Shown here: one piece after another, positions 1 to 64,000 of the stretch | How the letters are laid out: the number at the start of each line of letters is the position of its first letter | Position numbering within the stretch: position 1 is the first letter of the stretch | IMG/VR virus record: IMGVR_UViG_3300044691_000113 | Location: 5,300 to 69,299 of that record | Direction: 5' to 3' (one strand) | DNA length: 64,000 nucleotides | Origin: a virus | The notes under the pieces: generated by a model | Seen by the model: only the letters and a program-made list of their open reading frames with translations | The model's database searches: none | What the model was told of the DNA's origin: nothing | Position numbers and translations under genes: made by a program

Positions 1-123
1 ATTGGGCTGGCCTACCGTCTCCTCGGTGGAGTCCGCGCCATAGGTCAGCAGGGCACTCAGAGAACTGGACTGAGGATCATCCGCGCCGCCCATCGCACTG
101 CCAAAACTGTAATCACCCGCCAC
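1..123 (-). CDS. N-terminus of putative internal virion/ejection protein (runs off window)
   Basis: GTG at 123 behind AGGAGG; open frame MAGDYSFGSAMGGADDPQSS... to the window edge; function from position only. Confidence 0.6.
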   Translation of the reverse strand, partial: MAGDYSFGSAMGGADDPQSSSLSALLTYGADSTEETVGQPN

Positions 124-135
124 GTTCGCCGCCTC

Positions 136-693
136 CTAAACCTTTGTCGCCGCACCAGCGCCCGCCGCTCCCACCGCGCCGATGCCTGCCTGCCAGAGCG
201 CGTTCTGTTGACCCTGAATGCTCGTGAGGTCGCTGAGAGAAGCGTCGCGTCCGCTGGTCGCTGTGCCGAACATGCCCGCCTCGGAGTTCGCGCCCTGGAG
301 TTGTTCACTGCGAAGCTGCTGCTGCTCCTGCTCCCACTTTTCGGTATTGGCAGTGTCGCGTGTGGCGTTGTAGTCGGTGACCTGCCGCTGGCCGGCGCGA
401 GCGTTCTCTGCCTGGGTCGCTGCTACCGCTGCGGTGTTGCTGCCCGTGCGGAGTGCGGTGTCGCGGACCTGCTGGTTCGCCTTCGTGTTCGCGGAGTTCA
501 TCGCGCCCGAGGTCATCAGGTTCTGGTTTTGGAGGTATTGCTTGGACTGGTAGGGGTTGCCCTGGGCGATCTTGGAATTGACGTTCGAGTTGAAGTTGTT
601 GATGTCGCTCTGGTAGTTGTTCGCTGCGGTATTCTCCCAATTTGTATATTGGGAGTTCGCGTCCTGCACGGCACCTGTGGCTACGCTCGACAT
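136..693 (-). CDS. Putative DNA ejection/pilot protein
   Basis: Start re-called at ATG 693 just downstream of the repeated promoter; Q/N/A-rich helical sequence ending in a Gly/Ala hydrophobic tail (AGIGAVGAAGAGAA), typical of podovirus ejection proteins. Confidence 0.6.
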   Translation of the reverse strand: MSSVATGAVQDANSQYTNWENTAANNYQSDINNFNSNVNSKIAQGNPYQSKQYLQNQNLMTSGAMNSANTKANQQVRDTALRTGSNTAAVAATQAENARAGQRQVTDYNATRDTANTEKWEQEQQQLRSEQLQGANSEAGMFGTATSGRDASLSDLTSIQGQQNALWQAGIGAVGAAGAGAATKV

Positions 694-699
694 AACGAC

Positions 700-731
700 G
701 CGTACCCTACCATTTTTAGGAGGCAGCACAA
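700..731 (-). promoter_or_regulatory. Late promoter motif, copy 1
   Basis: Minus strand TTGTGC-N16-TAGGGT containing the 18-mer AAAAATGGTAGGGTACGC shared by five sites. Confidence 0.8.
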
Positions 732-740
732 GAGCAAAGG

Positions 741-764
741 AAAAGCCCCCATGAGTAGGGGGCT
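741..764 (-). terminator. Intrinsic terminator
   Basis: Minus strand AGCCCCC-TACTCAT-GGGGGCT followed by TTTCCTTT. Confidence 0.75.
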
Positions 765-1175
765 CATCCTCGGAGATTCAGACCATCCACGCAATCAACT
801 TCAACCAACCTCCGGTCACGTTACAGCGTGGCCGGAGCCGCAGCAAAGATAGAGTGTCACAACCCTTCGGAGGAGAGGTTTGTTTTCCTCTCCCCCTTCC
901 GGTTTACTGCTCGTCGTTTTATGGGTGTTCCGTGTGGCGTCGATGTTCGGACTGCCGAATTTGAAGCCCCGATTTCACTAGCGCATTCGGGACAAGATAC
1001 GCTGGGTGCCCATATCCCGTTTCGGCGTTTGATAGCTCGTGTGGCGGCATCGTCCCCGCCACTGGACCAGCACGCCAAAGCTACAAAGACGCGCCGCGTA
1101 GAATTTGGTAGTGCAAGGGCAGGTCGGATCAAGCTTCCTACGGCGTCGAATCGAACCCCGCCCCCCGGAACTGAA
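741..1175 (-). ncRNA. Candidate structured non-coding RNA region (possibly two RNAs)
   Basis: About 430 nt with no credible ORF in a tightly packed operon; several hairpins; two related extended -10-like boxes (846-860, 1174-1188); ends in a terminator. Strand not certain. Confidence 0.5.
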
Positions 1176-1184
1176 GACAGAGTA

Positions 1185-1631
1185 TCACGGTCGGAGTTGT
1201 CGAACGAAGTGAATAAACTTCTCCGTCACATCGGTAAAGCCGCACCGCTCCACCGTGCCGCGCATAATCTTCGCAAGTCTCGACGGCACCGCTACCCGTG
1301 CAAGGCGTATCTTTCTCGATACTAGAAAGCTGCCCAGCGTCGGAACCAGCGCCTCGAGCGAGTTCATGCCCTGCTTATTCAGGCCGATCTTTCTCAGATA
1401 AGCTTCGAACTCGATGTAGAGTCCGTCGACGATAATCCCGTCGAGATTTTCAGCCACCAATGTCAGCACCACGGGGAAGGCGAAGAAGTCGGGACGTTCC
1501 TGCGGTCCCATCATTTGCCCCGCAGCGTCGAGCAGGAAGGTGAGCGCCGGCAAGTCCCTCTCCTCCGCGATCCGCCACGTCAGGCCGTTCGACTCCAGCG
1601 ACCAGTGGCGCCAGTTGTCTACTTCTCCCAC
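1185..1631 (-). CDS. Hypothetical protein, possibly GNAT-like virion assembly factor
   Basis: WRIAEERDLPAL N-terminus and ERCGF C-terminal motif resemble GNAT folds; lies just upstream of ejection genes as in many podoviruses. Confidence 0.5.
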   Translation of the reverse strand: MGEVDNWRHWSLESNGLTWRIAEERDLPALTFLLDAAGQMMGPQERPDFFAFPVVLTLVAENLDGIIVDGLYIEFEAYLRKIGLNKQGMNSLEALVPTLGSFLVSRKIRLARVAVPSRLAKIMRGTVERCGFTDVTEKFIHFVRQLRP

Positions 1632-1993
1632 TCGTCGCCCGCCGCGGCCTTCAATTGCTCAAGTCCGTCTTTCAGCGCATTCACCATGAGCAATCCGCTT
1701 GAGAAAGCTGTCGGGGAGAAGTGCATCGCAAACATGATCGTTCCGTCATCGAAACGGAAGATGCCTGGATTGTCGGGGAAATTTACTGCTGGGTTTTCGA
1801 AGAAGTCCGGTATCGCTCTGTCTTTTTTCCAGAAGATAAAGGCCGCGCTGCGCGCCATGATACTTCCATTGGCTCCTACCATTTGGAAGAAGATGCGACC
1901 TTCCGATCGATAAAGGTGAGCAGGAGAACCTTCCATTACATCTTCGAAACGAATCTGGACGAGTTGGCATTCGCGATCTGTTGGCATACGCAT
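1619..1993 (-). CDS. Hypothetical protein
   Basis: 124-aa ORF co-oriented with and overlapping the next gene. Confidence 0.6.
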   Translation of the reverse strand: MRMPTDRECQLVQIRFEDVMEGSPAHLYRSEGRIFFQMVGANGSIMARSAAFIFWKKDRAIPDFFENPAVNFPDNPGIFRFDDGTIMFAMHFSPTAFSSGLLMVNALKDGLEQLKAAAGDEWEK

Positions 1994-2034
1994 GAGTGCA
2001 TCTTACATCCACTCTGGCGACAATCGGCGACAAA

Positions 2035-3522
2035 TTACATCCAGCAGAATGCCATCCAGTTCACGTCGCCGGTGTTGAAGTTTCCTGTTGCGTCCACTAC
2101 CTGCATGAACGGAGTCAAGCCAGTAATCTCGCATTTGTAAACGCCGCTCATCGGATGGCTCGACGCGTTGATGCTCGCCGGGGTGGGGATAGCGAACATC
2201 TTATCCGACGTGAATCCAGCGGGGAGGCCGAATGCCGTACCACTCGTCACCCTGCCAGCGCCAAGGGCTATCTTGGTGCCGCTGGGTAGCTCAATGACGA
2301 TGAACTTCCCGCCCGCCACGCTGGTTACGGTCAGGCCCGGGGTCCATGCGATCGCGAACCAGTTGCCGGTTGCGCCCCACACACCGGTTGTAGTGTCAGC
2401 GAAGGAGCAACGCATCACGCCGCCCGCGTCGATTGCCGAGGTGTTGATGCCTCGCGCCTGTCGCGTCGGGTCAACGCCAGAGTTCGGGCTGACGATACTG
2501 AGGAAGTTCGCCGGGTTCACCCATGGCATCGTCGACGGCAGCGCCACCGCAACGCCGTTGTTCGTCACGCCGGTGCCGATCGAGAGATGCGCCCCACCCG
2601 GAAGCACAAAGTCTACCCACACCCCGTCCGCCGTCGTCTCCTCCGTCACATTCGTCCCCAGCGGGTCGTAGCAGAAGGCGAAGATGTTGCAACTCCCCGA
2701 CCACTTGTTCGGGATGCCATCCTCGTAAACCATGCTCACAAGGGTAGGGAAGTCCGGAGGTCCGGTCGTTGCGCCGCCGCCCGATGCGATAGATATGCTC
2801 TCGTTGAGGATGCCGTGGGCGAGGTTGCTGGTCTGCACCTGGAACCCGTTGGGTCCGGAGATAGCCTGCATCGCGGAGGTGAAGAGTTCAGCCGGAACGC
2901 CGAAGGTTCCGCCATCTGACGCGAAGGCCGCACCGAAGGCGACGAGCTGCTGACCCGGCAGCGTGAAGAGACCGAACGCGCCGTTGGTGGTTGCCTCGAC
3001 GGTTACGCCCTCTGGCTGGCTGGTGATCGTCTGGCCGCCGTTCGCGTTGCGCCAGAGGTTGAAGTTGATGCCGTCGTAGCTCGAGCGCACCTGAAAGAAG
3101 AAGCGCCCGCTCGGAAGGTTGGTCAGGGTCCAGTAGGTTTGCGTCGAGCCGGTTGTCCCGCCGAAGACGGTCACCGCAGAAGAGATGTTGAACTTAGGCG
3201 TCGTCGCGCACCTGATCTGGTGGTAGATGGGAGTGATGGATGCGCTGTTGGCCGCTACGGTCTGTCCGCTGGTCTGCTGGGCCTGCTGCACGGCGGAGGC
3301 GGGAGCGATGGCGCCGGGGTTCTGGATCTCGACGATGTAGGTTCCCTTGAGGAAGCTCACCGTCGCCTTTACCTGCTGCGGGACGTTCTTGCCCGAGGTG
3401 CTGGTTACCGTCTGCGAGAGGTTCGAGGTAGTGGCGAGCGCCTTCAGGATTTCGCGGAGCTGCTCGTTGCCGGCTGCCGCGTCCTGAATCTTCTGTGTGG
3501 GGATTACGTTATTTTGCGACAT
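2035..3522 (-). CDS. Tail fibre/receptor-binding-like structural protein with three C-terminal repeats
   Basis: Beta-rich; three repeats starting FTLPGQQLVAFGA, FVLPGGAHLSIGTG, IELPSGTKIALGAG and ending CNIFAFC/GNWFAIA/VNWMAFC, like gp53-type fibre tip domains. Confidence 0.65.
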   Translation of the reverse strand: MSQNNVIPTQKIQDAAAGNEQLREILKALATTSNLSQTVTSTSGKNVPQQVKATVSFLKGTYIVEIQNPGAIAPASAVQQAQQTSGQTVAANSASITPIYHQIRCATTPKFNISSAVTVFGGTTGSTQTYWTLTNLPSGRFFFQVRSSYDGINFNLWRNANGGQTITSQPEGVTVEATTNGAFGLFTLPGQQLVAFGAAFASDGGTFGVPAELFTSAMQAISGPNGFQVQTSNLAHGILNESISIASGGGATTGPPDFPTLVSMVYEDGIPNKWSGSCNIFAFCYDPLGTNVTEETTADGVWVDFVLPGGAHLSIGTGVTNNGVAVALPSTMPWVNPANFLSIVSPNSGVDPTRQARGINTSAIDAGGVMRCSFADTTTGVWGATGNWFAIAWTPGLTVTSVAGGKFIVIELPSGTKIALGAGRVTSGTAFGLPAGFTSDKMFAIPTPASINASSHPMSGVYKCEITGLTPFMQVVDATGNFNTGDVNWMAFCWM

Positions 3523-3697
3523 CGCGCCCTCGGCATCTCTTTCGGAACTCGTAGCCCTTCTCTTCCATCCACTCGATCATCATGTAGTTCCGGCAGCGCC
3601 AGCTTTTGCGGGGATCATCATCGAAGGCATAGCGCAGTGTGATGGGGCCAGCCTTCGTAATGCGGAAGATGCCGATTACTTCGTCCTTTGCGAACAT
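3509..3697 (-). CDS. Small hypothetical protein
   Basis: 62-aa ORF that exactly fills the gap between neighbours. Confidence 0.55.
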   Translation of the reverse strand: MFAKDEVIGIFRITKAGPITLRYAFDDDPRKSWRCRNYMMIEWMEEKGYEFRKRCRGRDVAK

Positions 3698-3991
3698 CTA
3701 GCTCTCCCAGTCAGGAATCTCAACGGTCTGGTTCGCCAGCGCGTGCGTGCAATCGCCAAGGAATTGAATGCGCCCATCAGCAACGTATGAGTGACACACT
3801 CCTACAAGATTCAACGAAGGGGATAGCGTTGGAGAATCAAGGCTGCCATTCCATTGCCAGAAAGGGTAGTCATCCCATTCGTGATGTGCCAAACCGTCTT
3901 CGTGGGGTCTAACCCTAAAGCGATGAGGAGAATCGCATCCAGGGCACATAAATATCGCCCATCCACTCGGACCTACCTTGAGCTTCGCCAT
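3698..3991 (-). CDS. DUF6527-like zinc-binding protein
   Basis: Start re-called at ATG 3991 (TAATG overlap); FMCPGC..H, WQWNGSLDSPTLSPSL, CHSYVADGRIQFLGDCTH motifs. Confidence 0.7.
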   Translation of the reverse strand: MAKLKVGPSGWAIFMCPGCDSPHRFRVRPHEDGLAHHEWDDYPFWQWNGSLDSPTLSPSLNLVGVCHSYVADGRIQFLGDCTHALANQTVEIPDWES

Positions 3992-6732
3992 TATCCAATC
4001 CTCGTCGAGAAGAACTTGCGCAGCCAGAGGATAGCGGTGTCGATCATGTAGCCCGCGCCCGCTACGCCTCCATTGTCGAACCCGATGCCCCACAAGACGC
4101 CCTGCGTCCCCACCACACCGAAGTCGCGTTGCTGGTTCGTCGAGGTCAGCACCATCGTCCGCAGGGATGTAGACAGTGGAACCGTGCGCCCCTTCTCATC
4201 CACCGCGTAGACATTCAGCGCACCGTTGCCGGTCCCGCCAACCGTCCCACCCTGCAGTGAGAAGATGCCCCGCGTCGGGTTCGAGCCGAAGACGCTCAAC
4301 CACTGCGAGAAGTAGCCCATCGGCGCGCCGTCCCAGTTCTGGTCAGAGAGTTGCCCTTCGGTCAGGGTGTAGAGCGCTCCGTCAGGCGAACACAGCATCA
4401 TCTGATTGTTGAGGTCGACGCCGGCTTGCGTGGTGCTCGTCTGGTAGCGCTGCGGAACGTAGACGTAATCGAGCGCGTTCAGATCATCTACCGACCAGCG
4501 CCGCCCACTGATGTTCGGAACCTCGCGCCCCGTCCTTACGATGAAGATAACGGCATCGTCCCATCCCAGCGCGTAGCTGAGGGTGATCGTCGTATTCGGC
4601 TCCGTCTGGAAGTCGAGCGGCACGGCGAAGCGTACCTCGCGGCGGCTGGTGTCGATCTTCACCACGATCTTGTAGCCGACCGACCAGTTGATCCGCCTCC
4701 ACAGACCAAACGTGTCCGTGTTGACGATTGCCCCGATCTCTTTGCCAACCAACTGCGGAGCTCCACCGACGAAGCGCATGGGACCGTCGTGGTGCGCGTA
4801 GATCATGAAGTCGGCCGAGTCCTCCGTCGCCACATCCCAAGCCTTCGCGCCGCATGGTCCGCTCCCGCTCCACAACCGGTGTACCGGCCAGGTGCTGGGG
4901 TCGCCGTCGTTCGGGACGACCGCATGTCCGGAGTTCTCTTTGAGCGCAATCTGGTTCTCGCGGATCTCGCCCCAGCCTACAGTGCGGTCGCCATCGGACT
5001 CCGCGCATTGCAGGTTCGAGCCCGGCACCCGTACCGCCTCCGGGTCGTCGAGGTCAGAGACGAGGAAGCCAGAAGGGAAGCCCTTGCAGCCGGTGTAGAT
5101 AACCTGCGCCAGCGTCTTCGAGAACGCGATTGCAGACGCAGGAGGAACCTCGATGCGGTTGAAGTAGTCGGTGACCTCGGAGGCTCCGGGCAGATACGTG
5201 TCGGTGAAGTTGAATTGGACCTGCGTGGTCGTATTGTCGTTGATCGTCGTCTTGGTGATGGGGACGTCGGCCTGGTTGAAGCCGGGACTCTCGACGTCGT
5301 CTCGATCGACATAGAAGTAGGGTCCAGCCGCACTCGCTCCCGCCACCGTGAAGGCGGCAATCCGGCGAACGCAGTTGTAAGGTCCGAGGGGTACGCGGTC
5401 ATTCAACAACTTGAATCCTGCCTGAGTAACATTCACCCGGATAGGAGCCGATGCGCTGAACCCGGTGATGTACTCGGTGCGGGTCTCGAACATCCACACC
5501 AACCAGCGAACGCCGGTGTCAACGTTGCCGGTGCCTGCCACGGTCGCACTGTTGACGGTGGGGAGCGGTGGTCCGATGGGGAAGGCGCTTATGGTGAATG
5601 GGGTAGAAGAGAGGAACGGGCCACCCGGGATCTGCGCGTAGAAGGTCGGGTCGGTGTACTTGGTGACGTCGGGCGGTCCTTGCGAGATGAAGGCGTAAGC
5701 CTGATACGACGTCGCGCCATTGGCTCCCAGCGGTCCGCCAACGGCAAACTCCGCGGGGATGCCCGGGTTGATGGCCGTCAGGTCAACGGGACCGCCTGTA
5801 GTGTTCTTGAACTGCAATACCCGGGAGGGGTCGAGCACCCCATCTGGAGTTACCAGTTCGTTGATGCTCTCGCCGTTGGCGTTGAGGTAGGTCAGCGCGA
5901 CAAACACCGTCGCCTGGTCAATGATGGGCGACGCCAGGTCTACCGTGGTCGTCGGCGTAATCGCCGCGTCAGGGTCGGGCAGGCCGGAGACCGCTACCGG
6001 GGTGTGTTCCTCCCATGTCACGGTGTTGTCAGTGACAGCGTTGCCGAACCCGGTGGGGAAGGTCGGCGGCGCGGTGCCGGAGGTGCCCGCCACTATACAT
6101 CTGTATAGGTGTCCGGTCTGTGTCGGTATCCACGTACCCTGCTGCGCAGGCAGTCCATCCGTCTGGAACGTCGACGGGCTGATCACATGGCCGATTCTGT
6201 AACGTTTTGAGGGGTTCCACGGTGCAGCGAAAGGGACATCCGATACCTGATCAAGAGTGCCGGCGTTCGGGTCGTAGATCATGTTCGGCGCGACGCCGGT
6301 GGTCAGGTCTCCCATGGCGATCATGCCCTTGTTGAAGGCCTGGGTAATCACCGGTCTCAGGCCGGGGACAAGCGGCAGGTTCGCCTGATTGATGAAGGAG
6401 GTCGTCGTCAGGACGGTGACGGAGCTTTGAATAAAGGGGGTGGCGCCGTAGATGTTGCCGTCTGTCGCGGTGTAGGCCGACAAGCCGATGACCTCGCGTC
6501 CGCTGTTGTCGTTGGCGAGGTAGCGGATGACGCCGAGCGCAGCCAACTCCGAGTTGCGCGCGCCGAACTTCAGCCGGTTGGTGAAGCCCCAGCGGGTTGC
6601 GACGGACTGCGGGGTGTAGCGGTTGTTGCGGGATATCTGCGCAGAGCCAAGGGGGAGTTGCACGGTCGAGTCGCTTTGTACGAGCGACCCGAACCGTGGA
6701 ATGGCCTGCGGTATGCAATCAGTGAATTGCAA
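3991..6732 (-). CDS. Tail nozzle/head-stabilisation protein (P22 gp10/T7 gp12-like)
   Basis: 913 aa, beta-rich, downstream of the adaptor-like gene; includes a small WNPSKRYRIGH...DNTVTW carbohydrate-binding-like insert. Confidence 0.6.
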   Translation of the reverse strand: MQFTDCIPQAIPRFGSLVQSDSTVQLPLGSAQISRNNRYTPQSVATRWGFTNRLKFGARNSELAALGVIRYLANDNSGREVIGLSAYTATDGNIYGATPFIQSSVTVLTTTSFINQANLPLVPGLRPVITQAFNKGMIAMGDLTTGVAPNMIYDPNAGTLDQVSDVPFAAPWNPSKRYRIGHVISPSTFQTDGLPAQQGTWIPTQTGHLYRCIVAGTSGTAPPTFPTGFGNAVTDNTVTWEEHTPVAVSGLPDPDAAITPTTTVDLASPIIDQATVFVALTYLNANGESINELVTPDGVLDPSRVLQFKNTTGGPVDLTAINPGIPAEFAVGGPLGANGATSYQAYAFISQGPPDVTKYTDPTFYAQIPGGPFLSSTPFTISAFPIGPPLPTVNSATVAGTGNVDTGVRWLVWMFETRTEYITGFSASAPIRVNVTQAGFKLLNDRVPLGPYNCVRRIAAFTVAGASAAGPYFYVDRDDVESPGFNQADVPITKTTINDNTTTQVQFNFTDTYLPGASEVTDYFNRIEVPPASAIAFSKTLAQVIYTGCKGFPSGFLVSDLDDPEAVRVPGSNLQCAESDGDRTVGWGEIRENQIALKENSGHAVVPNDGDPSTWPVHRLWSGSGPCGAKAWDVATEDSADFMIYAHHDGPMRFVGGAPQLVGKEIGAIVNTDTFGLWRRINWSVGYKIVVKIDTSRREVRFAVPLDFQTEPNTTITLSYALGWDDAVIFIVRTGREVPNISGRRWSVDDLNALDYVYVPQRYQTSTTQAGVDLNNQMMLCSPDGALYTLTEGQLSDQNWDGAPMGYFSQWLSVFGSNPTRGIFSLQGGTVGGTGNGALNVYAVDEKGRTVPLSTSLRTMVLTSTNQQRDFGVVGTQGVLWGIGFDNGGVAGAGYMIDTAILWLRKFFSTRIG

Positions 6733-7104
6733 TTAGAAGCCCCAGTTAGGTCCAACCAGAGCGAGGAGGAACGAATCAGCAACGAGCGCGGCAGGGACGG
6801 TAATCGCTGTCATCTCGGTGCCAGGGGCGGTGAAGAACTTCAGGTTGAAGGCCGTCGCCAGCGTGGTTCCACTTCCAGCAACAATCTCAGCGGAGTATCC
6901 AGCGGGTGAGTTCTCGACCTGAATGTAGTCGGGAACCTTGCCGGGGAAGCAACTGCCCTGAAACGTGGGGTCCGTGATGGTGGTCAGGTCCAGCGGAAGA
7001 CCGCCAGGGATGTAGGTGATGGAGGTTGGGGCTGCCTTGACCTTGATGGTTTTGCTGCGGCGGGTGTTCGAGGAACCAACTGCGGAGATGTTGAAGTTAG
7101 GCAT
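6733..7104 (-). CDS. Small virion structural protein
   Basis: 123 aa, beta-rich, RBS AGGAAGGA, in structural operon. Confidence 0.6.
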   Translation of the reverse strand: MPNFNISAVGSSNTRRSKTIKVKAAPTSITYIPGGLPLDLTTITDPTFQGSCFPGKVPDYIQVENSPAGYSAEIVAGSGTTLATAFNLKFFTAPGTEMTAITVPAALVADSFLLALVGPNWGF

Positions 7105-7165
7105 TGTGTTGTCCTTCCTGCGGTCCTTTGGGGATCGGGTTCAGGGTTGTCGTTGATCTACACGC

Positions 7166-7864
7166 CTAAGCGTAGGAACTACCTCCGGCTGTCGGAGAGG
7201 TGCGGCCAGTCCGCCCATGGAGCCGCGGATTCTGAATCTTGGTCTGCTGCTTCACCTTCGACAGCACCACAAGGAACTTGTTCCACGCCTTGTGCGCCTT
7301 CTTGTCGAGCCACGCCCCACGCTTCACTTGGTCGCCAGCAATGGCGCAGATGGAACATGCCACGCGCAGCGAGAGAATGTGAGCCGTCCCCCGGATGACG
7401 TTTTGGGCCGGGTCGAAGATGTTGGTGGAAACCGTGTCGAAGTAGACCTTGACCGTGATAGGGATGTTGCTCGGCGTGATCTGGATGGAGCCGTTGGCGA
7501 ATCGACACTGCCATGCGCCGATGTTCGAGATGTTTACCTCGTCCAACTCCTCGACAAGGGCGCACAACTGGTAGAACTCGTCGGTCTGGCTGGTCAACTT
7601 CCACTTCACGTACTTCGGGGACTTCATTGTCGCCAGCGGCTGTCCGGCGCTGAGGAAGGCGTTGAGGTCGCCGGTCAGAGGAGCCAGAGGGATAACCGCA
7701 ATCGACTCGATGTACTGCATCCCCACCGCCTCGAGTTCGACGTCCATCTCGTCGTACTCCTGGTCGATGAGCGGCATGACGTAGGCCGAAGTGAACGTGG
7801 CATTGCTGGGGTCGTCCAGAAGGACGCCAACGCGAATTACGATGTCTGCTACATCCTGCAGCAT
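7166..7864 (-). CDS. Head-tail adaptor/tail tubular protein A-like
   Basis: 232 aa; N-terminal VRVGVLLDDP...FTSAYVMPLIDQEY helix pattern of adaptor proteins; position between capsid and nozzle. Confidence 0.55.
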   Translation of the reverse strand: MLQDVADIVIRVGVLLDDPSNATFTSAYVMPLIDQEYDEMDVELEAVGMQYIESIAVIPLAPLTGDLNAFLSAGQPLATMKSPKYVKWKLTSQTDEFYQLCALVEELDEVNISNIGAWQCRFANGSIQITPSNIPITVKVYFDTVSTNIFDPAQNVIRGTAHILSLRVACSICAIAGDQVKRGAWLDKKAHKAWNKFLVVLSKVKQQTKIQNPRLHGRTGRTSPTAGGSSYA

Positions 7865-7879
7865 TGGCGTCCCCTCTGG

Positions 7880-8992
7880 TTACTCGGTTCGGTTCTTCGC
7901 GTTCTCGGCGCGGGTTCGGGCACCTCTCTGTGCCGGGTTGAGTTCGGAGTCGGGCAGCGGCGAGCGGGCGACGGCGGCGGCAGCAATCTCATCTGCCTCT
8001 TCCTGTTCAGCGCGCCTCTGTGCGATAGACTTCGGCTTCCTGCGACCTTCAGCCAACCGCGCCGGCTTCTCGTCCGAGGTCTCCGCCACGAATGCCGAGA
8101 TGCCGAGGTCTCCAACTTCAGCGCGGGTCAGGCGCTCAAGCGAAGCGTGCTCCTCGGTGATCTTTCCGTTGAGGAAGGCTGCGACAGGGTCGAGGACTTC
8201 GTTGCAGGTGACGCAGATGACGGCACCCACGGCGGGGATGATGCCGCAGAACGGGCAACGTGCCTCGATCGCGCTCTGCTCGGTGACCGGCTGGATCCAC
8301 TCGGGAAGTTGCGGAATCTTGCCGATATCGAACATCCGCGTCGCACAGACCCGGTGAACCTCGACGATGGCAGCGGCGGCCATGTGGTTGGGCGAGTTCC
8401 AGAAGCCATTCGCCTCGATGATCTTGCTCATCATCCACACGTACATGCGCTCGAGGCAGGCGTTGATCTTCTCGGCGTTCTCCGGCTTCTCCAAATTCTC
8501 CGGAGTCGCGTCGCCAGTGATGGCGATAACCCCACCCATGGCGTAATACTCGTTCTCAAACGCCTGGGCGAGGTCGATGGGCAAGTGCTCCCATGGGGTG
8601 TTGACGCCGTCGCCAAGGTACTTCACCTGAATCGCGCAGTGGTCCCAGGTGTGCGCGGTGTAGTCGAGGTCGCGACCGACGCAGGCATCAATCCTCACCC
8701 GAAGCTCATCCATCGGTGAGTTGACCACCAGCGGAAGCGGCAGGAAGTTGATGACGGTAGCGTGCTGGATGCCCGTCCTCGCATGGCGCATCAGCATGGA
8801 TTCCAGAACGGACTCGAACTGCAAATCCCGGGCGCGGCCCTTGGCTTTGCCGGGGTCGTACTCCCCGAAGATTACGGTTTGGCCCTGGTGGGTGACGGTG
8901 TGACGTCCGCTGATGCCAGACGCCATAGCGGTCTGGCTGCTGCTCGACTCCCGCTGATCCTCGATGCTGAACTCCGGTGCTTTCACTGGCAT
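7880..8992 (-). CDS. Hypothetical protein with zinc ribbon
   Basis: Start re-called at ATG 8992 behind AAGGAG; CPFC...CVTC motif near C-terminus. Confidence 0.7.
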   Translation of the reverse strand: MPVKAPEFSIEDQRESSSSQTAMASGISGRHTVTHQGQTVIFGEYDPGKAKGRARDLQFESVLESMLMRHARTGIQHATVINFLPLPLVVNSPMDELRVRIDACVGRDLDYTAHTWDHCAIQVKYLGDGVNTPWEHLPIDLAQAFENEYYAMGGVIAITGDATPENLEKPENAEKINACLERMYVWMMSKIIEANGFWNSPNHMAAAAIVEVHRVCATRMFDIGKIPQLPEWIQPVTEQSAIEARCPFCGIIPAVGAVICVTCNEVLDPVAAFLNGKITEEHASLERLTRAEVGDLGISAFVAETSDEKPARLAEGRRKPKSIAQRRAEQEEADEIAAAAVARSPLPDSELNPAQRGARTRAENAKNRTE

Positions 8993-9005
8993 GGTGTTGC
9001 TCCTT

Positions 9006-9728
9006 TTAGTTCCCCATGTGGGAACGAATACCCATTGCTTCTGCTGCCTTGTTGCGTAATCTTCCCGCGGCGAGGGAGGTGCCGAAGAGGATTCCGTTCG
9101 TCGCATCCGTGATCCGCAGGAAGTTCTCTTCGATGGCCTTCTTGCGCCTCTTCTCGTCAGCCTTCTCCGCGTCGTACACGCGCTGCTTGACGTAGTGGGT
9201 GATGTCCTGGTCGAGGATGGCTTCGGCCCGCTGTTGGTGCGCCGAGATGAAGTCTTGAAGGAAGTCGATCGAGGGTTCTTGCAGGAAGGGTCCGGTGAGC
9301 ATGACGTACTTGCCGCGCTCGGGGTACGGTCCCAACTGTGGAATCGCGGTTCCCGGGACAACCCGCGAATAGTGCTCCTCGGGAGAGCCGAACTTGTGCG
9401 CCGGAAACCAACGCTCAAGCACCCAGCCCTGTACCTCGAGGTGGCAATAGGTAGGGATGGTGCGTATCTCCGTGGTGACCCGGATAGGAGTCGAGGATGC
9501 CGTGGGGTTGCCGTCCTTATCCAGCACGTTCGAGATGGCGCCGCGGTCGGCATATGCGATGCCATCGTCCCAGTCGTTCCAAACTCCGCCGATGCGCTCG
9601 AAGACGAACTCGGAATGGACCAGGCGGAAGACAGGGAAGCCGCCCGGGGCATCAAGGCTGCGCCGCTTGAGCACGTCGCGGATGATTCTCGAAGGTTCCG
9701 GCCCGATGTACCCGTCCAAGTGATTCAA
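9006..9728 (-). CDS. Hypothetical protein downstream of capsid gene
   Basis: 240-aa ORF, TTG start behind AGGAG. Confidence 0.7.
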   Translation of the reverse strand: MNHLDGYIGPEPSRIIRDVLKRRSLDAPGGFPVFRLVHSEFVFERIGGVWNDWDDGIAYADRGAISNVLDKDGNPTASSTPIRVTTEIRTIPTYCHLEVQGWVLERWFPAHKFGSPEEHYSRVVPGTAIPQLGPYPERGKYVMLTGPFLQEPSIDFLQDFISAHQQRAEAILDQDITHYVKQRVYDAEKADEKRRKKAIEENFLRITDATNGILFGTSLAAGRLRNKAAEAMGIRSHMGN

Positions 9729-9746
9729 ATTTCTCTCCTGTGAGTT

Positions 9747-9770
9747 GAGGGGTGACCGAAGCCACCCCTC
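9747..9770 (-). terminator. Stem-loop after capsid gene (terminator or mRNA-stabilising hairpin)
   Basis: Minus strand GAGGGGTGGC-TTCG-GTCACCCCTC, C(UUCG)G tetraloop, no U-tract. Confidence 0.6.
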
Positions 9771-9779
9771 TCTCGCGCC

Positions 9780-11054
9780 TTAGTATCCAGCAGGCTGTTT
9801 ACACCCAAAGACTGAAGACTGACTCTTCGGATTCGAGTTGTAGTAATTCACAGTGTCCACCATAAAACTGGCGGCACCGCTGGTGATCTGCCCGTTGGTT
9901 CCGACCTGCTGGAAAACCTTGCGGCCTTCCGAGGTGAACCAGAACGGCGGAGCGCCCCACTTGATCTTTCCCCACGTCTCAGTGTTGAGATAATCCCAGC
10001 GCTGCATGTGCGCGTGGATGTTCTCGACGACCGTGCAGCCGTTGACGGTGGGATCGCCCTGGAACAGGAGATCGTAACCGTTCGGTGCCTTACCATCGGG
10101 GCGGGTGATGGTCATCATCTGACCGGCAATCGCCTCGTAAGCAGCCTTCTGCCCGGTGTGGGTGTGGATCTTCAGCTTGCCGTTCTTGATGGCCGACAGA
10201 CCGAGCGCCTGCTTGATCTGGTCCATGGGGAGCCGGAGCAAGGGAGGAGTTACGGAACTGTTAGCCGCATTCACGGCATTGCTGATGATGAAGTTGTTGG
10301 TGGCAACCGATCGGTCCAGACCGATGGTGAGACCGGTCGTTGCATTCGAGAGCCAGTAGGGGATGCCGTACACGAAGCTGGGTGCGCCGGAGGCAAGGCC
10401 GGGTACACGCAGGATCGCGCCGGCAGCACCGAACACCGCATCGCAGTTCACGGTCTGTGCTCCGCCGAGGGACTGGGATACGGAAAGGATGTTCGAGGTG
10501 CCGATCAACGTAGTGCCGGTGTAGACATCCACGGGCATGTTCTTCGAGAGCAGCCGCGCTCCGAAGTCGTTGTTGTTGAGGGTGTAGATTTTGTTGGTGG
10601 TGTCGACAGCGGTGACGTTGCCGAGGAAGCCAGTGCCGTCTCCACCGCAGAGGAAGATGTCGCGATAGCGGGCGACCGCATCGATCGAATCGGCCATCTG
10701 CTTCATGACGACGTTGACAGCGGTCTGCTGCGGCTTACCGGCAATCTCCGCCAACTTGGTCCAGCCTACGGGCAGCGCCCATGCGACCGGAGCCATCGTT
10801 CCCTGCTGCCAGGTCGCGGAACCCGGGGTGGGGAAGTTGACTGCGGGATTGTCCAGTGAGATCGCGGAGATAGCTGCCGGGATGCTGTCCTGGAACGTTA
10901 CGCGGTACGTGTGAGCCGACACCATTTCGGCGCGGCCGTTGTCGGCGATCAGAGAGTCGAGAACGGAATCCCGCTCGACGAGAACCTCTGGATTCGCCAT
11001 AACCTGTTCGAGTGCTACTGCGATTGCTCCTACCCCTGCCTGAAGATCGGCCAT
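9780..11054 (-). CDS. Major capsid protein (HK97 fold inferred)
   Basis: 424 aa after scaffold; strong RBS AAGGAGG; GDGTG, GLDRS and C-terminal NYYNSNPKSQS motifs typical of capsid proteins; followed by a UUCG hairpin. Confidence 0.8.
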   Translation of the reverse strand: MADLQAGVGAIAVALEQVMANPEVLVERDSVLDSLIADNGRAEMVSAHTYRVTFQDSIPAAISAISLDNPAVNFPTPGSATWQQGTMAPVAWALPVGWTKLAEIAGKPQQTAVNVVMKQMADSIDAVARYRDIFLCGGDGTGFLGNVTAVDTTNKIYTLNNNDFGARLLSKNMPVDVYTGTTLIGTSNILSVSQSLGGAQTVNCDAVFGAAGAILRVPGLASGAPSFVYGIPYWLSNATTGLTIGLDRSVATNNFIISNAVNAANSSVTPPLLRLPMDQIKQALGLSAIKNGKLKIHTHTGQKAAYEAIAGQMMTITRPDGKAPNGYDLLFQGDPTVNGCTVVENIHAHMQRWDYLNTETWGKIKWGAPPFWFTSEGRKVFQQVGTNGQITSGAASFMVDTVNYYNSNPKSQSSVFGCKQPAGY

Positions 11055-11109
11055 TTCGATTCCTCCTTGGAATCAGTTCGTTGTGGGGGGTTAGGGTTCG
11101 CTATCGGAC

Positions 11110-12705
11110 TTAGGCGGCGGCGGCGGAGTTGCGCTTGAAGTTTTCCTGCATCACCTCGAGATTTGTCGGGGATCGGCCAAGATTCTTCGTGAGATCAGCA
11201 ATCACCGAACTAACCTGTTCCGGTCCAGTCAGGGCCGGGGCTTGCTTGGTGGGGGTCTGAGCTCCGCGTACTTCGCTGCGTGCTGCTTCAGTGCGAGCGG
11301 CTGACTTGTCGGCTTGCGCCTTCTGTTTGGCAGTGATGGTGACGCCAGCCTCTTCAAAGCAAGCTTTGACGGCTTGGCTGTTCATGCCCTGATTGAAGTA
11401 TTTGGAAGCGACCTTCATGTGCTGCTTCTGTCGGTCGGGACCATAGGGGAGAGCGTCAAGCGCTTCCATTTCCTGCTTGAAGAACTTGTTGCCCTTGACC
11501 TGCTTCACCAGTGCTGCGTGGACGTCGCCCTTTAGTGCTCTCTTCGCGAAGGGGGTAAGCCCATCAGCGTGAGAAAGAACGGACTCGATCCCCGTCTCCA
11601 TCATTGCGTCGATACGAGTGTTGACAGTGGTGTTGTAGGTCTTCGCTGCTTCCGCAACTCCGGCCTGCTTCTCCGTCGCGAGCGCTGCCCGCTGTGCCTT
11701 CACTTCGTCCAACTGGGCCTTTACCTCGGCTGACATGGTCTCTTCATTCGCACTGGAGGGGGTGCGCAGTCCTGCTCGCTCCATGAGGATGTCAATCGCT
11801 GCTTGGCCTTCTTCGTCTCCCTTGGCTGTGAAATCTGCCTGCAGGAGAGTCAACTTCTGCTCAAACGAGTTGCGCAGAAACTTTCCAACCATGCCGTTGG
11901 TTTTGAGGGCTCCATTCGCTTCGAACTGGAGGTTCCCATCGGCGTCACGGATGGCGGATGCTTCGAGCATCGCGCCCATCACGGGTTGTAAGGTCGTCAT
12001 GTCGCCATCGGTGATGCTCTGCATGGCAGACGTAATATCGGTGAACGTCGCGTGTGCAGCGACAGCGCGGGCCGCATCCTCGGGCGAGGCGACCACGGCT
12101 TTGAAAGCGGCGGTCTCGGCGGCGAGGCGGGCGTTAGCGAAGAGTTCGCTCTTGAGGTCGGCGTTGCCTTCGAGTGCGGCCTTCAGCGCTGGATCCGCGT
12201 CAAGCTTCGCGGCAAGCTCCTTGGGCGCCAGGGCAATGGGGTCGAGTTCGAAGCCCGGGAGGTCTTCGTCGTCGCCCGCGGCATCCTTCTCGGCTTTGGC
12301 GGCAGCGGCAGCCTCTTCCGCAGCGGCGGTCTCGGCGGCGATGTCCTCCGGAGTCTTCGTTCCAGCGGCGGCAGCTTCGGCCGCAATCTCTTCGGGCGTC
12401 TTGGCCGGAGTACCTTCAGCAGCGGCAACAGCAACGGCGGCCTCGGCATCCTTGGTGGCCTGCGCCTCCTGCATCACCTGAAGCGTGGACTTGCCGGCGT
12501 CGGATGGGACGGCAGCGGCTGGTTCGGCGGCTGGAGTGGTCGCGGCGGCTGCCGGAGCCGCACCCTCCGTGCTGGCCGGAGCCGCTACCGTAGTCGCCGC
12601 AGCAGGAGCGGAAGTCGCTGCGGGCGTTGCCGTGGGCGCCGCAGAAGCGGCTGGTGCGCTGGAGGTTGAAGCGGGGGCGGCGGGTGTGATGGTGACTTCG
12701 CTCAT
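11110..12705 (-). CDS. Capsid scaffolding protein
   Basis: 531 aa, Ala/Pro/Glu low-complexity N-terminus then helical region; between portal and capsid. Confidence 0.7.
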   Translation of the reverse strand: MSEVTITPAAPASTSSAPAASAAPTATPAATSAPAAATTVAAPASTEGAAPAAAATTPAAEPAAAVPSDAGKSTLQVMQEAQATKDAEAAVAVAAAEGTPAKTPEEIAAEAAAAGTKTPEDIAAETAAAEEAAAAAKAEKDAAGDDEDLPGFELDPIALAPKELAAKLDADPALKAALEGNADLKSELFANARLAAETAAFKAVVASPEDAARAVAAHATFTDITSAMQSITDGDMTTLQPVMGAMLEASAIRDADGNLQFEANGALKTNGMVGKFLRNSFEQKLTLLQADFTAKGDEEGQAAIDILMERAGLRTPSSANEETMSAEVKAQLDEVKAQRAALATEKQAGVAEAAKTYNTTVNTRIDAMMETGIESVLSHADGLTPFAKRALKGDVHAALVKQVKGNKFFKQEMEALDALPYGPDRQKQHMKVASKYFNQGMNSQAVKACFEEAGVTITAKQKAQADKSAARTEAARSEVRGAQTPTKQAPALTGPEQVSSVIADLTKNLGRSPTNLEVMQENFKRNSAAAA

Positions 12706-12716
12706 GTTTGACCGGG

Positions 12717-12748
12717 GCGTACCCTACCATTTTTCGGAGATTCGTCAA
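12717..12748 (-). promoter_or_regulatory. Late promoter motif, copy 2
   Basis: Minus strand TTGACG-N16-TAGGGT with the shared 18-mer. Confidence 0.85.
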
Positions 12749-12776
12749 TCGTCTTTTTTTGTCGCCGCCTGTCGAA

Positions 12777-13139
12777 CTACTGCGCAACCGGTTCTATTTG
12801 CAGTCGTGGAATTACCGAGAGGTCGATGTATGTCCCATTGAAATGGATCGTCCAGCACATCCGACCGTGAGGCTTCAGCCGCGGGAACGGACCATCGTGA
12901 CCGTAGATGGCGAAGCCGATGATCTCTTCTGTCTTCTCACGCAAAGCATCGGCGAGTTCCTGCGGCGGCGCTGCCTCGTCAATCCACGGAATCGCCACAA
13001 GATCGATGTCGCGCTTGATACTTCCATGCACGGTGAGCGCATAGCCTAGCTCGCGGGCACGCTCGCGCAGAGGGGTGATCGTCTTCGCGTAGGCTTTCGC
13101 GACTCGAATCTGGCCGTGACGATCGAGGGGGATTTTCAC
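12777..13139 (-). CDS. Minimal nucleotidyltransferase-like protein
   Basis: Start re-called at GTG 13139 (GTGA overlap with portal stop); HGSIKRDIDLVAIPW matches the GS-x-DxD pattern of the Pol-beta NTase fold, with later IDLS. Confidence 0.55.
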   Translation of the reverse strand: MKIPLDRHGQIRVAKAYAKTITPLRERARELGYALTVHGSIKRDIDLVAIPWIDEAAPPQELADALREKTEEIIGFAIYGHDGPFPRLKPHGRMCWTIHFNGTYIDLSVIPRLQIEPVAQ

Positions 13140-15532
13140 TGCGCTACGGGCTGTGGACCGCTCGGCTGACCTGGCTGCGCGGCCGCCTGCTGCATCTGGA
13201 TAGCCTGCGCCGCCTGCGCCTCCTCGACCATCTGCGTAGCCTGAGTCAGCAACGCCAGCACATTGGCGAATCCGAGCGGATTGGTCGCCTCGGTCTGCCA
13301 GTTCTCCTGCAGCCAACCCTTCGCGATGGTCTGCGCCATGGCCATGTCGTCGTACTTCGGGTTGAGCATGATGCTCGGAAGCACGATCGGCTGTCCGTCC
13401 GGATCCTCGACGAGGCGGGGTTCCTGCTTCGCGAGCTGCTGGCAGATCATCTTGATTCGCGCCCGCTCGCGCTCGCCGGGGAGCCTGATCTGGTCGGGCA
13501 GGATGTAACGCGAGATAACCTTCTGCGTATCCGGGTCTGAGAGTACCCCGAGCAGGAAGTCGTTCTTGGCCGCCATCTCGAGCAGTTGCATGATGCGCGC
13601 CTGAACCTCTTCGTAGCTCGCCGGGAAGCCTTCGTCGGACTCCGCATAGGCAAGAAACTCGCCGGTAAGCTGGCTGGCCAGCAGAGTCTCCTGCTTGTAG
13701 TCGCCGTCGACGTCGCCCTGGATGACGATCTTGATCTCGTCGTCCATGTTGGCGACAGAGCACTTGACCGAGTTCTGGGCGCGGGCGGCGTGCTCCTCGC
13801 GTATCTGGTCCCAGAAAAGCATCATGCGTCCGAGTGCCGTCTTCAACGCTTGCTGCTGGCCGCCCATCGTCTTCACGTTCGGATCGGAACCGCCGAAGGT
13901 CTGCGGCTGAACGCCAACCAGTACCTGCGCCAACTGGATAAGCTGGGGACCATACTCGAAGATGTGCGAGTCGATGTGGAACTCGGGCTGGTACATCAAC
14001 TCCGAAAGCGGAGTGCTCTTCCCCTCCATGTCGCCGGTGCGCTTGACGCCGGTCATGTTGCCCGGGGAGAGTGTCTTCTTCTCGAAGCTGGCGCCGTCGA
14101 TGATGTCCTCGTCGTAGAGGATGGTGCCGAAGGCCAGCCGGTCCATGTAGGCGTGAACATCGTTGGCGGCATCGTTGATGCGGACCTGAACGTCGAGCGC
14201 CACGTCGCCCACGCCGAACGGGTACATGCCGAGACCTTTGATGGTCGCGCACCATGTCCACTTGTCCATCATCCGTTCGGGAACGGCTTGCAGGAAGAGG
14301 TCGTTGGAGAAGGTGACCAGTTTGACGCCATCAGGGAACAAGGCGAGGAGCTGGGCCGCCATGGTCTCGTCTTCGAGGATGTTGAACGCCTCGGGCTGCA
14401 ACCAGCAGCGGGAGTAGGTGCCGACGTTGGCGGTGGTCATCGCGACGCCACCATTCGCGCCGGGGGTTGTCAGGCTCTGCCGCGCCATCTTCGCGGTATC
14501 GTCTCCGCTGGATCCGCTGTTCGCTTCGCCCTGCTGGATGGTGCGGTAGAGCTTCGGATACTGCGCGCGCACCCACGCGATGTTGGTCTCGGCTTCGAGG
14601 TCGAGGTAGAGCGAGTCGTAAAGCTCCTTCGCGTCGGGGTCGACATCGACGTTCAGACCGGAGTAGACGTCCATCGCGGTCATGCCGGCCGCAGTCTCGT
14701 TGACGCCTACCTTCGTCGGTACAGGCATCGTCTGGCCTTCGTACCAGTCCTTGTCGCCCATCGGCGCGTTGCAGCCCGGGCAAGGAGGATTGGAGCCGCC
14801 CGCCATGCCGGTCTGATCTTCCGGCGTCACCTGCGAGCACTCCGGGCAGATGTAGCGGTTCGGCATTACCTGGGTGGGAACCATCGCGATGATCGGCTGG
14901 CGGTTGATCCCCGCGCGGTTCTTGTCGATGATGTGGCGGGTGTAGCAGAAGTAAGAGCCAGCGCACCACAGATACAGCAACTCGAGCTTTTGCAGCGCCT
15001 TGATACCGTTGCGCCGCTCGTTGTACGCCTGGATCGTTGAGGCCTTCTGCGCGATGACGATGTCTTCCTCGTTGTCCGCATCCCCGGGCTGGTAGCGCGT
15101 CTTCGGAACATCGGGCGAGAGCGCGGCGATGAACGCCAGACAAAGCATCTGGTAGACGTTGTCGTTGGACTGGTAGAGATCGACGTCCTTGCCGTCCGTT
15201 ACGCCCTGCATGATGGTGTCGAGGGTGTCGAACTCCTGGGTCGCGTCGTTGAAGGTGATGTAGGGGTTGTTCTTGAGGACTTCGAAGGCGCGTTTGACGC
15301 GGCGGAGGAAGATGAGCCGCTTGGAAACGTTCGCCTCTTTGAGGGTCTTACGGACCAGGATGAGCGCGGCCTGCTGGTCTGGAGTGACCTGAACCGGTGC
15401 GTTGCCCTGTGCGGTGTCGTCTGCGCCTGCGCTTGTGACTGGGGATGAAGAGGTTGGGTCTGCCGATTGCGGGGCCGGTGGCGGCTGTTGCTGCCCTTGA
15501 AGCGTGTCGGTCGGCATGGTCATTGTCGCCAT
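13136..15532 (-). CDS. Portal protein
   Basis: 798 aa upstream of scaffold and capsid; PKTRYQPGDADNEEDIVIAQKAS, LVGVQPQTFGG..KTMGG motifs and Gln-rich C-terminal barrel as in P22-like portals; CPEC...CPGC insert. Confidence 0.8.
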   Translation of the reverse strand: MATMTMPTDTLQGQQQPPPAPQSADPTSSSPVTSAGADDTAQGNAPVQVTPDQQAALILVRKTLKEANVSKRLIFLRRVKRAFEVLKNNPYITFNDATQEFDTLDTIMQGVTDGKDVDLYQSNDNVYQMLCLAFIAALSPDVPKTRYQPGDADNEEDIVIAQKASTIQAYNERRNGIKALQKLELLYLWCAGSYFCYTRHIIDKNRAGINRQPIIAMVPTQVMPNRYICPECSQVTPEDQTGMAGGSNPPCPGCNAPMGDKDWYEGQTMPVPTKVGVNETAAGMTAMDVYSGLNVDVDPDAKELYDSLYLDLEAETNIAWVRAQYPKLYRTIQQGEANSGSSGDDTAKMARQSLTTPGANGGVAMTTANVGTYSRCWLQPEAFNILEDETMAAQLLALFPDGVKLVTFSNDLFLQAVPERMMDKWTWCATIKGLGMYPFGVGDVALDVQVRINDAANDVHAYMDRLAFGTILYDEDIIDGASFEKKTLSPGNMTGVKRTGDMEGKSTPLSELMYQPEFHIDSHIFEYGPQLIQLAQVLVGVQPQTFGGSDPNVKTMGGQQQALKTALGRMMLFWDQIREEHAARAQNSVKCSVANMDDEIKIVIQGDVDGDYKQETLLASQLTGEFLAYAESDEGFPASYEEVQARIMQLLEMAAKNDFLLGVLSDPDTQKVISRYILPDQIRLPGERERARIKMICQQLAKQEPRLVEDPDGQPIVLPSIMLNPKYDDMAMAQTIAKGWLQENWQTEATNPLGFANVLALLTQATQMVEEAQAAQAIQMQQAAAQPGQPSGPQPVAQ

Positions 15533-15535
15533 CGG

Positions 15536-16027
15536 CTACTGGACCCTCGCCTGTTCTCTGCCTGCTTGCTCGGCCGCCTCAATCTTCGCCATCACCGATT
15601 CCGGCGCCGAGAGGACGCCTGGTTCCATCGCCCGCTGACGCTTGGCGGCCTGGGCGATGATGGCCTGAGCCCGGATGCTCTCCATCTTCTGCAGGACGTG
15701 ACTCGCGCTATTCTTTCCGGTTGGCATCTCTCGCAGTGCGAGGTTACGGATGGCTATCTTGTCGTTCGGGTCGACCTCAGCAAGGTCCAGCGTCGGGGGT
15801 TCGCTGTGTGGCTCCGCCTGGTCGCGGCGAATGAACCGCGGCGTCGGTAACGGCTTCGGCGTCATCGCCTCGATCAGATTCTCTATGGCAGCCTCGCGGG
15901 AGGCATCCGCCTGGAGGCGATCAGCGCGGGCGGCAGCCAACTCTTCGCGCAGACTCTGAATCTGCTCGTCCTTCACGGCGACGATAGCGGTGTGAAGCGC
16001 CTTCCAGATGAAGATGTCTCTCCACAC
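15536..16027 (-). CDS. Hypothetical protein
   Basis: Start re-called at GTG 16027; coiled-coil-like; fills gap upstream of portal. Confidence 0.6.
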   Translation of the reverse strand: MWRDIFIWKALHTAIVAVKDEQIQSLREELAAARADRLQADASREAAIENLIEAMTPKPLPTPRFIRRDQAEPHSEPPTLDLAEVDPNDKIAIRNLALREMPTGKNSASHVLQKMESIRAQAIIAQAAKRQRAMEPGVLSAPESVMAKIEAAEQAGREQARVQ

Positions 16028-16031
16028 GGGC

Positions 16032-16367
16032 TTAGTCGGTCTCCGTGACTCGCAGTTGGGTGGTGCCGGTGATGCACGAAGCCATGACGTAGACATCGGC
16101 GGCGCGGACATTGAGTCCGGTCTGCGCCGGCATCCCCACAAAGGAGCCCTTGTTGTCGTCCTTGGCTACCTTATTGCCGAGGAGTACCGGCTGGGCAGCG
16201 GCTTTGTAGGCGAAGGAGGCGGTAAAGTTGTCCTCGGGAAATTTGAGGACGAGACCGACAGAGGCGACGCTGTCATCCTCCTGCAACTCGACCATGCGGG
16301 CGAACTGAAGCGCAGGAATCGCGGTGAAGCTTCCGGCCGTGAGTGCAACTAATGGTCTGCGTAGCAA
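16032..16367 (-). CDS. Small late protein, probably structural
   Basis: TTG start behind GAGGAGG, directly downstream of promoter copy 3. Confidence 0.7.
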   Translation of the reverse strand: MLRRPLVALTAGSFTAIPALQFARMVELQEDDSVASVGLVLKFPEDNFTASFAYKAAAQPVLLGNKVAKDDNKGSFVGMPAQTGLNVRAADVYVMASCITGTTQLRVTETD

Positions 16368-16388
16368 GCGTCTACCTCCTCAACCGAC

Positions 16389-16420
16389 GCGTACCCTACC
16401 ATTTTTAGGATTCAGCGCAA
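16389..16420 (-). promoter_or_regulatory. Late promoter motif, copy 3
   Basis: Minus strand TTGCGC-N16-TAGGGT with the shared 18-mer. Confidence 0.85.
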
Positions 16421-16426
16421 GCGGGA

Positions 16427-16654
16427 TTAGAAACTGACCTTCGCTTGTACCGCCTGAACGTTGCCTTCGAGGAATATCCGGGCAGCCTCAAGGCCCAACT
16501 CGAAGCCGGCAATCGTGTCCTCGGACGCATCCGGCAGAGCGTCGTGTAATTCCTTCTTCTGTGCTGGCCACACCCATGCGTGCGCCTTGCGGTATTCGTC
16601 GCTGGCGAGCCGTTCCTTTGCCTGCTCGATCATCATTGCCGAGGGAGCTACCAT
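16427..16654 (-). CDS. Hypothetical protein
   Basis: ATG 16654 behind AGGAGG; 75 aa. Confidence 0.65.
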   Translation of the reverse strand: MVAPSAMMIEQAKERLASDEYRKAHAWVWPAQKKELHDALPDASEDTIAGFELGLEAARIFLEGNVQAVQAKVSF

Positions 16655-16669
16655 CGTTCCTCCTGAAGT

Positions 16670-16692
16670 AAAGCGGCCCCGTGAGGAGCCGC
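16670..16692 (-). terminator. Probable terminator after lysis genes
   Basis: Minus strand GCGGCTCC-TCAC-GGGGCCGC-TTT. Confidence 0.55.
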
Positions 16693-16712
16693 CTGGTTGA
16701 CTACGGATTGCG

Positions 16713-17375
16713 TTAGAAGCCCTGCGAGGTCTCAAAAGCGACAGCGCGATCGAAGGAATAGCCGGTAGCCGTCTCGATCCCCTGCTTGTCGAGGTACTGA
16801 CGGTACTCGCTGATCTTCGTCGATGCGTTCGCGGCAGCCGCTTTCAGCTTCAGGCTAGTCACGGCATCCTTGACTCGCTGGATGATCGAGAGCAGCAACA
16901 GTAGTCCGCTCTGGATGCCTCCGAGAACAAGCAGCGCCTTCGCCCTACTGTCCGGATTGACGATATGAGCCGCGGACAGGAGATTGGTCGCGTTCGTATT
17001 GACGATCGTAGTGACCGCATCAACGATGGACTGCCATGCCGAAGTCGAGGGACTGGCAGCATAGGCATTCAGAAGAACCTGCAGCTCAGTCAGCGAGGTC
17101 TGCACGATGCCAACCGCAGCATCCACGATGGGAGCCGCAGCCGGGTCGAGGCTGTCGATGATTGCCTGCGCGGTCGTAATGTAGGGCTGGACCTGCGGGA
17201 TGGCGTTGGCGATGTCCTGAACCGCCGTCTTCACGTCGGCCTGGGTGCAGCCAACAGTGACGTAGAGCATGACGCAACAGAGCATCAGCGCAAAGATGCG
17301 CTTGAGGTTGATCCGGAGCTCGGGGAGCGTCGGAAGCTTGAAATCGAGGAAGTCGGAGACGGTAGCGGTGTGCAT
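16713..17375 (-). CDS. Putative lipoprotein of lysis cassette (spanin-like role inferred)
   Basis: ATG 17375 behind GAAGGAG; basic then hydrophobic segment ending VTVG-C (lipobox-like); amphipathic helices and a second hydrophobic stretch (ALLVLGGIQSGLLLLLSII). Confidence 0.55.
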   Translation of the reverse strand: MHTATVSDFLDFKLPTLPELRINLKRIFALMLCCVMLYVTVGCTQADVKTAVQDIANAIPQVQPYITTAQAIIDSLDPAAAPIVDAAVGIVQTSLTELQVLLNAYAASPSTSAWQSIVDAVTTIVNTNATNLLSAAHIVNPDSRAKALLVLGGIQSGLLLLLSIIQRVKDAVTSLKLKAAAANASTKISEYRQYLDKQGIETATGYSFDRAVAFETSQGF

Positions 17376-17406
17376 CGGTGGTTCTCCTTCGGAGTGGGAT
17401 AGGTGG

Positions 17407-17640
17407 TTACTGCGTGGGTGGAACCGGGTGGCTGACGTCGAGCTGTTTTGCGCCGACGTAGAGCTTCGCGGCCGTGAGAATCGCGAGTGCGATAGCAGCG
17501 GGTTTGCCGTGGATGCACTGGCAGGCCAGAAGGGAAGGGATGCCGACAAGAGCGACAGTGAGGATTGCGCTCAGGGTGCTCTTGGGGTTCTTGGTGGCCG
17601 ACTCGATGAGACCGCCGAGAGCTTCGTTGACTGTGGTCAT
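17407..17640 (-). CDS. Holin-like membrane protein
   Basis: 77 aa, two hydrophobic segments after KNPKSTL, adjacent to endolysin. Confidence 0.65.
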   Translation of the reverse strand: MTTVNEALGGLIESATKNPKSTLSAILTVALVGIPSLLACQCIHGKPAAIALAILTAAKLYVGAKQLDVSHPVPPTQ

Positions 17641-17647
17641 GGGTGTT

Positions 17648-18019
17648 TTACTCCGTAACGTGAAGTGTGTTGTCGCCTTGATGCACCGCTGCTGCGATGC
17701 CGTCGCGCAGGCCGCGCTCGAGGATGATGCAGCCCTCAGAGGCCGTATGGTTGAGGTTGGGATTGTCGCCGTGGATGAAGAAGCCAGAGCGCCTGAACAT
17801 CTCGTTGTTAGCTGCCGGCTGCAACCGCATTGCTACCGGGCCGAGATGAGGGTCCGTCGCCGCGTTACCGATTGTGTAGATCCCCTGCGGGCACGGACCT
17901 ACCATCGGGACGTTCTGCATCGCGGGGTTATTCACACCCTCGCCGCGGCCGGAGTAGCCCTTGCCGATGGCAACGCCATTGTGGGTGAAGACGCCCGTCG
18001 ATTGTGAGAATGTCCACAT
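17648..18019 (-). CDS. Endolysin candidate, DUF2778/Tlde1-like L,D-transpeptidase fold
   Basis: GYSG, GPCPQGIYTI, RSGFFIHGDN...ASEGCII (His...Cys catalytic motif); next to holin. Confidence 0.8.
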   Translation of the reverse strand: MWTFSQSTGVFTHNGVAIGKGYSGRGEGVNNPAMQNVPMVGPCPQGIYTIGNAATDPHLGPVAMRLQPAANNEMFRRSGFFIHGDNPNLNHTASEGCIILERGLRDGIAAAVHQGDNTLHVTE

Positions 18020-18024
18020 GCGGG

Positions 18025-18056
18025 GCGTACCCTACCATTTTTCGGGAGGAAGTCTA
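18025..18056 (-). promoter_or_regulatory. Late promoter motif, copy 4
   Basis: Minus strand TAGACT-N16-TAGGGT with the shared 18-mer; ATG 9 nt after the -10, near-leaderless. Confidence 0.8.
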
Positions 18057-18407
18057 CTCGGGAGTGATGAAGTGGGTTTTGCCGGGAGGTTCACTTCGGC
18101 TCGGAGTCCTGATGAAGCCGAGCAGGTTGAGAACGCCAAGCCCGGTAACGATCGTGGCGCCGACACCGCATATCAGCGAGACCTTCTCCGCGACCCCGCT
18201 CAGGCGAGCATCCGTCGCCGTCAGGTGGTCGTTGATCTCCCGTTCCTTCTCGTCATGCCGGTCCCAGTCCCGACGCTCATACTGCTGCTGCGCCTGAGAC
18301 TGGCCCTGCGCGAAGACCACGAAGCCGCGGTCGATGTTGTGCAGCATCCCCGCGCCCGCGAAGGCCACCAGGCTGTAGACGAGTCGAAGTAGTCTGTCTC
18401 TCTGCAT
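18054..18407 (-). CDS. Membrane protein (holin/antiholin-like)
   Basis: N-terminal hydrophobic segment, short coiled coil, C-terminal TM (LICGVGATIVTGLGVLNLLGFI). Confidence 0.6.
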   Translation of the reverse strand: MQRDRLLRLVYSLVAFAGAGMLHNIDRGFVVFAQGQSQAQQQYERRDWDRHDEKEREINDHLTATDARLSGVAEKVSLICGVGATIVTGLGVLNLLGFIRTPSRSEPPGKTHFITPE

Positions 18408-18410
18408 TAT

Positions 18411-21400
18411 TTAGTGTCCGAACTGGGTTTGGTGGCCGAGGAAGTTGATGGTTCCGAACGTCTGAGGATGAGTGAGGGCAGGAGTTGCAAATATCAGTGC
18501 GCCGATGGTGCATGGAGAGGTCTGCGCATTGTTCGCAAAGTCCACCGTCGCGCACGGCGTTGTTCCCGCGCGGACGGCGTTGCTCCCGCTGGTGAGGTTG
18601 AAGTTGAAGTTATCGAGGAACGTCTCGGTAGTGGGGAGTGGAGTCTGCGGAGGCTGGCTCACCAGGGTAGGGGTAGCGCAAAGGTTCCCGTTGGTTCCGC
18701 ACGGAAGTCCCGTACCCGCCTTCTCTCCGATAGAGATGTTGTTGTGGTAGACCGGATTTGCGACCGACCCAGCGTCCGTCCCGAAAACCGCGGGCCCGTT
18801 GGGCTGTCCGTTCATCTGGTAGCCGATGAAGATGTTGTTGGTGTCGTTGATTACCGCGGTGCCGCACCCGCCTGGGGGGTTGGGCGTGTTGTACGCGCTG
18901 CCGCAACTGATGAAGGAGTGATAGCCGCCGTCGCTGTTGCTGATGAACGTGTTGTTGTATCGCGTCCAAACGGCTCCCGACTGCAAGTTTGCGGCAAAGC
19001 CATTTCCTCCAGCACGGCAGAAATCTCCCGCTGTACTAAGGTACGAACCGCCAAGCCCGGTACTCTGGTTGAAGTTCTGCGCCGCCCCAGGTAGAGCCTC
19101 CGACATCCTGTTGCAATTGAGTATGCTTTGATTGTCGTGGAAGTCGAGCGTGCCGTTCACGTCCGAAATGAACTTCCAAGCCGAACCCATATTGCCAACG
19201 ACTTTGGAGTTGGTGATGATGATGTGCGCCGCAATGGGATGCGGGCCAATCGTGGCGTCCTTGGTGTTGTACTCCATGTCTGCGTGGTCCAGGCTGAACG
19301 TGTCGAGAAGGGTGTCCTGACCGCTCAACGCATCACCGAAGCCGCCATTGACGGTAGCCCAACAGGACAGCGCCGAGAACACGGTGTTGACGATGGGATA
19401 CTGCTCGATGCAGCCGTTGCCGATCATGGTCGGATAGCTCGCAATCATGGTCGCCCCCACCCCGTCAGGGGTAGAGCCGCCGTCGTCCATGTTCCATGCT
19501 GCGAAGCCATTGAAGCCTATGAACACTCTCGTGGGCGCGATGCCAGCCCCGAACGGACCCTGCACTCCGGCGTGATCCAGTCCGTGGATGTAGAGATCGG
19601 TCATCACGATATCCGAGGTCTGGTTGTCCTCAAGGATTCCATTCCCGGCGTAGTCGTCCACTGGAATGTTTCTGCTGCAGCCTCTCGGATAGTTTGGTGT
19701 ACCAAAGGTGGAGCAGACCCCGTTGTGTGAAGTTATCTCAAGACAGCTAATGGCGACGTGTTGAGTGCTTGCGATGTTGAAGATGTTGGTCAGACCCATC
19801 CCGCCAAAGATTTGCGTAAGCTGGCCGGCAGTGTAGTTCCGGGGGTTCGTGCTTCCGCCAGTCGCGCACGCGGCAAAGTTCTTGCCTAGGAACTGTGTCC
19901 TTTGCGTGGCAGATCCAGCTGGAATCCACGGATTAGTGCAGCCCTGATTTCCAACCGAATTGCACCAGTTGTTGCTCACGCCGCCGCCGTTGTTGACATC
20001 CCAACCGATGCGGCAGTTTGGGTTGGAAGGATTCGACTGGGTGCCAAGCGCGGTGCAGCCTTTGATGATGACGATATCTCCACCAGCGATGACCCATTGG
20101 CCCTGGCCGATGATTCCGCTGTCGTCGTCCCACAAGTAGCGAATATCGTTGAACGGGCATGGCTGATTGGTTCCGCTGACGTAGTGCGTGGTGGAAAGCC
20201 CGTTGCACTGGCCCGAGGTCATGTTGGACGAAAACCTTGTGCCGCCGCCGTTGGCCGTGGTGTCAACAATCCACGTTCTTTGCGCCTGCTGCGTGTAGGT
20301 GCCGGTCTGTGGTGAACTAGAAACGCCACCGACGCACGTAATGAATTTGACCGGAGTGGTCGCGCTGTTGGGAAGGGTCACCTGCACACCGTTCGCCGCC
20401 GCCGTGCCGTTCGTGGCCGCGCAGCTTCCGTTGGCCGTGGGCGTGGTGCCGTTGGTGGTCCAGATCACGTTGGAGCCGAACGCTCCGTTGATGGTGGCCA
20501 CCAGGGGCGAGTAGGAGTACGCCCCGTTGGTGACGCCAGAAATTACCGGGTAAGGATAGAGCGGCGTTATGGCGAGGTTGATCGTTACTATACCGCTGTT
20601 GGTGAATCCGGTGGCCGTAGATAACAGCTTGATGGTCGCGGACCCGTCGAAATTTATCAGGCCACTAGGCCCGGCATTGAAGGTATAGAGGGTGCCATGC
20701 GTGCAGGTGCCGTCAGGCGTGGCCGGGGTAGTCGGGGTTGATCCATCCGTCGTGTAGCAGATCGCAATTGGGGCCGCCGCCGAGCGGTAGACGGCATTGA
20801 TGTTCGAGGGGATAAAGCGGAGCTTCGTCGCCTGCTGGTATGCGGGATTGAAGCCGATAAAGGGGTAGGTATTAGCACCACCGTCAGAGTTTTGGAACAC
20901 AGCGGTGGATAGGGCCGCAGTGGGGTTCAGGAGGGGCACGGGAGGCGAAACGCCAACTTGGAAGGAGCCGAAACTGTCTGTCGATGTGCTTCTGCGATCC
21001 ACCAGCAATCCGGCGTTGCCTGTGGCGTAGGTAGAGTCAGTGCCGTTGCAGATCGGGACGCCGTTGTCGTAGGCGGTGAGGGTCGTGCCGTTAGCCGCAA
21101 GCATGATGGTGTGACCGGGAGCAACCGAAGGGCAGGAGGCGATAGCGGAGCCCCCAAGGGCCGTCAGTTTGTAAATACCAGTTATTCCCGGCGCGAACAG
21201 ATATCCGTTTCCGGCCGTAGTGCCTCGGACTATTACGCCCGTAGCTGCGCTAAATGGGGCGGTGAGCACTGCCTGAGAGAAGTGATCGTTGCCGGGAGAG
21301 CATGAAGAACCAACCCAAATCGCCATGCCCTCCGTCGAGGCGGTCGTGGGAAAAGTGGTGCTCGAACCTTCTATGAGAGCGGAGGTCGCGCTTACTGTGG

Positions 21401-21542
21401 TCTGCGTCCAATCGACGGGGTTGAGGGCGCCGGAGCCGGGGAAGGTGTAGGTTGCGGGGCACTGAGACCATGCGTATCCGGCAGCAGACCAGAGGGCTAA
21501 CAGAGCAACGACCCGCTTCATCGATAGAATTCTCTTTAGCAT
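18411..21542 (-). CDS. Large secreted-type glycan-binding/beta-helix protein
   Basis: Signal peptide MKRVVALLALWSAAGYAWS-Q; two YTTDGSTPT/WTTNGTTPT (chitobiase C-terminal/Fn3-associated) motifs; Asn-ladder beta-helix-like region; C-terminal NFNLTSGSNAVRAG..DF..IGA motif; many Cys. Confidence 0.7.
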   Translation of the reverse strand: MLKRILSMKRVVALLALWSAAGYAWSQCPATYTFPGSGALNPVDWTQTTVSATSALIEGSSTTFPTTASTEGMAIWVGSSCSPGNDHFSQAVLTAPFSAATGVIVRGTTAGNGYLFAPGITGIYKLTALGGSAIASCPSVAPGHTIMLAANGTTLTAYDNGVPICNGTDSTYATGNAGLLVDRRSTSTDSFGSFQVGVSPPVPLLNPTAALSTAVFQNSDGGANTYPFIGFNPAYQQATKLRFIPSNINAVYRSAAAPIAICYTTDGSTPTTPATPDGTCTHGTLYTFNAGPSGLINFDGSATIKLLSTATGFTNSGIVTINLAITPLYPYPVISGVTNGAYSYSPLVATINGAFGSNVIWTTNGTTPTANGSCAATNGTAAANGVQVTLPNSATTPVKFITCVGGVSSSPQTGTYTQQAQRTWIVDTTANGGGTRFSSNMTSGQCNGLSTTHYVSGTNQPCPFNDIRYLWDDDSGIIGQGQWVIAGGDIVIIKGCTALGTQSNPSNPNCRIGWDVNNGGGVSNNWCNSVGNQGCTNPWIPAGSATQRTQFLGKNFAACATGGSTNPRNYTAGQLTQIFGGMGLTNIFNIASTQHVAISCLEITSHNGVCSTFGTPNYPRGCSRNIPVDDYAGNGILEDNQTSDIVMTDLYIHGLDHAGVQGPFGAGIAPTRVFIGFNGFAAWNMDDGGSTPDGVGATMIASYPTMIGNGCIEQYPIVNTVFSALSCWATVNGGFGDALSGQDTLLDTFSLDHADMEYNTKDATIGPHPIAAHIIITNSKVVGNMGSAWKFISDVNGTLDFHDNQSILNCNRMSEALPGAAQNFNQSTGLGGSYLSTAGDFCRAGGNGFAANLQSGAVWTRYNNTFISNSDGGYHSFISCGSAYNTPNPPGGCGTAVINDTNNIFIGYQMNGQPNGPAVFGTDAGSVANPVYHNNISIGEKAGTGLPCGTNGNLCATPTLVSQPPQTPLPTTETFLDNFNFNLTSGSNAVRAGTTPCATVDFANNAQTSPCTIGALIFATPALTHPQTFGTINFLGHQTQFGH

Positions 21543-21571
21543 CTAAGTCCTTGGTGGTACTATTCTTAGCT

Positions 21572-21679
21572 ATGCGACACTTGACGTTTTTACTATCTGC
21601 CTGCCGAACCTACTGGTCTCTAATCACTGAAAAGACAACGAAAGAAGAGAGGGATGAGTGGCGTCCATTCTCGATGTGA
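21572..21679 (+). CDS. Candidate 35-aa antisense-orientation microprotein
   Basis: TGGTACTAT extended -10 at 21555-21563, ATG 8 nt later; ORF fits the intergenic gap; AT-rich. Confidence 0.35.
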   Translation: MRHLTFLLSACRTYWSLITEKTTKEERDEWRPFSM

Positions 21680-21682
21680 TTC

Positions 21683-22480
21683 CTAGACTCCTGCATTGCA
21701 ATTGCTCCACGCCGCGATAGCGTTCAGCGCTGTGCTGTTCCAGATGCCGTTGAAATATCCGGCGTCGAGGATGTTTCCCTGGAAGGCATCCGCCAGTCCG
21801 TTGGCCACTCCGAAAGTAGTGATGGGCGCACCGAAGGAAATGGCGCCGGCTGTTCCGCTGCCATCAGCAGTCACCACGCCGCCAGCCATCGTATACAAGG
21901 CCCATGCGCCAGTGGTGGCGTTCACGGTCACTGCAACCGTGTACTTGCTACCGCTGGTAAACGTGGCAGACCCGGAACCTATAGAGGAGACGCTTGAGAC
22001 AAGGATCTCCTGGACACCGCCTCCGCTAATTCTCCATTCAAAAGCTGTAGATGGTCCCCCGATGATGCCGCGAAAAGCGCCAGACGGTTGTAGTGTCGCC
22101 CAGAAAGAGGTTGAGGTTACGCTGGTTGGAATTCCACTGCCTAGCTGCAAAGCGTTCGGAGCCCCTGAATAAGTTGCGGCAGTTAGAGTGCCGAAGGAGC
22201 TAGGTGTATAGGTGGGTTCAGCATAAGAACCCGTATTCCCTACGAGGCTCAAGCTTCCAACCGTGTCGGGAATCAAATTGATGGACGCTCCTAAGCTACA
22301 GGCACCTCCTACGCAGGTCACACCAGCGCCGTAGGCAGGCCATTGCGAGGTTTCAAAGGCTGTAGGTGCGGCACAACCGCCGCTCGACGGTCCACCACCA
22401 ACACCTCCTTTGCCGCCGATGCCGCCCTTACCGCCAATCTGAAGCAGCAGGAGAGCCAAAACTATTCCGTGTCGAATCAT
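21683..22480 (-). CDS. LamG/concanavalin-like domain protein with N-terminal hydrophobic signal
   Basis: Start re-called at ATG 22480 (MIRHGIVLALLLLQ); Gly-rich linker; YTVAVTVN..WALY and FQGNILDAGYFN match the LamG-like pattern. Confidence 0.6.
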   Translation of the reverse strand: MIRHGIVLALLLLQIGGKGGIGGKGGVGGGPSSGGCAAPTAFETSQWPAYGAGVTCVGGACSLGASINLIPDTVGSLSLVGNTGSYAEPTYTPSSFGTLTAATYSGAPNALQLGSGIPTSVTSTSFWATLQPSGAFRGIIGGPSTAFEWRISGGGVQEILVSSVSSIGSGSATFTSGSKYTVAVTVNATTGAWALYTMAGGVVTADGSGTAGAISFGAPITTFGVANGLADAFQGNILDAGYFNGIWNSTALNAIAAWSNCNAGV

Positions 22481-22485
22481 CGTCG

Positions 22486-25400
22486 TTATATCCCCGGGCA
22501 GGTATAGGTAATGGTGTAGCCGGTCGAAGCGGTGGGTGCCGTACCGACATTGAGGGTCCACACCGAGGTGGTGTAGCTCCACGAGTAGGGCAGAGCAGTG
22601 AAGGGGCTGGCAGTGAGGACGACGCTTGCCGTGCAGTCCGGCAGATTGGTGTGTGCCGTACCCGCCGTCACGGTGAGCAGTGCGCCCGTCGTGGTCGCCG
22701 TTCCTGCGGTGAGGGTGACGGTCCCGTTCGTGGGCCCGCAGAGATGGCTTGCGGTGCAGGCGATCGTCGGTGACGTTCCAGCAGCAGCGCCCGCCGCGAT
22801 GGTTGCCGCCGTGAAGGAGCCGATTGCATTGCCCTTGAGGGTCGGTGCCTGCTCTGCCCCGGTGTACGTGCCGCCCGTTCCAGTGGCTCCGTTGATGACT
22901 GGCGAGGTCAGCGTCTTGCCGGTGAGCGTCTGGGTCGCCCCGATGCCTGCCAGCGTGTCGCTCGCCCCTGGCAGGGTAAAGGTTGCGTTGGCGGACCCGG
23001 TGAACTGCGTGTTGAAGGCACCGTTGAGGGTGAGGGTTGAGCCAGTGATCAGAGTGAGTGTCGCCGAGGTCGTCGGCGCCGTGATGGTCACCTTGTTGAT
23101 AGAGGTGGCAGTCGCCGCGCCAAGGGTCGGTGTCACCATCGTGCAGCTCGTCACCAGGCAGACGTTGCCGCTTCCGCTCGTCCCCACGATGGTCTCGATG
23201 ATCGCGCTCGAAGAGTTTGTGTAGAACGGGAATCCGGTAGCGGCCGCGCCTGCCAGCGTGACACTGTAGGACGTGACTGCGGCCGGAGCCTGGATGCAGA
23301 TAGTCGTCGTCGTGCAATTGGCATCACCTGTACTTGTCGTTCCCTGTGGCAGGAAGAGAAAGCCTGCTGTGGTGCCGGTGCCGACGAAATACTTGCCTGC
23401 GAAGCCAGCCGTGCCGGTGTAGGTGAAGGCCGTTCCGCTGTCGGTCGCCAGGGAGTTCTTAGGGGCTCCGCCTGCACCGCCGCCGAGCATCACTACGTTA
23501 TTGGTCAGCAGCGCCGAGGTTGCGGCTGCCGAGGTGCTGGAGGCGTAGAAGACACCGCCAGAGGTGAAGCCTGCACTCGCCGGGAACGTGTTGCCGTTGA
23601 CCGAGGTCGCATTGATCGTTCCGCTGCCGGATACGCCAAGGCTGGCACCAGTGCCGACCACCATAGCCGCCGTGGAGTTCGTGCTGCCGGTGAGCGCAGA
23701 GAAGGCAGTTGAGCCGCCTGAGCCGCACGCAGCACCAGCGTCAACCAGGTCGATGCCGTTGGCTGCCAGCTTGACACAATCTGCCGCGGTGCCGGCTGTC
23801 GCAATACCCGGAATCATCAGCGCACCGATGTTGTTCGGGTTCTGCATCCAGCGGTGCAAGGTGGAGTCAGGGTAGAGCGCCGCAGAGGAGGCTACGCCGG
23901 TGATTGCCGTTCCTTCCGGAATCAACCAGCCGTTAGCCGTTCCTGAGCCCGTGTAGGTGAGCTTCGTTCCGTCATCCGTAAGTCCGGAGTTGATGATGGA
24001 ATTCGCACCGTTGGCTTTGGGGATAGTGTTCGTAACCAGCGAGGTCGAGGTCGTGTTGCCGGTGCCAGCAGCAGGACAACCAGACCCACCCGTCTGACAG
24101 AGGCCAGCGAGCGCCACACCGCCTACCGCGCTGGAGTTTGTGGCCAGTGTCGCTGTCGCCGCGTTGCCAGTAGTGCTCTGGTTGAGTGTGGGAAAGTCGG
24201 CAGCTACGGCCGCAGAGAGCGTGCCTGCCGTGTCCTTCAGTATCCCGGTGAGACCTGATGGCCCTTGAGTTGTTCCCAGATTCCCGGAGAGAAGCGAAAA
24301 GCTGTAGTCGCCGCTCACGGGCACAACCGCTCCGGCTCTCGTGTTGAAGCTCGACACACCAGTCCCGGAGCCGCTGAACGTATAGGCGTTGCCTGTATGA
24401 GATACGCCCGGTCCGCTGAAGGTGAAGGCCCCAGTCAGCGTATCAATACTGATTACGCCACCACCACCGCCCCCGCCGCAGCCAGAGCAGCTTGGCACGG
24501 TGATCGGCACGTCGCTAGACCATCCGGAAACTGTCTGAATCACGTGGGAATCGCCCGAGACGCCGTGGATTGTCGTCGTTGTTGCAGAGCTGGTCTGGTC
24601 GATAGTGGAGAATGTCCCGCCAGCACCGCCCACTACGCTATTGGCGTCTGAAGTAGTGATGGTTTGGATGTACCCAGAACCGGTAGTCTGAAGAATTATT
24701 ATGTGGTCTGCGGGTTCCTCGCGTACCGTCAAGGTGTTAGTGCTGTTTCCGGTCACCCTCTCCATTTTGCCGGTGTCCTGGTGGATCGTCTCGGTGTACG
24801 TCCCGTTTTGGGTTGGGACCCGAAAAAGAAGAAAATTGGAGCGTGCATCCGCACAACCAAACGAGCAACCCTGAAATGTGACGAACGCGGTGTCGGGCGT
24901 GGGAATATTCTGGAAAATGGTGAGGAACGGGGCTTCGTTATTGGTCATGTCGAGCATGACGTTCGCAACTGGCTTAGTTCCCCCGTGGCCGAGATAGTTA
25001 TTTGGGGTGTCCTGGAACGCAACGCGATACCACGTCGTTCCTTCGGGGATCTGGCCGCCGAGTTGATCAAAGTGAATAACGTCAGGGGTAGCCGGAGAGA
25101 CCTGTGATTGGAAGTTGATAAGGTTGTGGTCAAGCCCCTGGAAAACTTCGCTATAGACCTGATCTTCTAAGTGGTCTCCGGCAGTTACCTGAAAGTTGGT
25201 ATTCGGCTCGACGGTCAGATTGAAGTTGTTGGCGAAGGTGACGGGGTCTACCGTATTCACGATTTCTACGGCGGGAAACAGTTGAGCTTCGCGAACTGAA
25301 AGTCCATTGAGCTGAGACTGAATCTCGACAGCATTAGTGCAGGTTGTCGTAGCTGCTGGGCCGGCAGTGTTCCATGTGACCGTAGAGCCGTTATCGGAGG

Positions 25401-27831
25401 TAATAGCTGCAAGGATATTGAACGACGTATCTGCACAGCCAGAGACGATGATGAAATCTTTCGACAGGACTAAGAACGGATCAGTCACCGGGGCGCTGAC
25501 GACGTTCGAGCTGTTTCTGGTAAGCGTGACGCCAGCAGGGGCAACTATTCTCGTTGTGGCGTAGCCCGAAAGAGCCTGTAGCCAACGACCCGCACCGATC
25601 CTTGAATACAAGAGGTGCGTGGCGTCCAGTGCCCCAACGATACGGATAATCTGCCGCCCAGGGAACGTTCCAGTGTACTGATTGGCCCTGATGTCAATCG
25701 CGGTGCAGGAGTGCGAACCCTGTACGACATAGGCCTGGGCTTGGTGGTTGTAGCGTAGGGCTACCGTTATGGTCTGAGTCCCGCTAGAAAATCCACCGAC
25801 CGAGACTACCCTTGCACTCTCCATATAATCGCGGTCGGCATAGCAGACGGTGCTGGCCGTGGTGATTGCGGAGGTGAGACCGGTGACCACAACGGTCGCG
25901 TTCGTCGTCGCGCCATAGTACTGGGTAGGAACGGTTACAGGCGAAGCTACCCGTCCGATGTTGTCGGGAGTCAGGGTAAGCGTGTCGATTGTCAGTTGGC
26001 CCGCATCGGCAACCCCCGGATCACCTGAGAAAACTATCTTGAATAGGGCGCTTCCCTTGCTGGCATCGACGAGGGGCGTTCCATCTCCCGGAAAGGGCAC
26101 GTTACTAATCAGCGTCCCTTGTATCAGCGTGGCTCCCGCCGCAAGAGTGGAGTTAGCCGAGATGGTCATCGGGGTAAGGTTCTGGCCGATCTGATTCCTT
26201 ACCGTATTGAAGCCTTCAGCACCGCCGTCCGGGTTTCCCCTGTTGTTGGTGACAACGTTCTGCCAGATGTGGCTGTCGCCAACCCCCATTCCTTGATGCT
26301 GAATGGTGAATTCGTTGACAATGCCGCGCCGCATGAATTCGAAGGCCCACTGAAAGGCTACGTAGCTGTCAGGTCCGCCGCCGTCAAATCCGTTCTTCCC
26401 CGACCCGGTCATTTCAAAATCGCGTAGGTAGGTGAAGACGTTATTTCCCGCACCCGAAGCCTGCGCCTGCTGATTCGATACCCAGCGGTCGTCGCTAACA
26501 ATGCCGCTCGGCGATCCTACATTGGTGTTATAAGCGTAGCTGCCAATACCATTCTGCCGGTAGTCATAGAACTTAGTATTGTTGGCAAATGGTGCTGGGC
26601 AGCCGATGGCATCACGCCAGTTGGGGCCGACGCAGGTACTATTCCCGCTGAGGATGCCTTCAACTTGGGCGTAATCCGGGCCAGCCACAACGATGCTTCC
26701 CGCTACCGCCAAAGCATTCGCTATGCCATCGTTCGAGGTTGGTGTGGTCTGATTGAGGAAGGCATTCTTGAGGCCGTCGTTACTCAGAGATTTGAAGTTG
26801 CCCACGCTGTCGAAGGTGGCGTTAGAGGCTGATCCCGCTCCACCTCCGGCGCTGAAGATTGCCTGGTTGACCGTGCCGGGTATCGTGCTTCCACCTCCGC
26901 CCGGTCCGCATTGCCCGTTGACCTGCAACACGTTGGTTCCAACTGTGCAAGGGGTTCCACTCCATATCGTCCCAGCGAGCGAGACGTAGTCACCCAAGAC
27001 TGCCGCGCGAGAGGTGAGCGGCGTGATGCCGAAGACAGGAGCATTGCTTGGCAGGGTTGCGCCAGCTCCGCATCCGCCCGTCGAGCAGAGCGTAGTCAGT
27101 GGAACAAGACCGATCTGCGTAGGAGGGTTGCCGGGTACGGGTCCAGCCCATACGAAGCCAGGGGTGATGTACGCCTGATTCGCGTCGATGCAGAAGGTTG
27201 TCCCGTTGATCGCGGAGGCTATCGCCTGGTCGTTTCCACGCTGGCAGCTCGGGTTGAGCGAGGGATTCTGTGTCCAGTAGACAGCGGCGTCGCCCTGCAG
27301 CCTCGAGCACACCCATGGGTAAGGATCGGAGGCGAGGGTGTTGTTATACATCGCACTCGGATTGCAGTTGAGCGTGGGGATACCGGCGCCAGAGATGGTG
27401 ATGCCAGCGGGAGCGATGTAGCCGTCGTAGGAGAAGGACGCCGTGGTGATGTTGGTCAGCGGGAAGGTGAAGTAGGTTGTGCCGCCGCCCGTGCTCTGTG
27501 TCTGGATCCGGTAGCGTGTGTTCGCCGGAGCCATCGTCAAAGGGTTGGCGATCGTCGGGGGAAAGCCGCCGATGTTCTGCACTGCTCCCTTGACGACTGG
27601 GAGAGTGAAGGGCGCACTCGTCGGAGATCCACCCTGGGGCGTGTAGGTAACCGGGGTGTTTGACGTGTCGGTGACGGTGAAGATGAGTTGGCCGGTGAGC
27701 GGTTGCCGGTTGTTATCGACGACCTTGTTGCCGCTGACGGGGATGGTCGCCTGCGCATGGAGCGCAGGGGGGATGGCGAGGAGGACGGCCGCGAGCAGTC
27801 CGAAGGTAAGCCAAAAGTTGATCCTGCGCAA
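22486..27831 (-). CDS. Very long fibre/spike-like protein with Sec-type signal peptide
   Basis: TTG 27831 behind GGAGG; RRINFWLTFGLLAAVLLAIPPALHA-Q; G/T/S/A-rich fibre motifs (VSSFNTRAGAV, ADFPTLNQSTTGNAATAT, ATATSINKVTITAP). Confidence 0.7.
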   Translation of the reverse strand: MRRINFWLTFGLLAAVLLAIPPALHAQATIPVSGNKVVDNNRQPLTGQLIFTVTDTSNTPVTYTPQGGSPTSAPFTLPVVKGAVQNIGGFPPTIANPLTMAPANTRYRIQTQSTGGGTTYFTFPLTNITTASFSYDGYIAPAGITISGAGIPTLNCNPSAMYNNTLASDPYPWVCSRLQGDAAVYWTQNPSLNPSCQRGNDQAIASAINGTTFCIDANQAYITPGFVWAGPVPGNPPTQIGLVPLTTLCSTGGCGAGATLPSNAPVFGITPLTSRAAVLGDYVSLAGTIWSGTPCTVGTNVLQVNGQCGPGGGGSTIPGTVNQAIFSAGGGAGSASNATFDSVGNFKSLSNDGLKNAFLNQTTPTSNDGIANALAVAGSIVVAGPDYAQVEGILSGNSTCVGPNWRDAIGCPAPFANNTKFYDYRQNGIGSYAYNTNVGSPSGIVSDDRWVSNQQAQASGAGNNVFTYLRDFEMTGSGKNGFDGGGPDSYVAFQWAFEFMRRGIVNEFTIQHQGMGVGDSHIWQNVVTNNRGNPDGGAEGFNTVRNQIGQNLTPMTISANSTLAAGATLIQGTLISNVPFPGDGTPLVDASKGSALFKIVFSGDPGVADAGQLTIDTLTLTPDNIGRVASPVTVPTQYYGATTNATVVVTGLTSAITTASTVCYADRDYMESARVVSVGGFSSGTQTITVALRYNHQAQAYVVQGSHSCTAIDIRANQYTGTFPGRQIIRIVGALDATHLLYSRIGAGRWLQALSGYATTRIVAPAGVTLTRNSSNVVSAPVTDPFLVLSKDFIIVSGCADTSFNILAAITSDNGSTVTWNTAGPAATTTCTNAVEIQSQLNGLSVREAQLFPAVEIVNTVDPVTFANNFNLTVEPNTNFQVTAGDHLEDQVYSEVFQGLDHNLINFQSQVSPATPDVIHFDQLGGQIPEGTTWYRVAFQDTPNNYLGHGGTKPVANVMLDMTNNEAPFLTIFQNIPTPDTAFVTFQGCSFGCADARSNFLLFRVPTQNGTYTETIHQDTGKMERVTGNSTNTLTVREEPADHIIILQTTGSGYIQTITTSDANSVVGGAGGTFSTIDQTSSATTTTIHGVSGDSHVIQTVSGWSSDVPITVPSCSGCGGGGGGGVISIDTLTGAFTFSGPGVSHTGNAYTFSGSGTGVSSFNTRAGAVVPVSGDYSFSLLSGNLGTTQGPSGLTGILKDTAGTLSAAVAADFPTLNQSTTGNAATATLATNSSAVGGVALAGLCQTGGSGCPAAGTGNTTSTSLVTNTIPKANGANSIINSGLTDDGTKLTYTGSGTANGWLIPEGTAITGVASSAALYPDSTLHRWMQNPNNIGALMIPGIATAGTAADCVKLAANGIDLVDAGAACGSGGSTAFSALTGSTNSTAAMVVGTGASLGVSGSGTINATSVNGNTFPASAGFTSGGVFYASSTSAAATSALLTNNVVMLGGGAGGAPKNSLATDSGTAFTYTGTAGFAGKYFVGTGTTAGFLFLPQGTTSTGDANCTTTTICIQAPAAVTSYSVTLAGAAATGFPFYTNSSSAIIETIVGTSGSGNVCLVTSCTMVTPTLGAATATSINKVTITAPTTSATLTLITGSTLTLNGAFNTQFTGSANATFTLPGASDTLAGIGATQTLTGKTLTSPVINGATGTGGTYTGAEQAPTLKGNAIGSFTAATIAAGAAAGTSPTIACTASHLCGPTNGTVTLTAGTATTTGALLTVTAGTAHTNLPDCTASVVLTASPFTALPYSWSYTTSVWTLNVGTAPTASTGYTITYTCPGI

Positions 27832-27853
27832 AGTACGCCTCCGCTGTAACGCG

Positions 27854-27885
27854 GCGTACCCTACCATTTTTAGGATTCTTGGCTA
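27854..27885 (-). promoter_or_regulatory. Late promoter motif, copy 5
   Basis: Minus strand TAGCCA-N16-TAGGGT with the shared 18-mer. Confidence 0.8.
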
Positions 27886-28193
27886 GTGTCCTCGAGGAGC
27901 TTGTTCATCATCATGTGGCCGAACGCTTTCGTGCTGGCAGCGAGGATGGAGTCGAACTTGCGTCCTTCGTTGATACGTTGCTCCATCATCCTGTGGAGGA
28001 CATGGCGGGCGAGTCCATCGACACCTTCTTTGAAGAGAACCATTCGGCCATTGGCATAGTACAGGCATGGTTGGGACGTATCGTTGTCGTCAGGGAGTCC
28101 GAGCTGCTCGCGGATGCGGACCTTCAGCCGCATCTCGAACATCATCATCAGGTACGGCGGGAGACCCTCAAGGTGCTTGAACTCAGATTGCAA
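27870..28193 (-). CDS. Hypothetical protein
   Basis: TTG start behind GGAGG; 107 aa. Confidence 0.65.
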   Translation of the reverse strand: MQSEFKHLEGLPPYLMMMFEMRLKVRIREQLGLPDDNDTSQPCLYYANGRMVLFKEGVDGLARHVLHRMMEQRINEGRKFDSILAASTKAFGHMMMNKLLEDTSQES

Positions 28194-28563
28194 GTGCTGC
28201 CTCCGTTCCCGGGAAAGGCTTCAGGATCATGCCGCCGCGGTCCCTTGGTGGCCAGAGGCGTCCGTCTGGGACGTCATGGTGCAGCACGACTGGCATCCCT
28301 TCGAACTCCACAGCCGCCCCAGCGAGCATCTCCTGGCGCATGACCTCCTCGCGCGCGTGAAGCCGTTCCTCTGTCCAATAGTCGCCCTTGGGCATCTGGT
28401 TGGTAATGAGGACAAGGCTGATGATGAAGTCGAAGACGATTGGACCGCACTCCACCTTGTCGGGCCAGAAGCCAGCGAAGCGCATGAGGGAGATGTCATT
28501 CCGCAGGTCCATCACTCGTATCTGCGGATCCTCGGCCATTCTGTTTTCGCTGTTTTCGCTCAT
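28183..28563 (-). CDS. Small protein resembling an isolated capsid A-domain segment
   Basis: PDKVECGPIVFDFIISL...AVEFEGMPVVLHHDVPDGRLW; start uncertain (28563 or 28539). Confidence 0.5.
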   Translation of the reverse strand: MSENSENRMAEDPQIRVMDLRNDISLMRFAGFWPDKVECGPIVFDFIISLVLITNQMPKGDYWTEERLHAREEVMRQEMLAGAAVEFEGMPVVLHHDVPDGRLWPPRDRGGMILKPFPGTEAALAI

Positions 28564-28972
28564 GGTTTTGCTCGGCCTTCTTCCTATCGATCTTCTGTAA
28601 CCGCTCCTGCTCCCGTCGCTCCACGTAGCGCCGGTCAACATCCAGAGGATCGTCCGGTCCCCGATACACCGTGCTGCGAGTCGTGCCCTTGGGACGCCCT
28701 GTCGACTTGCCGTTCGCATTGTTGCGCTTCCGCTTCTCGCGGGTGTGTTCGTTGATGGTGTCTACGCTGGTATCGCCGATAGGTGCCTCGGCGCGCGGGT
28801 CCGAGGTGAAGGGTAGCGGCCGACTGGTCATCCCTCTACACTGAGCGGTGGTGACGAGGTCCTCATCGCACCATGGACACTTTGCTGCGAGGTCGGGACG
28901 ATCTGGCGTTCCTGTCTCGAAGGTTCCACAGGACGGGCAATCGAACCGCGTCAGGTAGTAGGGGTTGAGCAT
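28496..28972 (-). CDS. Zinc-ribbon protein with basic tail (candidate regulator)
   Basis: CPSC...CPWC; KSTGRPKG AT-hook-like; K/R-rich C-terminus. Confidence 0.6.
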   Translation of the reverse strand: MLNPYYLTRFDCPSCGTFETGTPDRPDLAAKCPWCDEDLVTTAQCRGMTSRPLPFTSDPRAEAPIGDTSVDTINEHTREKRKRNNANGKSTGRPKGTTRSTVYRGPDDPLDVDRRYVERREQERLQKIDRKKAEQNHERKQRKQNGRGSADTSDGPAE

Positions 28973-29248
28973 CTAGTCGGTTTGGTTGTCCCAGAAGAGT
29001 TGAACGGCCAGGGCCTTCTCCTCGATCGGCAGCTTCGCCCAGAACGCATCAAGTTGGTTCTCGTCGACCATGAGGGGCACGAGGAAGCGGGTAACGTCTT
29101 CGTTGACGGAGGCATCCGGGGCTTGCTTCTTGGGCTTCTTTGGGCCTTTGGGCTTCTTGACTCCGGCGTGGAGGTCGCAGAACTTGCGCGCACCCTTCGC
29201 CTCAAACGTCTCTTCGCAGTGCTCGGACGCACATTTCTTAGTAGCCAT
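28973..29248 (-). CDS. Small zinc-finger protein
   Basis: CASEHC...FCDLH; RBS GAAGGAG. Confidence 0.65.
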   Translation of the reverse strand: MATKKCASEHCEETFEAKGARKFCDLHAGVKKPKGPKKPKKQAPDASVNEDVTRFLVPLMVDENQLDAFWAKLPIEEKALAVQLFWDNQTD

Positions 29249-29507
29249 GGGGCTCCTTCATTTGGGAGAAGTAAGATGAGCGTTCTATGCCCAGGTAGGT
29301 TCCGGTGGTGCCACTCGCGTGCCAATACAGGACACCCCACGGCTCCGGGCTGATGTACTCGGTGGTGTACTCGGCGACGGGAACTAGGCTGCCGAACGGC
29401 TCAATGGGGATGATTTCCGTCTGGGCGAGGAAGATTTTGGGAGCAATGCCGACGCCTACAACCGCCGTGGCCAGTGATCGCAGGAATGATCGTCTACCGA
29501 GCACCAT
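29238..29507 (-). CDS. Twin-arginine-signal protein carrying a capsid-like peptide
   Basis: GRRSFLRSLATAVVGVGIAP; C-terminal WGVLYWHASGTTGTYLGIERS aligns ungapped to this phage's capsid protein. Confidence 0.65.
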   Translation of the reverse strand: MVLGRRSFLRSLATAVVGVGIAPKIFLAQTEIIPIEPFGSLVPVAEYTTEYISPEPWGVLYWHASGTTGTYLGIERSSYFSQMKEPHGY

Positions 29508-29572
29508 CGCAGGAGTCCCTCAATGCTTCAGGCTCGCCCGCGCTATCTCGGGGAATGGTTGGTTGCGGAGGG

Positions 29573-29926
29573 TTAGGCTTTCGGCCCAGTCCCCACGTTG
29601 GTCATCACAACTGACGCCTTAGCTGTCGCTTCCACGTCTAACTCGCCGGTTGGCTTGTAACGCGGACTCACAAAGGCGATGGTGTCTTTCGGCATTGCCT
29701 CGGAGACGGCGAGGTCACCGTAGAAGCGTTGGCCATCGAATCCGCCCTCGGATAGTGTTCTCCGTTGTGTAGGCCATTCGACCTTCTCGAACTCCCATGG
29801 CGGCTTGGCGAACGATTCAGCAAGGTGTTGAACGGTCGTCTGGCTTAGGGGCGTTCCGGTGCCGTACTTCTCCCACGCCGCCAGGATGCGCTCTCGCCAA
29901 ACGTCTTCACCTGGCCATTCCATCAT
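29573..29926 (-). CDS. Small protein with capsid-like C-terminal motif
   Basis: EGGFDGQRFYGDLAVSEAMPKDTIAFVSPRY; start uncertain (29926 or 29962). Confidence 0.5.
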   Translation of the reverse strand: MMEWPGEDVWRERILAAWEKYGTGTPLSQTTVQHLAESFAKPPWEFEKVEWPTQRRTLSEGGFDGQRFYGDLAVSEAMPKDTIAFVSPRYKPTGELDVEATAKASVVMTNVGTGPKA

Positions 29927-29955
29927 TTCGCCCTCGTTTCTCGCAGGGTAGCACG

Positions 29956-30021
29956 GTTGCACCGTATCCAGTGCAACATTATTTGTCGTAACTCTGACGA
30001 CAAGTTGCGACAGCCAAACGG
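29956..30021 (-). promoter_or_regulatory. Promoter/operator region of the attP-proximal cluster
   Basis: Palindromes GTTGCAC-N8-GTGCAAC and TTGTCGT-N7-ACGACAA; minus strand TTGTCG-N16-TAATGT and TGcTACCCT; shares two 12-mers with 41076-41124. Confidence 0.5.
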
Positions 30022-30240
30022 GGGAGAGTTTGAGGGAGAATTAGCAAAGCCACATACGCCAAACCCTGATAAATGCTGGAAAATGCTGGAACGTCGTAAC
30101 ACTCTATGTCATTGAAAACACAAAATACAGAATGGCTACGAACCAGTAGGTCGGGCGTTCGAATCGCTCCGGGCGCACCATTTAGGATCAATAGCTTACC
30201 TCATGTATGCAGAATTATCGAGGGAGGATTTGAGGGAGGA
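30021..30240. repeat. attP arm-type direct repeats flanking the core
   Basis: Paired GAGGGAG-like repeats with 12-nt period at 30021-30040 and 30220-30240; tandem AAATGCTGGA at 30071-30090; IHF-like GATCAATAGCTTA at 30186-30198. Confidence 0.65.
30133..30180 (+). other. attP core: 3' half of tRNA-Arg(ACG)
   Basis: TGG-CTACGAA-CCA anticodon arm remnant, T-arm GGGCG-TTCGAAT-CGCTC, acceptor 3' strand ending CCA; no 5' half; about 0.9 kb from integrase 3' end. Confidence 0.9.
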
Positions 30241-30833
30241 CTAATTTCTAAAGCACAATGTGGGAACTCCCTCTTCTTCGCCCTACGCACGCTCTCTGCC
30301 GCTTCCTGGGCGAGATCCTTGGATGGATACTTCTGTTCGTCTCCCAGAGTGATGGATCTGTACGTATTGCCGTCTTTATATCGAAAAACCCACACATCTG
30401 GTCCTTTTTTCCTCTCCTTCAATGTCACGCTTCCGCATTGACGGCGGCGGTTACGGGGGCGCTTTTTGGTGTGTGGTGTGGGAATGAAGCCGAAGTAGCC
30501 GAAACGCTCTCCGAGAGTCTTCACTTCTCCAAGATCGATCATCCCTGAGTCGGCTTCCCGGTGATGGTTGGGGCAAAGCGGTATCAGGTTATTCAAGTCA
30601 TTGATTTCATCGATCATCGCTGTTCCAGGGAAGGCCATGACTCCACGCTTGTGTGCAATGTCAACGTGGCGGTCGTAACCACAGAAGAAGCAGCAGAGTG
30701 GCAGGCCCGAGGTCTCGAACTTGTTGCGCGCACCTTTTTGAATCATTGTGCGTGCCCGCTGGTATCCCATGCGAGTGAAGACTGCCGCTCGGGTTTCTCC
30801 GAGACCGTGGGTTGCTGTACGCTTGAGATGCAT
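30201..30833 (-). CDS. HNH endonuclease fused to an integrase arm-binding-like domain
   Basis: Start re-called at ATG 30833 behind GGAG; CFFCGY..VDIAH...NLIPLCPNHHREAD; C-terminal GSVTLKERKKGPDVWVFRYKDGNTYRSITLG..KY resembles the integrase N-terminus. Confidence 0.8.
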   Translation of the reverse strand: MHLKRTATHGLGETRAAVFTRMGYQRARTMIQKGARNKFETSGLPLCCFFCGYDRHVDIAHKRGVMAFPGTAMIDEINDLNNLIPLCPNHHREADSGMIDLGEVKTLGERFGYFGFIPTPHTKKRPRNRRRQCGSVTLKERKKGPDVWVFRYKDGNTYRSITLGDEQKYPSKDLAQEAAESVRRAKKREFPHCALEISPPSNPPSIILHT

Positions 30834-30921
30834 GGGTGTTCTCCGTTGACGCGGATGAGCTTTGTGCGGAAGTCTCTGAACAGACGACCGCAACCATGCT
30901 TTCATTCTACACTTCGGCCTT

Positions 30922-31089
30922 CTATCTCTGATTGCTCAGGCAGAAATTATTGCGTTCCTCTTCGTTGCAGAACCAACCGTAGGCGCCATCTTTGACCATG
31001 CGAGTCTTCGAGACGATCGAGCCACACTTCACGCACCGCGCAACCTCGGAATAGTAAGCAGGAAATAGCCAGCGAAGAAATCTCTTCAT
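30922..31089 (-). CDS. 55-aa Cys-containing hypothetical protein (below ORF-track cutoff)
   Basis: ATGA overlap with int stop; MKRFLRWLFPAYYSEVARCVKCG...WFCNEE..C. Confidence 0.55.
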   Translation of the reverse strand: MKRFLRWLFPAYYSEVARCVKCGSIVSKTRMVKDGAYGWFCNEEERNNFCLSNQR

Positions 31090-32327
31090 GCTCTTTTCCT
31101 CAGCATCTCCACAACCCTGGCGTTGGCACCGCGCACCGTCTCCGCCTTCGAACTGCCGCCGTACTTCAGGGTTTGCCGGATGTCTTCATGGCGCATGAGC
31201 GCCCGTTGCTCCTCGAGGGTGAGCTTCTCCTGGTCCATCATCGCCCGGTAGGTGTGGCGGAAGTCGTGCCAACCAAGGTTGGGGATGCCGATCAGCTTGC
31301 CCGCAGGGACGAGATGGTCCTGCTGCAACGTTCCACCCCAGAACGGACGGCCGGTAACGATGTTACAGAAAAGCCAGCCATTGACTGGGGTGGGGATGCC
31401 GTCTCGGGTCTCACCTTCGATAGTCTGCTCCTCGCGCCATAGCTCGAGGATGGCGTAGAGGTCTTCGTGGATTGGCAACTCCTCCTCAGATCCTTCGGTT
31501 TTCGTGTCGCCGGTGTTCTGACCCACTTGGGAGCGGTGGATGCTCATGACGCGTCGTACCATATTGAAGTCTTCCCAGCGAAGGCCGAGTATCTCACTGA
31601 CGCGCAGGCCCAACAGCATGGCGATGAAGATCATGGTGCGAACGTGGGGAGCCAGTTCTACCACCGTGGTCAGGGCAATCCACTGGTCATGGGTGATGAT
31701 GTTCGCTGGGCGAACCTTCTTCCTGCGCCCCTTCACCTTGACCGCGGTGACTGGATTGCGTTGCATGGGGATAAGTTGGTGCTTCATCGCGTACTCGAAG
31801 ACAAGGTGTACGAACGCCTTGATGTGGAGCTTCGTCTTCTTGCTGGCTGGACGGGCAGGTTTGCCAGGGATCGTCTTGCCGGGGATGAGCTTGCCCTTTG
31901 CCATGCGGTCTGGGATAACCCTGTCGGGCTTGGCCAGGACTTCGTAGCCGTTGACCCAGTTCTCGATCGCGAGGATGTCCTTGACCATGTCGTCGACGCG
32001 CCACTCGCCCCAGTCTGCCCGTAACCGCTTCATGAACCCGAGGTATGTCTTGGCTGTCTTCGGGCGTATGTCCTTCGGCTTGTCCCACTCCAGTTTGAGG
32101 CGATCGCAGAGGCCGGAGACGTTGATGCCGGCGATGCGCTCGTTGATCTCGAGGAGTTGGCGGTCGGCTTCCTTGCGCGCGGCGCCCTTGGTTCGGAACT
32201 TGTCGACGGTGCCAATCTCTTTGGAGCGGTATCTACCGTTCTCTTCGAAGCGGAGAACCCACAGGTCAGGGCCCTTGGCGCGGGGTTTGCGGGTGACAGT
32301 GCCTTGCTGGTAGCTGCTGCGCTTCAT
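31086..32327 (-). CDS. int: Tyrosine integrase
   Basis: GLRVSEILGLRWED, TKT, HDFRHTY, LMRHEDIRQTLKY catalytic motifs; adjacent attP. Confidence 0.95.
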   Translation of the reverse strand: MKRSSYQQGTVTRKPRAKGPDLWVLRFEENGRYRSKEIGTVDKFRTKGAARKEADRQLLEINERIAGINVSGLCDRLKLEWDKPKDIRPKTAKTYLGFMKRLRADWGEWRVDDMVKDILAIENWVNGYEVLAKPDRVIPDRMAKGKLIPGKTIPGKPARPASKKTKLHIKAFVHLVFEYAMKHQLIPMQRNPVTAVKVKGRRKKVRPANIITHDQWIALTTVVELAPHVRTMIFIAMLLGLRVSEILGLRWEDFNMVRRVMSIHRSQVGQNTGDTKTEGSEEELPIHEDLYAILELWREEQTIEGETRDGIPTPVNGWLFCNIVTGRPFWGGTLQQDHLVPAGKLIGIPNLGWHDFRHTYRAMMDQEKLTLEEQRALMRHEDIRQTLKYGGSSKAETVRGANARVVEMLRKRA

Positions 32328-32366
32328 CTACGTCCTCGATGTCTAAGGCTCGGAAGCAAGTCTACC

Positions 32367-32534
32367 TCAGCAGTACCCACTCTCGCGCATCGTTACATCG
32401 TCGGGGTCTTCCCAACCCATAAAGTCGAGGTCGTCGCAGTCGTCTGGCATCTGGCAGTCGCAGTAGCAACCAGGTCCAGTGCAGGCGCTACACATCCCGA
32501 GGGCGCAGGCGGGGCAGACGACATCCCGACTCAC
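32367..32534 (-). CDS. Cys-rich microprotein
   Basis: GTG overlapping xis stop; CPACALGMCSACTGPGCYCDC. Confidence 0.5.
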   Translation of the reverse strand: MSRDVVCPACALGMCSACTGPGCYCDCQMPDDCDDLDFMGWEDPDDVTMRESGYC

Positions 32535-32755
32535 TGTGCCCGTCCGCTCTTGATGAACTCGTCGACATCGGACAGCCGGCAGCGCCAGTAGGTTTTCTTG
32601 CCGAACTTGTAGGCTTTTGCCGGTATCTTGCCCGCGATGGCGAGGCGCCGGGTGGTCTGGTAGCCGAAGCCGATGTGCTTGGCGACGACGCGCAGGTCCA
32701 CCCACTTCTCAGCCTCGGCGGTGGCGACTTGGGGTTCGACGAGTTGCAGGCTCAT
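32531..32755 (-). CDS. xis: Excisionase-like winged HTH protein
   Basis: Start at ATG 32755; WVDLRVVAKHIG...TTRRLAIAGKIPA...WRCRLSDVDEFI; upstream of int. Confidence 0.75.
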   Translation of the reverse strand: MSLQLVEPQVATAEAEKWVDLRVVAKHIGFGYQTTRRLAIAGKIPAKAYKFGKKTYWRCRLSDVDEFIKSGRAQ

Positions 32756-32988
32756 GGTTTGCTCCTCTTCATCGGGCCGAAGCACTCTTCGTAGCCCTTT
32801 ATCAACTTGGGGTCCGTCTTCATAATCTCGTCCCGCTTGCATCGGTTGGTGTCTTCCTTCCCGTGGCAGACTCCGAAGGGACACTTGCAGAGTGGCAATA
32901 GGTCCATCAGGCCGCCGTCCGCGAGGCGCTTCAGCTCGGCGTCGGGCTGGGGGTTGCGCTTTAGGAACTCTTCGAACTCCTTGCTCAT
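32752..32988 (-). CDS. Hypothetical protein
   Basis: 78 aa, ATGA-coupled to both neighbours. Confidence 0.6.
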   Translation of the reverse strand: MSKEFEEFLKRNPQPDAELKRLADGGLMDLLPLCKCPFGVCHGKEDTNRCKRDEIMKTDPKLIKGYEECFGPMKRSKP

Positions 32989-33185
32989 CGTTCGCTCCTG
33001 TGCCTGGTGCCGGTGGTGACCTTGACGGCTTCCGCTTTGTGGTCGCTGCAGTAGCCAATGTTGTGCTGGGTGGGGTGACGGTAGAGCGCAGGCTTACCAC
33101 AGTGGCAGGTCTCCGGATCCTGGCGGCGTACCAGTGGCTGATCCCCGCGGTCGTTCCATGGGACAATCGGCGCTATCGTTCTCAT
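32985..33185 (-). CDS. Small zinc-finger protein
   Basis: ATG 33185; CHCGKPA...GYCSDH. Confidence 0.6.
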   Translation of the reverse strand: MRTIAPIVPWNDRGDQPLVRRQDPETCHCGKPALYRHPTQHNIGYCSDHKAEAVKVTTGTRHRSER

Positions 33186-33514
33186 GGCCGCGCCTCCGTG
33201 ATCGACAGCAGCTTGTCGACATCCTGGTGCGGGTTGTAGATCGGCTTGTCCTCGTACAGAAACCACTCCCGCGTCTTGTGCTCCATCGACGTCAGGATGC
33301 ACTTGAAGCAGGTGGAGACGACTTGGCTCTTGGTGGTGGTGGCCATGACCAGCGTCCACTCGCGGGTTACCTGCATCTCCTCGAGGCCGGTGATGGTGTC
33401 GGCTTCGACGTAGGAGGCGTAGATGTAGGCGTTGATGCCGTCAATGCTGACCGCGAGGGTGTAGCCGGGGAAGAAGCAGGAGGATACGGCGTCGATGATC
33501 TCTTGCGGCGTCAT
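33182..33514 (-). CDS. Hypothetical phage protein
   Basis: 110 aa, ATGA-coupled; EHKTREWFLYEDKPIYNPH motif. Confidence 0.7.
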   Translation of the reverse strand: MTPQEIIDAVSSCFFPGYTLAVSIDGINAYIYASYVEADTITGLEEMQVTREWTLVMATTTKSQVVSTCFKCILTSMEHKTREWFLYEDKPIYNPHQDVDKLLSITEARP

Positions 33515-33855
33515 TTACTCACCGCCATGGTTGCGACTGCCCAGCCGAGTTTCATCAGGTAATGTATGGATTGGTCGTACTCGAAGCTGAACGCGCCCTC
33601 ACACTTCCAGTAGTCGATGAAGAAGTGGATGACTAACTCCGCGATGCCACACCACACATTGCCAGTGATAAGCGCGACCGTGCCGCCGTGGATGAGGCAA
33701 TGCGCCAACATGAGTTGCCACCATGGGAAGCGTGGCGAGCCGTAGCCCTTATGACGATTCTTGCCGAGAGCGAGGATGTCAGATTGGAGCGGGAAGTCGC
33801 ATAGTGCGTGGCCAGCGCAGAGCATGAGCAGCAGCCAGAGGAAGGAGTGTGTCAT
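33511..33855 (-). CDS. DUF3307-like membrane protein
   Basis: HALCDFPLQ, HCLIHG, HFFIDYWK, DQSIH motifs with TM helices. Confidence 0.8.
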   Translation of the reverse strand: MTHSFLWLLLMLCAGHALCDFPLQSDILALGKNRHKGYGSPRFPWWQLMLAHCLIHGGTVALITGNVWCGIAELVIHFFIDYWKCEGAFSFEYDQSIHYLMKLGWAVATMAVSK

Positions 33856-34043
33856 CTGAGCCTCGCTTGCACTGTGCATACCGTTTTGCAGATGGGGCAC
33901 TCTATCGAGAGGTAGTCGCCGTCTCTCTGGTCGGAGTTGTATTTGGCTTCTTTTGCTTCAATCTCAAATTCGGTGTGGCAATGGTTGCAGTCGAGGCGAT
34001 ACACCTCGTTACCTGGAACTTGCCCGCGCTTGATGATCTTCAT
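33852..34043 (-). CDS. Small zinc-ribbon protein
   Basis: MKIIKRG...CNHCHTEFE...CPIC. Confidence 0.7.
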   Translation of the reverse strand: MKIIKRGQVPGNEVYRLDCNHCHTEFEIEAKEAKYNSDQRDGDYLSIECPICKTVCTVQARLR

Positions 34044-34345
34044 TTGGTCTTTGCCTTTCTGAATCGGTTGGGGTCGGTGCAGGTCGACCAGTGGGCAATC
34101 GCGGGCGTCTCTGGCGTCGGCATCGGGTTCATGGGCAGCGCGCGGCCGGTTGGGGTCTGCCACCATTCCAGTGGCGCTCCACAAGCTCTACAGACCGCCA
34201 CAGCGCCGCTGCCACTGGGCTCGTAGCCGCGCATCAGCATCTCGCCGTTGGTCTTCGGGAACCAGCCGGGGGAGCGTGGCGCCTTCTTCGGCTTCTCGGG
34301 CACGGTCCGTGGCAGGTCCATCTCGAACAGGGTTGGCTCAGTCAT
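34040..34345 (-). CDS. Zinc-finger hypothetical protein
   Basis: CRACGAPLEW..TPTGRALP...HWSTC. Confidence 0.7.
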   Translation of the reverse strand: MTEPTLFEMDLPRTVPEKPKKAPRSPGWFPKTNGEMLMRGYEPSGSGAVAVCRACGAPLEWWQTPTGRALPMNPMPTPETPAIAHWSTCTDPNRFRKAKTK

Positions 34346-34584
34346 GGGCGCACCGTCGCCTTTCTAGCCTCGATCAGTTTGTCGATGTCCTCGATGGTGG
34401 CATCGTTGATGTTGAACTCAATGCCGTCCGCCTCAGACGTTGGCGGCGGTACCTTGAGGAAGATCAGCGTTTTGCCGTTGAGGTTGCCATCCGTTCCCAT
34501 CAGCGGAAAGATGGCGCGTCCGTCCTTGTTCCAGATGTCTCCGCGCATCTCCAGGTGAATTGCGAGGCGTAGTAGCTCAGTCAT
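34342..34584 (-). CDS. Hypothetical protein
   Basis: 80 aa, coupled to neighbours. Confidence 0.6.
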   Translation of the reverse strand: MTELLRLAIHLEMRGDIWNKDGRAIFPLMGTDGNLNGKTLIFLKVPPPTSEADGIEFNINDATIEDIDKLIEARKATVRP

Positions 34585-35515
34585 GGCTGGCCTTCGGGTC
34601 GAGCATCTGGATCGGGCACACGTCGATGTCGGCGGGCATCACGCAGGATGGCGCTGGCGCTGGCTTGGGGTCGGTAGTTCCCCATGCTTCGTACAAACAA
34701 TGCCAATTAGCTTTTTCGTTGCGTGTATTACATTTGCCGTCGCTCGCGCACTGCAACTCCCTATACCGTTCACGGTCGGTGCATTCACCACTGGGGACAA
34801 ACAGGCTGTCATAGAAGTCCTGGTCGTGATCGAGAACCAACTGGTCGTACTCCGCAGCCTTCTCAGCCTCACAGGGTCCGCTAGTCAACGTTCCATCAGG
34901 GCAGCGGCCTACTGTCGGCGCGAGCTTGGGAGCCGTATGAGGCTGGAGAAGCCAGTTGCCATCGTTACCCAGACTCAGCTTCGGCGTCATTGGCTTGTAC
35001 TGATCAATCTCTGCTGGCGTCAGCGGGCGCGACTCGCAACCCCAAGCGTGGTCGCTGGATAGTTTGTCGCAACTAATTTTCGCCGGGATCGTATTTATGA
35101 ACACCCAGCGATCCCGCCAAGGACTAGTAACGGCGAATGTGGGGAGACCATCCTTCCGCTTGTGCTTGCGCGGCCGAGTCACCCGGAAGGCGTTCGACGT
35201 CCGATAGGGCACCTTGCCGCATTCACCGGGATTAGGTGTTGGGTAACACCAGTCGTCGTTAGTTGTATTCCAGGCCTTCACTGAAGGATCAAGGCATAAA
35301 TACCCGCCACCCTCCACGGGCGAGCAATTTGGTGGTTCGGCCGCCAGTTTCGTGTACGGGACGACGAACGGCTCGGCCGCTGCGGGCTTCGGTCTCGGCT
35401 TCGCGCTCTTGTAGCCGCGGTAGCCTGCCCAACCCATCAGGGCCAGCAGTAGGGCCACGAGGAAGAACGGCAGTGCGCGCAGGAGGTTGTGCTCGGGAGT
35501 TCTGGGATACGCCAT
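34577..35515 (-). CDS. Membrane-anchored Cys-rich exported protein
   Basis: RBS AAAGGAG; N-terminal TM (LPFFLVALLLALMGWAGY); many paired Cys. Confidence 0.65.
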   Translation of the reverse strand: MAYPRTPEHNLLRALPFFLVALLLALMGWAGYRGYKSAKPRPKPAAAEPFVVPYTKLAAEPPNCSPVEGGGYLCLDPSVKAWNTTNDDWCYPTPNPGECGKVPYRTSNAFRVTRPRKHKRKDGLPTFAVTSPWRDRWVFINTIPAKISCDKLSSDHAWGCESRPLTPAEIDQYKPMTPKLSLGNDGNWLLQPHTAPKLAPTVGRCPDGTLTSGPCEAEKAAEYDQLVLDHDQDFYDSLFVPSGECTDRERYRELQCASDGKCNTRNEKANWHCLYEAWGTTDPKPAPAPSCVMPADIDVCPIQMLDPKASHD

Positions 35516-35547
35516 CGTGTTGCTCCTTTCGCTTCAGCTAGGGCGCG

Positions 35548-35697
35548 CTATCTCGCCGGGGGTTGTGGTGTGTTGACGCAGAGCGGAGCGTGAGGCGTAA
35601 ACACTTGCGTGCTCGACCACGTATCCGGACCAATGGGGCACTGGACTCCGTCGTAGTGGCTGTCTTCAGCGGCTCCGCAAAGTTGGCAAGTGTCCAT
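35548..35697 (-). CDS. 49-aa zinc-finger-like microprotein (below ORF-track cutoff)
   Basis: ATG 35697 behind GGAGG; MDTCQLCGAAEDSHYDGVQCP... Confidence 0.5.
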   Translation of the reverse strand: MDTCQLCGAAEDSHYDGVQCPIGPDTWSSTQVFTPHAPLCVNTPQPPAR

Positions 35698-35699
35698 GG

Positions 35700-36368
35700 C
35701 TACACCTCCCTGTAGGCGTCAACGAACCGCTTGAGGATCTCGTCGCCGGCCCGGAGCTGGTTCTGCCGGTACTGGTCCGTCGTGGTGTCCTCGCTCGTCA
35801 TGACTCGCCTGACAGCCGGGTGCTGCGCGATCAGGGCGATTCCTGCCGTGCTATCCCCCCAACCGATTCGCGCCAACGCCGCCTGCGTCCTCCTGGCGAT
35901 GGGAAATACCGTGCTTTCACCCCGGATCGGCGCATGGGTGCGATTTCCCTCCGCGTCCTTCGGGTCGGCATCAGTGCCGTATAGGATCGGCCCAGGGATG
36001 GGTTTGAGCATCGGCCCGTGAGGTCCACGCATCCCCGCGATGAGGTACAAGAGCTGTTCCTTGGCGGCACACTCGACAGGATCACCCGTTACGGCGCGGC
36101 CACTGTACTCGCGGAGGATAGCTGGGCTTGGGAAGTATTTGCAGCACTCCAGCGCTCGGCTGAACCCCAGGATGATCTCCTCCTCCGTGCAGTCCTCCAG
36201 CGCCGCGATGTAGAGCCTCACCGTCCTCGGAGTCGCTGTCTTGTCGAAGACCTCCGCCAGTGCTTCCAGCGACAGGACTATCCCCTCGATCGGTTGCCCT
36301 GGCCCTTGCTTCTGCCAAAATTCCTTGAAAAACTTCTGAGTTGCCGATAGCGCCTTTTCGTCTGCCAT
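35700..36368 (-). CDS. Putative helicase loader-like replication protein
   Basis: ATG 36368 behind AAGGAGG; LYIAALED...CKYFPSPAILRE pattern of proteins that follow phage initiators. Confidence 0.6.
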   Translation of the reverse strand: MADEKALSATQKFFKEFWQKQGPGQPIEGIVLSLEALAEVFDKTATPRTVRLYIAALEDCTEEEIILGFSRALECCKYFPSPAILREYSGRAVTGDPVECAAKEQLLYLIAGMRGPHGPMLKPIPGPILYGTDADPKDAEGNRTHAPIRGESTVFPIARRTQAALARIGWGDSTAGIALIAQHPAVRRVMTSEDTTTDQYRQNQLRAGDEILKRFVDAYREV

Positions 36369-37413
36369 TGCTTGCGCCCTCCTTGGCGCTGGTGATCCCT
36401 GGTAAGTCTTTGGGTTGTAGGCGGTAGTCGCCCGAGTTGTAGAACTTTGGAATCGCGGCCACGAACTGCCAACGGTCTTGCGGAACCTCATCCCATGCGT
36501 CGAGATGCAGCAGCATCGCCCGCCCCACGTCAGCCATCGGCTCTTTGCGCCGTTGCGCGTCATCGGCCATGGCGTCGAGAATCGCCTGCCGGTCAGCCAG
36601 CCCCACATTGCGCTCCGTCCACTGCCGCATCCGGCTCCGAGGATGGCGAAGGGCTATCTTCACTGCCAACCCCTCAAGGTCTTCTTCCACCAAGCCCATG
36701 AGGGAAGAACCTTCAGCCTTCGCCTGCGCGCGCGCCTTTTGTGTCTGCTCTGCTTCTGGTTTTGAATCTGAATATGCTTCTGAATCTGAATCTTGGGCAG
36801 TTACACCCCCCACCATGTCACCGTTACTGTAACCGTTACGATCCGTGACCATCTTGTAACGTGCTGCCGCGTCAGGGTTTTTGAATATGTATCCCGCTTC
36901 CTCTGGCGTGCGCCCTGATTTACCGCTGTTACAGCCCTTGCAAGCAGTGGCTAGATTGTCCTCTTCGTCGGTGCCACCTTTTTGGAGGGGAATCACATGG
37001 TCAATGCAGAGGTGTAACGGTGACAGGCAGTACACACACTTTTTGCCGTCGCGTTTGAAGATTACGTTGGAGTCGATAGCGCCAGAGCTACGCTTTAGAC
37101 CTAAAGCCTCGCGCCGATCCCGGTACCGCTTGACGCGCTCCTTACTACTGTCAGAGAGAAACTGTCTATCGTCCCAATGCCGCAGGTTCCAATTCGCGTC
37201 AATGAAACCGTAGTTGATGAACACCCGCTTAGTCGTCTCTAGTTCTTCTGGGCTGATTCGCCAATAAAAGGCCCGTTGATCATCGGTAAGAACTTCTTCT
37301 TTGCAGCGGGAACACATGAGCATCACGAGCCGGCGCTGCATCGCCTCAGACATGATCTGGACTTTGGGGTCATCTGCGAACTCGGCGTAGAGGCGGAACC
37401 ATGGGTTAGCCAT
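36082..37413 (-). CDS. Phage replication initiator with in-frame HNH domain
   Basis: MANPWFRLYAEFADDPKVQ N-terminus, SKERVKRYR, then KRDGKKCVYC..IDHVIP..GGTDEEDNLATACKGCNSGK, then DSDSE linker. Confidence 0.8.
   Translation of the reverse strand: MANPWFRLYAEFADDPKVQIMSEAMQRRLVMLMCSRCKEEVLTDDQRAFYWRISPEELETTKRVFINYGFIDANWNLRHWDDRQFLSDSSKERVKRYRDRREALGLKRSSGAIDSNVIFKRDGKKCVYCLSPLHLCIDHVIPLQKGGTDEEDNLATACKGCNSGKSGRTPEEAGYIFKNPDAAARYKMVTDRNGYSNGDMVGGVTAQDSDSEAYSDSKPEAEQTQKARAQAKAEGSSLMGLVEEDLEGLAVKIALRHPRSRMRQWTERNVGLADRQAILDAMADDAQRRKEPMADVGRAMLLHLDAWDEVPQDRWQFVAAIPKFYNSGDYRLQPKDLPGITSAKEGASNGRRKGAIGNSEVFQGILAEARARATDRGDSPVAGSTGGGLRQDSDSEDGEALHRGAGGLHGGGDHPGVQPSAGVLQILPKPSYPPRVQWPRRNG
36760..36865. 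repeat. Probable replication origin (iterons) inside initiator gene
   Basis: Clustered GTTAC/GTAAC/GTGAC motifs (CCGTTACTGTAACCGTTACG) beside TGAATC repeats. Confidence 0.5.
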
Positions 37414-37696
37414 TGGTCCCCTCCGGCATCGTCTCTGTCCACACCGGGAGAACTATCCAGTCCACTTCGATCAGCTTGGGGCTGTTGTGCGCTTTGTCGA
37501 GCCAGCCGATAACGAACAGGGCTTTGCCCCCAACCTGTCGCGAATCGTTCATGTGCTTCGCCTGCCGTGCGGCAGAGCGCTTTCTGGCGTAGATATACAT
37601 CCGCTGTGTGCCCACACCCTCCCAAACGAACCGGGGCTTACTCCAGCCCTCGCGCATCGCCATCACCGCGTAATTCTTGAGGCCTCGACTATCCAA
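37406..37696 (-). CDS. Hypothetical protein
   Basis: TTG start behind GGAGG; 96 aa. Confidence 0.55.
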   Translation of the reverse strand: MDSRGLKNYAVMAMREGWSKPRFVWEGVGTQRMYIYARKRSAARQAKHMNDSRQVGGKALFVIGWLDKAHNSPKLIEVDWIVLPVWTETMPEGTNG

Positions 37697-38009
37697 CGGT
37701 TGCCTCCGGCGCCCGCCTGGGTGGAATCATTGGCATGGGGCGTTCCTTACCGTTGGCGGTGAAGACTGCCTCGGGGATCATGCGGCCCACAGCCAGCAAC
37801 TCGGCATAGCGGATCAGGAGGCCGAGGCTTACTTCGAGCGCCGCGGCAAATTTCTCGAGCTGCGCGACGGTGGGCACGATGTAGCCGCACTCGATCTTAG
37901 TCATGTACTGGCGCGGGCAATTCATCCGCGTGGCGAGCTGCGACTGGTAAAGGTGCCGGTCGTGCCTCACGTTGCGGATGGCTTGGCCGATAGAAGCATC
38001 AACTCTCAT
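37689..38009 (-). CDS. XRE-family HTH regulator
   Basis: IGQAIRNVR..LYQSQLATRMNCPRQYMTKIECG..PT..LEKFAAALEV. Confidence 0.85.
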   Translation of the reverse strand: MRVDASIGQAIRNVRHDRHLYQSQLATRMNCPRQYMTKIECGYIVPTVAQLEKFAAALEVSLGLLIRYAELLAVGRMIPEAVFTANGKERPMPMIPPRRAPEATVG

Positions 38010-38242
38010 CCGTGCTTCTCCTTCATCTCAGCCACGCGCCTTGCGTCCTTGAGCCGGTGGGCGTGGGCTACCTCTACGCCGGATTGGTTGGTCTTGGGGA
38101 CTGCGACGGCCTTGGTGCGCCCTATCCAGCGGACAGAATGGCAGGCGATGCCAGGAGGGGCGTTGCAGGTAGGACAGTGGGCTGTGCGTGCGAATTGCTC
38201 ATCTGCGGGGGTGTGGCGCTGGGCCGGGACGATCTCAGGCAT
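38006..38242 (-). CDS. Small zinc-finger protein
   Basis: CPTCNAPPGIAC...HAHR; RBS AAGGAG. Confidence 0.7.
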   Translation of the reverse strand: MPEIVPAQRHTPADEQFARTAHCPTCNAPPGIACHSVRWIGRTKAVAVPKTNQSGVEVAHAHRLKDARRVAEMKEKHG

Positions 38243-38281
38243 GGGTGGGAGTGCTCCTTGCGTGCGCTGGTGGGGCGGGGA

Positions 38282-38536
38282 CTAGCTGGCCTGAGAGAGA
38301 TTCTCGGAGGGTGTTTCGGTGAAGCGTTCGGGGAACATGAAATGGATCTCGTCGTAAGGCGTCCCAAAGAACCGAGCCAGCACCTTTGCCGACTTGAGGC
38401 GCATGGGACCGCCACACTCCGCACGGGAGATGGTGGATTGGTTGAGGTTCGTCTGTTTGGCGAGGTCGATCTGGCTCAAGCCCCGAGCTCTACGAGCTTT
38501 TTCTAGGGGGGTGAGGCATCTTTCAACTGGCTCCAT
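38282..38536 (-). CDS. cro: Cro-like repressor
   Basis: ATG 38536 behind AGGAG; LEKARRARGLSQIDLAKQTNLNQSTISRAECG; divergent from cI. Confidence 0.85.
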   Translation of the reverse strand: MEPVERCLTPLEKARRARGLSQIDLAKQTNLNQSTISRAECGGPMRLKSAKVLARFFGTPYDEIHFMFPERFTETPSENLSQAS

Positions 38537-38552
38537 GCATCTTGCTCCTGTA

Positions 38553-38636
38553 ATATGCGTATGAAGCATGACACCAAATTAGCCGATATGTCAATATCGC
38601 ATGGAGTGACAAAGGCTGTTCACGCATAATGAAAGG
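38553..38636. promoter_or_regulatory. Lysis-lysogeny switch: divergent promoters and operators
   Basis: Leftward TTGACA-N18-CATGCT; rightward CATAAT 6 nt before the cI ATG (leaderless-like); ATATGC-N7-GCAT operator-like sites at 38553-38571 and 38586-38604, half-match at 38611-38629. Confidence 0.7.
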
Positions 38637-39272
38637 ATGAATGATATGGGAGCACGACTGAAACAGCTTCGTACATCAGTGCATATGAGTCAGGGCGAAC
38701 TCGCTCTGGCAACAGGACTCGAGCAGTCCACCATCTCGCGTATTGAGCGGGGTGAAATTGAACTTGTCTCCCCGGCCGCAAAAAAAATATCGGCGGCTCT
38801 GGGAATTTCCTTGGTGGGACTGCTCGGTGTGGCTCATAATGTATCCCCTGCCCCTCTTGGAACAAGACGACTCCCCGTGCTTGATTACGTCCAGGCTGCG
38901 AAGCGTGCAAGAGGTCAGGTAGGCCCGCAGGATTTGACAATGAAGCGATTCGCTGTGACCGATTTATCGCAATCTGCCAATAGTTATGCTCTAAACATCG
39001 AGGGTGACTCCATGGAGCCGGAGTTCGACGCCGGCGATCTGGTGGTCATCGACCCCGATGTTCCGTACCAGCCAGGAGACTACGTTGTAGCTGTTGGAAC
39101 GGAAGGCAAGGCCACCTTCGGAAAATATAAGGCGACCGGCGTCAACAGTGAGGGTGCGGACACGTTCGAAATCGTCCCACTCAATCCCTATTACGCACCG
39201 CTGAGGTCCGGCCTTCTCAGCCTGACGATCGGTGGCGTGATGGTGGAGCACCGCAAGTTCCGCCGCAGGTAA
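38637..39272 (+). CDS. cI: CI-like repressor (HTH plus S24 peptidase)
   Basis: XRE HTH; IEGDSMEPEFDAGDLVVIDP; ATFGKY; PLNPYY. Confidence 0.92.
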   Translation: MNDMGARLKQLRTSVHMSQGELALATGLEQSTISRIERGEIELVSPAAKKISAALGISLVGLLGVAHNVSPAPLGTRRLPVLDYVQAAKRARGQVGPQDLTMKRFAVTDLSQSANSYALNIEGDSMEPEFDAGDLVVIDPDVPYQPGDYVVAVGTEGKATFGKYKATGVNSEGADTFEIVPLNPYYAPLRSGLLSLTIGGVMVEHRKFRRR

Positions 39273-39289
39273 AAGACTCTTCCATCTAA

Positions 39290-39321
39290 GCCCCACGCGA
39301 ACAGAGATATCCGCGTGGGGC
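39290..39321 (+). terminator. Hairpin after cI
   Basis: GCCCCACGCG-N12-CGCGTGGGGC 10-bp stem, weak U-tract. Confidence 0.55.
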
Positions 39322-39322
39322 A

Positions 39323-39382
39323 TTGACAGGTCTCGCGATATGCATTAGGGTCATATCCAAAGTAATACGCCCAATGCATATC
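39323..39382 (+). promoter_or_regulatory. Rightward early promoter with repressor operators
   Basis: TTGACA-N17-TAGGGT (39323-39351); overlapping ATATGC-N7-TCATAT and a downstream GCATAT half-site. Confidence 0.75.
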
Positions 39383-39386
39383 AAGG

Positions 39387-39538
39387 CCAGCAATGTCACC
39401 TAACACACAGACTTTCGAGAGCTTAGGGCACGGAAAAGGCCCCACTCCGCCAAGTTGGATCCAGTCGCCCCCAATGACGAAGGGCGGTGGCAAGGCAGTG
39501 TGGGGCTCAAGAGGAATCCTAGCACGCGGCAACGCTGG
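39387..39538 (+). ncRNA. Candidate structured leader RNA
   Basis: Nested complementary segments forming a long interrupted stem directly downstream of the early promoter. Confidence 0.4.
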
Positions 39539-39570
39539 TGCACCTCATAAAATAATTCTGTTTATCTCTG

Positions 39571-39599
39571 TAGACAAATTACGACAAGACGTGTAACTT
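39571..39599 (+). promoter_or_regulatory. Second rightward promoter
   Basis: TAGACA-N17-TAACTT, AT-rich upstream, TTACGACAA box in spacer. Confidence 0.55.
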
Positions 39600-39629
39600 C
39601 GACGCATCGGGTATTGGAGCCCGCGAACA

Positions 39630-39839
39630 ATGACAACCCTCGGCACACATCCTTTTGTACCCGGAGCCTCGAAGCTAGGCGCTCCGATCCCTTGTCAGCG
39701 CTGCACTCACGATGCCGCGCACCCCGTTCACGACTGGCTCTCGCACACCGCTTCATGGTGGACGGTTGTCCTCGCGCCGATCACGCCCGAGGAGATGGTG
39801 CAGCTTCCCAACCTTCTCACCGCAGACGGAGGCCGCTAA
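39630..39839 (+). CDS. Hypothetical protein
   Basis: 69 aa behind GGAG; H..CQRC..H motif. Confidence 0.55.
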   Translation: MTTLGTHPFVPGASKLGAPIPCQRCTHDAAHPVHDWLSHTASWWTVVLAPITPEEMVQLPNLLTADGGR

Positions 39840-40045
39840 TGCCGATGACTCTCCCATGGGCTGATCCCAACAAGTGCGAAGCGTGCGGCGGCTGCGGCAA
39901 GGTCGTCAGGCAGTTCTCCAGCGCTCGGTATACCTGCGGATTTGAGACCAAGGCTGTCACATGCGATGCGTGCCAGGGCAGCGGTCGCAAGATGCCGGTG
40001 TCCCTCGTCCACGACGGCAAGGCTGCTGCGGCGGGTGAGCGATGA
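39839..40045 (+). CDS. DnaJ-type zinc-finger microprotein
   Basis: TAATG overlap; CEACGGCG...CDACQGSG. Confidence 0.65.
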   Translation: MPMTLPWADPNKCEACGGCGKVVRQFSSARYTCGFETKAVTCDACQGSGRKMPVSLVHDGKAAAAGER

Positions 40046-40284
40046 GCAACCTCGAGACCCGCAAGACCAAGCTGCAGTTCACCACCGCCAGCACGTTCCG
40101 TGACGGTCGCAAGCCCCGGCGCATCGTTGCCGAGGTTGAACCCACCTTCATGTATATGCGGCTGGCCGGTACGCGCACTCGCTACGCCATCCCGTTCGAC
40201 GCCATCATGTCGGCGGCGGTGAAACTCCACGTTGCAGCAGAGCGGCGCGAGAAGGATGCCGCGAAGAAGAAGGGAGGCCGCTAG
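40042..40284 (+). CDS. Hypothetical protein
   Basis: 80 aa, ATGA-coupled, basic. Confidence 0.7.
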   Translation: MSNLETRKTKLQFTTASTFRDGRKPRRIVAEVEPTFMYMRLAGTRTRYAIPFDAIMSAAVKLHVAAERREKDAAKKKGGR

Positions 40285-40802
40285 TGGCCTACATGTTCGG
40301 ACTCGAATACACGCTCCTCACCTGCGCCACCTGCTCCCGCGACTGCAACGCCGACGACGAGACCATGACCAGGCTCGACGATGACTACCAGTGCGAGGAG
40401 TGCCGCGAAAGCTGCCCCTGCTGCGGTGAGTGGATCACCGACGAGACCATCAAGATGTACGGCAAGGTCGTCCACTGGCGCGACTACGTGCTGGACGGCA
40501 AGCTGGTGACCATGCACTGCGACTGTGCCGCCTCTACCTTCCTCACCTACCTCAACCCAAACTTCGACGACGACTACACCACCCGTGGCGAGATTGCCGC
40601 CGCCGTCGAACCGCACTACGCCGAGGCGCTGGTCCAGGCCAAGTACCGGGATGCGGTCTGCATCGGGCGCAACGGCTGGTTCTACATCTTCAAGCGGATG
40701 GCCGTGACTCCCCACTTCACCGCCAGCAACATCGTTGACTTTGGCCGCAGTGAGCGCGAGGCGTGGATCAACGCCGGCAAGGAGGTCCGCAATGCTGCAT
40801 AG
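40284..40802 (+). CDS. Cys-rich hypothetical protein
   Basis: GTG behind GGAGG; several CxxC pairs. Confidence 0.7.
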   Translation: MAYMFGLEYTLLTCATCSRDCNADDETMTRLDDDYQCEECRESCPCCGEWITDETIKMYGKVVHWRDYVLDGKLVTMHCDCAASTFLTYLNPNFDDDYTTRGEIAAAVEPHYAEALVQAKYRDAVCIGRNGWFYIFKRMAVTPHFTASNIVDFGRSEREAWINAGKEVRNAA

Positions 40803-40971
40803 CAATAGCAACTGGGGCGGCATCTGCGGTGCCTGCTTCCTCCTCCTGCTCTGCGTGGCCATCCTTGCGCTCTCCGAGTACGAGGATGAGGTCAGGGACT
40901 TCGTCTGCCGCTGCCTTGGCCACATCGCGGCACCCAGCCCCGAGGAGGCAAGCGACTATGAGTATCGCTGA
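40792..40971 (+). CDS. Small membrane protein
   Basis: ATG behind AAGGAGG; one TM segment. Confidence 0.55.
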   Translation: MLHSNSNWGGICGACFLLLLCVAILALSEYEDEVRDFVCRCLGHIAAPSPEEASDYEYR

Positions 40972-41068
40972 CATCCTCCAGTGCATCGTCCTCTTCGTCG
41001 GCTCTGCCTACATGCTCTGCGCCCTTGGCGTGGCTACCCTCCGCTGGAAGCGTCGGAGGCGCTGGTAA
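40958..41068 (+). CDS. Small membrane protein
   Basis: ATG behind GAGGAGG; one TM plus basic tail. Confidence 0.55.
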   Translation: MSIADILQCIVLFVGSAYMLCALGVATLRWKRRRRW

Positions 41069-41145
41069 GCGTAACTTGTCGTAACTCGTCGTCTCCCTGA
41101 TACAACTTAGACACAGCCAAACGGCTGAAAAGGGAGATATCACCT

Positions 41146-41367
41146 GTGAAGAAGACAACCGTAAAGAAAGCAGCCAAGCGAGTGACCGAAGCCAAGCGCA
41201 AACGGGGACCAAAGCCAGATCCGGCGTCCGAGCGCATGGCCTTCCGCCTCACGTTAGACGAGAAAGGCCACCTGCACACCCTGGCCGTCAATGACCGCCG
41301 CACCGATTCGAACTATATCCGCGAGATTGTTCTAAAGCACCTGAAGGAAAATCCACCACCCGAGTGA
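41146..41367 (+). CDS. Ribbon-helix-helix DNA-binding protein
   Basis: RGPKP, MAFRLTLDEKGHLHTLA..DRRTDSNYIREIV, CopG/Arc-like pattern. Confidence 0.7.
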   Translation: MKKTTVKKAAKRVTEAKRKRGPKPDPASERMAFRLTLDEKGHLHTLAVNDRRTDSNYIREIVLKHLKENPPPE

Positions 41368-41376
41368 GGTAACACC

Positions 41377-42504
41377 ATGGCAGCACAGCCCCAAGTAATG
41401 AGCCCCAGCGAATTTGAAGAGGAGACTGGAGAAGCGGTTCCAATCTCAGGGACCGCCCTCTCCGTCCTCAACCGTAGCGAGATCGAGCAGCAGATCGCCG
41501 CTGCCGAGAAGCGACCACGCTCCATTGATAAATTCCGTATGGAGTTGGAGAAATACTCCACCCTCACCCCCGAAGTCGCGCTGACGATGTTCTATTCGCT
41601 CAAGCGCGCTGATAAGCCCATCGTTGGCCCCTCGGTTCGATTTGCCGAGGTCATGGCGATATGCTGGCGCAACCTGCGCGCGGGTAGCCGTCCCCTCGGC
41701 GCTGACTCCACCACCGTATCCGCTCAGGGTCTTTACTACGACTGTGAGACCAACGTTGGGTTCACTGTCGAGGCGCAGCGCAGCATCATGGGCAACCGTG
41801 GCCGCTTCTCTAACGACATGATTACTGTCACAGGGAACGCCGCCGCATCTATCGCTTACCGCAATGCCATCTTCAAGGGCGTCCCGCGTGGGCTCTGGCT
41901 GGACATCTACGAGAAGACTAAGGCTTGCGCCGTAGGCAAGGTGGAGAGTTTCGCAGCAACCACCATGAGCGCCATGGAATACTTCGCCAAGTCCGGCGCC
42001 ACCGAACTGATGGTCCTCAACACCCTCGGCGTAAAGTCCGTCCGCGACATCACCGCCGATCACATCCTCGTGATGCGCGTCTGGGCGCATGAGCTCAAAG
42101 AGGGGGAGAAGTCGATCGAGGACATCTTCGGCTCTCAGGCCGACGCCGAGATTGAAGACATCATGGACGAACTCGACTGGTCGGGAGCGCAGAAGACTAT
42201 GGCGAGGAACAACCATAAGGGACGCCGTGACGAGTTGCTCGAGTTCCTCCGCACCAAGAAGAAGGAAGCGGACGCCGCCACCGGCAAGACGCCTGCGGCA
42301 GCCAAGACGACCGCGAAACCGAAGGAGTCGGTAGCACCGGACCCTACGCCTACGCCTGCCACTGCGGAGCAATCTACTACGTCCGCGCCGGAGACGAAGA
42401 CCCAGGAGAGTGCTCCCGCTGCATCTGGGAAAGCCCAGACGACAACGGCGGCGGCTTCGACGTCGCAGGCAAGTAAGCCAGCAGCCAGCAAAGAAGAGTG
42501 GTAG
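41377..42504 (+). CDS. Putative single-strand annealing/recombination protein
   Basis: EIEQQIAAAEKRPRS, YSLKRADKPIVGPSVRFAE motifs; low-complexity tail with acidic end (EEW); upstream of exonuclease. Function inferred from context. Confidence 0.55.
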   Translation: MAAQPQVMSPSEFEEETGEAVPISGTALSVLNRSEIEQQIAAAEKRPRSIDKFRMELEKYSTLTPEVALTMFYSLKRADKPIVGPSVRFAEVMAICWRNLRAGSRPLGADSTTVSAQGLYYDCETNVGFTVEAQRSIMGNRGRFSNDMITVTGNAAASIAYRNAIFKGVPRGLWLDIYEKTKACAVGKVESFAATTMSAMEYFAKSGATELMVLNTLGVKSVRDITADHILVMRVWAHELKEGEKSIEDIFGSQADAEIEDIMDELDWSGAQKTMARNNHKGRRDELLEFLRTKKKEADAATGKTPAAAKTTAKPKESVAPDPTPTPATAEQSTTSAPETKTQESAPAASGKAQTTTAAASTSQASKPAASKEEW

Positions 42505-42516
42505 CACTCCAACCCT

Positions 42517-42546
42517 CGGCGGGTGACGAACTCACCCGCCCCTTTT
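42517..42546 (+). terminator. Intrinsic terminator
   Basis: GGCGGGTGA-CGAAC-TCACCCGCC-CCTTTT. Confidence 0.7.
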
Positions 42547-42560
42547 GAAAGGCACGTCCC

Positions 42561-42890
42561 ATGCGCCAATACCGTGAAGATTTCGCCAAAGAGAAGGCCC
42601 ACCTGACCGCGTGCTGCGTGGCCAATGGCTTCGAGATTACCTTCCTGAACCCCGGCCATCCCGTCTACCAACTCGCTAAAATAACCGGCCCCGACTTCTG
42701 CATCATCGCCTATCCCCACAAGACATCAGCGGGGAACCGGCACATCCGCCTTCGACAGCAGGGGTCCAAGAATGTCGCCAGAGCCTATGAGGTCATTGCC
42801 GCGCTTGATGTGGAAGCTGGCTACAACTGCACCTTCCAGACGAAACATTCATCCTCTCGGACGCCAAGAAAGTACACACCATGCGCGTAA
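42561..42890 (+). CDS. Hypothetical protein
   Basis: 109 aa filling the gap. Confidence 0.65.
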   Translation: MRQYREDFAKEKAHLTACCVANGFEITFLNPGHPVYQLAKITGPDFCIIAYPHKTSAGNRHIRLRQQGSKNVARAYEVIAALDVEAGYNCTFQTKHSSSRTPRKYTPCA

Positions 42891-44110
42891 TCCCACCACT
42901 CTCTCAGTCTCTCGTCGAACTCGGCTCCTGCCCGGAGTCCTACGTTCATCAGATCATCGAAGGGAACAAACAGGCCGACTCCATCCAGTCCGAGCGCGGT
43001 ACCGAGGTACATCACGTCGCTGCCGAGTACACCAGGCACTGCGTCAAGCATCGCGTCCCCGTCGACTTCGCCTACTTCGACAAGCTCTCCGCCGCCGCTG
43101 GCCCGGTCGCCGGTCCCATCCTCGACAACCTGCGCGATACCTTCGTGGTCGACTTCGAGCACGTCCTGGCCTGCGAGGTTCGCTTGCGACTGGACGACGA
43201 CCTCAATCCAACCCTCCTTGAGCGCACCTCTGGTGTCGGTGGCATCATGCACAACGAGGATGAGATGGTTGGCGTTGCGTACAGTTCCGGCACCGCCGCC
43301 CACGCCGGCACACTCGACGTTCTTATGATCAACGACGACCTCAGCGAAGCTCGTGTGCTCGATTACAAGAGCCACATGCGCCCGTTCGAGCCTGACACCT
43401 ACCAGTCGGAGTTGTATCCATTCATGGTCCTAAAGCACATACCCACTGTTCAGAAGGTCACCTTCAAACTCATCTTCGTGCGATACGGGTTCAACGTCAT
43501 CCGCGAAGTGGTCTGGCTGCGCGAGGACATGCCGGAGATGGCGGTCCACATCAAACGGGCCCGGGAACGCCAGCTTGCGCTCGAGGCAGCGGGCGAAGGA
43601 CCGGCGCTCCCCGGCTCCCACTGCCAGTACTGCCCGAAGATCACGAAGCCGACGCTCTGCTCGATCGCGGAGTTCAATCCACAATCGAACACTCCGATGG
43701 ATGAGCGGTTGCGCTTCACCATTTGGGCAGCGGAACAGGCGAAGGTCAGTAAGGCCGTGATGAAGGATTACGTGGACGCCAGGGGCAAGCCGATTACCTG
43801 CTTCGACGCCAACGGCAGGGCTACGGAGTTCGGCATTCAGGACACCGAGGAGACCATCTACCCGCTTGATAAGACCTCGTTCGCCCTGCTTGACCGGCAC
43901 ATGAGCGTGTCGCCCAAGGATTCGTTCGAGACGATGAAGCTGCGCATCAGTTCCACGTCGATCAAGCCGAAGCTGAAGGCTAAGTTTCGCGCTGGTCTGG
44001 CGGAGGCGTTCGAGAACTCGGTCATCATGCGCGAGAGCAAGCCGAAGTTCGGCATCCGTAAGCCTGATGGGGATATCGACACCGGGTACGCACAAGGGGA
44101 GGACTTTTAG
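42881..44110 (+). CDS. PD-(D/E)xK exonuclease (RecB/Cas4-like)
   Basis: RGTEVH, E, GTLDVL, VLDYKS, YQSELY, PGSHCQYCP motifs. Confidence 0.85.
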   Translation: MRVIPPLSQSLVELGSCPESYVHQIIEGNKQADSIQSERGTEVHHVAAEYTRHCVKHRVPVDFAYFDKLSAAAGPVAGPILDNLRDTFVVDFEHVLACEVRLRLDDDLNPTLLERTSGVGGIMHNEDEMVGVAYSSGTAAHAGTLDVLMINDDLSEARVLDYKSHMRPFEPDTYQSELYPFMVLKHIPTVQKVTFKLIFVRYGFNVIREVVWLREDMPEMAVHIKRARERQLALEAAGEGPALPGSHCQYCPKITKPTLCSIAEFNPQSNTPMDERLRFTIWAAEQAKVSKAVMKDYVDARGKPITCFDANGRATEFGIQDTEETIYPLDKTSFALLDRHMSVSPKDSFETMKLRISSTSIKPKLKAKFRAGLAEAFENSVIMRESKPKFGIRKPDGDIDTGYAQGEDF

Positions 44111-44112
44111 CC

Positions 44113-44415
44113 ATGGTTGAGTTCACAACAGCAGACGGCAAGGTTCGCATCAACCCAGCGCTGGTGGCGGCCCTCTATCAGGTGGAGGGTGTCGAGCACA
44201 CAAACGTAGTTCTCTCTGATGGTCTGAACTACTACGTACCTGGCACGCTTGCCGAGGTCGACGACAAACTCACCAATTCCTACACCGACATCCGCTACGT
44301 GGCCTTCGTCCTCGAGGCGCTATGCGCGCACCTCAAGGTAGAGATCGTTCCGCCCTCGCAGCTAAAGGTCGAGGTCATCACACCAACTGAACCGAAGGAA
44401 GAGAACCCCACATGA
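44113..44415 (+). CDS. Hypothetical protein (FlbD-like small beta fold)
   Basis: VRINPALVAAL...TNVVLSDG..YYVPGTLAEV. Confidence 0.6.
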   Translation: MVEFTTADGKVRINPALVAALYQVEGVEHTNVVLSDGLNYYVPGTLAEVDDKLTNSYTDIRYVAFVLEALCAHLKVEIVPPSQLKVEVITPTEPKEENPT

Positions 44416-46343
44416 AAATCACGAGCCTCAAACTAGAGAACTTCCGTTGCTTTACTGCCCTCGACGTAACTCTGTCCAACCGCATCTCCGTGCTGCGCGG
44501 TCCCAACCACGTCGGCAAGTCCACATGGGAGCAGGCTATCCAGTACGCGCTCACCGCCCGCAGCGAAGGCACTAACGCGGCAGGCGCCGGAGCCGACGAG
44601 ACCCTGATCCGCAACGGTGCGGACATCGCCCGCGTCACCCTCGGTCTGGAGGTCGACGGTGAGCAGAAGAAGCTGCGCGCAACCCTCTCCCGTAAGAGCG
44701 GACGCGCCATCGCCACCAAGGACGCGGACGGCGTAGACACCACGCACATCATGAACCCGTGGCTCCGCGACCAGGCGGAGGTTATCTCCTGCCTGACGAA
44801 CTCGCGCTACTTCGTGGATCTCGATCCGGCCAAGCAGAAGGACATCCTCTCCGGCATCGTGCTGCCAGCCAAGTGGGACGGCTGGGATAAGGAAATCATC
44901 GCCGCATCGGAGAAAGTCGGTCTCGAAAGCGCTGCCTTCTTCGCCAACGAGCATCCCTTCCATGTCATCAGTTGGAGCTACGACGCAGCGTTTGAAGCCC
45001 GGAAGAACGTCAACCGCGACCTCAAGAACTTCATTGTCCCGAACGCCGATGTAGCCGACGCAGGCGACACGCTGGAGATCAAGGCGAAGCTTGTTCAGCG
45101 CCGCGAACAACTCACCGAGGCTCAGAACAAGCGGGCGAAGATGGTTGCTGGCATCGTCTCCCCGGAGGTCCACGCAACCCGGAAGGCAGCGGTACAGGCC
45201 CGCATCGACAAGGCGGAGACCAAGCTGGCAGACGAGAACCGTAGCCTCACCGAGCACCAGGGCAAGATCCTCGACAGGAAGCAACTCAAGGCGAACAAGG
45301 ATGCAGCCGCGCAGAAGTCCCACGCTGCCGAACTCGACACCAAGATCGCCACGCTCGAAATTGAGATCAAGACCGGCGCTGCCGCCATCGCCAAGGTGGA
45401 CTCGCTCGAGGACAAGTGCCACACCTGCGAGCAGGCCATCACTGAGGAGACGAAGGCCATCATCATCCGGCCGCTGTTCGAATATCAGGAGAAAGCGAAG
45501 GCCGTTCTAAAGAAGACAAAGGAGGATCGTGCTGCTGTCGGAGACTTCACTTTCGCTGCCCAGGCGCTGCTCGACCATGCCGCGGCAGAGAAGGAGGTCA
45601 CTCGCACTACGGAACGGCTACAGGAGGCTAGCCAAGACCTGAAGGCGGGCTACATGGACCTCGAAGCCATCGGCGAGGCTACTGTCGTCGACACCACGGA
45701 CGTTGACGCGGAGATTGCCGGCCTTCAAGAGCGCATCACCAAGGGTACGGAAGTCCTCACCCGCACCACGGCAGCCAACGAGCGCAAGATCGCCTACGAT
45801 GCCGCCGTCGTGAAGCTGGCTGCGCTCAAGGAGAAGTCGGCGCTGCTGGAGAAGCTGGTCGCCTACTTCGGACCCTCGGGCGTGCAGGCAACGCTGCTGC
45901 AGGAGTACGTGGGCGCGTTCAAGGAGTCGATGAACAAGGTGCTGGAGTCGTGGGGCTACCGTTGCCTGCTGACCTTCGACCCCAAGTTCTTCTTCGGCAT
46001 CGTCACCGAGGGACCAACCGGCGCGATCGTGTGGGACTTGAAGACGCTCTCGAAGTCCGAGCGCTACCGCTTCGCCATCGCCTTCCAGGTTGCCCTCGCC
46101 ATGCACACAGGCTTCCGCTTCGTGGTCATCGACGAGACCGACATGCTCGACAAGGAAGGAAAGGGCGGCCTGATGCAGCAGATCATCGACTCCGACCTCG
46201 ACCAGGCCATCCTCGTAGGCACCGACGAGCGTGACACCATCTCCCCCGGCATGGCGGCCGCCGCAGACTTCTTCATGGTGTCGTCATCGCTGGTCGACGG
46301 CATCCCCACCAGCTCCGTCGCACGGCTGCAAGCGGCGATCTAA
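44412..46343 (+). CDS. Rad50/SbcC-like SMC ATPase
   Basis: LENFRCF, Walker A GPNHVGKST, coiled coil with central CHTC hook, LSKSE signature, VVIDETDMLD Walker B/D-loop. Confidence 0.88.
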   Translation: MKITSLKLENFRCFTALDVTLSNRISVLRGPNHVGKSTWEQAIQYALTARSEGTNAAGAGADETLIRNGADIARVTLGLEVDGEQKKLRATLSRKSGRAIATKDADGVDTTHIMNPWLRDQAEVISCLTNSRYFVDLDPAKQKDILSGIVLPAKWDGWDKEIIAASEKVGLESAAFFANEHPFHVISWSYDAAFEARKNVNRDLKNFIVPNADVADAGDTLEIKAKLVQRREQLTEAQNKRAKMVAGIVSPEVHATRKAAVQARIDKAETKLADENRSLTEHQGKILDRKQLKANKDAAAQKSHAAELDTKIATLEIEIKTGAAAIAKVDSLEDKCHTCEQAITEETKAIIIRPLFEYQEKAKAVLKKTKEDRAAVGDFTFAAQALLDHAAAEKEVTRTTERLQEASQDLKAGYMDLEAIGEATVVDTTDVDAEIAGLQERITKGTEVLTRTTAANERKIAYDAAVVKLAALKEKSALLEKLVAYFGPSGVQATLLQEYVGAFKESMNKVLESWGYRCLLTFDPKFFFGIVTEGPTGAIVWDLKTLSKSERYRFAIAFQVALAMHTGFRFVVIDETDMLDKEGKGGLMQQIIDSDLDQAILVGTDERDTISPGMAAAADFFMVSSSLVDGIPTSSVARLQAAI

Positions 46344-46407
46344 AGGCTCTGGCAACCTCAACCCCTCGCGGAGATTGCGCCGCCCAAACTGGAACAAGGA
46401 GAGCATC

Positions 46408-47202
46408 ATGGACGGTTTGTACCCAGCATCAAACGCAGCAATGGGGAAGGCTCCACATTTCGACGGTCAGTGCCGCCCCTCAGATCGCGACATGCTCCTG
46501 AAGCAGTCGCAGAGCAATCAGGTGACGTCTGCGCCTCACCCTCCGCCTCCGACGACCATACGACTCGTCACAATGGTAGTGGAGGCAGCGAGGGGCGTGT
46601 ATCGGGAGTCCCTCGAGTTGCTGGGAGCGACGGTCGGGGAAGTTCCCGAATCGGAAGCTAACCGCGACGGGCTCGACGGACTGAAAGGTGAACTCGCCTT
46701 AGCGATACGGCTTATCCACGAAGCCTGTGGCAACCTGTCGAACCTGCGCAAGATCACCGGCGTCTTCCTCCTCTGCCTCTTCCTCGGAGGCGTGGCGTTC
46801 GCACAGAAGCCAGCGGCACCCGCACCAGCCGACGACAACATTGCCTGCAGCAACAAGGTCCAGCCCACCACCGGCTTTACCGAGTGCGAGATGCTACGCC
46901 TGAGCAACTACATAAGCCAGATCAACTCCATCCAGACGCAAGCGGACGCGCAGAAAGGCCCGGTCGCTACGGACGCCAATGAGTTCATCGGCAAGGTAGT
47001 CGCCGTGGATCGGAACAAGGGCAAACAGTACGAGTCGCCCAGCAAGCAGTTCCCGCTCGGACGTCTGGTTCCGATTCCTCCGCCACCCGCAGCACCGGCA
47101 GCAGCGACACCGGCACCGCCGATCGGTCCGCACACCGGGCCACTCCCGACGCCAGAGGCCACGCCACCAGCAGCAGCAGCGCCAGCACAACCAAAGAAGT
47201 AG
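46408..47202 (+). CDS. Hypothetical protein with internal signal/TM segment and Pro/Ala tail
   Basis: ATG behind AAGGAG; internal LRKITGVFLLCLFLGGVAFA-QKP. Confidence 0.6.
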   Translation: MDGLYPASNAAMGKAPHFDGQCRPSDRDMLLKQSQSNQVTSAPHPPPPTTIRLVTMVVEAARGVYRESLELLGATVGEVPESEANRDGLDGLKGELALAIRLIHEACGNLSNLRKITGVFLLCLFLGGVAFAQKPAAPAPADDNIACSNKVQPTTGFTECEMLRLSNYISQINSIQTQADAQKGPVATDANEFIGKVVAVDRNKGKQYESPSKQFPLGRLVPIPPPPAAPAAATPAPPIGPHTGPLPTPEATPPAAAAPAQPKK

Positions 47203-47254
47203 CACCCCAGGTGGGGCCTCGGCCCCGCCAACCCTTTCGAAAGCGAGTACCACC

Positions 47255-47827
47255 ATGAGCGTCGAGGCATATCCGCTTTATTGGCCCGAAGGCTGGAAGC
47301 GCAGCCGCTGGACAGAACAATCGAAGTTCAAGACAGGATTCGGCGCCGCCCGCGTCTTCCTGTCGGCAGAGATCGCCCGCATGGGTGGCTCGAAGGTCAT
47401 CATCTCCACCAACGTCCCTCTCCGTAACGATGGGATGCCGCGCTCTGGCTGCCCCGAGCCGAAGGACGCTGGCATCGCCGTCTATTTCCGCTACAAGGAC
47501 AAAGACATGGTGTTCGCGTGCGATAAGTTCAAGTACACGCGAGACAACATCTACGCCATCGGCAAGACGATCGAGGCGCTACGTGGGATAGAACGTTGGG
47601 GAGCCTCCGACATGATGGAGCGTGCCTTCGCTGGCTTCAAGGCGCTGGCGTCCACGTCCGAGGAGAACTGGTGGGATGTACTCGGGTGCCTGCCAGACGC
47701 CACGCATGAGGCTATTCAGACTCAGTTCAAGGCCCGTGTACGTGCGGCACACCCTGACTCTGGCGGCTCCGTCGAAGCCATGCAACGCCTCAACGTCGCC
47801 CGCGACCGGGCACTGGCACCGAGATAG
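47255..47827 (+). CDS. J-domain-containing phage protein
   Basis: AYPLYWPEGWKR N-terminus; C-terminal WWDVLG...HPDSGGS..MQRLN. Confidence 0.85.
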   Translation: MSVEAYPLYWPEGWKRSRWTEQSKFKTGFGAARVFLSAEIARMGGSKVIISTNVPLRNDGMPRSGCPEPKDAGIAVYFRYKDKDMVFACDKFKYTRDNIYAIGKTIEALRGIERWGASDMMERAFAGFKALASTSEENWWDVLGCLPDATHEAIQTQFKARVRAAHPDSGGSVEAMQRLNVARDRALAPR

Positions 47828-47829
47828 CC

Positions 47830-48123
47830 ATGGACCAGCGTCCCCCACTCCGGTTCCCCGCACAAAGGAAAGCCCGCGCACCCCGCAAACTGAAGCCTGC
47901 GACGAAGGACTGCCAGCGTTGTGACAATCTTCTGAACCGGAGGATGTTCGTAGAGTTCGGCGACGGGAAGCGACACTACGAAGCCACGCTACCGGAGCGG
48001 TGCGAGCACAAGGGGCGCCTCTATACGCTCAACGGCCTGCTGACGATGACCCTCTGTATCTGCTGCATTTCCGCTCTACGCAAGAAGGCCACCGTCACGG
48101 TGCGCCAAGTGAGAACCAAGTAG
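47830..48123 (+). CDS. Hypothetical protein
   Basis: 97 aa, basic, Cys pairs. Confidence 0.55.
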   Translation: MDQRPPLRFPAQRKARAPRKLKPATKDCQRCDNLLNRRMFVEFGDGKRHYEATLPERCEHKGRLYTLNGLLTMTLCICCISALRKKATVTVRQVRTK

Positions 48124-48152
48124 CACCCCTAGAGACACAGGAGATGAGAGCT

Positions 48153-48353
48153 ATGAGCGAAGTTAGAACGGTTAGCTTTCAGCAGCGTCAAGTGAGAAAA
48201 ATATGCGATTGCGCCTGCACCAAGTTCGGCTATCGGATTTACATCGTGAAAATCAACAGGGGCGCGATTATCGGCAAAGGTAATTCACTATATGGCGCTT
48301 ACGTCCGCGCATATCAATTTCTGACCCGGAGGCCCAATGACACCCAATCCTGA
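48153..48353 (+). CDS. Hypothetical protein
   Basis: ATG near AGGAG; lower-GC block. Confidence 0.45.
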   Translation: MSEVRTVSFQQRQVRKICDCACTKFGYRIYIVKINRGAIIGKGNSLYGAYVRAYQFLTRRPNDTQS

Positions 48354-48687
48354 CCCACAACCGAGCGATTTGAAGATTGGAAGCACGATTTATCGCAGGA
48401 ATGGCACCCCAGTAGAAATCACTGCCGAGACAAAAGTTAGCTGGATCGTCGGAGGACCGCACACGTGGGACCAACACAAAATAAAGAAATCAGCCATGCG
48501 AAAAGGTAACAGCGGGGAGCGTTGGGTCCAGTTCTTTGTGAATCGACAGGATGCGCTAGATTGCGCCTTTGCTGGCGCGAATAGATACCGGATCGGGTCG
48601 CTGGTGCAGGGTTGTGATGATGGCAAGCTACTGCGAAAGATAGCCGAGATGGTTGGCTATGAACCGGAGGCACCGCATGAAAACTAA
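48337..48687 (+). CDS. Hypothetical protein
   Basis: ATG behind GGAGG; 116 aa. Confidence 0.65.
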   Translation: MTPNPDPQPSDLKIGSTIYRRNGTPVEITAETKVSWIVGGPHTWDQHKIKKSAMRKGNSGERWVQFFVNRQDALDCAFAGANRYRIGSLVQGCDDGKLLRKIAEMVGYEPEAPHEN

Positions 48688-49699
48688 CTTACCCGAGGGA
48701 GCTACCACCCAACCTACCCCAGCCGTAATTTGTGTTGATCCAAACTGCGCTACGTGTGCGGAGGGACGGAGAATTGATGCCGAGCACGAAGCGCATTACG
48801 GAGCCAAACCCCAACCTATCCAAAATACCCCAGCCAGCGACGAGTTGAGAGATTCACTAAGCCGCGAGTTCGAGTGTGGCTATGCTCAATTGAATCCTAC
48901 ACAGAAAGTTCTGGTTGACCGGAGGGTTGAGCAACTGTCCGCACCCCTCCCGAGCGCAGGGAGTAAGCCAGCGCCACCTGACGATACGCCGAGTGCCCAG
49001 AATCGCAATGGGCTGTGCTGGTTTGGAGATGGAAGCTGCAATAATCCTCAGACCAGTAGAACTTTTTACTGCGCCGAACACGAATTCAAACCCGTCCAAG
49101 AGGTAAAGTCACGCAAAACATATTCTAAAAATGGCTATTGGATTTGTCGCTGCGGAGTAGTGGCTATGCCCCTGACTGATGACACAAGTTGCGATTGCGG
49201 AGATATTTATGAGCAGGAGTGGAACTTTGTCGAGATATCAAAGCCCGCCTCGCAGCCTGTAGCGGATGGAGGGGGATTGCCACCAACCGACGCCGAGTTC
49301 CTTTCGCGTGCGGAGAAGTTCATGGCCGATGCCGCCAAACTTGATAACGCCCCCATTGGCTACATGGTCGCAGCAGCCTTCAAGAATGAGGATCGCGCCC
49401 AACGTGCCGAGCGCCAACTGGCATCCTCTCAGGAAGCTCTAAGAGTCGCAAGGGAGGAGAATGAGCGGCTAAAGGCTGAGGTAAAAGCCGCCGACGACTG
49501 CACGCTGACAAATTATCGACTCTATGTGAATAGCGAGAACGCCATTTCTCCATTAAATGCCGAGTTGGAGGCGTTGCGCGAAAGGATGCAGCAGGCCGTG
49601 GAGAAACTGAGTACCGTAGGAATAAAAGCTGGATCATTGAACAGGGTACATTTCAACGAAGCCCTATCCTTACTCTCTCCAGAGGGGAGCAGCACCTAG
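48677..49699 (+). CDS. Mosaic hypothetical protein (zinc fingers plus coiled coil)
   Basis: ATG behind GGAGG; several Cys clusters separated by Pro-rich linkers. Confidence 0.65.
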   Translation: MKTNLPEGATTQPTPAVICVDPNCATCAEGRRIDAEHEAHYGAKPQPIQNTPASDELRDSLSREFECGYAQLNPTQKVLVDRRVEQLSAPLPSAGSKPAPPDDTPSAQNRNGLCWFGDGSCNNPQTSRTFYCAEHEFKPVQEVKSRKTYSKNGYWICRCGVVAMPLTDDTSCDCGDIYEQEWNFVEISKPASQPVADGGGLPPTDAEFLSRAEKFMADAAKLDNAPIGYMVAAAFKNEDRAQRAERQLASSQEALRVAREENERLKAEVKAADDCTLTNYRLYVNSENAISPLNAELEALRERMQQAVEKLSTVGIKAGSLNRVHFNEALSLLSPEGSST

Positions 49700-49786
49700 T
49701 AGTAGCATCTAACCACCACCCATCTAAAAGTTGTGGCCGCGGGATTTCACGCAAAGGTCGTTCAGTCAATCGACAGGACCCTTTGC

Positions 49787-50350
49787 ATGAGCCTCGAAGC
49801 CCTCTTCAAAAAGCGTTGCAGCCAGCAGTACCGCGATATGTCGAAGCGGTGCCAGCCGAAGCTCTGGTCCAAGGGCAAGAAGAAGGGCAAGGTCCGCGTC
49901 GCCGGCCTCAAGTCTCTCCCGTTCTGGCGGGACGAGCTCTGGGACCATGTCACCGCCCAGGTGCCGGCAGGTGGCGCAGACTGCCCCTACTGCGTCGCGC
50001 TCGGCCGCCGCACCATCATCTTCCTCGACACCTTCGTCCTCGACCACCACGAGCCGCTGAAGTGGATAGAGACCGGCGCCGACCCCGCGTGGATATGGCG
50101 TCTGGAAAATCTCGTCTGCGTGTGCAAGGACTGCAACAACATCAAGGGCTCGATGAGCTACCCCGCGTTCATCGTCATCTTGCGCGACTTCATCCCCGAC
50201 TTTGACCCCAGAGACCAGAAGTACCTCACCGCCTGCCTGAGAACCCACGGCCAGGTGATGCGGGGCTATGGGAAGAAAGATGAGCCCCCCCTGGAGTTGC
50301 CGAAGTTGGCAGCCCCACCACAACAACGCACCCTCGACGACGACTTCTAA
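49787..50350 (+). CDS. HNH endonuclease-like protein
   Basis: CPYC...LDHHEP...NLVCVCKDCNNIKG. Confidence 0.8.
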   Translation: MSLEALFKKRCSQQYRDMSKRCQPKLWSKGKKKGKVRVAGLKSLPFWRDELWDHVTAQVPAGGADCPYCVALGRRTIIFLDTFVLDHHEPLKWIETGADPAWIWRLENLVCVCKDCNNIKGSMSYPAFIVILRDFIPDFDPRDQKYLTACLRTHGQVMRGYGKKDEPPLELPKLAAPPQQRTLDDDF

Positions 50351-50361
50351 GGAGCATCCGC

Positions 50362-50976
50362 ATGGCTACCTTCCTCCCGAAAGGGAAACGCATTCACCTC
50401 AAACTCCGCAAGGCTACGCTCAACCGCGGCGGCTCGACGCGCCAGCACAACTTCAAGCTCGAACTCGACCTGACCGAAGGCGACGACGTCCTCACTGGCT
50501 TGCCGGAGTGGATGCAGAACGCCTTTACCAACCTCGCGCAAATCGGCAATTGCGCCGAGGAACAGAAGTTCGACGTCGTCTTCAACGACCATACCCTCGA
50601 GTTCTTCGGCTCCGGCAAGGCGAAGCAGAAGCTGTTCCCCGTGGTGCTCAAGGCGAAGCTCTCAAAGTTCGTGATGACGCGCACCGGCACCGAGGACGAG
50701 GACGTCGAGGTAAAGCTCGTTTTCACCGCACTCTTCGACACCACCAAGCAGATCCACGAGTGGGTGTTCGACGACGAGGACTCGGAACTCTGGATGACGG
50801 CCGAGTCGCCGCAGCTTGACCTCAACCTCAACGGGGTTCAGGAGAAGAAGGAAGACAAGGAAGAAGAGGACGAGATCGACGCGCAGCAACGCCGTAAAGA
50901 GGAGGCAGGAGCACGCACCACTCCCCTGATTCCGCTTGTCCCTCGCCGCACCCCTGCCAGCAGCCCGCACAACTAA
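50362..50976 (+). CDS. Hypothetical protein
   Basis: ATG behind AAGGAG; 204 aa, acidic C-terminus. Confidence 0.75.
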   Translation: MATFLPKGKRIHLKLRKATLNRGGSTRQHNFKLELDLTEGDDVLTGLPEWMQNAFTNLAQIGNCAEEQKFDVVFNDHTLEFFGSGKAKQKLFPVVLKAKLSKFVMTRTGTEDEDVEVKLVFTALFDTTKQIHEWVFDDEDSELWMTAESPQLDLNLNGVQEKKEDKEEEDEIDAQQRRKEEAGARTTPLIPLVPRRTPASSPHN

Positions 50977-51044
50977 CCCGCACGGGGTCGACGTCTGGCC
51001 CCTGCCGCACCCGCTGTAGAGAAGCACTCAGGAGAACACCGGAA

Positions 51045-51320
51045 ATGGAAGAACAAGGAATTGGATGGGCAGTCAAGCAGATGCACAACGGAAGTCTCGT
51101 GCGCCGCGCCGGTTGGAACGGTAAGGGGATGTTTATCTTCCTCGTGAACGGTAGCAAGTTCACCGTCAACCGCGCACCGCTCAATGTGATCTTCCCTGAA
51201 GGCACGGAGATCAGCTATCGCCCCCACGTCGATATCAGGACGCCAGACGGAAGCATTTTCCCTTGGAACGCAAGCCAGGGCGATTTGCTGGCCACCGATT
51301 GGGAACTCGCCACTACGTAG
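51045..51320 (+). CDS. DUF2829/Tad2-like protein
   Basis: VRRAGWNGKGMFIFL...PWNASQGDLLATDW signature. Confidence 0.85.
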   Translation: MEEQGIGWAVKQMHNGSLVRRAGWNGKGMFIFLVNGSKFTVNRAPLNVIFPEGTEISYRPHVDIRTPDGSIFPWNASQGDLLATDWELATT

Positions 51321-51371
51321 CAACCAAGGCGGTCGCCAACCAGCGGCCGCCGCACCACCTGAAAGAGCACG

Positions 51372-52763
51372 ATGCCCGAGCCCGTCAACGTCGAACTATC
51401 GCTCCCCGTCAACCAGCACGCAGAGATGACCATTCTCGGCGGCTGCCTGGTCGACGCTGCAGCTCTGGCAGACTCCTTAGACCTTCTCTCTCCCGACGCC
51501 TTCGCGCTCGACTCTCACCGCGAAATATTCTCCGCCATCCAAGCCATCAACAAAACTGGCGCGAGTGTAGACATCGTCACTGTCACCGACTACCTGCAAA
51601 AGAATAAGCGGCTGGCTGCGGTCGGTGGACTGCCTTACATCGCATCGCTCTCCGAAGGTCTCCCCCGCAAACTGTCCGTCGAGAGCTACGTCCGCATCGT
51701 CCACGACGCTTACCTTCAGCGCCAGCTCTACACCTTCGGAACGAGCGTCGCGGAGGGCGTCCTGGCCAAAGAGGACGAAGCCATGATCCTCATCGGAAAG
51801 GCGAAGCGCTGGCTCGCGTCGATAGAGGACGAGACCGGCGCCGACACGCCGATGGAGTCGGTCGGCCAGTACCTCGCGGATACCTATGCCGACCCCGAAG
51901 ACGTGTTCATCCTCGATCCGCAGGAGCAGGGAACTCCATCGGGCTTCGCATGGCAGGACGACAAGACAGGCGGCTACGTGCCGGGTCGCCTCTACATCCT
52001 CGCCGCACGCCCGAGCATGGGCAAGACGGCCAAGGTCGTCAACGAGATATCGAACGTTGCCCTCAAAGCCAAGGTTCCCACCGCCGTCTTCACCTTCGAG
52101 CAGGACCGCAAGGAACTCCTGCAGCGCCTCCTCTGCGGACGCGCCACCGCCAACCTGACCGACTTCATCAAGGGCAGGAGCGACCACGGCGACAAGGCCG
52201 CCATCCTCAAGGCGTATCAGGACTATCAGCAAGCGCCTCTCTACTGGGACCATAGCCCCGGCCTGACGGTGACGCAGATCCGCGCCAAGCTCATCCGCCT
52301 GCAAAAGAGCCTGACCGAGAAGCTGAAGGTTGTCTTCATCGACCAACTCAGCTTCATGAAGTGGGACGACGTTTACGAGAAGGGGCAGCGCACCGACCAA
52401 CTCATCGGCAGCATGACGCGCGGACTCAAGCGCATGGGGCAGGAGCTAGGGGTTGCCGTCGTCCTCGTGTGCCAGTTGGGACGCAGCGCCACCAAGAACA
52501 AGGACGCCCGCCCGACGCTGGCCGACCTCAAGGAATCTGGCTCGATCGAAGAGAACGCCGATGTCGTGGCCTTCCTCCATCGCGCCGAATACTACGACCG
52601 CACCGATCCATCGTTACGCGGGAAAGGAGAGTACATCATCGCCAAGCAGCGCCAGGGGCCCGTAGGCTCGCACGTCCTGAAGTACATGGCCCAGTCCGTC
52701 AAGTGGCTGGACGAGTGGACACCGAAGGACGGCGACGACGACGGAGAACAAATCCCGTGGTAG
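51372..52763 (+). CDS. dnaB: Replicative DNA helicase
   Basis: AARPSMGKTA Walker A, VFIDQL, CQLGR, PTLADLKESGSIEENAD, IAKQRQGP. Confidence 0.95.
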   Translation: MPEPVNVELSLPVNQHAEMTILGGCLVDAAALADSLDLLSPDAFALDSHREIFSAIQAINKTGASVDIVTVTDYLQKNKRLAAVGGLPYIASLSEGLPRKLSVESYVRIVHDAYLQRQLYTFGTSVAEGVLAKEDEAMILIGKAKRWLASIEDETGADTPMESVGQYLADTYADPEDVFILDPQEQGTPSGFAWQDDKTGGYVPGRLYILAARPSMGKTAKVVNEISNVALKAKVPTAVFTFEQDRKELLQRLLCGRATANLTDFIKGRSDHGDKAAILKAYQDYQQAPLYWDHSPGLTVTQIRAKLIRLQKSLTEKLKVVFIDQLSFMKWDDVYEKGQRTDQLIGSMTRGLKRMGQELGVAVVLVCQLGRSATKNKDARPTLADLKESGSIEENADVVAFLHRAEYYDRTDPSLRGKGEYIIAKQRQGPVGSHVLKYMAQSVKWLDEWTPKDGDDDGEQIPW

Positions 52764-52794
52764 ATACCAGCGCAGCACAACCGAGAGGAGCACT

Positions 52795-53004
52795 ATGCAC
52801 GATCCCGTAAACAACAGGCTTGTAGCCGTCACGCCCGCGTTGGCTGGCAAGTTCGCAGGACCGGAGTCGGAGCTTACCCCGACCGAGCGAGTTCAACGCG
52901 ACTGGACCCGCTTCAACGAAGGCGAACTGATCTCCATCAAGGGCGTGATGTTCTACGTCCACGAGATTGGCGAATCCCGCATGGTTCTGAAGCTCAAGAA
53001 GTAG
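52795..53004 (+). CDS. Hypothetical protein
   Basis: ATG behind GAGGAG; 69 aa. Confidence 0.65.
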   Translation: MHDPVNNRLVAVTPALAGKFAGPESELTPTERVQRDWTRFNEGELISIKGVMFYVHEIGESRMVLKLKK

Positions 53005-53052
53005 CCCGCACCCAACCATCCACGCAGCACTCACCGCACAAGGAGCGCACCA

Positions 53053-54099
53053 ATGCAGGTTACCGACACCGTCCGCGCAGTCCACACAGCAGGCGCCATC
53101 CGCCGCGCCTTCTTCGCCACCGTCCTCAGCGTTCAGCCATCCCTACCCGACGACATCGGGACCAACGGCGAACCCACCATCACCATCGGCTTCCTCGACC
53201 CCGCCATGCTCCACATGGTCGGCGGCGTCGGGTTCGGCAATGCATTCCGGCGCATCACCACCGTGCGCCACGTCAGCCACGACGAGGTACAGACCAGCGC
53301 GGCAGAGTATTGCTGGACCGACCTGCTCCCGAACGACGGCGGCATCATCGTCATCGCAAGCCTCAACATGGACGACCTCAACGAGCCGGCCGCGCAACCA
53401 TCGGAGCCAGAGGACACCATCGGCACCATCGTCTACATCAACCACAACAACGATCTGGAGGTGTTCCACGGCGGAGAAAATATGTTCCGGGTTCACTTTG
53501 AGGGAGAGGACTTCGACTTCAGCGACCTCTTCTCAGCAAAAGTCTTCGTGGACGCCAAGCCAGCAGCCAGCATCGAAGGCTCGCCGCGGGACTTGCTCGG
53601 GCACCAGATGTTCGGCGAGGACTCGGAAGAGGTCGCGAAGGCCCGGTACGAGATCCACAAGAAGCAGTTGCAGGCAGCGGAACCGCTCTTTACCGGAGTC
53701 TTCGATCGTGGGGAAGCGTTGGGACCGGAACGATTCGCTGCCGTCTCGAATGGCGTGACGATCTGGAACTACGCTACCCGCGATGAGGCCCAGTCCTACC
53801 TTGAGAAGTATCAAGCGGGAAACGCCCCACCGCAGCCCAGCGCCGCCGACCTCGACGCGCACGCAGCCGAGGACCAAGCGAAGGAAGCTACCGAAACACC
53901 GGGGTTCCAGAAAGTAGCAGACGACGCGGCAGCACTTCACGCGGCTCCGGAGGTTCCCACGGAACTGGCGATCGAGACGAAGGTGTACACGGACGGCACG
54001 ACTGCGACCGGAGTAGCCCCGCTTCCCGAACAGTCACCGGCACAGCAGGACGCAGAGCAACTCCCACCTGACTCTCCTGACCCACTGGCAGCACTGTAA
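53053..54099 (+). CDS. Acidic mosaic hypothetical protein
   Basis: ATG behind AAGGAG; 348 aa; followed by UUCG hairpin. Confidence 0.75.
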   Translation: MQVTDTVRAVHTAGAIRRAFFATVLSVQPSLPDDIGTNGEPTITIGFLDPAMLHMVGGVGFGNAFRRITTVRHVSHDEVQTSAAEYCWTDLLPNDGGIIVIASLNMDDLNEPAAQPSEPEDTIGTIVYINHNNDLEVFHGGENMFRVHFEGEDFDFSDLFSAKVFVDAKPAASIEGSPRDLLGHQMFGEDSEEVAKARYEIHKKQLQAAEPLFTGVFDRGEALGPERFAAVSNGVTIWNYATRDEAQSYLEKYQAGNAPPQPSAADLDAHAAEDQAKEATETPGFQKVADDAAALHAAPEVPTELAIETKVYTDGTTATGVAPLPEQSPAQQDAEQLPPDSPDPLAAL

Positions 54100-54106
54100 C
54101 CACCAC

Positions 54107-54128
54107 GGCGGGTCTCTTCGGAGGCCCG
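54107..54128 (+). terminator. Hairpin/terminator
   Basis: GCGGGTCTC-TTCG-GAGGCCCGC then TCTT. Confidence 0.65.
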
Positions 54129-54136
54129 CTCTTACT

Positions 54137-54571
54137 ATGCCAATGAATGAACCCCTTTGGTGGCTTACGAAAGACGGCGACAGAGACTGCCTCGAACTCT
54201 ACGAGCGGCATTACTCTGCGTATCGGTACAAGGACGGCCGGAAGCGAACGCAGTTTGTGGGACCAGGGGAAAAGGTCGTTTTACGGACGAGGGATGCAGA
54301 TGCGTTGTTTGTTTGGCGAAACTTCATCGACGACAGCGGGCAAGTCGGTATCAACTGCGCCATCTTTAGGAATGAAGGAGCGCATCGCAGCTCGGACCTC
54401 ATTCGCCAAGCGGACGCAATTGCTGATGCGCTCTGGCCTGATAGCAGGCATTACACCTACGTCGCACCGGAAAAGGTCGCGTCAAGGAATCCTGGCTATT
54501 GCTTTATCAAGGCCGGATGGCAGCGATGCGGGCGAACCAATACCGGGCTACTAATTCTTGAAAGACTCTAA
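54137..54571 (+). CDS. Mom-like GNAT-fold protein (putative DNA modification)
   Basis: ERHYS, QFVGPG, CAIFRNEG..SSDLI, YTYV...NPGYCFIKAGW pattern; family assignment from recall. Confidence 0.55.
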   Translation: MPMNEPLWWLTKDGDRDCLELYERHYSAYRYKDGRKRTQFVGPGEKVVLRTRDADALFVWRNFIDDSGQVGINCAIFRNEGAHRSSDLIRQADAIADALWPDSRHYTYVAPEKVASRNPGYCFIKAGWQRCGRTNTGLLILERL

Positions 54572-55695
54572 CGCCCCATCCGCTTCTTATTCCGGATGTC
54601 GAACCGCCCCACCTTCGAACTCTTCCCCAGCCGCGAGATGAACCGCTCCGCCGCAATCTGCGCGCTGGTAGCGTTCAGTCCTTCAATCAACTTCTCCAAC
54701 TGCTTCGCCGGAGGTATCGGCTCCGACTTGGGGAACTGCATGACGACATACTTGAATGCAGCGTCAAAAGCATGGTTGTCTTTATCGACTACCTTCTCCG
54801 TTTGGTTCTGGGTCATCAGTTGCCGCGCAGTGAGTTCGGCTCTCCGAATACGCTTGACCTCCCACAACAGGTTAGGCGAGTCGTAGGGGTGTAGCCCAGG
54901 CTGGCGCGCATCGCTCTCATTCCGGCACACAATGTACATCTTCGGTTTCTGGCTGTGGAGTTGTCCCCAGAGGTCGTCCTGAATCCGCTGAACGACGGCC
55001 AGGTCACTGCGTTCCCCCTCATACTTACGCAGTGACAAGCCAAGGTTCCTATATATAGATGCCGCGGCGACTAGCTGGCCTTCCTTGGTCGGCTCCTGGT
55101 CCCAGAAGATCGATGGGTCTGCATTGATCCATCGCATACGCTTCAGGTCGGGCATCCCCTTACCTGTGGGTTCTCCCGCTTCGTTCAGACCAAGAATCTC
55201 GCGGGTGTTGCTGGCAATGGTGTTGTCCCAGTCTTTCGTCTTGTAGCGGTAAAACTCGCCCGCGAAGTACTTGTTGCCCTCATGGTCGATGTAGCACTTC
55301 TCCAGCGTGGTCGGGTTGGTACTCCCGTGATCGAAGCCTCCCACCACGCCCCACTCCGGATTAGGTGCCCACGCTGGGTCTCGGATGACGATGACCGAAC
55401 CGTAGCGGGTCAGGATGTCAGCAAAGACACGCTCACCGCCGCCCGCTTCGTCGACGATCTCGTACTCCCGCTCCCAGCCAGACTTGTTGCTGTCGTACTC
55501 CAGCCGCTTCATGTCGTACCAAGCTTTGCCTGCGGGTGTGGCTGGATCTCGGTCAGGGTCCGCAGAGTAGTGGATGCGTCCCACGGGGATGCCATTCGCC
55601 TTGCGCTTCACAGAGAAGCCGCGCACCACTTCGACGAGGGTCTGCTTCGGCACCCGGCTCAACTCCTCCAGCGCTCTGGCAAGTTCCGGGGTCAT
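54568..55695 (-). CDS. terL: Terminase large subunit, C-terminal nuclease part
   Basis: Start re-called at ATG 55695 (ATGA overlap); RIHYSADP, WEREYEI, GFDHGSTNPT, ADPS, DKDNHAFDA RNase H-like motifs. Confidence 0.85.
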   Translation of the reverse strand: MTPELARALEELSRVPKQTLVEVVRGFSVKRKANGIPVGRIHYSADPDRDPATPAGKAWYDMKRLEYDSNKSGWEREYEIVDEAGGGERVFADILTRYGSVIVIRDPAWAPNPEWGVVGGFDHGSTNPTTLEKCYIDHEGNKYFAGEFYRYKTKDWDNTIASNTREILGLNEAGEPTGKGMPDLKRMRWINADPSIFWDQEPTKEGQLVAAASIYRNLGLSLRKYEGERSDLAVVQRIQDDLWGQLHSQKPKMYIVCRNESDARQPGLHPYDSPNLLWEVKRIRRAELTARQLMTQNQTEKVVDKDNHAFDAAFKYVVMQFPKSEPIPPAKQLEKLIEGLNATSAQIAAERFISRLGKSSKVGRFDIRNKKRMGR

Positions 55696-56444
55696 ACGGC
55701 ATCCACGTCGCGCCGGAGATCGGAATAAGGGCCGATGCCAGCGGAAGAGTTGAAGACGATCTTCTGTGCGCCCGTGCCCAGAGCGTTCGAGAGGCACTGA
55801 ACGGCGTCAGGCTGGAACGAACTTTCATCATTGAAATACGACCACGGGTGATACGAACGGATAGCCTCCGCGCCTCCGGGTAGACCGATGATCTTGCCGC
55901 CATGCGCGAACTCGAGAACGTCCGACGCCTGCTGCTTGCTCGGCTTTACCAATGGGAACGCCTCGCGCAACCACATCGGCTGACAGTCGTAGAGGCACTT
56001 CGCGTAGTCGACCATCTCCTCCATCTTCGTTTTGACGAGAGTCTGAAAGATACACTCACGCGCCGGAACCATCATCGCCTGCCAGGTGAAGTACCCGACG
56101 ATGCCCCAGGTCACCATCATGTCGCGGGACTTCTCCCAGAAGGTGATCTTCTCCGCGTGGATGAGGTCGAGCATCGGTTCAAAGTACGGCTTGTTCGGGA
56201 ACGGCTCGAACGGGCTGTTGCAGCCTTCCTCCTGCCAATGCGGGTTGAAGGTCTTCGTGCTGGTACTCAACCAGCGCCAGGGCGTAGCTGTAGCCTCCCG
56301 CACCCGCCGCTGCGTCTCCTCGTCAGAAGTAGCGGACGCCTTCTGCTGTGACCTTGCCCGCTCCTCCTCAATCTGGTTGACACGATGCCGCGCCACAGCC
56401 CGCAGGTACACCTCGTGCGGCGTCAGCTCGAGCAGGGCAGACAA
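55692..56444 (-). CDS. terL: Terminase large subunit, N-terminal ATPase part
   Basis: EKSRDMMVTW Walker A variant, YFNDESSF Walker B, VFNSSA motif III, then stop. Confidence 0.85.
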   Translation of the reverse strand: MSALLELTPHEVYLRAVARHRVNQIEEERARSQQKASATSDEETQRRVREATATPWRWLSTSTKTFNPHWQEEGCNSPFEPFPNKPYFEPMLDLIHAEKITFWEKSRDMMVTWGIVGYFTWQAMMVPARECIFQTLVKTKMEEMVDYAKCLYDCQPMWLREAFPLVKPSKQQASDVLEFAHGGKIIGLPGGAEAIRSYHPWSYFNDESSFQPDAVQCLSNALGTGAQKIVFNSSAGIGPYSDLRRDVDAV

Positions 56445-56445
56445 G

Positions 56446-56979
56446 CTAGTTTACCCGTGGTGGCGCGAAGGCCCCATGCTCGGCGTAATAGCGCATCTCT
56501 TCGATCGTGCGGCCCTCGAAGAACTTGTCCGGATTCTTCAGCGGTTGGTCCAGACCGAGGATCCTGCCCATGGCTTCAGCCGCCGCGACCTGCCCGCTGA
56601 TTGAGCCGCGTGTCTTTTCGACGGGGATCTGCGACAACTCATCCAGCCTCGAGAGAACGTAGTCACGGGTGTAGCCCTTGCTGTGCAGGAGCCGCACTTC
56701 AGACTTCACCATCTCGACCATCATTCGTTCGCGGTAGACCTCGATGTACTTCTGGACCGGCTTGCGATGGTAGACCCGACTCGACTCCTCCGCCGTGTAG
56801 CCACACTTCTTGCCAGCATCGACGATGCGCTTCGTCTGGTTGGTGTTCGTGGTGCCGTCGCCCTTCATGACGAGGTGACAGAACAGGGTCTCCACTTGGC
56901 CGAGCGGAGGTTCTTTGCGTGGTGCTCGCGGCTTCGCTGGCTTCTTCGGGGTTGCGGCCTTCTTCTTAGGGGTTGGCAT
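56446..56979 (-). CDS. terS: Terminase small subunit
   Basis: 177 aa directly upstream of terL; FCHLV..AGKKCGY..PVQKYI..TRDYVLSRL..AAEAMGRILG helical pattern. Confidence 0.7.
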   Translation of the reverse strand: MPTPKKKAATPKKPAKPRAPRKEPPLGQVETLFCHLVMKGDGTTNTNQTKRIVDAGKKCGYTAEESSRVYHRKPVQKYIEVYRERMMVEMVKSEVRLLHSKGYTRDYVLSRLDELSQIPVEKTRGSISGQVAAAEAMGRILGLDQPLKNPDKFFEGRTIEEMRYYAEHGAFAPPRVN

Positions 56980-59900
56980 CTGCTCTCCGTACTGCTTCCG
57001 GATTCCTTCGTAACAGGTTCATCCGTTTCTTGTCCATCTCAGGCTTCAGGATACGACGCTCTGCCGGCGTTGCGAGATTGTTATAAACCTCGCGTGCATC
57101 GGCGTAGCTCATATTCTTGAACTCTTTCTGGAGGTACTCTGTGTGACCCGCCTTCAGCGCCATGTGCATGGAGCGCACCGTAGGCGCCTTCACGATCGCA
57201 TCCTGGTCCTGCCGGTCCTTCACCTGCTGCGGGGTCAGCGGTGTGCGGCGTGCGCGGAGTATCTCCTGCATCCTTGCCTCTGCCGGGGTCAGGTCGCGCT
57301 CTCTCGATGTGGGACTCAGGCCCGCAGTCTTCAGCACCTTCGTCATGGTGGACTGGCCGCCGTGCTTGTCGGTGAAGCCCTGCGCCGCAATCGGCTTCGG
57401 CAGCCCGTACTTTACCGCCTCCGCCACCTGCTGATACAGCGGTGCGTTCGGGTCGTAGACGTAGTTGTTGAAGAAGTCGCGGTTTTCGAGGAGGTCCACG
57501 AAGTTACCCGCTGTGCCAGACATGGATCCACGGACGTACTCGCGGGGATGCAGATAAGCGTGCTCGAAGTCCTTGAAGCCAGTCGGCAGCGAGATACGCT
57601 CCGGCTTGCCCGTGCGCGCATCCACCTGGCCGGTGCGCGGGTGAGTCATCTCTAGGAGCAGATGCCCGTCGTCACCTTCCGCGAACTCCCACGGGTACTT
57701 CTCCGTCCACAACTTCGTTAGGATCGTGCCGAGGACCACCGTCGCCGCCGCCATGCCGAGGAGCCAAGCCTGATTCATCCCAATCTTCGGGACATACTCG
57801 CCGGCTGGCCGCTGCTTCTTGCCTGCCTTCGCGTCTTCGATCATCGCCTGAATAGGGTCAGCAAACGCATGGTAGGCTTCCGGACCCGCCGCGGAACCAG
57901 CCCCGCGCCAGTTGCCCAGCTTCCACGTAACCGAGCGGAAGTTGAATTGCGCCACACTCTTGAACGTGTTGTTCCACAGGATGTTCGAGAAGTTCATCTC
58001 ACCGAAGCGGTTCTCAGCGGTGTCGATGACCTTGCGCGCTATCGCCGCCCGGGTGGTGTCACCGTTCGCGAGCGCCGTCCGGTTCTCGACGAGCTGCTGT
58101 GAATACTGCGCCAGCGCGAAGCCTAATTTGAGACGTGGAATGTAGTGTTCGAACAGAGGCGACATGATGACCTCGTTCGCCCAAGGCATCAGCCGGAGCA
58201 TTGCACCGCCGTAGTTCTTGTCGGTGATGGCCTGCCGCACCGACTTCATCATGGACACCTTGTAATCGGGGTTCATGCCCCACTGGTAGCCGCCCGTGAA
58301 TAGATCGTCCATCATCGCCGGAGCGTCCGGGTGCTGCTGTAGGAAGGAAGCCCCACGCTTTGTCTTGGCGAAGTTCTGCAGGTTGTCTACCATCTTGAGC
58401 AGGCTGCCGCCCGTGCGCGCCATCAGGACCGGCGCCGCCATCGACGTCGCAATCTCCTTGACGCCCTTCATCGCCTCCGTACCCTCACCCAGGCGGATAC
58501 CGTTGTTCCACAGCCGTTGCACGCCGAGGCCGAACTGCGAACCCATCGCCTCCACCGTCTCAAAGCCGAAGTGGAACGGCGACAGGCCAAGCTCGATCAT
58601 CGTCGAGATGTTCTTCGCCGCCATCAGAACCTTGCCGATCGCGTTCTCGCGGATGAGGTCGCGGGAGAGGTAGTTATTCAGCGTGCGCCCGGCAGACGGT
58701 TCCAGATACCACTCGCCCGCCTGGACCATGCCCTCGCCGGAGGAGGCAGGGAAGAAGCTCTTGGCGATACGGTCATCCAGCTTCACCCACCCGTCAGGCC
58801 GCTTATCGCCGGGTTTGACGAACTTGCGGAGTCCCAGCTTCTTCAAGTCGCGCCAGTGATCTTGAGCGGTGATGTACTGCATCATGCTCTGCTGCGCGAG
58901 GGTGAACATCTTCCACGGGTTCGTCGAGACCGGCACGCCGCCGTAGTGGATGCCCTCGGAGATGGTGTCGAGCGTCGCCCGCTTCATAAAGCCCTTGTCA
59001 CCCTCGAACGGACGCCGCCCCTGGCCGACTCCGGGCCGCGCCGTCGTGTTGCCGTGGGTGCCACTGGGATCCGGAATAACCTTCCACAGCACGCGGTAGT
59101 GATCTTCCTTCGCCGTCATGCTCGGCTTGTAGACCTGCGCCCGGTCGAATGTCGCCTTGTCGATCGTCCGCATCAGCGTCTCAATCTTCTGCAGCGTCGG
59201 GTCGATCTGGCCTACTCCCATCTTGTAGCGGTCGATAAAGGCCAGCCGCGCCGCCTCCGGCATCTTGTCGAAGAACTTCTCGAGGCCGCCTTCCATCCGA
59301 TCGAGCATGAACCGGGCTTTCTCCCGTTCACCCTTGGCCTTGAAGAGGGAGTCGAGCGCGTCCTGGTTGGCACCAATGCGGGGATAGAGGAGCGCCGCCG
59401 TCTGGATTCCTGCCTTGCGCACGGTCTCAAGGGTGGTGCCGATGTGTGGGGCAATCTCCTTCTCCCAGAGCTTCTGACCCTGTTCCACCATGAACTCCGC
59501 AACGATGTCCGCGCCAAAGAAGGAGGAGCGCAGGACAACGCCCTTCGATGGTGGCTTCTCCTCGTCCTCGTGGTCGTCGTCATTGGATAGCTCCTTCGAC
59601 TCTTCCTCATCTTCCGCCTCGTCCTGCGTCTGGCCCGTATTGTCTGCCTCTGCGGTAACCGCCTGCGTCATGGCGAGGTCCCCGTCGAGGTCGCTCTTAC
59701 CGATGCCGAGCGAGACGTTCACCTTCTTGAGTTCGGCCTGAACCTCTTTCAGTTCGTCGGCCTGGTCGGACTTGCCACCCTCGGCGTACTGCTTCAGCTT
59801 CGCGGCACGCTCCTCGGCAACCTTGATCGAGTCGAGCATCTCGCCAACCCTATCCGGCAGACTGCGGAGGCGTTGGTCGATCGAGCGGCCGAGCGACTCC

Positions 59901-62900
59901 ATCGTCATCTTCGGAGCGTCGAAGGTCTCATCTCCGGTGTACGGCAGGTTGTAGCGAAGCACCTCTTCGCCAAGTCGCTCCGTCCGCATCACGGAGACGC
60001 CCTGCCCATTCATCGTCAGATAGAAGTTGCCCGGGGGAACCTCCATAGCCTTGAGGTATTCGAACGCGGTCTCTTTGTCGGTGAACTTCTGGCCGTCCAC
60101 ATCGAGTTGGTAGCCTTCGCCGTCTTTGCCGACCGCCTCCGCATACTTCGCCGCGGCTGATTCGACTGCCGCCATGCGTCCCTTATTGCGTGCCACCTGC
60201 CCCTGTGCCTCCGCGATGCGCTGCTGTGTGGCTCTGCGAGCCGCTTCCTCGCTACGCTGGAGAGACTGTAGCTGTACCAGCCGCCGCTCAAGCTCCATCT
60301 TCTGCTTCACTGCAGGATTGCCGGAGGCCGCAATCTTCATCTCCTCGGCAGACATCACCTGCTCGCCGGCCGCGTCGATCATCGTACGGCCGTGATACTT
60401 GCCCGTCATCACCTGATGGATAAACTCGGCCTTCGTCTGGAGAGTCTGCGCCATGTACGCATCGAAGCTCTTAGTGGTGAGATAGTTCGAGACGTCCACT
60501 ACGGGATTGAGGTTGCCCTGGCGCTCGATGCGCCCACGTCGTTGCTCGAGGTCGCCCGGACGCCACGGCAGGTCAACATTGTGCAACCGGATCATCCGCG
60601 TCTGCGCGTTCATGCCGGCGCCCATCTTCTTCGTCGAGCCAAAGATCACCCGGAGGACTCCAGAGTTCATCTGGTCGAACATCCGCTGCTTGTCCTCTTT
60701 GGTCTTCGCCTCGTTGATGATGGCAATCTGGTCAGGCTTCATCCCCAATTTGAGGAGCTTGTCGCGCATGTCGTGATAAAGGTTCAGCCGGGTCTTCGGC
60801 TTAGCGCCATCTACACCCTCCTCGTAGGCGCGGAACATATCGAGGAAGACGGCTTGCGTGCCTTTCACGTCGCCAGCTTCACGGTAGGTTCTGAAGATTT
60901 CCTCGACCGCTTGGTTGATCTTCGAGTCAGGGTCGTCGGGGTACTTCGCATCGACGAGCCGCATGTCGGTCGCAGCCTTCCGCCCATCGGAGGTGATCTT
61001 CAGCATGTTGTCCACGCTGGGGTCTGGTTTAGCACCCTTCTTGCCGGAGACGGCCAGCGCCCGGTCCATCAACTCCTTCACGTACTCGTCGACCGCATCG
61101 GAAGCCGCTACCGTGATGATGGTCTCCTTGCCGTCCTTCAGCTTGGGAACAGGCAGGTTCAGGTCAGCCTTCGTCTTCACGTCGGTGAATGCCCGGAACA
61201 TCTGCATCAGCTCGGGGACGTTGACGAACTTCGCGAACTTAGTGCGGGCCTTGTAGCTGCGCCCATCCGCCGACAGTTCCATGCTGGTGATCGCCTCGCC
61301 GAAGTTGGCGGCCCAGTCGTCGAAGAACTTGATGCCCGCCTTCTGGAGGATGTCTGGCGCGACGTACTTGTTCTGGCTGTAAAGCTCGGCCATGGTGTTC
61401 TGGACCGGCGTGCCGGAAGCGAAGATGACGCCGCGCCCGTTGTAGGTGTCCTGCAGGTACTGGGTCTTAGCCAGCAACCGCGTACCCTTCTTCGACGACG
61501 ATTGACCCAGCCCGGACACGCGCTGCATCTTTGTGTAGAAGGCGAGGTTTTTGTACTCGTGAGCCTCGTCAACGTAGAGGCGATCGACGCCCATTTCATC
61601 GAAGTTGATGGTCTTGTCGGCCTTGAGGTCTTTGAGCTTGTCCATGCGGGTGCGCAGAGCGTCCATCGACTTCTGCATCTGCTTCACCGTTCTCTTGTTT
61701 TCCGTTCCGCGCTGGGATTCGAGCGCCCGGATAGTCTCGCGGAGCTCGTCTAGTTCACCCTGCATCGTCTTCTCCATCCGCTCAGGGGAGATGTCCATGA
61801 GGTCGAACTGCGAGTGCGGGAGGATTACCGCGTCGAAATCGCCGGTTGCGATCTTCGCCATGATCTTATTGCGGTTCTTGGCGTTGAAGTCGTCTTTGGT
61901 CGGGACCAGCAGCGTTGCGCCGGGGTACAGCAGCATGAACTCTTTGCGCCACTGGCCGACCAGATGGTTCGGCACGGCAATCATCTGCTTCTTCGCCAGC
62001 CCCAGCCGCCGCGACTCCATCACCGCCGCCACAATCTCGAAGGTCTTGCCGGCGCCTACTGTGTGCGCGACGAACCCGCGGCCCTCTTGGAGTAGCTGCC
62101 AGACGAGATTGACCTGGTGAGCGTTCAGCTTGATGGCTGGATTCATGCCGGGGAAGGTGAGGTGTGAACCGTCGAACTCTGCCCGGACGAGGTTGTTGTA
62201 CGTGTAGTTGTAAGCCTTCTCGAGGTGCGGTCCCCACGTCGGGTGCTCGCTCGCGTAGTCGTGGAAGTCTTTGGCGATCTTCTCCTGCATCGCCCTGGCC
62301 GCGTTGGTGGCGTCCACATCGAGGCCGCCGCTTGAGCCGTCAGCGTTTGGCGGGAAGTTCACCGTCGTCTGCTTCTGGTTCAGCATGTCCGTCATCAGTT
62401 CGTCGGCGTGGCGCTTCGGGGTTCCGTAGAGGGTCGTGGCCTCAACCGTTGGCCTAACGTTGTCGACCTTCCAGAGACCAGCCACGTTCGAGACCGTCGA
62501 CGGGGAACTGAGCTTGTCCTGAATGAAGTTCTCGATCGTCCTGGTCGGTATCCACGTCTGGCCCAGCCGGATGTTGACATCCTTGATGGGGATGGTCTCG
62601 GGGACTGCCTTCGTCAGAGCGTCGACATTGCGCTGGTACTCCTTGTTGCCTTGCTCGACGGCGGCGGTCGCGTCAGCCAGCTTGTCGCGGACATAGCCGG
62701 AGAGGTAGTTTGTCGGCGTCTCGTACTTGCCGGATAGCGGGTCTTTGTAGACGAGGTTCTTGTCGATGAGCGCCTTTGCTACTTCCGCCGCAGATTTGCC
62801 CTGCAGCTTCGCAATCAGCCCCACATCGGGGAATCCGCTCTCGCCGAGGATCTGCTGCAATGCCTCCTGTGGGTCGGGGGATACGCTGGTGAGGGTCTCG

Positions 62901-64000
62901 CGGGGAAAGATGGTGCGCTTGGAGAAGATGTCAGCCGGCGTCGCCACCCTCGTCGCCCGGTCGTAATTCTCGAGCGCCAGCAGCCGTGGGTAGTGCGGAT
63001 CGTCCTCGAAGAGGTTGTTTACCGGAGCGTTCAGCAGACCATTCTTTTTGACGAACGCATCGTATTCCTTTTTCAGCGCGCCACGCTGTCGGGCGATGAT
63101 GGCATTGTTCGCGTCATCGTTGGGCGACACCTTCATCTGCGTCAGGAGGTCGTTGAGTTCATCCCTCAGACCTACCAAGTCCTTTAGACGTTCGATCTTA
63201 CGGAGGCTTACCGTGCCGAACTTGTCAGTGACGATGGGCGGCTTTACCAGCTTACCCTGTGCCCGCTGGAGGAGCTTGCCGTCTTTGACGATGTACTGAC
63301 CCTCCTGCAGGTTGTCCGGAGCGAACGCCGCGGCAGTGTCGGCCTGCTGGCTCCCCTGCTTCGTCTCCTCCATGGTCCCGATAGGCACGCGCTTGAACGC
63401 GGCATTCATCAGGTCGGCCATGCTCTTGTCAGTGTGCGGATCCAGTGAGAAGCGGTCGTCACGATCGCTATACATGCTCGACGCCAGCGGCTTGCCCAGC
63501 AGGTTGTCGGGATGATCTTTGTAATACTCGTTGACATGGAGCGTCTGCATCGCGCCCTGATCGTTGGGAACCTGCGTCTCAATCGAGTTGACCCACGCCT
63601 CACCCTTGGCTGGTTGGCCGGGAGCACGCTTGCGCAGGAGGATGAGGTCGGTGGTGACGGACGTGCCGGCAGTCGCCTTGAATGCGGTCGACGGCAACCG
63701 GAATGCGGCGAGGAGGTCCGCTTTGCTCGCCAGTATCTCGCGGATGGCCTTCCCCCGCGCATCCATCGAACCAGTGCCAGTGATAAAGGCTACCACTCCG
63801 CCAGGGCGAACCTTGTCCAGCGCCTTCACGAAGAAGTAGTCGTGAATCTGCGCCTTCAGCTTCGGATACTTTGGGTCGTAGATGGAGCCGCCAAAGGGAA
63901 CGTTGCTGATGGCCAGGTCGACCGAGTTGTCCGCGAGGATGAGGTCTTTGAAGTCCTTGTTGTAGAGCTGCGCGTCGGGGTAGAGCTGCTTCGCGATGGC
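56966..64000 (-). CDS. Giant DarB-like protein: N6-adenine methyltransferase plus SNF2-type helicase plus long C-terminal region (5' end outside window)
   Basis: Frame open to the window edge with DLAISNVPF and IHDYFF..ALDKVRPGG MTase motifs; AHTVGAGKT, VDEAHEYKN, SGTPVQN, GAGMNAQ, QRRGRIERQGN helicase motifs; over 2300 aa. Confidence 0.88.
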   Translation of the reverse strand, partial: AIAKQLYPDAQLYNKDFKDLILADNSVDLAISNVPFGGSIYDPKYPKLKAQIHDYFFVKALDKVRPGGVVAFITGTGSMDARGKAIREILASKADLLAAFRLPSTAFKATAGTSVTTDLILLRKRAPGQPAKGEAWVNSIETQVPNDQGAMQTLHVNEYYKDHPDNLLGKPLASSMYSDRDDRFSLDPHTDKSMADLMNAAFKRVPIGTMEETKQGSQQADTAAAFAPDNLQEGQYIVKDGKLLQRAQGKLVKPPIVTDKFGTVSLRKIERLKDLVGLRDELNDLLTQMKVSPNDDANNAIIARQRGALKKEYDAFVKKNGLLNAPVNNLFEDDPHYPRLLALENYDRATRVATPADIFSKRTIFPRETLTSVSPDPQEALQQILGESGFPDVGLIAKLQGKSAAEVAKALIDKNLVYKDPLSGKYETPTNYLSGYVRDKLADATAAVEQGNKEYQRNVDALTKAVPETIPIKDVNIRLGQTWIPTRTIENFIQDKLSSPSTVSNVAGLWKVDNVRPTVEATTLYGTPKRHADELMTDMLNQKQTTVNFPPNADGSSGGLDVDATNAARAMQEKIAKDFHDYASEHPTWGPHLEKAYNYTYNNLVRAEFDGSHLTFPGMNPAIKLNAHQVNLVWQLLQEGRGFVAHTVGAGKTFEIVAAVMESRRLGLAKKQMIAVPNHLVGQWRKEFMLLYPGATLLVPTKDDFNAKNRNKIMAKIATGDFDAVILPHSQFDLMDISPERMEKTMQGELDELRETIRALESQRGTENKRTVKQMQKSMDALRTRMDKLKDLKADKTINFDEMGVDRLYVDEAHEYKNLAFYTKMQRVSGLGQSSSKKGTRLLAKTQYLQDTYNGRGVIFASGTPVQNTMAELYSQNKYVAPDILQKAGIKFFDDWAANFGEAITSMELSADGRSYKARTKFAKFVNVPELMQMFRAFTDVKTKADLNLPVPKLKDGKETIITVAASDAVDEYVKELMDRALAVSGKKGAKPDPSVDNMLKITSDGRKAATDMRLVDAKYPDDPDSKINQAVEEIFRTYREAGDVKGTQAVFLDMFRAYEEGVDGAKPKTRLNLYHDMRDKLLKLGMKPDQIAIINEAKTKEDKQRMFDQMNSGVLRVIFGSTKKMGAGMNAQTRMIRLHNVDLPWRPGDLEQRRGRIERQGNLNPVVDVSNYLTTKSFDAYMAQTLQTKAEFIHQVMTGKYHGRTMIDAAGEQVMSAEEMKIAASGNPAVKQKMELERRLVQLQSLQRSEEAARRATQQRIAEAQGQVARNKGRMAAVESAAAKYAEAVGKDGEGYQLDVDGQKFTDKETAFEYLKAMEVPPGNFYLTMNGQGVSVMRTERLGEEVLRYNLPYTGDETFDAPKMTMESLGRSIDQRLRSLPDRVGEMLDSIKVAEERAAKLKQYAEGGKSDQADELKEVQAELKKVNVSLGIGKSDLDGDLAMTQAVTAEADNTGQTQDEAEDEEESKELSNDDDHEDEEKPPSKGVVLRSSFFGADIVAEFMVEQGQKLWEKEIAPHIGTTLETVRKAGIQTAALLYPRIGANQDALDSLFKAKGEREKARFMLDRMEGGLEKFFDKMPEAARLAFIDRYKMGVGQIDPTLQKIETLMRTIDKATFDRAQVYKPSMTAKEDHYRVLWKVIPDPSGTHGNTTARPGVGQGRRPFEGDKGFMKRATLDTISEGIHYGGVPVSTNPWKMFTLAQQSMMQYITAQDHWRDLKKLGLRKFVKPGDKRPDGWVKLDDRIAKSFFPASSGEGMVQAGEWYLEPSAGRTLNNYLSRDLIRENAIGKVLMAAKNISTMIELGLSPFHFGFETVEAMGSQFGLGVQRLWNNGIRLGEGTEAMKGVKEIATSMAAPVLMARTGGSLLKMVDNLQNFAKTKRGASFLQQHPDAPAMMDDLFTGGYQWGMNPDYKVSMMKSVRQAITDKNYGGAMLRLMPWANEVIMSPLFEHYIPRLKLGFALAQYSQQLVENRTALANGDTTRAAIARKVIDTAENRFGEMNFSNILWNNTFKSVAQFNFRSVTWKLGNWRGAGSAAGPEAYHAFADPIQAMIEDAKAGKKQRPAGEYVPKIGMNQAWLLGMAAATVVLGTILTKLWTEKYPWEFAEGDDGHLLLEMTHPRTGQVDARTGKPERISLPTGFKDFEHAYLHPREYVRGSMSGTAGNFVDLLENRDFFNNYVYDPNAPLYQQVAEAVKYGLPKPIAAQGFTDKHGGQSTMTKVLKTAGLSPTSRERDLTPAEARMQEILRARRTPLTPQQVKDRQDQDAIVKAPTVRSMHMALKAGHTEYLQKEFKNMSYADAREVYNNLATPAERRILKPEMDKKRMNLLRRNPEAVRRADANP

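What the first reader, a model, noticed from the sequence alone, without database searches (positions are those of the whole stretch)
30201..30833. HNH nuclease fused to a copy of the integrase arm-binding domain, sitting on attP
Seen: after the HNH domain, RRRQCGSVTLKERKKGPDVWVFRYKDGNTYRSITLGDEQKYPSKDLAQEAAE aligns with the N-terminus of the adjacent integrase, RSSYQQGTVTRKPRAKGPDLWVLRFEENGRYRSKEIGTVDKFRTKGAARKEAD. The last codons overlap the arm repeats (30220-30240) and the stop lies about 20 bp from the att core. Established: tyrosine integrase N-terminal domains bind arm sites. Inference: a nuclease targeted to att arm sequences, which could cut att sites of competing elements, home into int-attP regions, or modulate integration and excision.
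Basis: partly seen in the sequence, partly recalled or inferred. Interest (0 to 1): 0.8.

Follow-up and report, generated by a model that had tools for sequence, protein, structure and literature searches.

The report
Nuclease with integrase arm domain at attP
A soil phage carries, wedged between its integrase gene and its attachment site, a small mobile-looking nuclease gene whose DNA-targeting half is borrowed from integrases, which suggests a selfish or weapon-like nuclease aimed at phage attachment sites.

Summary
The window is most of a complete 69-kb temperate phage. ORF 30201-30833(-) encodes an HNH_2 nuclease joined by a linker to a beta3-alpha domain. That domain aligns with the N-terminus of the adjacent integrase (21/49 identical, E 3e-10). 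Its last codons run over two GAGGGAG arm repeats, and its stop lies 20 nt from a 48-nt tRNA-Arg(ACG) core.

The fusion is not a read-through accident. Six proteins, 38-60% identical, share both domains and all catalytic residues. They form one group in trees of either domain.

It is not a recent copy of the neighbouring integrase. The window's own Int ranks 26th of 33 integrase N-domains.

HNH-only relatives sit inside phage tRNA arrays. Two related int-att loci lack the 842-bp, low-GC3 cassette, with the int stop abutting the arm repeats. An Xis-type gene is present upstream of int.

Best reading (about 0.5): a free-standing homing-type HNH endonuclease that swapped its DNA-binding module for an integrase arm-type domain. 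Binding and cleavage are untested. This is a new variant of a known kind.

The parts
30201..30833 (-). HNH-arm fusion gene (210 aa plus stop). An alternative start at 30905 gives 234 aa. The database gene call (P0001, 181 aa) starts too late.
   Evidence: homologues P0002, P0009 and P0010 conserve residues upstream of the called start; GGAG lies 7 nt before the ATG at 30833
30504..30803 (-). HNH (His-Me finger) nuclease domain, residues about 11-110. It carries CxxC (C48, C51), H61, N78, N82 and C87-P-x-H90-H91, all invariant in the family.
   Evidence: Pfam HNH_2 in 5 of 5 members; invariant columns; pLDDT above 90; VIA Z 6.3 to the EcoKMcrA HNH
30444..30503 (-). Basic linker, residues about 111-130, low model confidence
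   Evidence: 10-residue pLDDT blocks of 63 and 52
30264..30443 (-). Integrase-type N-terminal (arm-type) DNA-binding domain, residues about 131-190: three strands followed by a helix
   Evidence: BLASTP to the adjacent Int E 3e-10 and to the L002 Int E 2e-14; model strands 136-139, 147-154, 157-165 and helix 172-185; VIA Z 5.9, 5.8 and 5.4 to P4-like integrase arm-binding domains 3rmp, 3jtz and 3ju0
30204..30263 (-). Unconserved C-terminal tail, partly encoded by the P' arm repeats
   Evidence: alignment A1: the tail is absent from the 4 homologues; pLDDT 56 and 54
30220..30243 (.). P' arm: two tandem GAGGGAGGA repeats, 12-nt period
30133..30180 (+). attP core: 48 nt identical to the 3' part (anticodon stem to CCA) of tRNA-Arg(ACG)
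   Evidence: ARAGORN finds no full tRNA in the window. Loose ends at 30133 in run X1 continue as the 5' half of a tRNA gene.
30020..30043 (.). P arm: two tandem GRGGGAGAR repeats, same orientation as the P' arm
30244..31085 (-). 842-bp cassette (orf55 plus the HNH-arm gene) that is extra relative to related int-att loci
   Evidence: DNA alignment A4; L022 has 60 nt from int stop to tRNA and L002 has 54 nt from int stop to the tRNA fragment; GC3 0.55 against 0.79 for int
30922..31089 (-). orf55, a small Cys-rich (CxxC...C...C) ORF. Its ATG overlaps the int stop (ATGA). Function unknown.
   Evidence: no Pfam or NCBIfam hit; weak phrog_4615 hit, E 0.0056
31086..32327 (-). Tyrosine integrase, 413 aa
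   Evidence: Pfam Phage_integrase E 3.6e-12; phrog_1 E 6.6e-50
32531..33166 (-). ORF with a C-terminal HTH_17 (excisionase-type) domain, directly upstream of int. The true start is probably internal.
   Evidence: Pfam HTH_17 E 3.4e-6, 27.7 bits against cut-off 27, residues 160-208

Best explanation
The 842-bp cassette between the integrase stop codon and the P' arm of attP is a free-standing, homing-type HNH endonuclease gene.

Its nuclease core belongs to an HNH_2 lineage whose other members are small mobile-looking genes inside phage tRNA arrays. Those members carry N-terminal zinc-ribbon modules. In this sub-lineage the modules were replaced, once and long ago, by a C-terminal domain of the kind that forms the N-terminus of Acidobacteriota tyrosine integrases.

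Inferred mechanism:
- The arm-type domain docks on GAGGGAG-type arm repeats of attP, attL or attR in related phages that lack the cassette.
- The tethered HNH domain nicks or cuts nearby, on the int side.
- Recombinational repair from a cassette-bearing genome copies the cassette into the int/P'-arm junction.
- In the carrier, the inserted DNA has replaced the sequence next to the arm repeats, which would protect it.

Shown: the architecture, its conservation, its single origin, the attP anatomy, absence of the cassette from two related loci, deviant composition, and tRNA-array residence of relatives.

Inferred: DNA binding to arm repeats, cleavage, homing and self-protection.
For: 1. The gene is real and conserved.
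- Six proteins with both domains are 38-60% identical (window, P0002, P0009, P0003, P0010, L018 ORF).
- C48, C51, H61, N78, N82, C87, H90 and H91 are invariant.
- The AF2 model has mean pLDDT 84.3.

2. There was a single fusion event.
- The 6 fused arm domains are separated from 33 integrase domains by one branch (99/98).
- The 6 HNH cores form one group among 154 rows (SH-like 89).

3. The HNH lineage behaves like free-standing mobile nuclease genes.
- In 8 of 12 family loci (L003-L014) the gene lies in a tRNA/tmRNA array, and in 7 of 12 within 100 nt of a tRNA.
- In Streptomyces phage TomSawyer the annotated HNH gene 109 ends 7 nt before tRNA-Ile.

4. Related loci have an empty site.
- In L022 (int remnant 84% identical over residues 190-413) the int stop is 60 nt from tRNA-Arg(ACG).
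- In phage L002 (Int 44% identical) the int stop is followed at once by CTCCCT-type repeats and a tRNA fragment.
- The window's extra DNA is exactly 30244-31085.

5. The cassette has a foreign composition: GC3 0.55-0.57, against 0.79 (int), 0.84 (xis-like) and 0.67-0.69 (other phage genes).

6. The cassette abuts the very repeats its DNA-binding domain is predicted to recognise. In L018, the only other fused locus with DNA, three GGAGGG-type motifs lie 215-270 nt downstream of the gene.

7. There is precedent in passages read.
- N-terminal HNH plus C-terminal AP2 proteins are an established homing endonuclease family, and HEG nuclease domains repeatedly acquire foreign DNA-binding domains (PMC10448857; PMC5714182).
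- T4 SegB is a homing endonuclease in a tRNA cluster (PMC2330249, abstract in listing).
Against: - No binding or cleavage data exist.
- The empty sites come from one decayed prophage remnant and one distant phage (Int 44% identical), not from near-identical genomes. Presence/absence polymorphism in a population is therefore not shown.
- Laying four soil runs found no contig joining across the cassette.
- The carrier keeps all four arm repeats intact, including the P arm with its natural flank, so self-protection is unexplained.
- No flanking repeats or other insertion footprint were found.
- The fused form is rare. None was found in IMG/VR apart from the window, in GTDB representatives, in 401 genomes of the host family or in 50,697 GenBank phages. 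Only one other locus has DNA, and its upstream side is cut off.
- The Pfam arm-domain match is below the gathering score.
Confidence: 0.5

Rival explanations
1. An att-directed weapon. The nuclease uses an integrase-like arm domain to find and cut attP, attL or attR of competing temperate phages or satellites that use the same kind of integration module. This would be exclusion or marker exclusion rather than self-propagation, analogous to ICP1's chimeric origin-directed nuclease.
For: - The fused domain is closer to other integrases than to the phage's own: L002 Int 56% and 56.2 bits, L024 59.7 bits, own Int 43% and 44.3 bits, 26th of 33. It could therefore prefer foreign arm sites.
- There is precedent for a nuclease that borrowed a rival element's DNA-binding domain (PMC8263062, title and abstract start in the listing; passages in PMC10448857).
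- The catalytic residues are conserved.
Against: - No PADLOC defence model matches the fusion or P0002 (0 families each; P0009 only weak nuclease hits).
- A weapon need not sit exactly at the int/arm junction.
- The own arm repeats share the GAGGGAG/CTCCCT motif with those of L002, so self/non-self discrimination is not evident.
- This reading is not exclusive of the homing reading.
Confidence: 0.2
2. A modulator of site-specific recombination. The arm-type domain competes or cooperates with Int at the P' arm sites and biases integration against excision. The HNH part would be accessory or vestigial.
For: - The gene lies in the xis-int operon direction, 16-88 nt after orf55, whose start overlaps the int stop.
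- Its domain is homologous to Int N-domains.
- It overlaps the P' arm.
Against: - All HNH catalytic and zinc residues are invariant across 6 diverged members, which argues for selection on nuclease activity.
- A canonical excisionase-type HTH_17 ORF already sits upstream of int, in the window and also in L002.
- Related int-att modules work without the cassette.
- The low GC3 marks the cassette as a late arrival.
Confidence: 0.1
3. An ordinary phage HNH nuclease whose C-terminal domain no longer binds arm DNA. Examples would be a packaging helper of the terminase or a general nuclease, with the position at attP being incidental.
For: - Many phages carry HNH genes.
- The Pfam arm match is below cut-off.
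- No profile link to solved arm-binding domains was found.
Against: - The C-terminal domain is conserved and confidently folded and is homologous to integrase N-termini.
- The gene is far from any recognisable packaging genes. A second, different HNH gene exists at 36082..37413.
- The cassette boundary coincides with the arm repeats.
Confidence: 0.08

Closest known systems
HNH-AP2 homing endonucleases (Magnani et al. 2004, recalled and as cited; 'IPA-HNH' HEGs of ICP1-like phages, PMC10448857 passages)
   Same: An N-terminal HNH nuclease joined to a C-terminal small three-stranded-sheet-plus-helix DNA-binding domain. Free-standing genes in phages. The model's C-domain also aligns with an AP2 domain (6sy0, Z 4.4).
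   Different: The HNH is of the HNH_2 type, not HNH_3-like. No Pfam AP2 hit appears. The DNA-binding domain is a sequence homologue of tyrosine-integrase N-termini (E 3e-10 and 2e-14). The gene sits on an attP arm.
Arm-type DNA-binding domains of P4-like tyrosine integrases (Pfam Arm-DNA-bind_3; PDB 3rmp, 3jtz, 3ju0)
   Same: The fold matches (Z 5.4-5.9 over 56-57 residues, rmsd 2.5-2.8). Pfam Arm-DNA-bind_3 is the top family for 13 of 27 domains of this clade, best E 8.3e-6.
   Different: The domain is detached from any recombinase catalytic domain and placed C-terminal to a nuclease. The window's copy scores below the gathering cut-off (14-16 bits against 27).
Free-standing nuclease genes in phage tRNA clusters (T4 SegB, PMC2330249 abstract in listing; T5 F-TflI/II/IV as cited in PMC5714182)
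   Same: The nearest HNH relatives lie between tRNA genes of large phages. The window's gene lies 20 nt from a tRNA-derived core.
   Different: SegB is GIY-YIG. The window's gene has lost the N-terminal zinc-ribbon modules of its HNH relatives (motif in 82 of 154 proteins) and lies in an integration module, not a tRNA array.
ICP1 Odn, a chimeric nuclease carrying the DNA-binding domain of a satellite's replication initiator (PMC8263062, listing only; PMC10448857 passages)
   Same: The logic is the same: a mobile-element nuclease domain retargeted by capturing the DNA-binding domain of another element's DNA-transaction protein, so that it recognises that protein's sites.
   Different: The nuclease fold differs (T5orf172 against HNH_2). 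The donor protein differs (replication initiator against integrase). The target differs (origin against att arm sites).

Membership tests
HNH / His-Me finger nucleases (Pfam HNH_2, PF13391) | Pfam model matched at or above the gathering score | tested here: met
   21.5-21.7 bits against cut-off 21 for the window protein; 5 of 5 fused members match, best E 3.4e-5
HNH / His-Me finger nucleases (Pfam HNH_2, PF13391) | Catalytic His, structural Asn, metal-binding His and Cys/His zinc ligands present | tested here: met
   C48, C51, H61, N78, N82, C87, H90 and H91 are invariant in A1. The same motif is present in the L018 ORF.
HNH / His-Me finger nucleases (Pfam HNH_2, PF13391) | beta-beta-alpha-metal fold | tested here: met
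   Model residues 13-117 align to EcoKMcrA (Z 6.3), VcaM4I (5.8), Cap5 (5.6), IscB HNH (5.5) and Gme HNH (5.1). These Z scores are middling, and Foldseek gave no E <= 0.001.
Tyrosine-integrase arm-type DNA-binding domain (Pfam Arm-DNA-bind_3) | Sequence homology to N-terminal domains of tyrosine integrases | tested here: met
   BLASTP E 3e-10 to the adjacent Int and 2e-14 to the L002 Int. In 128 of 401 host-family genomes the query matches; all listed matches fall in query residues 96-208, mostly in frames of about 400 aa.
Tyrosine-integrase arm-type DNA-binding domain (Pfam Arm-DNA-bind_3) | Pfam model at the gathering score | tested here: inconclusive
   The window copy scores 14-16 bits against cut-off 27. 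4 of 5 fused members hit at E <= 1 (best 0.0028), and 13 of 27 clade domains hit (best 8.3e-6). A profile search of PDB sequences found no arm domain.
Tyrosine-integrase arm-type DNA-binding domain (Pfam Arm-DNA-bind_3) | Three-stranded sheet packed on a helix | tested here: met
   DSSP on the model; Z 5.9, 5.8 and 5.4 to 3rmp_C, 3jtz and 3ju0; Z 3.2 to the lambda Int DBD 2wcc
Tyrosine-integrase arm-type DNA-binding domain (Pfam Arm-DNA-bind_3) | Sequence-specific binding to arm-type repeats of attP | not testable with these tools
   Needs EMSA or footprinting on 30020-30043 and 30220-30243
Free-standing homing endonuclease genes | Nuclease domain plus a separable DNA-binding module, gene not inside an intron or intein | tested here: met
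Free-standing homing endonuclease genes | Present or absent at the same site among related genomes | tested here: inconclusive
   The cassette is absent from L022 (int remnant 84% identical) and L002 (Int 44% identical), with the int stop abutting the arm region. No near-identical cassette-less genome was found, and no contig joins across the cassette.
Free-standing homing endonuclease genes | Composition unlike the flanking genes | tested here: met
   GC3 0.55-0.57 against 0.67-0.84
Free-standing homing endonuclease genes | Cleaves the gene-less allele and is copied into it | not testable with these tools
   Needs cleavage mapping and co-infection or two-plasmid conversion assays
HNH-AP2 homing endonucleases | Pfam AP2 (PF00847) DNA-binding domain | tested here: not met
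   No AP2 family is listed at E <= 0.1 or <= 1 for the window protein or the other 4 members. Only a fold-level resemblance is seen (6sy0, Z 4.4).
Excisionase / recombination directionality factors | Small winged-helix or HTH_17-type DNA-binding protein next to int | tested here: not met
   The fusion has no such domain. HTH_17 lies in the separate ORF 32531..33166.
Known anti-phage defence proteins (PADLOC) | Match to a defence-system model | tested here: not met
   0 families for the window protein, orf55 and P0002. P0009 has only E 0.0036 and 0.0099 hits.

The most novel reading that the evidence does not exclude
An integration-module parasite or weapon. This would be a nuclease lineage that captured the arm-recognition domain of tyrosine integrases and so reads the same arm code as the recombinase. 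It would home into, or destroy, the attP, attL and attR sites of rival temperate phages and satellites that compete for the same tRNA-Arg site. Attachment-site arms would then be a battleground between mobile elements, and a natural example of recombinase targeting domains being re-used to aim a nuclease.
Probability: 0.2. Interest if true: 0.8.

Novelty: new variant of a known kind. Interest (0 to 1): 0.55.

Why it matters
Homing-type nucleases are known to swap DNA-binding modules. A conserved lineage that uses an integrase arm-type domain and sits exactly at an int/attP junction did not turn up in my literature searches.

If the domain reads arm repeats, three things follow:
- Attachment sites would be targets of selfish or competitive nucleases, not only of recombinases.
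- This would explain one way in which cargo accumulates between int and att.
- It would give a compact natural scaffold (about 60 aa of reader plus about 100 aa of HNH) for studying how arm-site specificity is encoded.

It would also make the arm code of a large, unstudied clade of Acidobacteriota integrases experimentally approachable.

Tried and rejected
Read-through into an integrase remnant. Rejected: the domain is C-terminal to the HNH, and the fusion is conserved in 6 proteins and monophyletic.

Recent duplication of the adjacent Int domain. Rejected: the own Int ranks 26th of 33.

Searches that found no further fused members:
- IMG/VR with the single protein gave 1 locus, an integrase.
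- IMG/VR with alignment A1 gave 8 loci, HNH only.
- GTDB representatives gave 7 loci, HNH only. Three of them (L015-L017) are other HNH types and were dropped from the tRNA count.
- 401 genomes of the host family gave arm-domain hits only.
- GenBank phages gave 3 of 50,697 records, HNH part only.
- The search for longer proteins with the arm region found none, which is weak evidence.

Integrase relatives. None in IMG/VR by pattern.

Other searches that gave nothing:
- Rfam on 29900-30400: no match, although a tRNA half is there.
- Promoter and terminator scan: not above shuffles.
- Flanking direct repeats of the cassette: only short, chance-like ones.
- PDB sequence searches: nothing relevant.
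- NCBIfam: nothing for the fusion.
- Earlier scan notes: none.

orf55 as a detached zinc ribbon of the HNH family. The only support is scores of about 10 bits in a 154-protein set, so this is inconclusive.

Sequencing runs:
- No RNA holder is listed.
- In runs X2-X4 the cassette bins 30287-30988 are almost uncovered, while the int and core bins are covered.
- Relatives' contigs stop matching at 31086 or 31095.
- No contig joins across the cassette, so this is not used as evidence.

ESM Atlas. No large cluster has the fused architecture. The structure rows point to viral HNH_2 clusters and to Acidobacteriota integrases. These are leads only.

Not run or not available:
- Complex prediction was not used, because no protein-protein claim is made.
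- Supplements were closed. Supplementary Figure S3 of PMC5714182 (domain architectures) might list an HNH_2 plus arm-domain architecture and could not be seen.
Full report
**What the window is.** The window is bases 5300-69299 of a 69,299-bp IMG/VR virus record with direct terminal repeats, estimated 100% complete. The integration module is therefore in its attP form. An integrase remnant 84% identical to the window's Int (residues 190-413) lies next to a full tRNA-Arg(ACG) in an Acidobacteriaceae MAG, which points to that host group.

**The observation.** ORF 30201..30905(-) is 234 aa.
Homologues conserve the sequence from that point. The 181-aa gene call in the database (P0001) is therefore too short.
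- Domains by Pfam: HNH_2 just above its cut-off (21.5 bits against 21) and Arm-DNA-bind_3 below its cut-off (E 0.059).
- Similarity to the neighbour: BLASTP against the adjacent integrase (31086..32327, -) gives 21/49 identities, E 3e-10, aligning the ORF's C-terminal domain with Int residues 7-55.
- Arm repeats: a double repeat GRGGGAGRRTTTGAGGGAGRA lies at 30020-30040 and 30220-30240 and nowhere else in the window (the pattern was taken from these copies).
- Core: between the repeats, 30133-30180 is identical over 48 nt to the 3' part of the tRNA-Arg(ACG) gene of L022. ARAGORN finds no whole tRNA in the window.
- Overlap: the ORF's stop (30201-30203) is 20 nt from the core, and its last 14 codons are written in the P' arm repeats.

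**Is the fusion real and conserved?**
- The word-indexed search returned two further proteins with both domains: P0002 (60% identical, 92% of the query) and P0003 (55%).
- The exhaustive representative search found 2,800 proteins at E <= 0.001. Among the 150 listed, 4 have one matched stretch running through both domains (P0002, P0009, P0003, P0010). The other 146 match only within residues 3-120.
- A metagenome scan added a sixth member with DNA: L018 1..579, open at its 5' end.
- In alignment A1 the CxxC pair, H61, N78, N82 and C87-P-x-H90-H91 are invariant, and so are core residues of the C-domain (G134, S135, R141, G144, W148, Y152, G164).
- The AlphaFold model (48-row alignment) has mean pLDDT 84.3. 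It shows a confident HNH domain (residues 11-110), a low-confidence basic linker, a confident beta-beta-beta-alpha domain (131-190), and a poorly modelled tail that only the window's protein has.
- Foldseek gave no match at E <= 0.001.
- The VIA second look aligned residues 13-117 to HNH nucleases (EcoKMcrA Z 6.3). It aligned residues 133-190 to arm-type binding domains of P4-like integrases: 3rmp_C Z 5.9, rmsd 2.8, 56 residues; 3jtz Z 5.8; 3ju0 Z 5.4. It also aligned them to AP2 (Z 4.4) and the lambda Int DBD (Z 3.2). These Z values are middling but cover the whole small domain.
- Among 27 domains of this clade, 13 hit Pfam Arm-DNA-bind_3 at E <= 1, best 8.3e-6.
- A profile search of PDB sequences found nothing relevant.

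**Is it a copy of the neighbouring integrase's domain?** No.
- Searching 401 genomes of the host family gave matches in 128. All listed matches fall in query residues 96-208, mostly in frames of about 400 aa, that is, integrase N-termini. None matched the HNH part.
- Ranked by tblastn, the window's own Int is 26th of 33 (44.3 bits). L024 (59.7), L027 (57.8) and the IMG/VR phage L002 (56.2 bits; 29/52 identical, E 2e-14) are closer.
- In a maximum-likelihood tree of 39 domains, the 6 fused domains are separated from all 33 integrase domains by one branch (99/98). The window's Int pairs with the L002 Int (97/76). One integrase row, L041, comes from an unpublished genome, G174; the result does not depend on it.
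- The HNH cores of the 6 fused proteins also form one group among 154 rows (FastTree, SH-like 89; window plus P0002 at 99).

So the fusion arose once, is old, and both halves have diverged together.

**What the HNH lineage does elsewhere.**
- The HNH-only relatives are about 150-260 aa. Many carry N-terminal CxxC...FCxxC...N zinc-ribbon motifs (82 of 154 proteins).
- Of 12 genuine family loci (L003-L014), 8 place the gene inside a phage tRNA/tmRNA array and 7 place it within 100 nt of a tRNA gene. L015-L017 were dropped as other HNH types. Examples: L003, 1 nt after tRNA-Met; L008, 2 nt before tRNA-Gln. L005, L011, L013 and L014 have no tRNA in the locus. L006 and L007 look like the same phage.
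- In Streptomyces phage TomSawyer the annotated HNH gene 109 ends 7 nt before tRNA-Ile, within a tRNA array.
- Small nuclease genes interspersed in phage tRNA clusters are a classic setting for free-standing homing endonucleases. T4 SegB is one example (PMC2330249, abstract seen in the listing). T5 F-Tfl enzymes are listed with HNH_2 in group 1 of the His-Me finger classification (PMC5714182, passages).

**The cassette.**
- In the DNA alignment, homology with the two relatives runs to the end of int and resumes at the arm repeats.
- L022 has 60 nt between the int stop and the tRNA. L002 has 54 nt, beginning with CTCCCT-type repeats directly after the stop.
- The window has an extra 842 bp (30244-31085). 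It holds orf55, whose ATG overlaps the int stop, and the fusion gene.
- Composition: the cassette has GC 0.53 and GC3 0.55-0.57. This compares with GC3 0.79 (int), 0.84 (xis-like ORF) and 0.67-0.69 (other phage genes).
- In L018, three GGAGGG-type motifs lie 215-270 nt downstream of the fused gene. This is suggestive only.
- An ORF with an excisionase-type HTH_17 domain lies directly upstream of int, and a similar small ORF lies upstream of int in L002. The module therefore already has a conventional directionality-factor candidate.

**Most likely mechanism (confidence about 0.5).** This is a free-standing homing-type HNH endonuclease whose targeting module is an integrase arm-type domain.
- Shown: the two-domain architecture, its conservation and single origin, the attP anatomy, the cassette's absence from two related int-att loci, its deviant composition, and the mobile-gene-like setting of its HNH relatives.
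- Inferred: that the C-domain binds GAGGGAG-type arm repeats; that the HNH nicks or cuts beside them in cassette-less genomes; that repair copies the cassette into the int/P'-arm junction; and that the insertion itself shields the carrier.
- Weak points: the empty sites are from a decayed remnant and a distant phage; no joint across the cassette was seen in four soil runs; the carrier keeps all four arm repeats; and the family is rare, so only two loci have DNA.

**Rival readings.**
- An att-directed weapon against competing phages or satellites (about 0.2). It is favoured by the domain's greater likeness to foreign integrases and by the precedent of ICP1's chimeric nuclease (PMC8263062, listing only; PMC10448857, passages). 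No defence model matches. This reading overlaps with homing.
- A recombination modulator (about 0.1). It is disfavoured by the invariant catalytic residues and the presence of an Xis-type gene.
- An ordinary HNH with an inert C-domain (about 0.08).

**Comparison with known systems.**
- It works like the HNH-AP2 homing endonucleases: N-terminal HNH, C-terminal small sheet-helix DNA reader (PMC10448857 and PMC5714182 passages). Magnani et al. 2004 is not held and is cited from recall.
- It is not a member of that family. No AP2 Pfam match appears, and the HNH is of the HNH_2 type.
- Its reader is a sequence homologue of integrase N-termini.

**Novelty in print.** My searches listed no paper describing an HNH fused to an integrase arm domain, or a nuclease gene at an int/attP junction of this kind.
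- 'HNH, AP2, homing endonuclease, integrase': 16 papers.
- 'arm-binding domain, HNH': 1 paper.
- 'homing endonuclease, attP, integrase, tRNA gene cluster': 114 papers with at least 3 terms.
- 'Arm DNA-binding, HNH endonuclease': 2 papers.

I saw only listings and abstract starts for most of these. Supplements, including the domain-architecture figure of PMC5714182, were closed.

**Verdict.** This is a new variant of a known kind, with interest 0.55.

Noticed in passing
window 36082-37413 (-): A second, different HNH nuclease (443 aa). Pfam gives HNH at E 9.8e-11 and HNH_5. PADLOC gives PtuB-like hits at E 2.7e-6.
   Followed up: partly
window 30922-31089 (-): orf55 is a 55-aa Cys-rich ORF whose ATG overlaps the integrase stop (ATGA). 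It is part of the cassette. It resembles the N-terminal zinc ribbons of HNH-only relatives only weakly (about 10 bits).
   Followed up: partly
P0030, P0084 (proteins); L006/L007 4650-4800; L010 4719-4782: Several HNH-only relatives have predicted termini that read into neighbouring tRNA genes. Examples are tails such as ...AGSIPAPA, and frames that overlap tRNA-Met or tRNA-Arg. This shows how tightly these genes abut tRNA genes.
   Followed up: partly
P0011-P0015, P0017, P0020: Longer relatives (320-641 aa) carry two HNH modules of this family in one protein, some with C-terminal helix-turn-helix-like tails.
   Followed up: no
L022 4025-4782: An integrase remnant lacking its N-terminal half (206 aa, 84% identical to the window's Int) lies 60 nt from an intact tRNA-Arg(ACG) in an Acidobacteriaceae MAG. 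It looks like a decayed prophage end.
   Followed up: partly
L029 1498-2800: An integrase in a host-family genome is frameshifted after about 126 aa and continues in another frame. It is not a stand-alone arm-domain protein.
   Followed up: partly
L018 793-847: A cluster of three GGAGGG-type motifs (one inverted) lies 215-270 nt downstream of the only other fused gene with DNA. An ECF-sigma-like ORF sits at the far end of the contig.
   Followed up: partly
window 30133 and 30180 (run X1): Contigs of the likely source sample match only the 48-nt core and continue as the 5' half of a tRNA gene. An unoccupied host tRNA-Arg site therefore seems to be present in the same sample.
   Followed up: no
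window 56966-64000 (-) and 22486-27867 (-): Two very large ORFs are present: one of at least 2,344 aa, running off the window, and one of 1,793 aa that is Gly/Thr/Ser-rich and tail-fibre-like. Most structural ORFs had no PHROG match.
   Followed up: no
ESM Atlas rows 6, 8, 9: Clusters of small (97-153 aa) Acidobacteriota proteins structurally resemble the arm domain. They may be stand-alone arm-domain proteins or truncated integrase calls.
   Followed up: no
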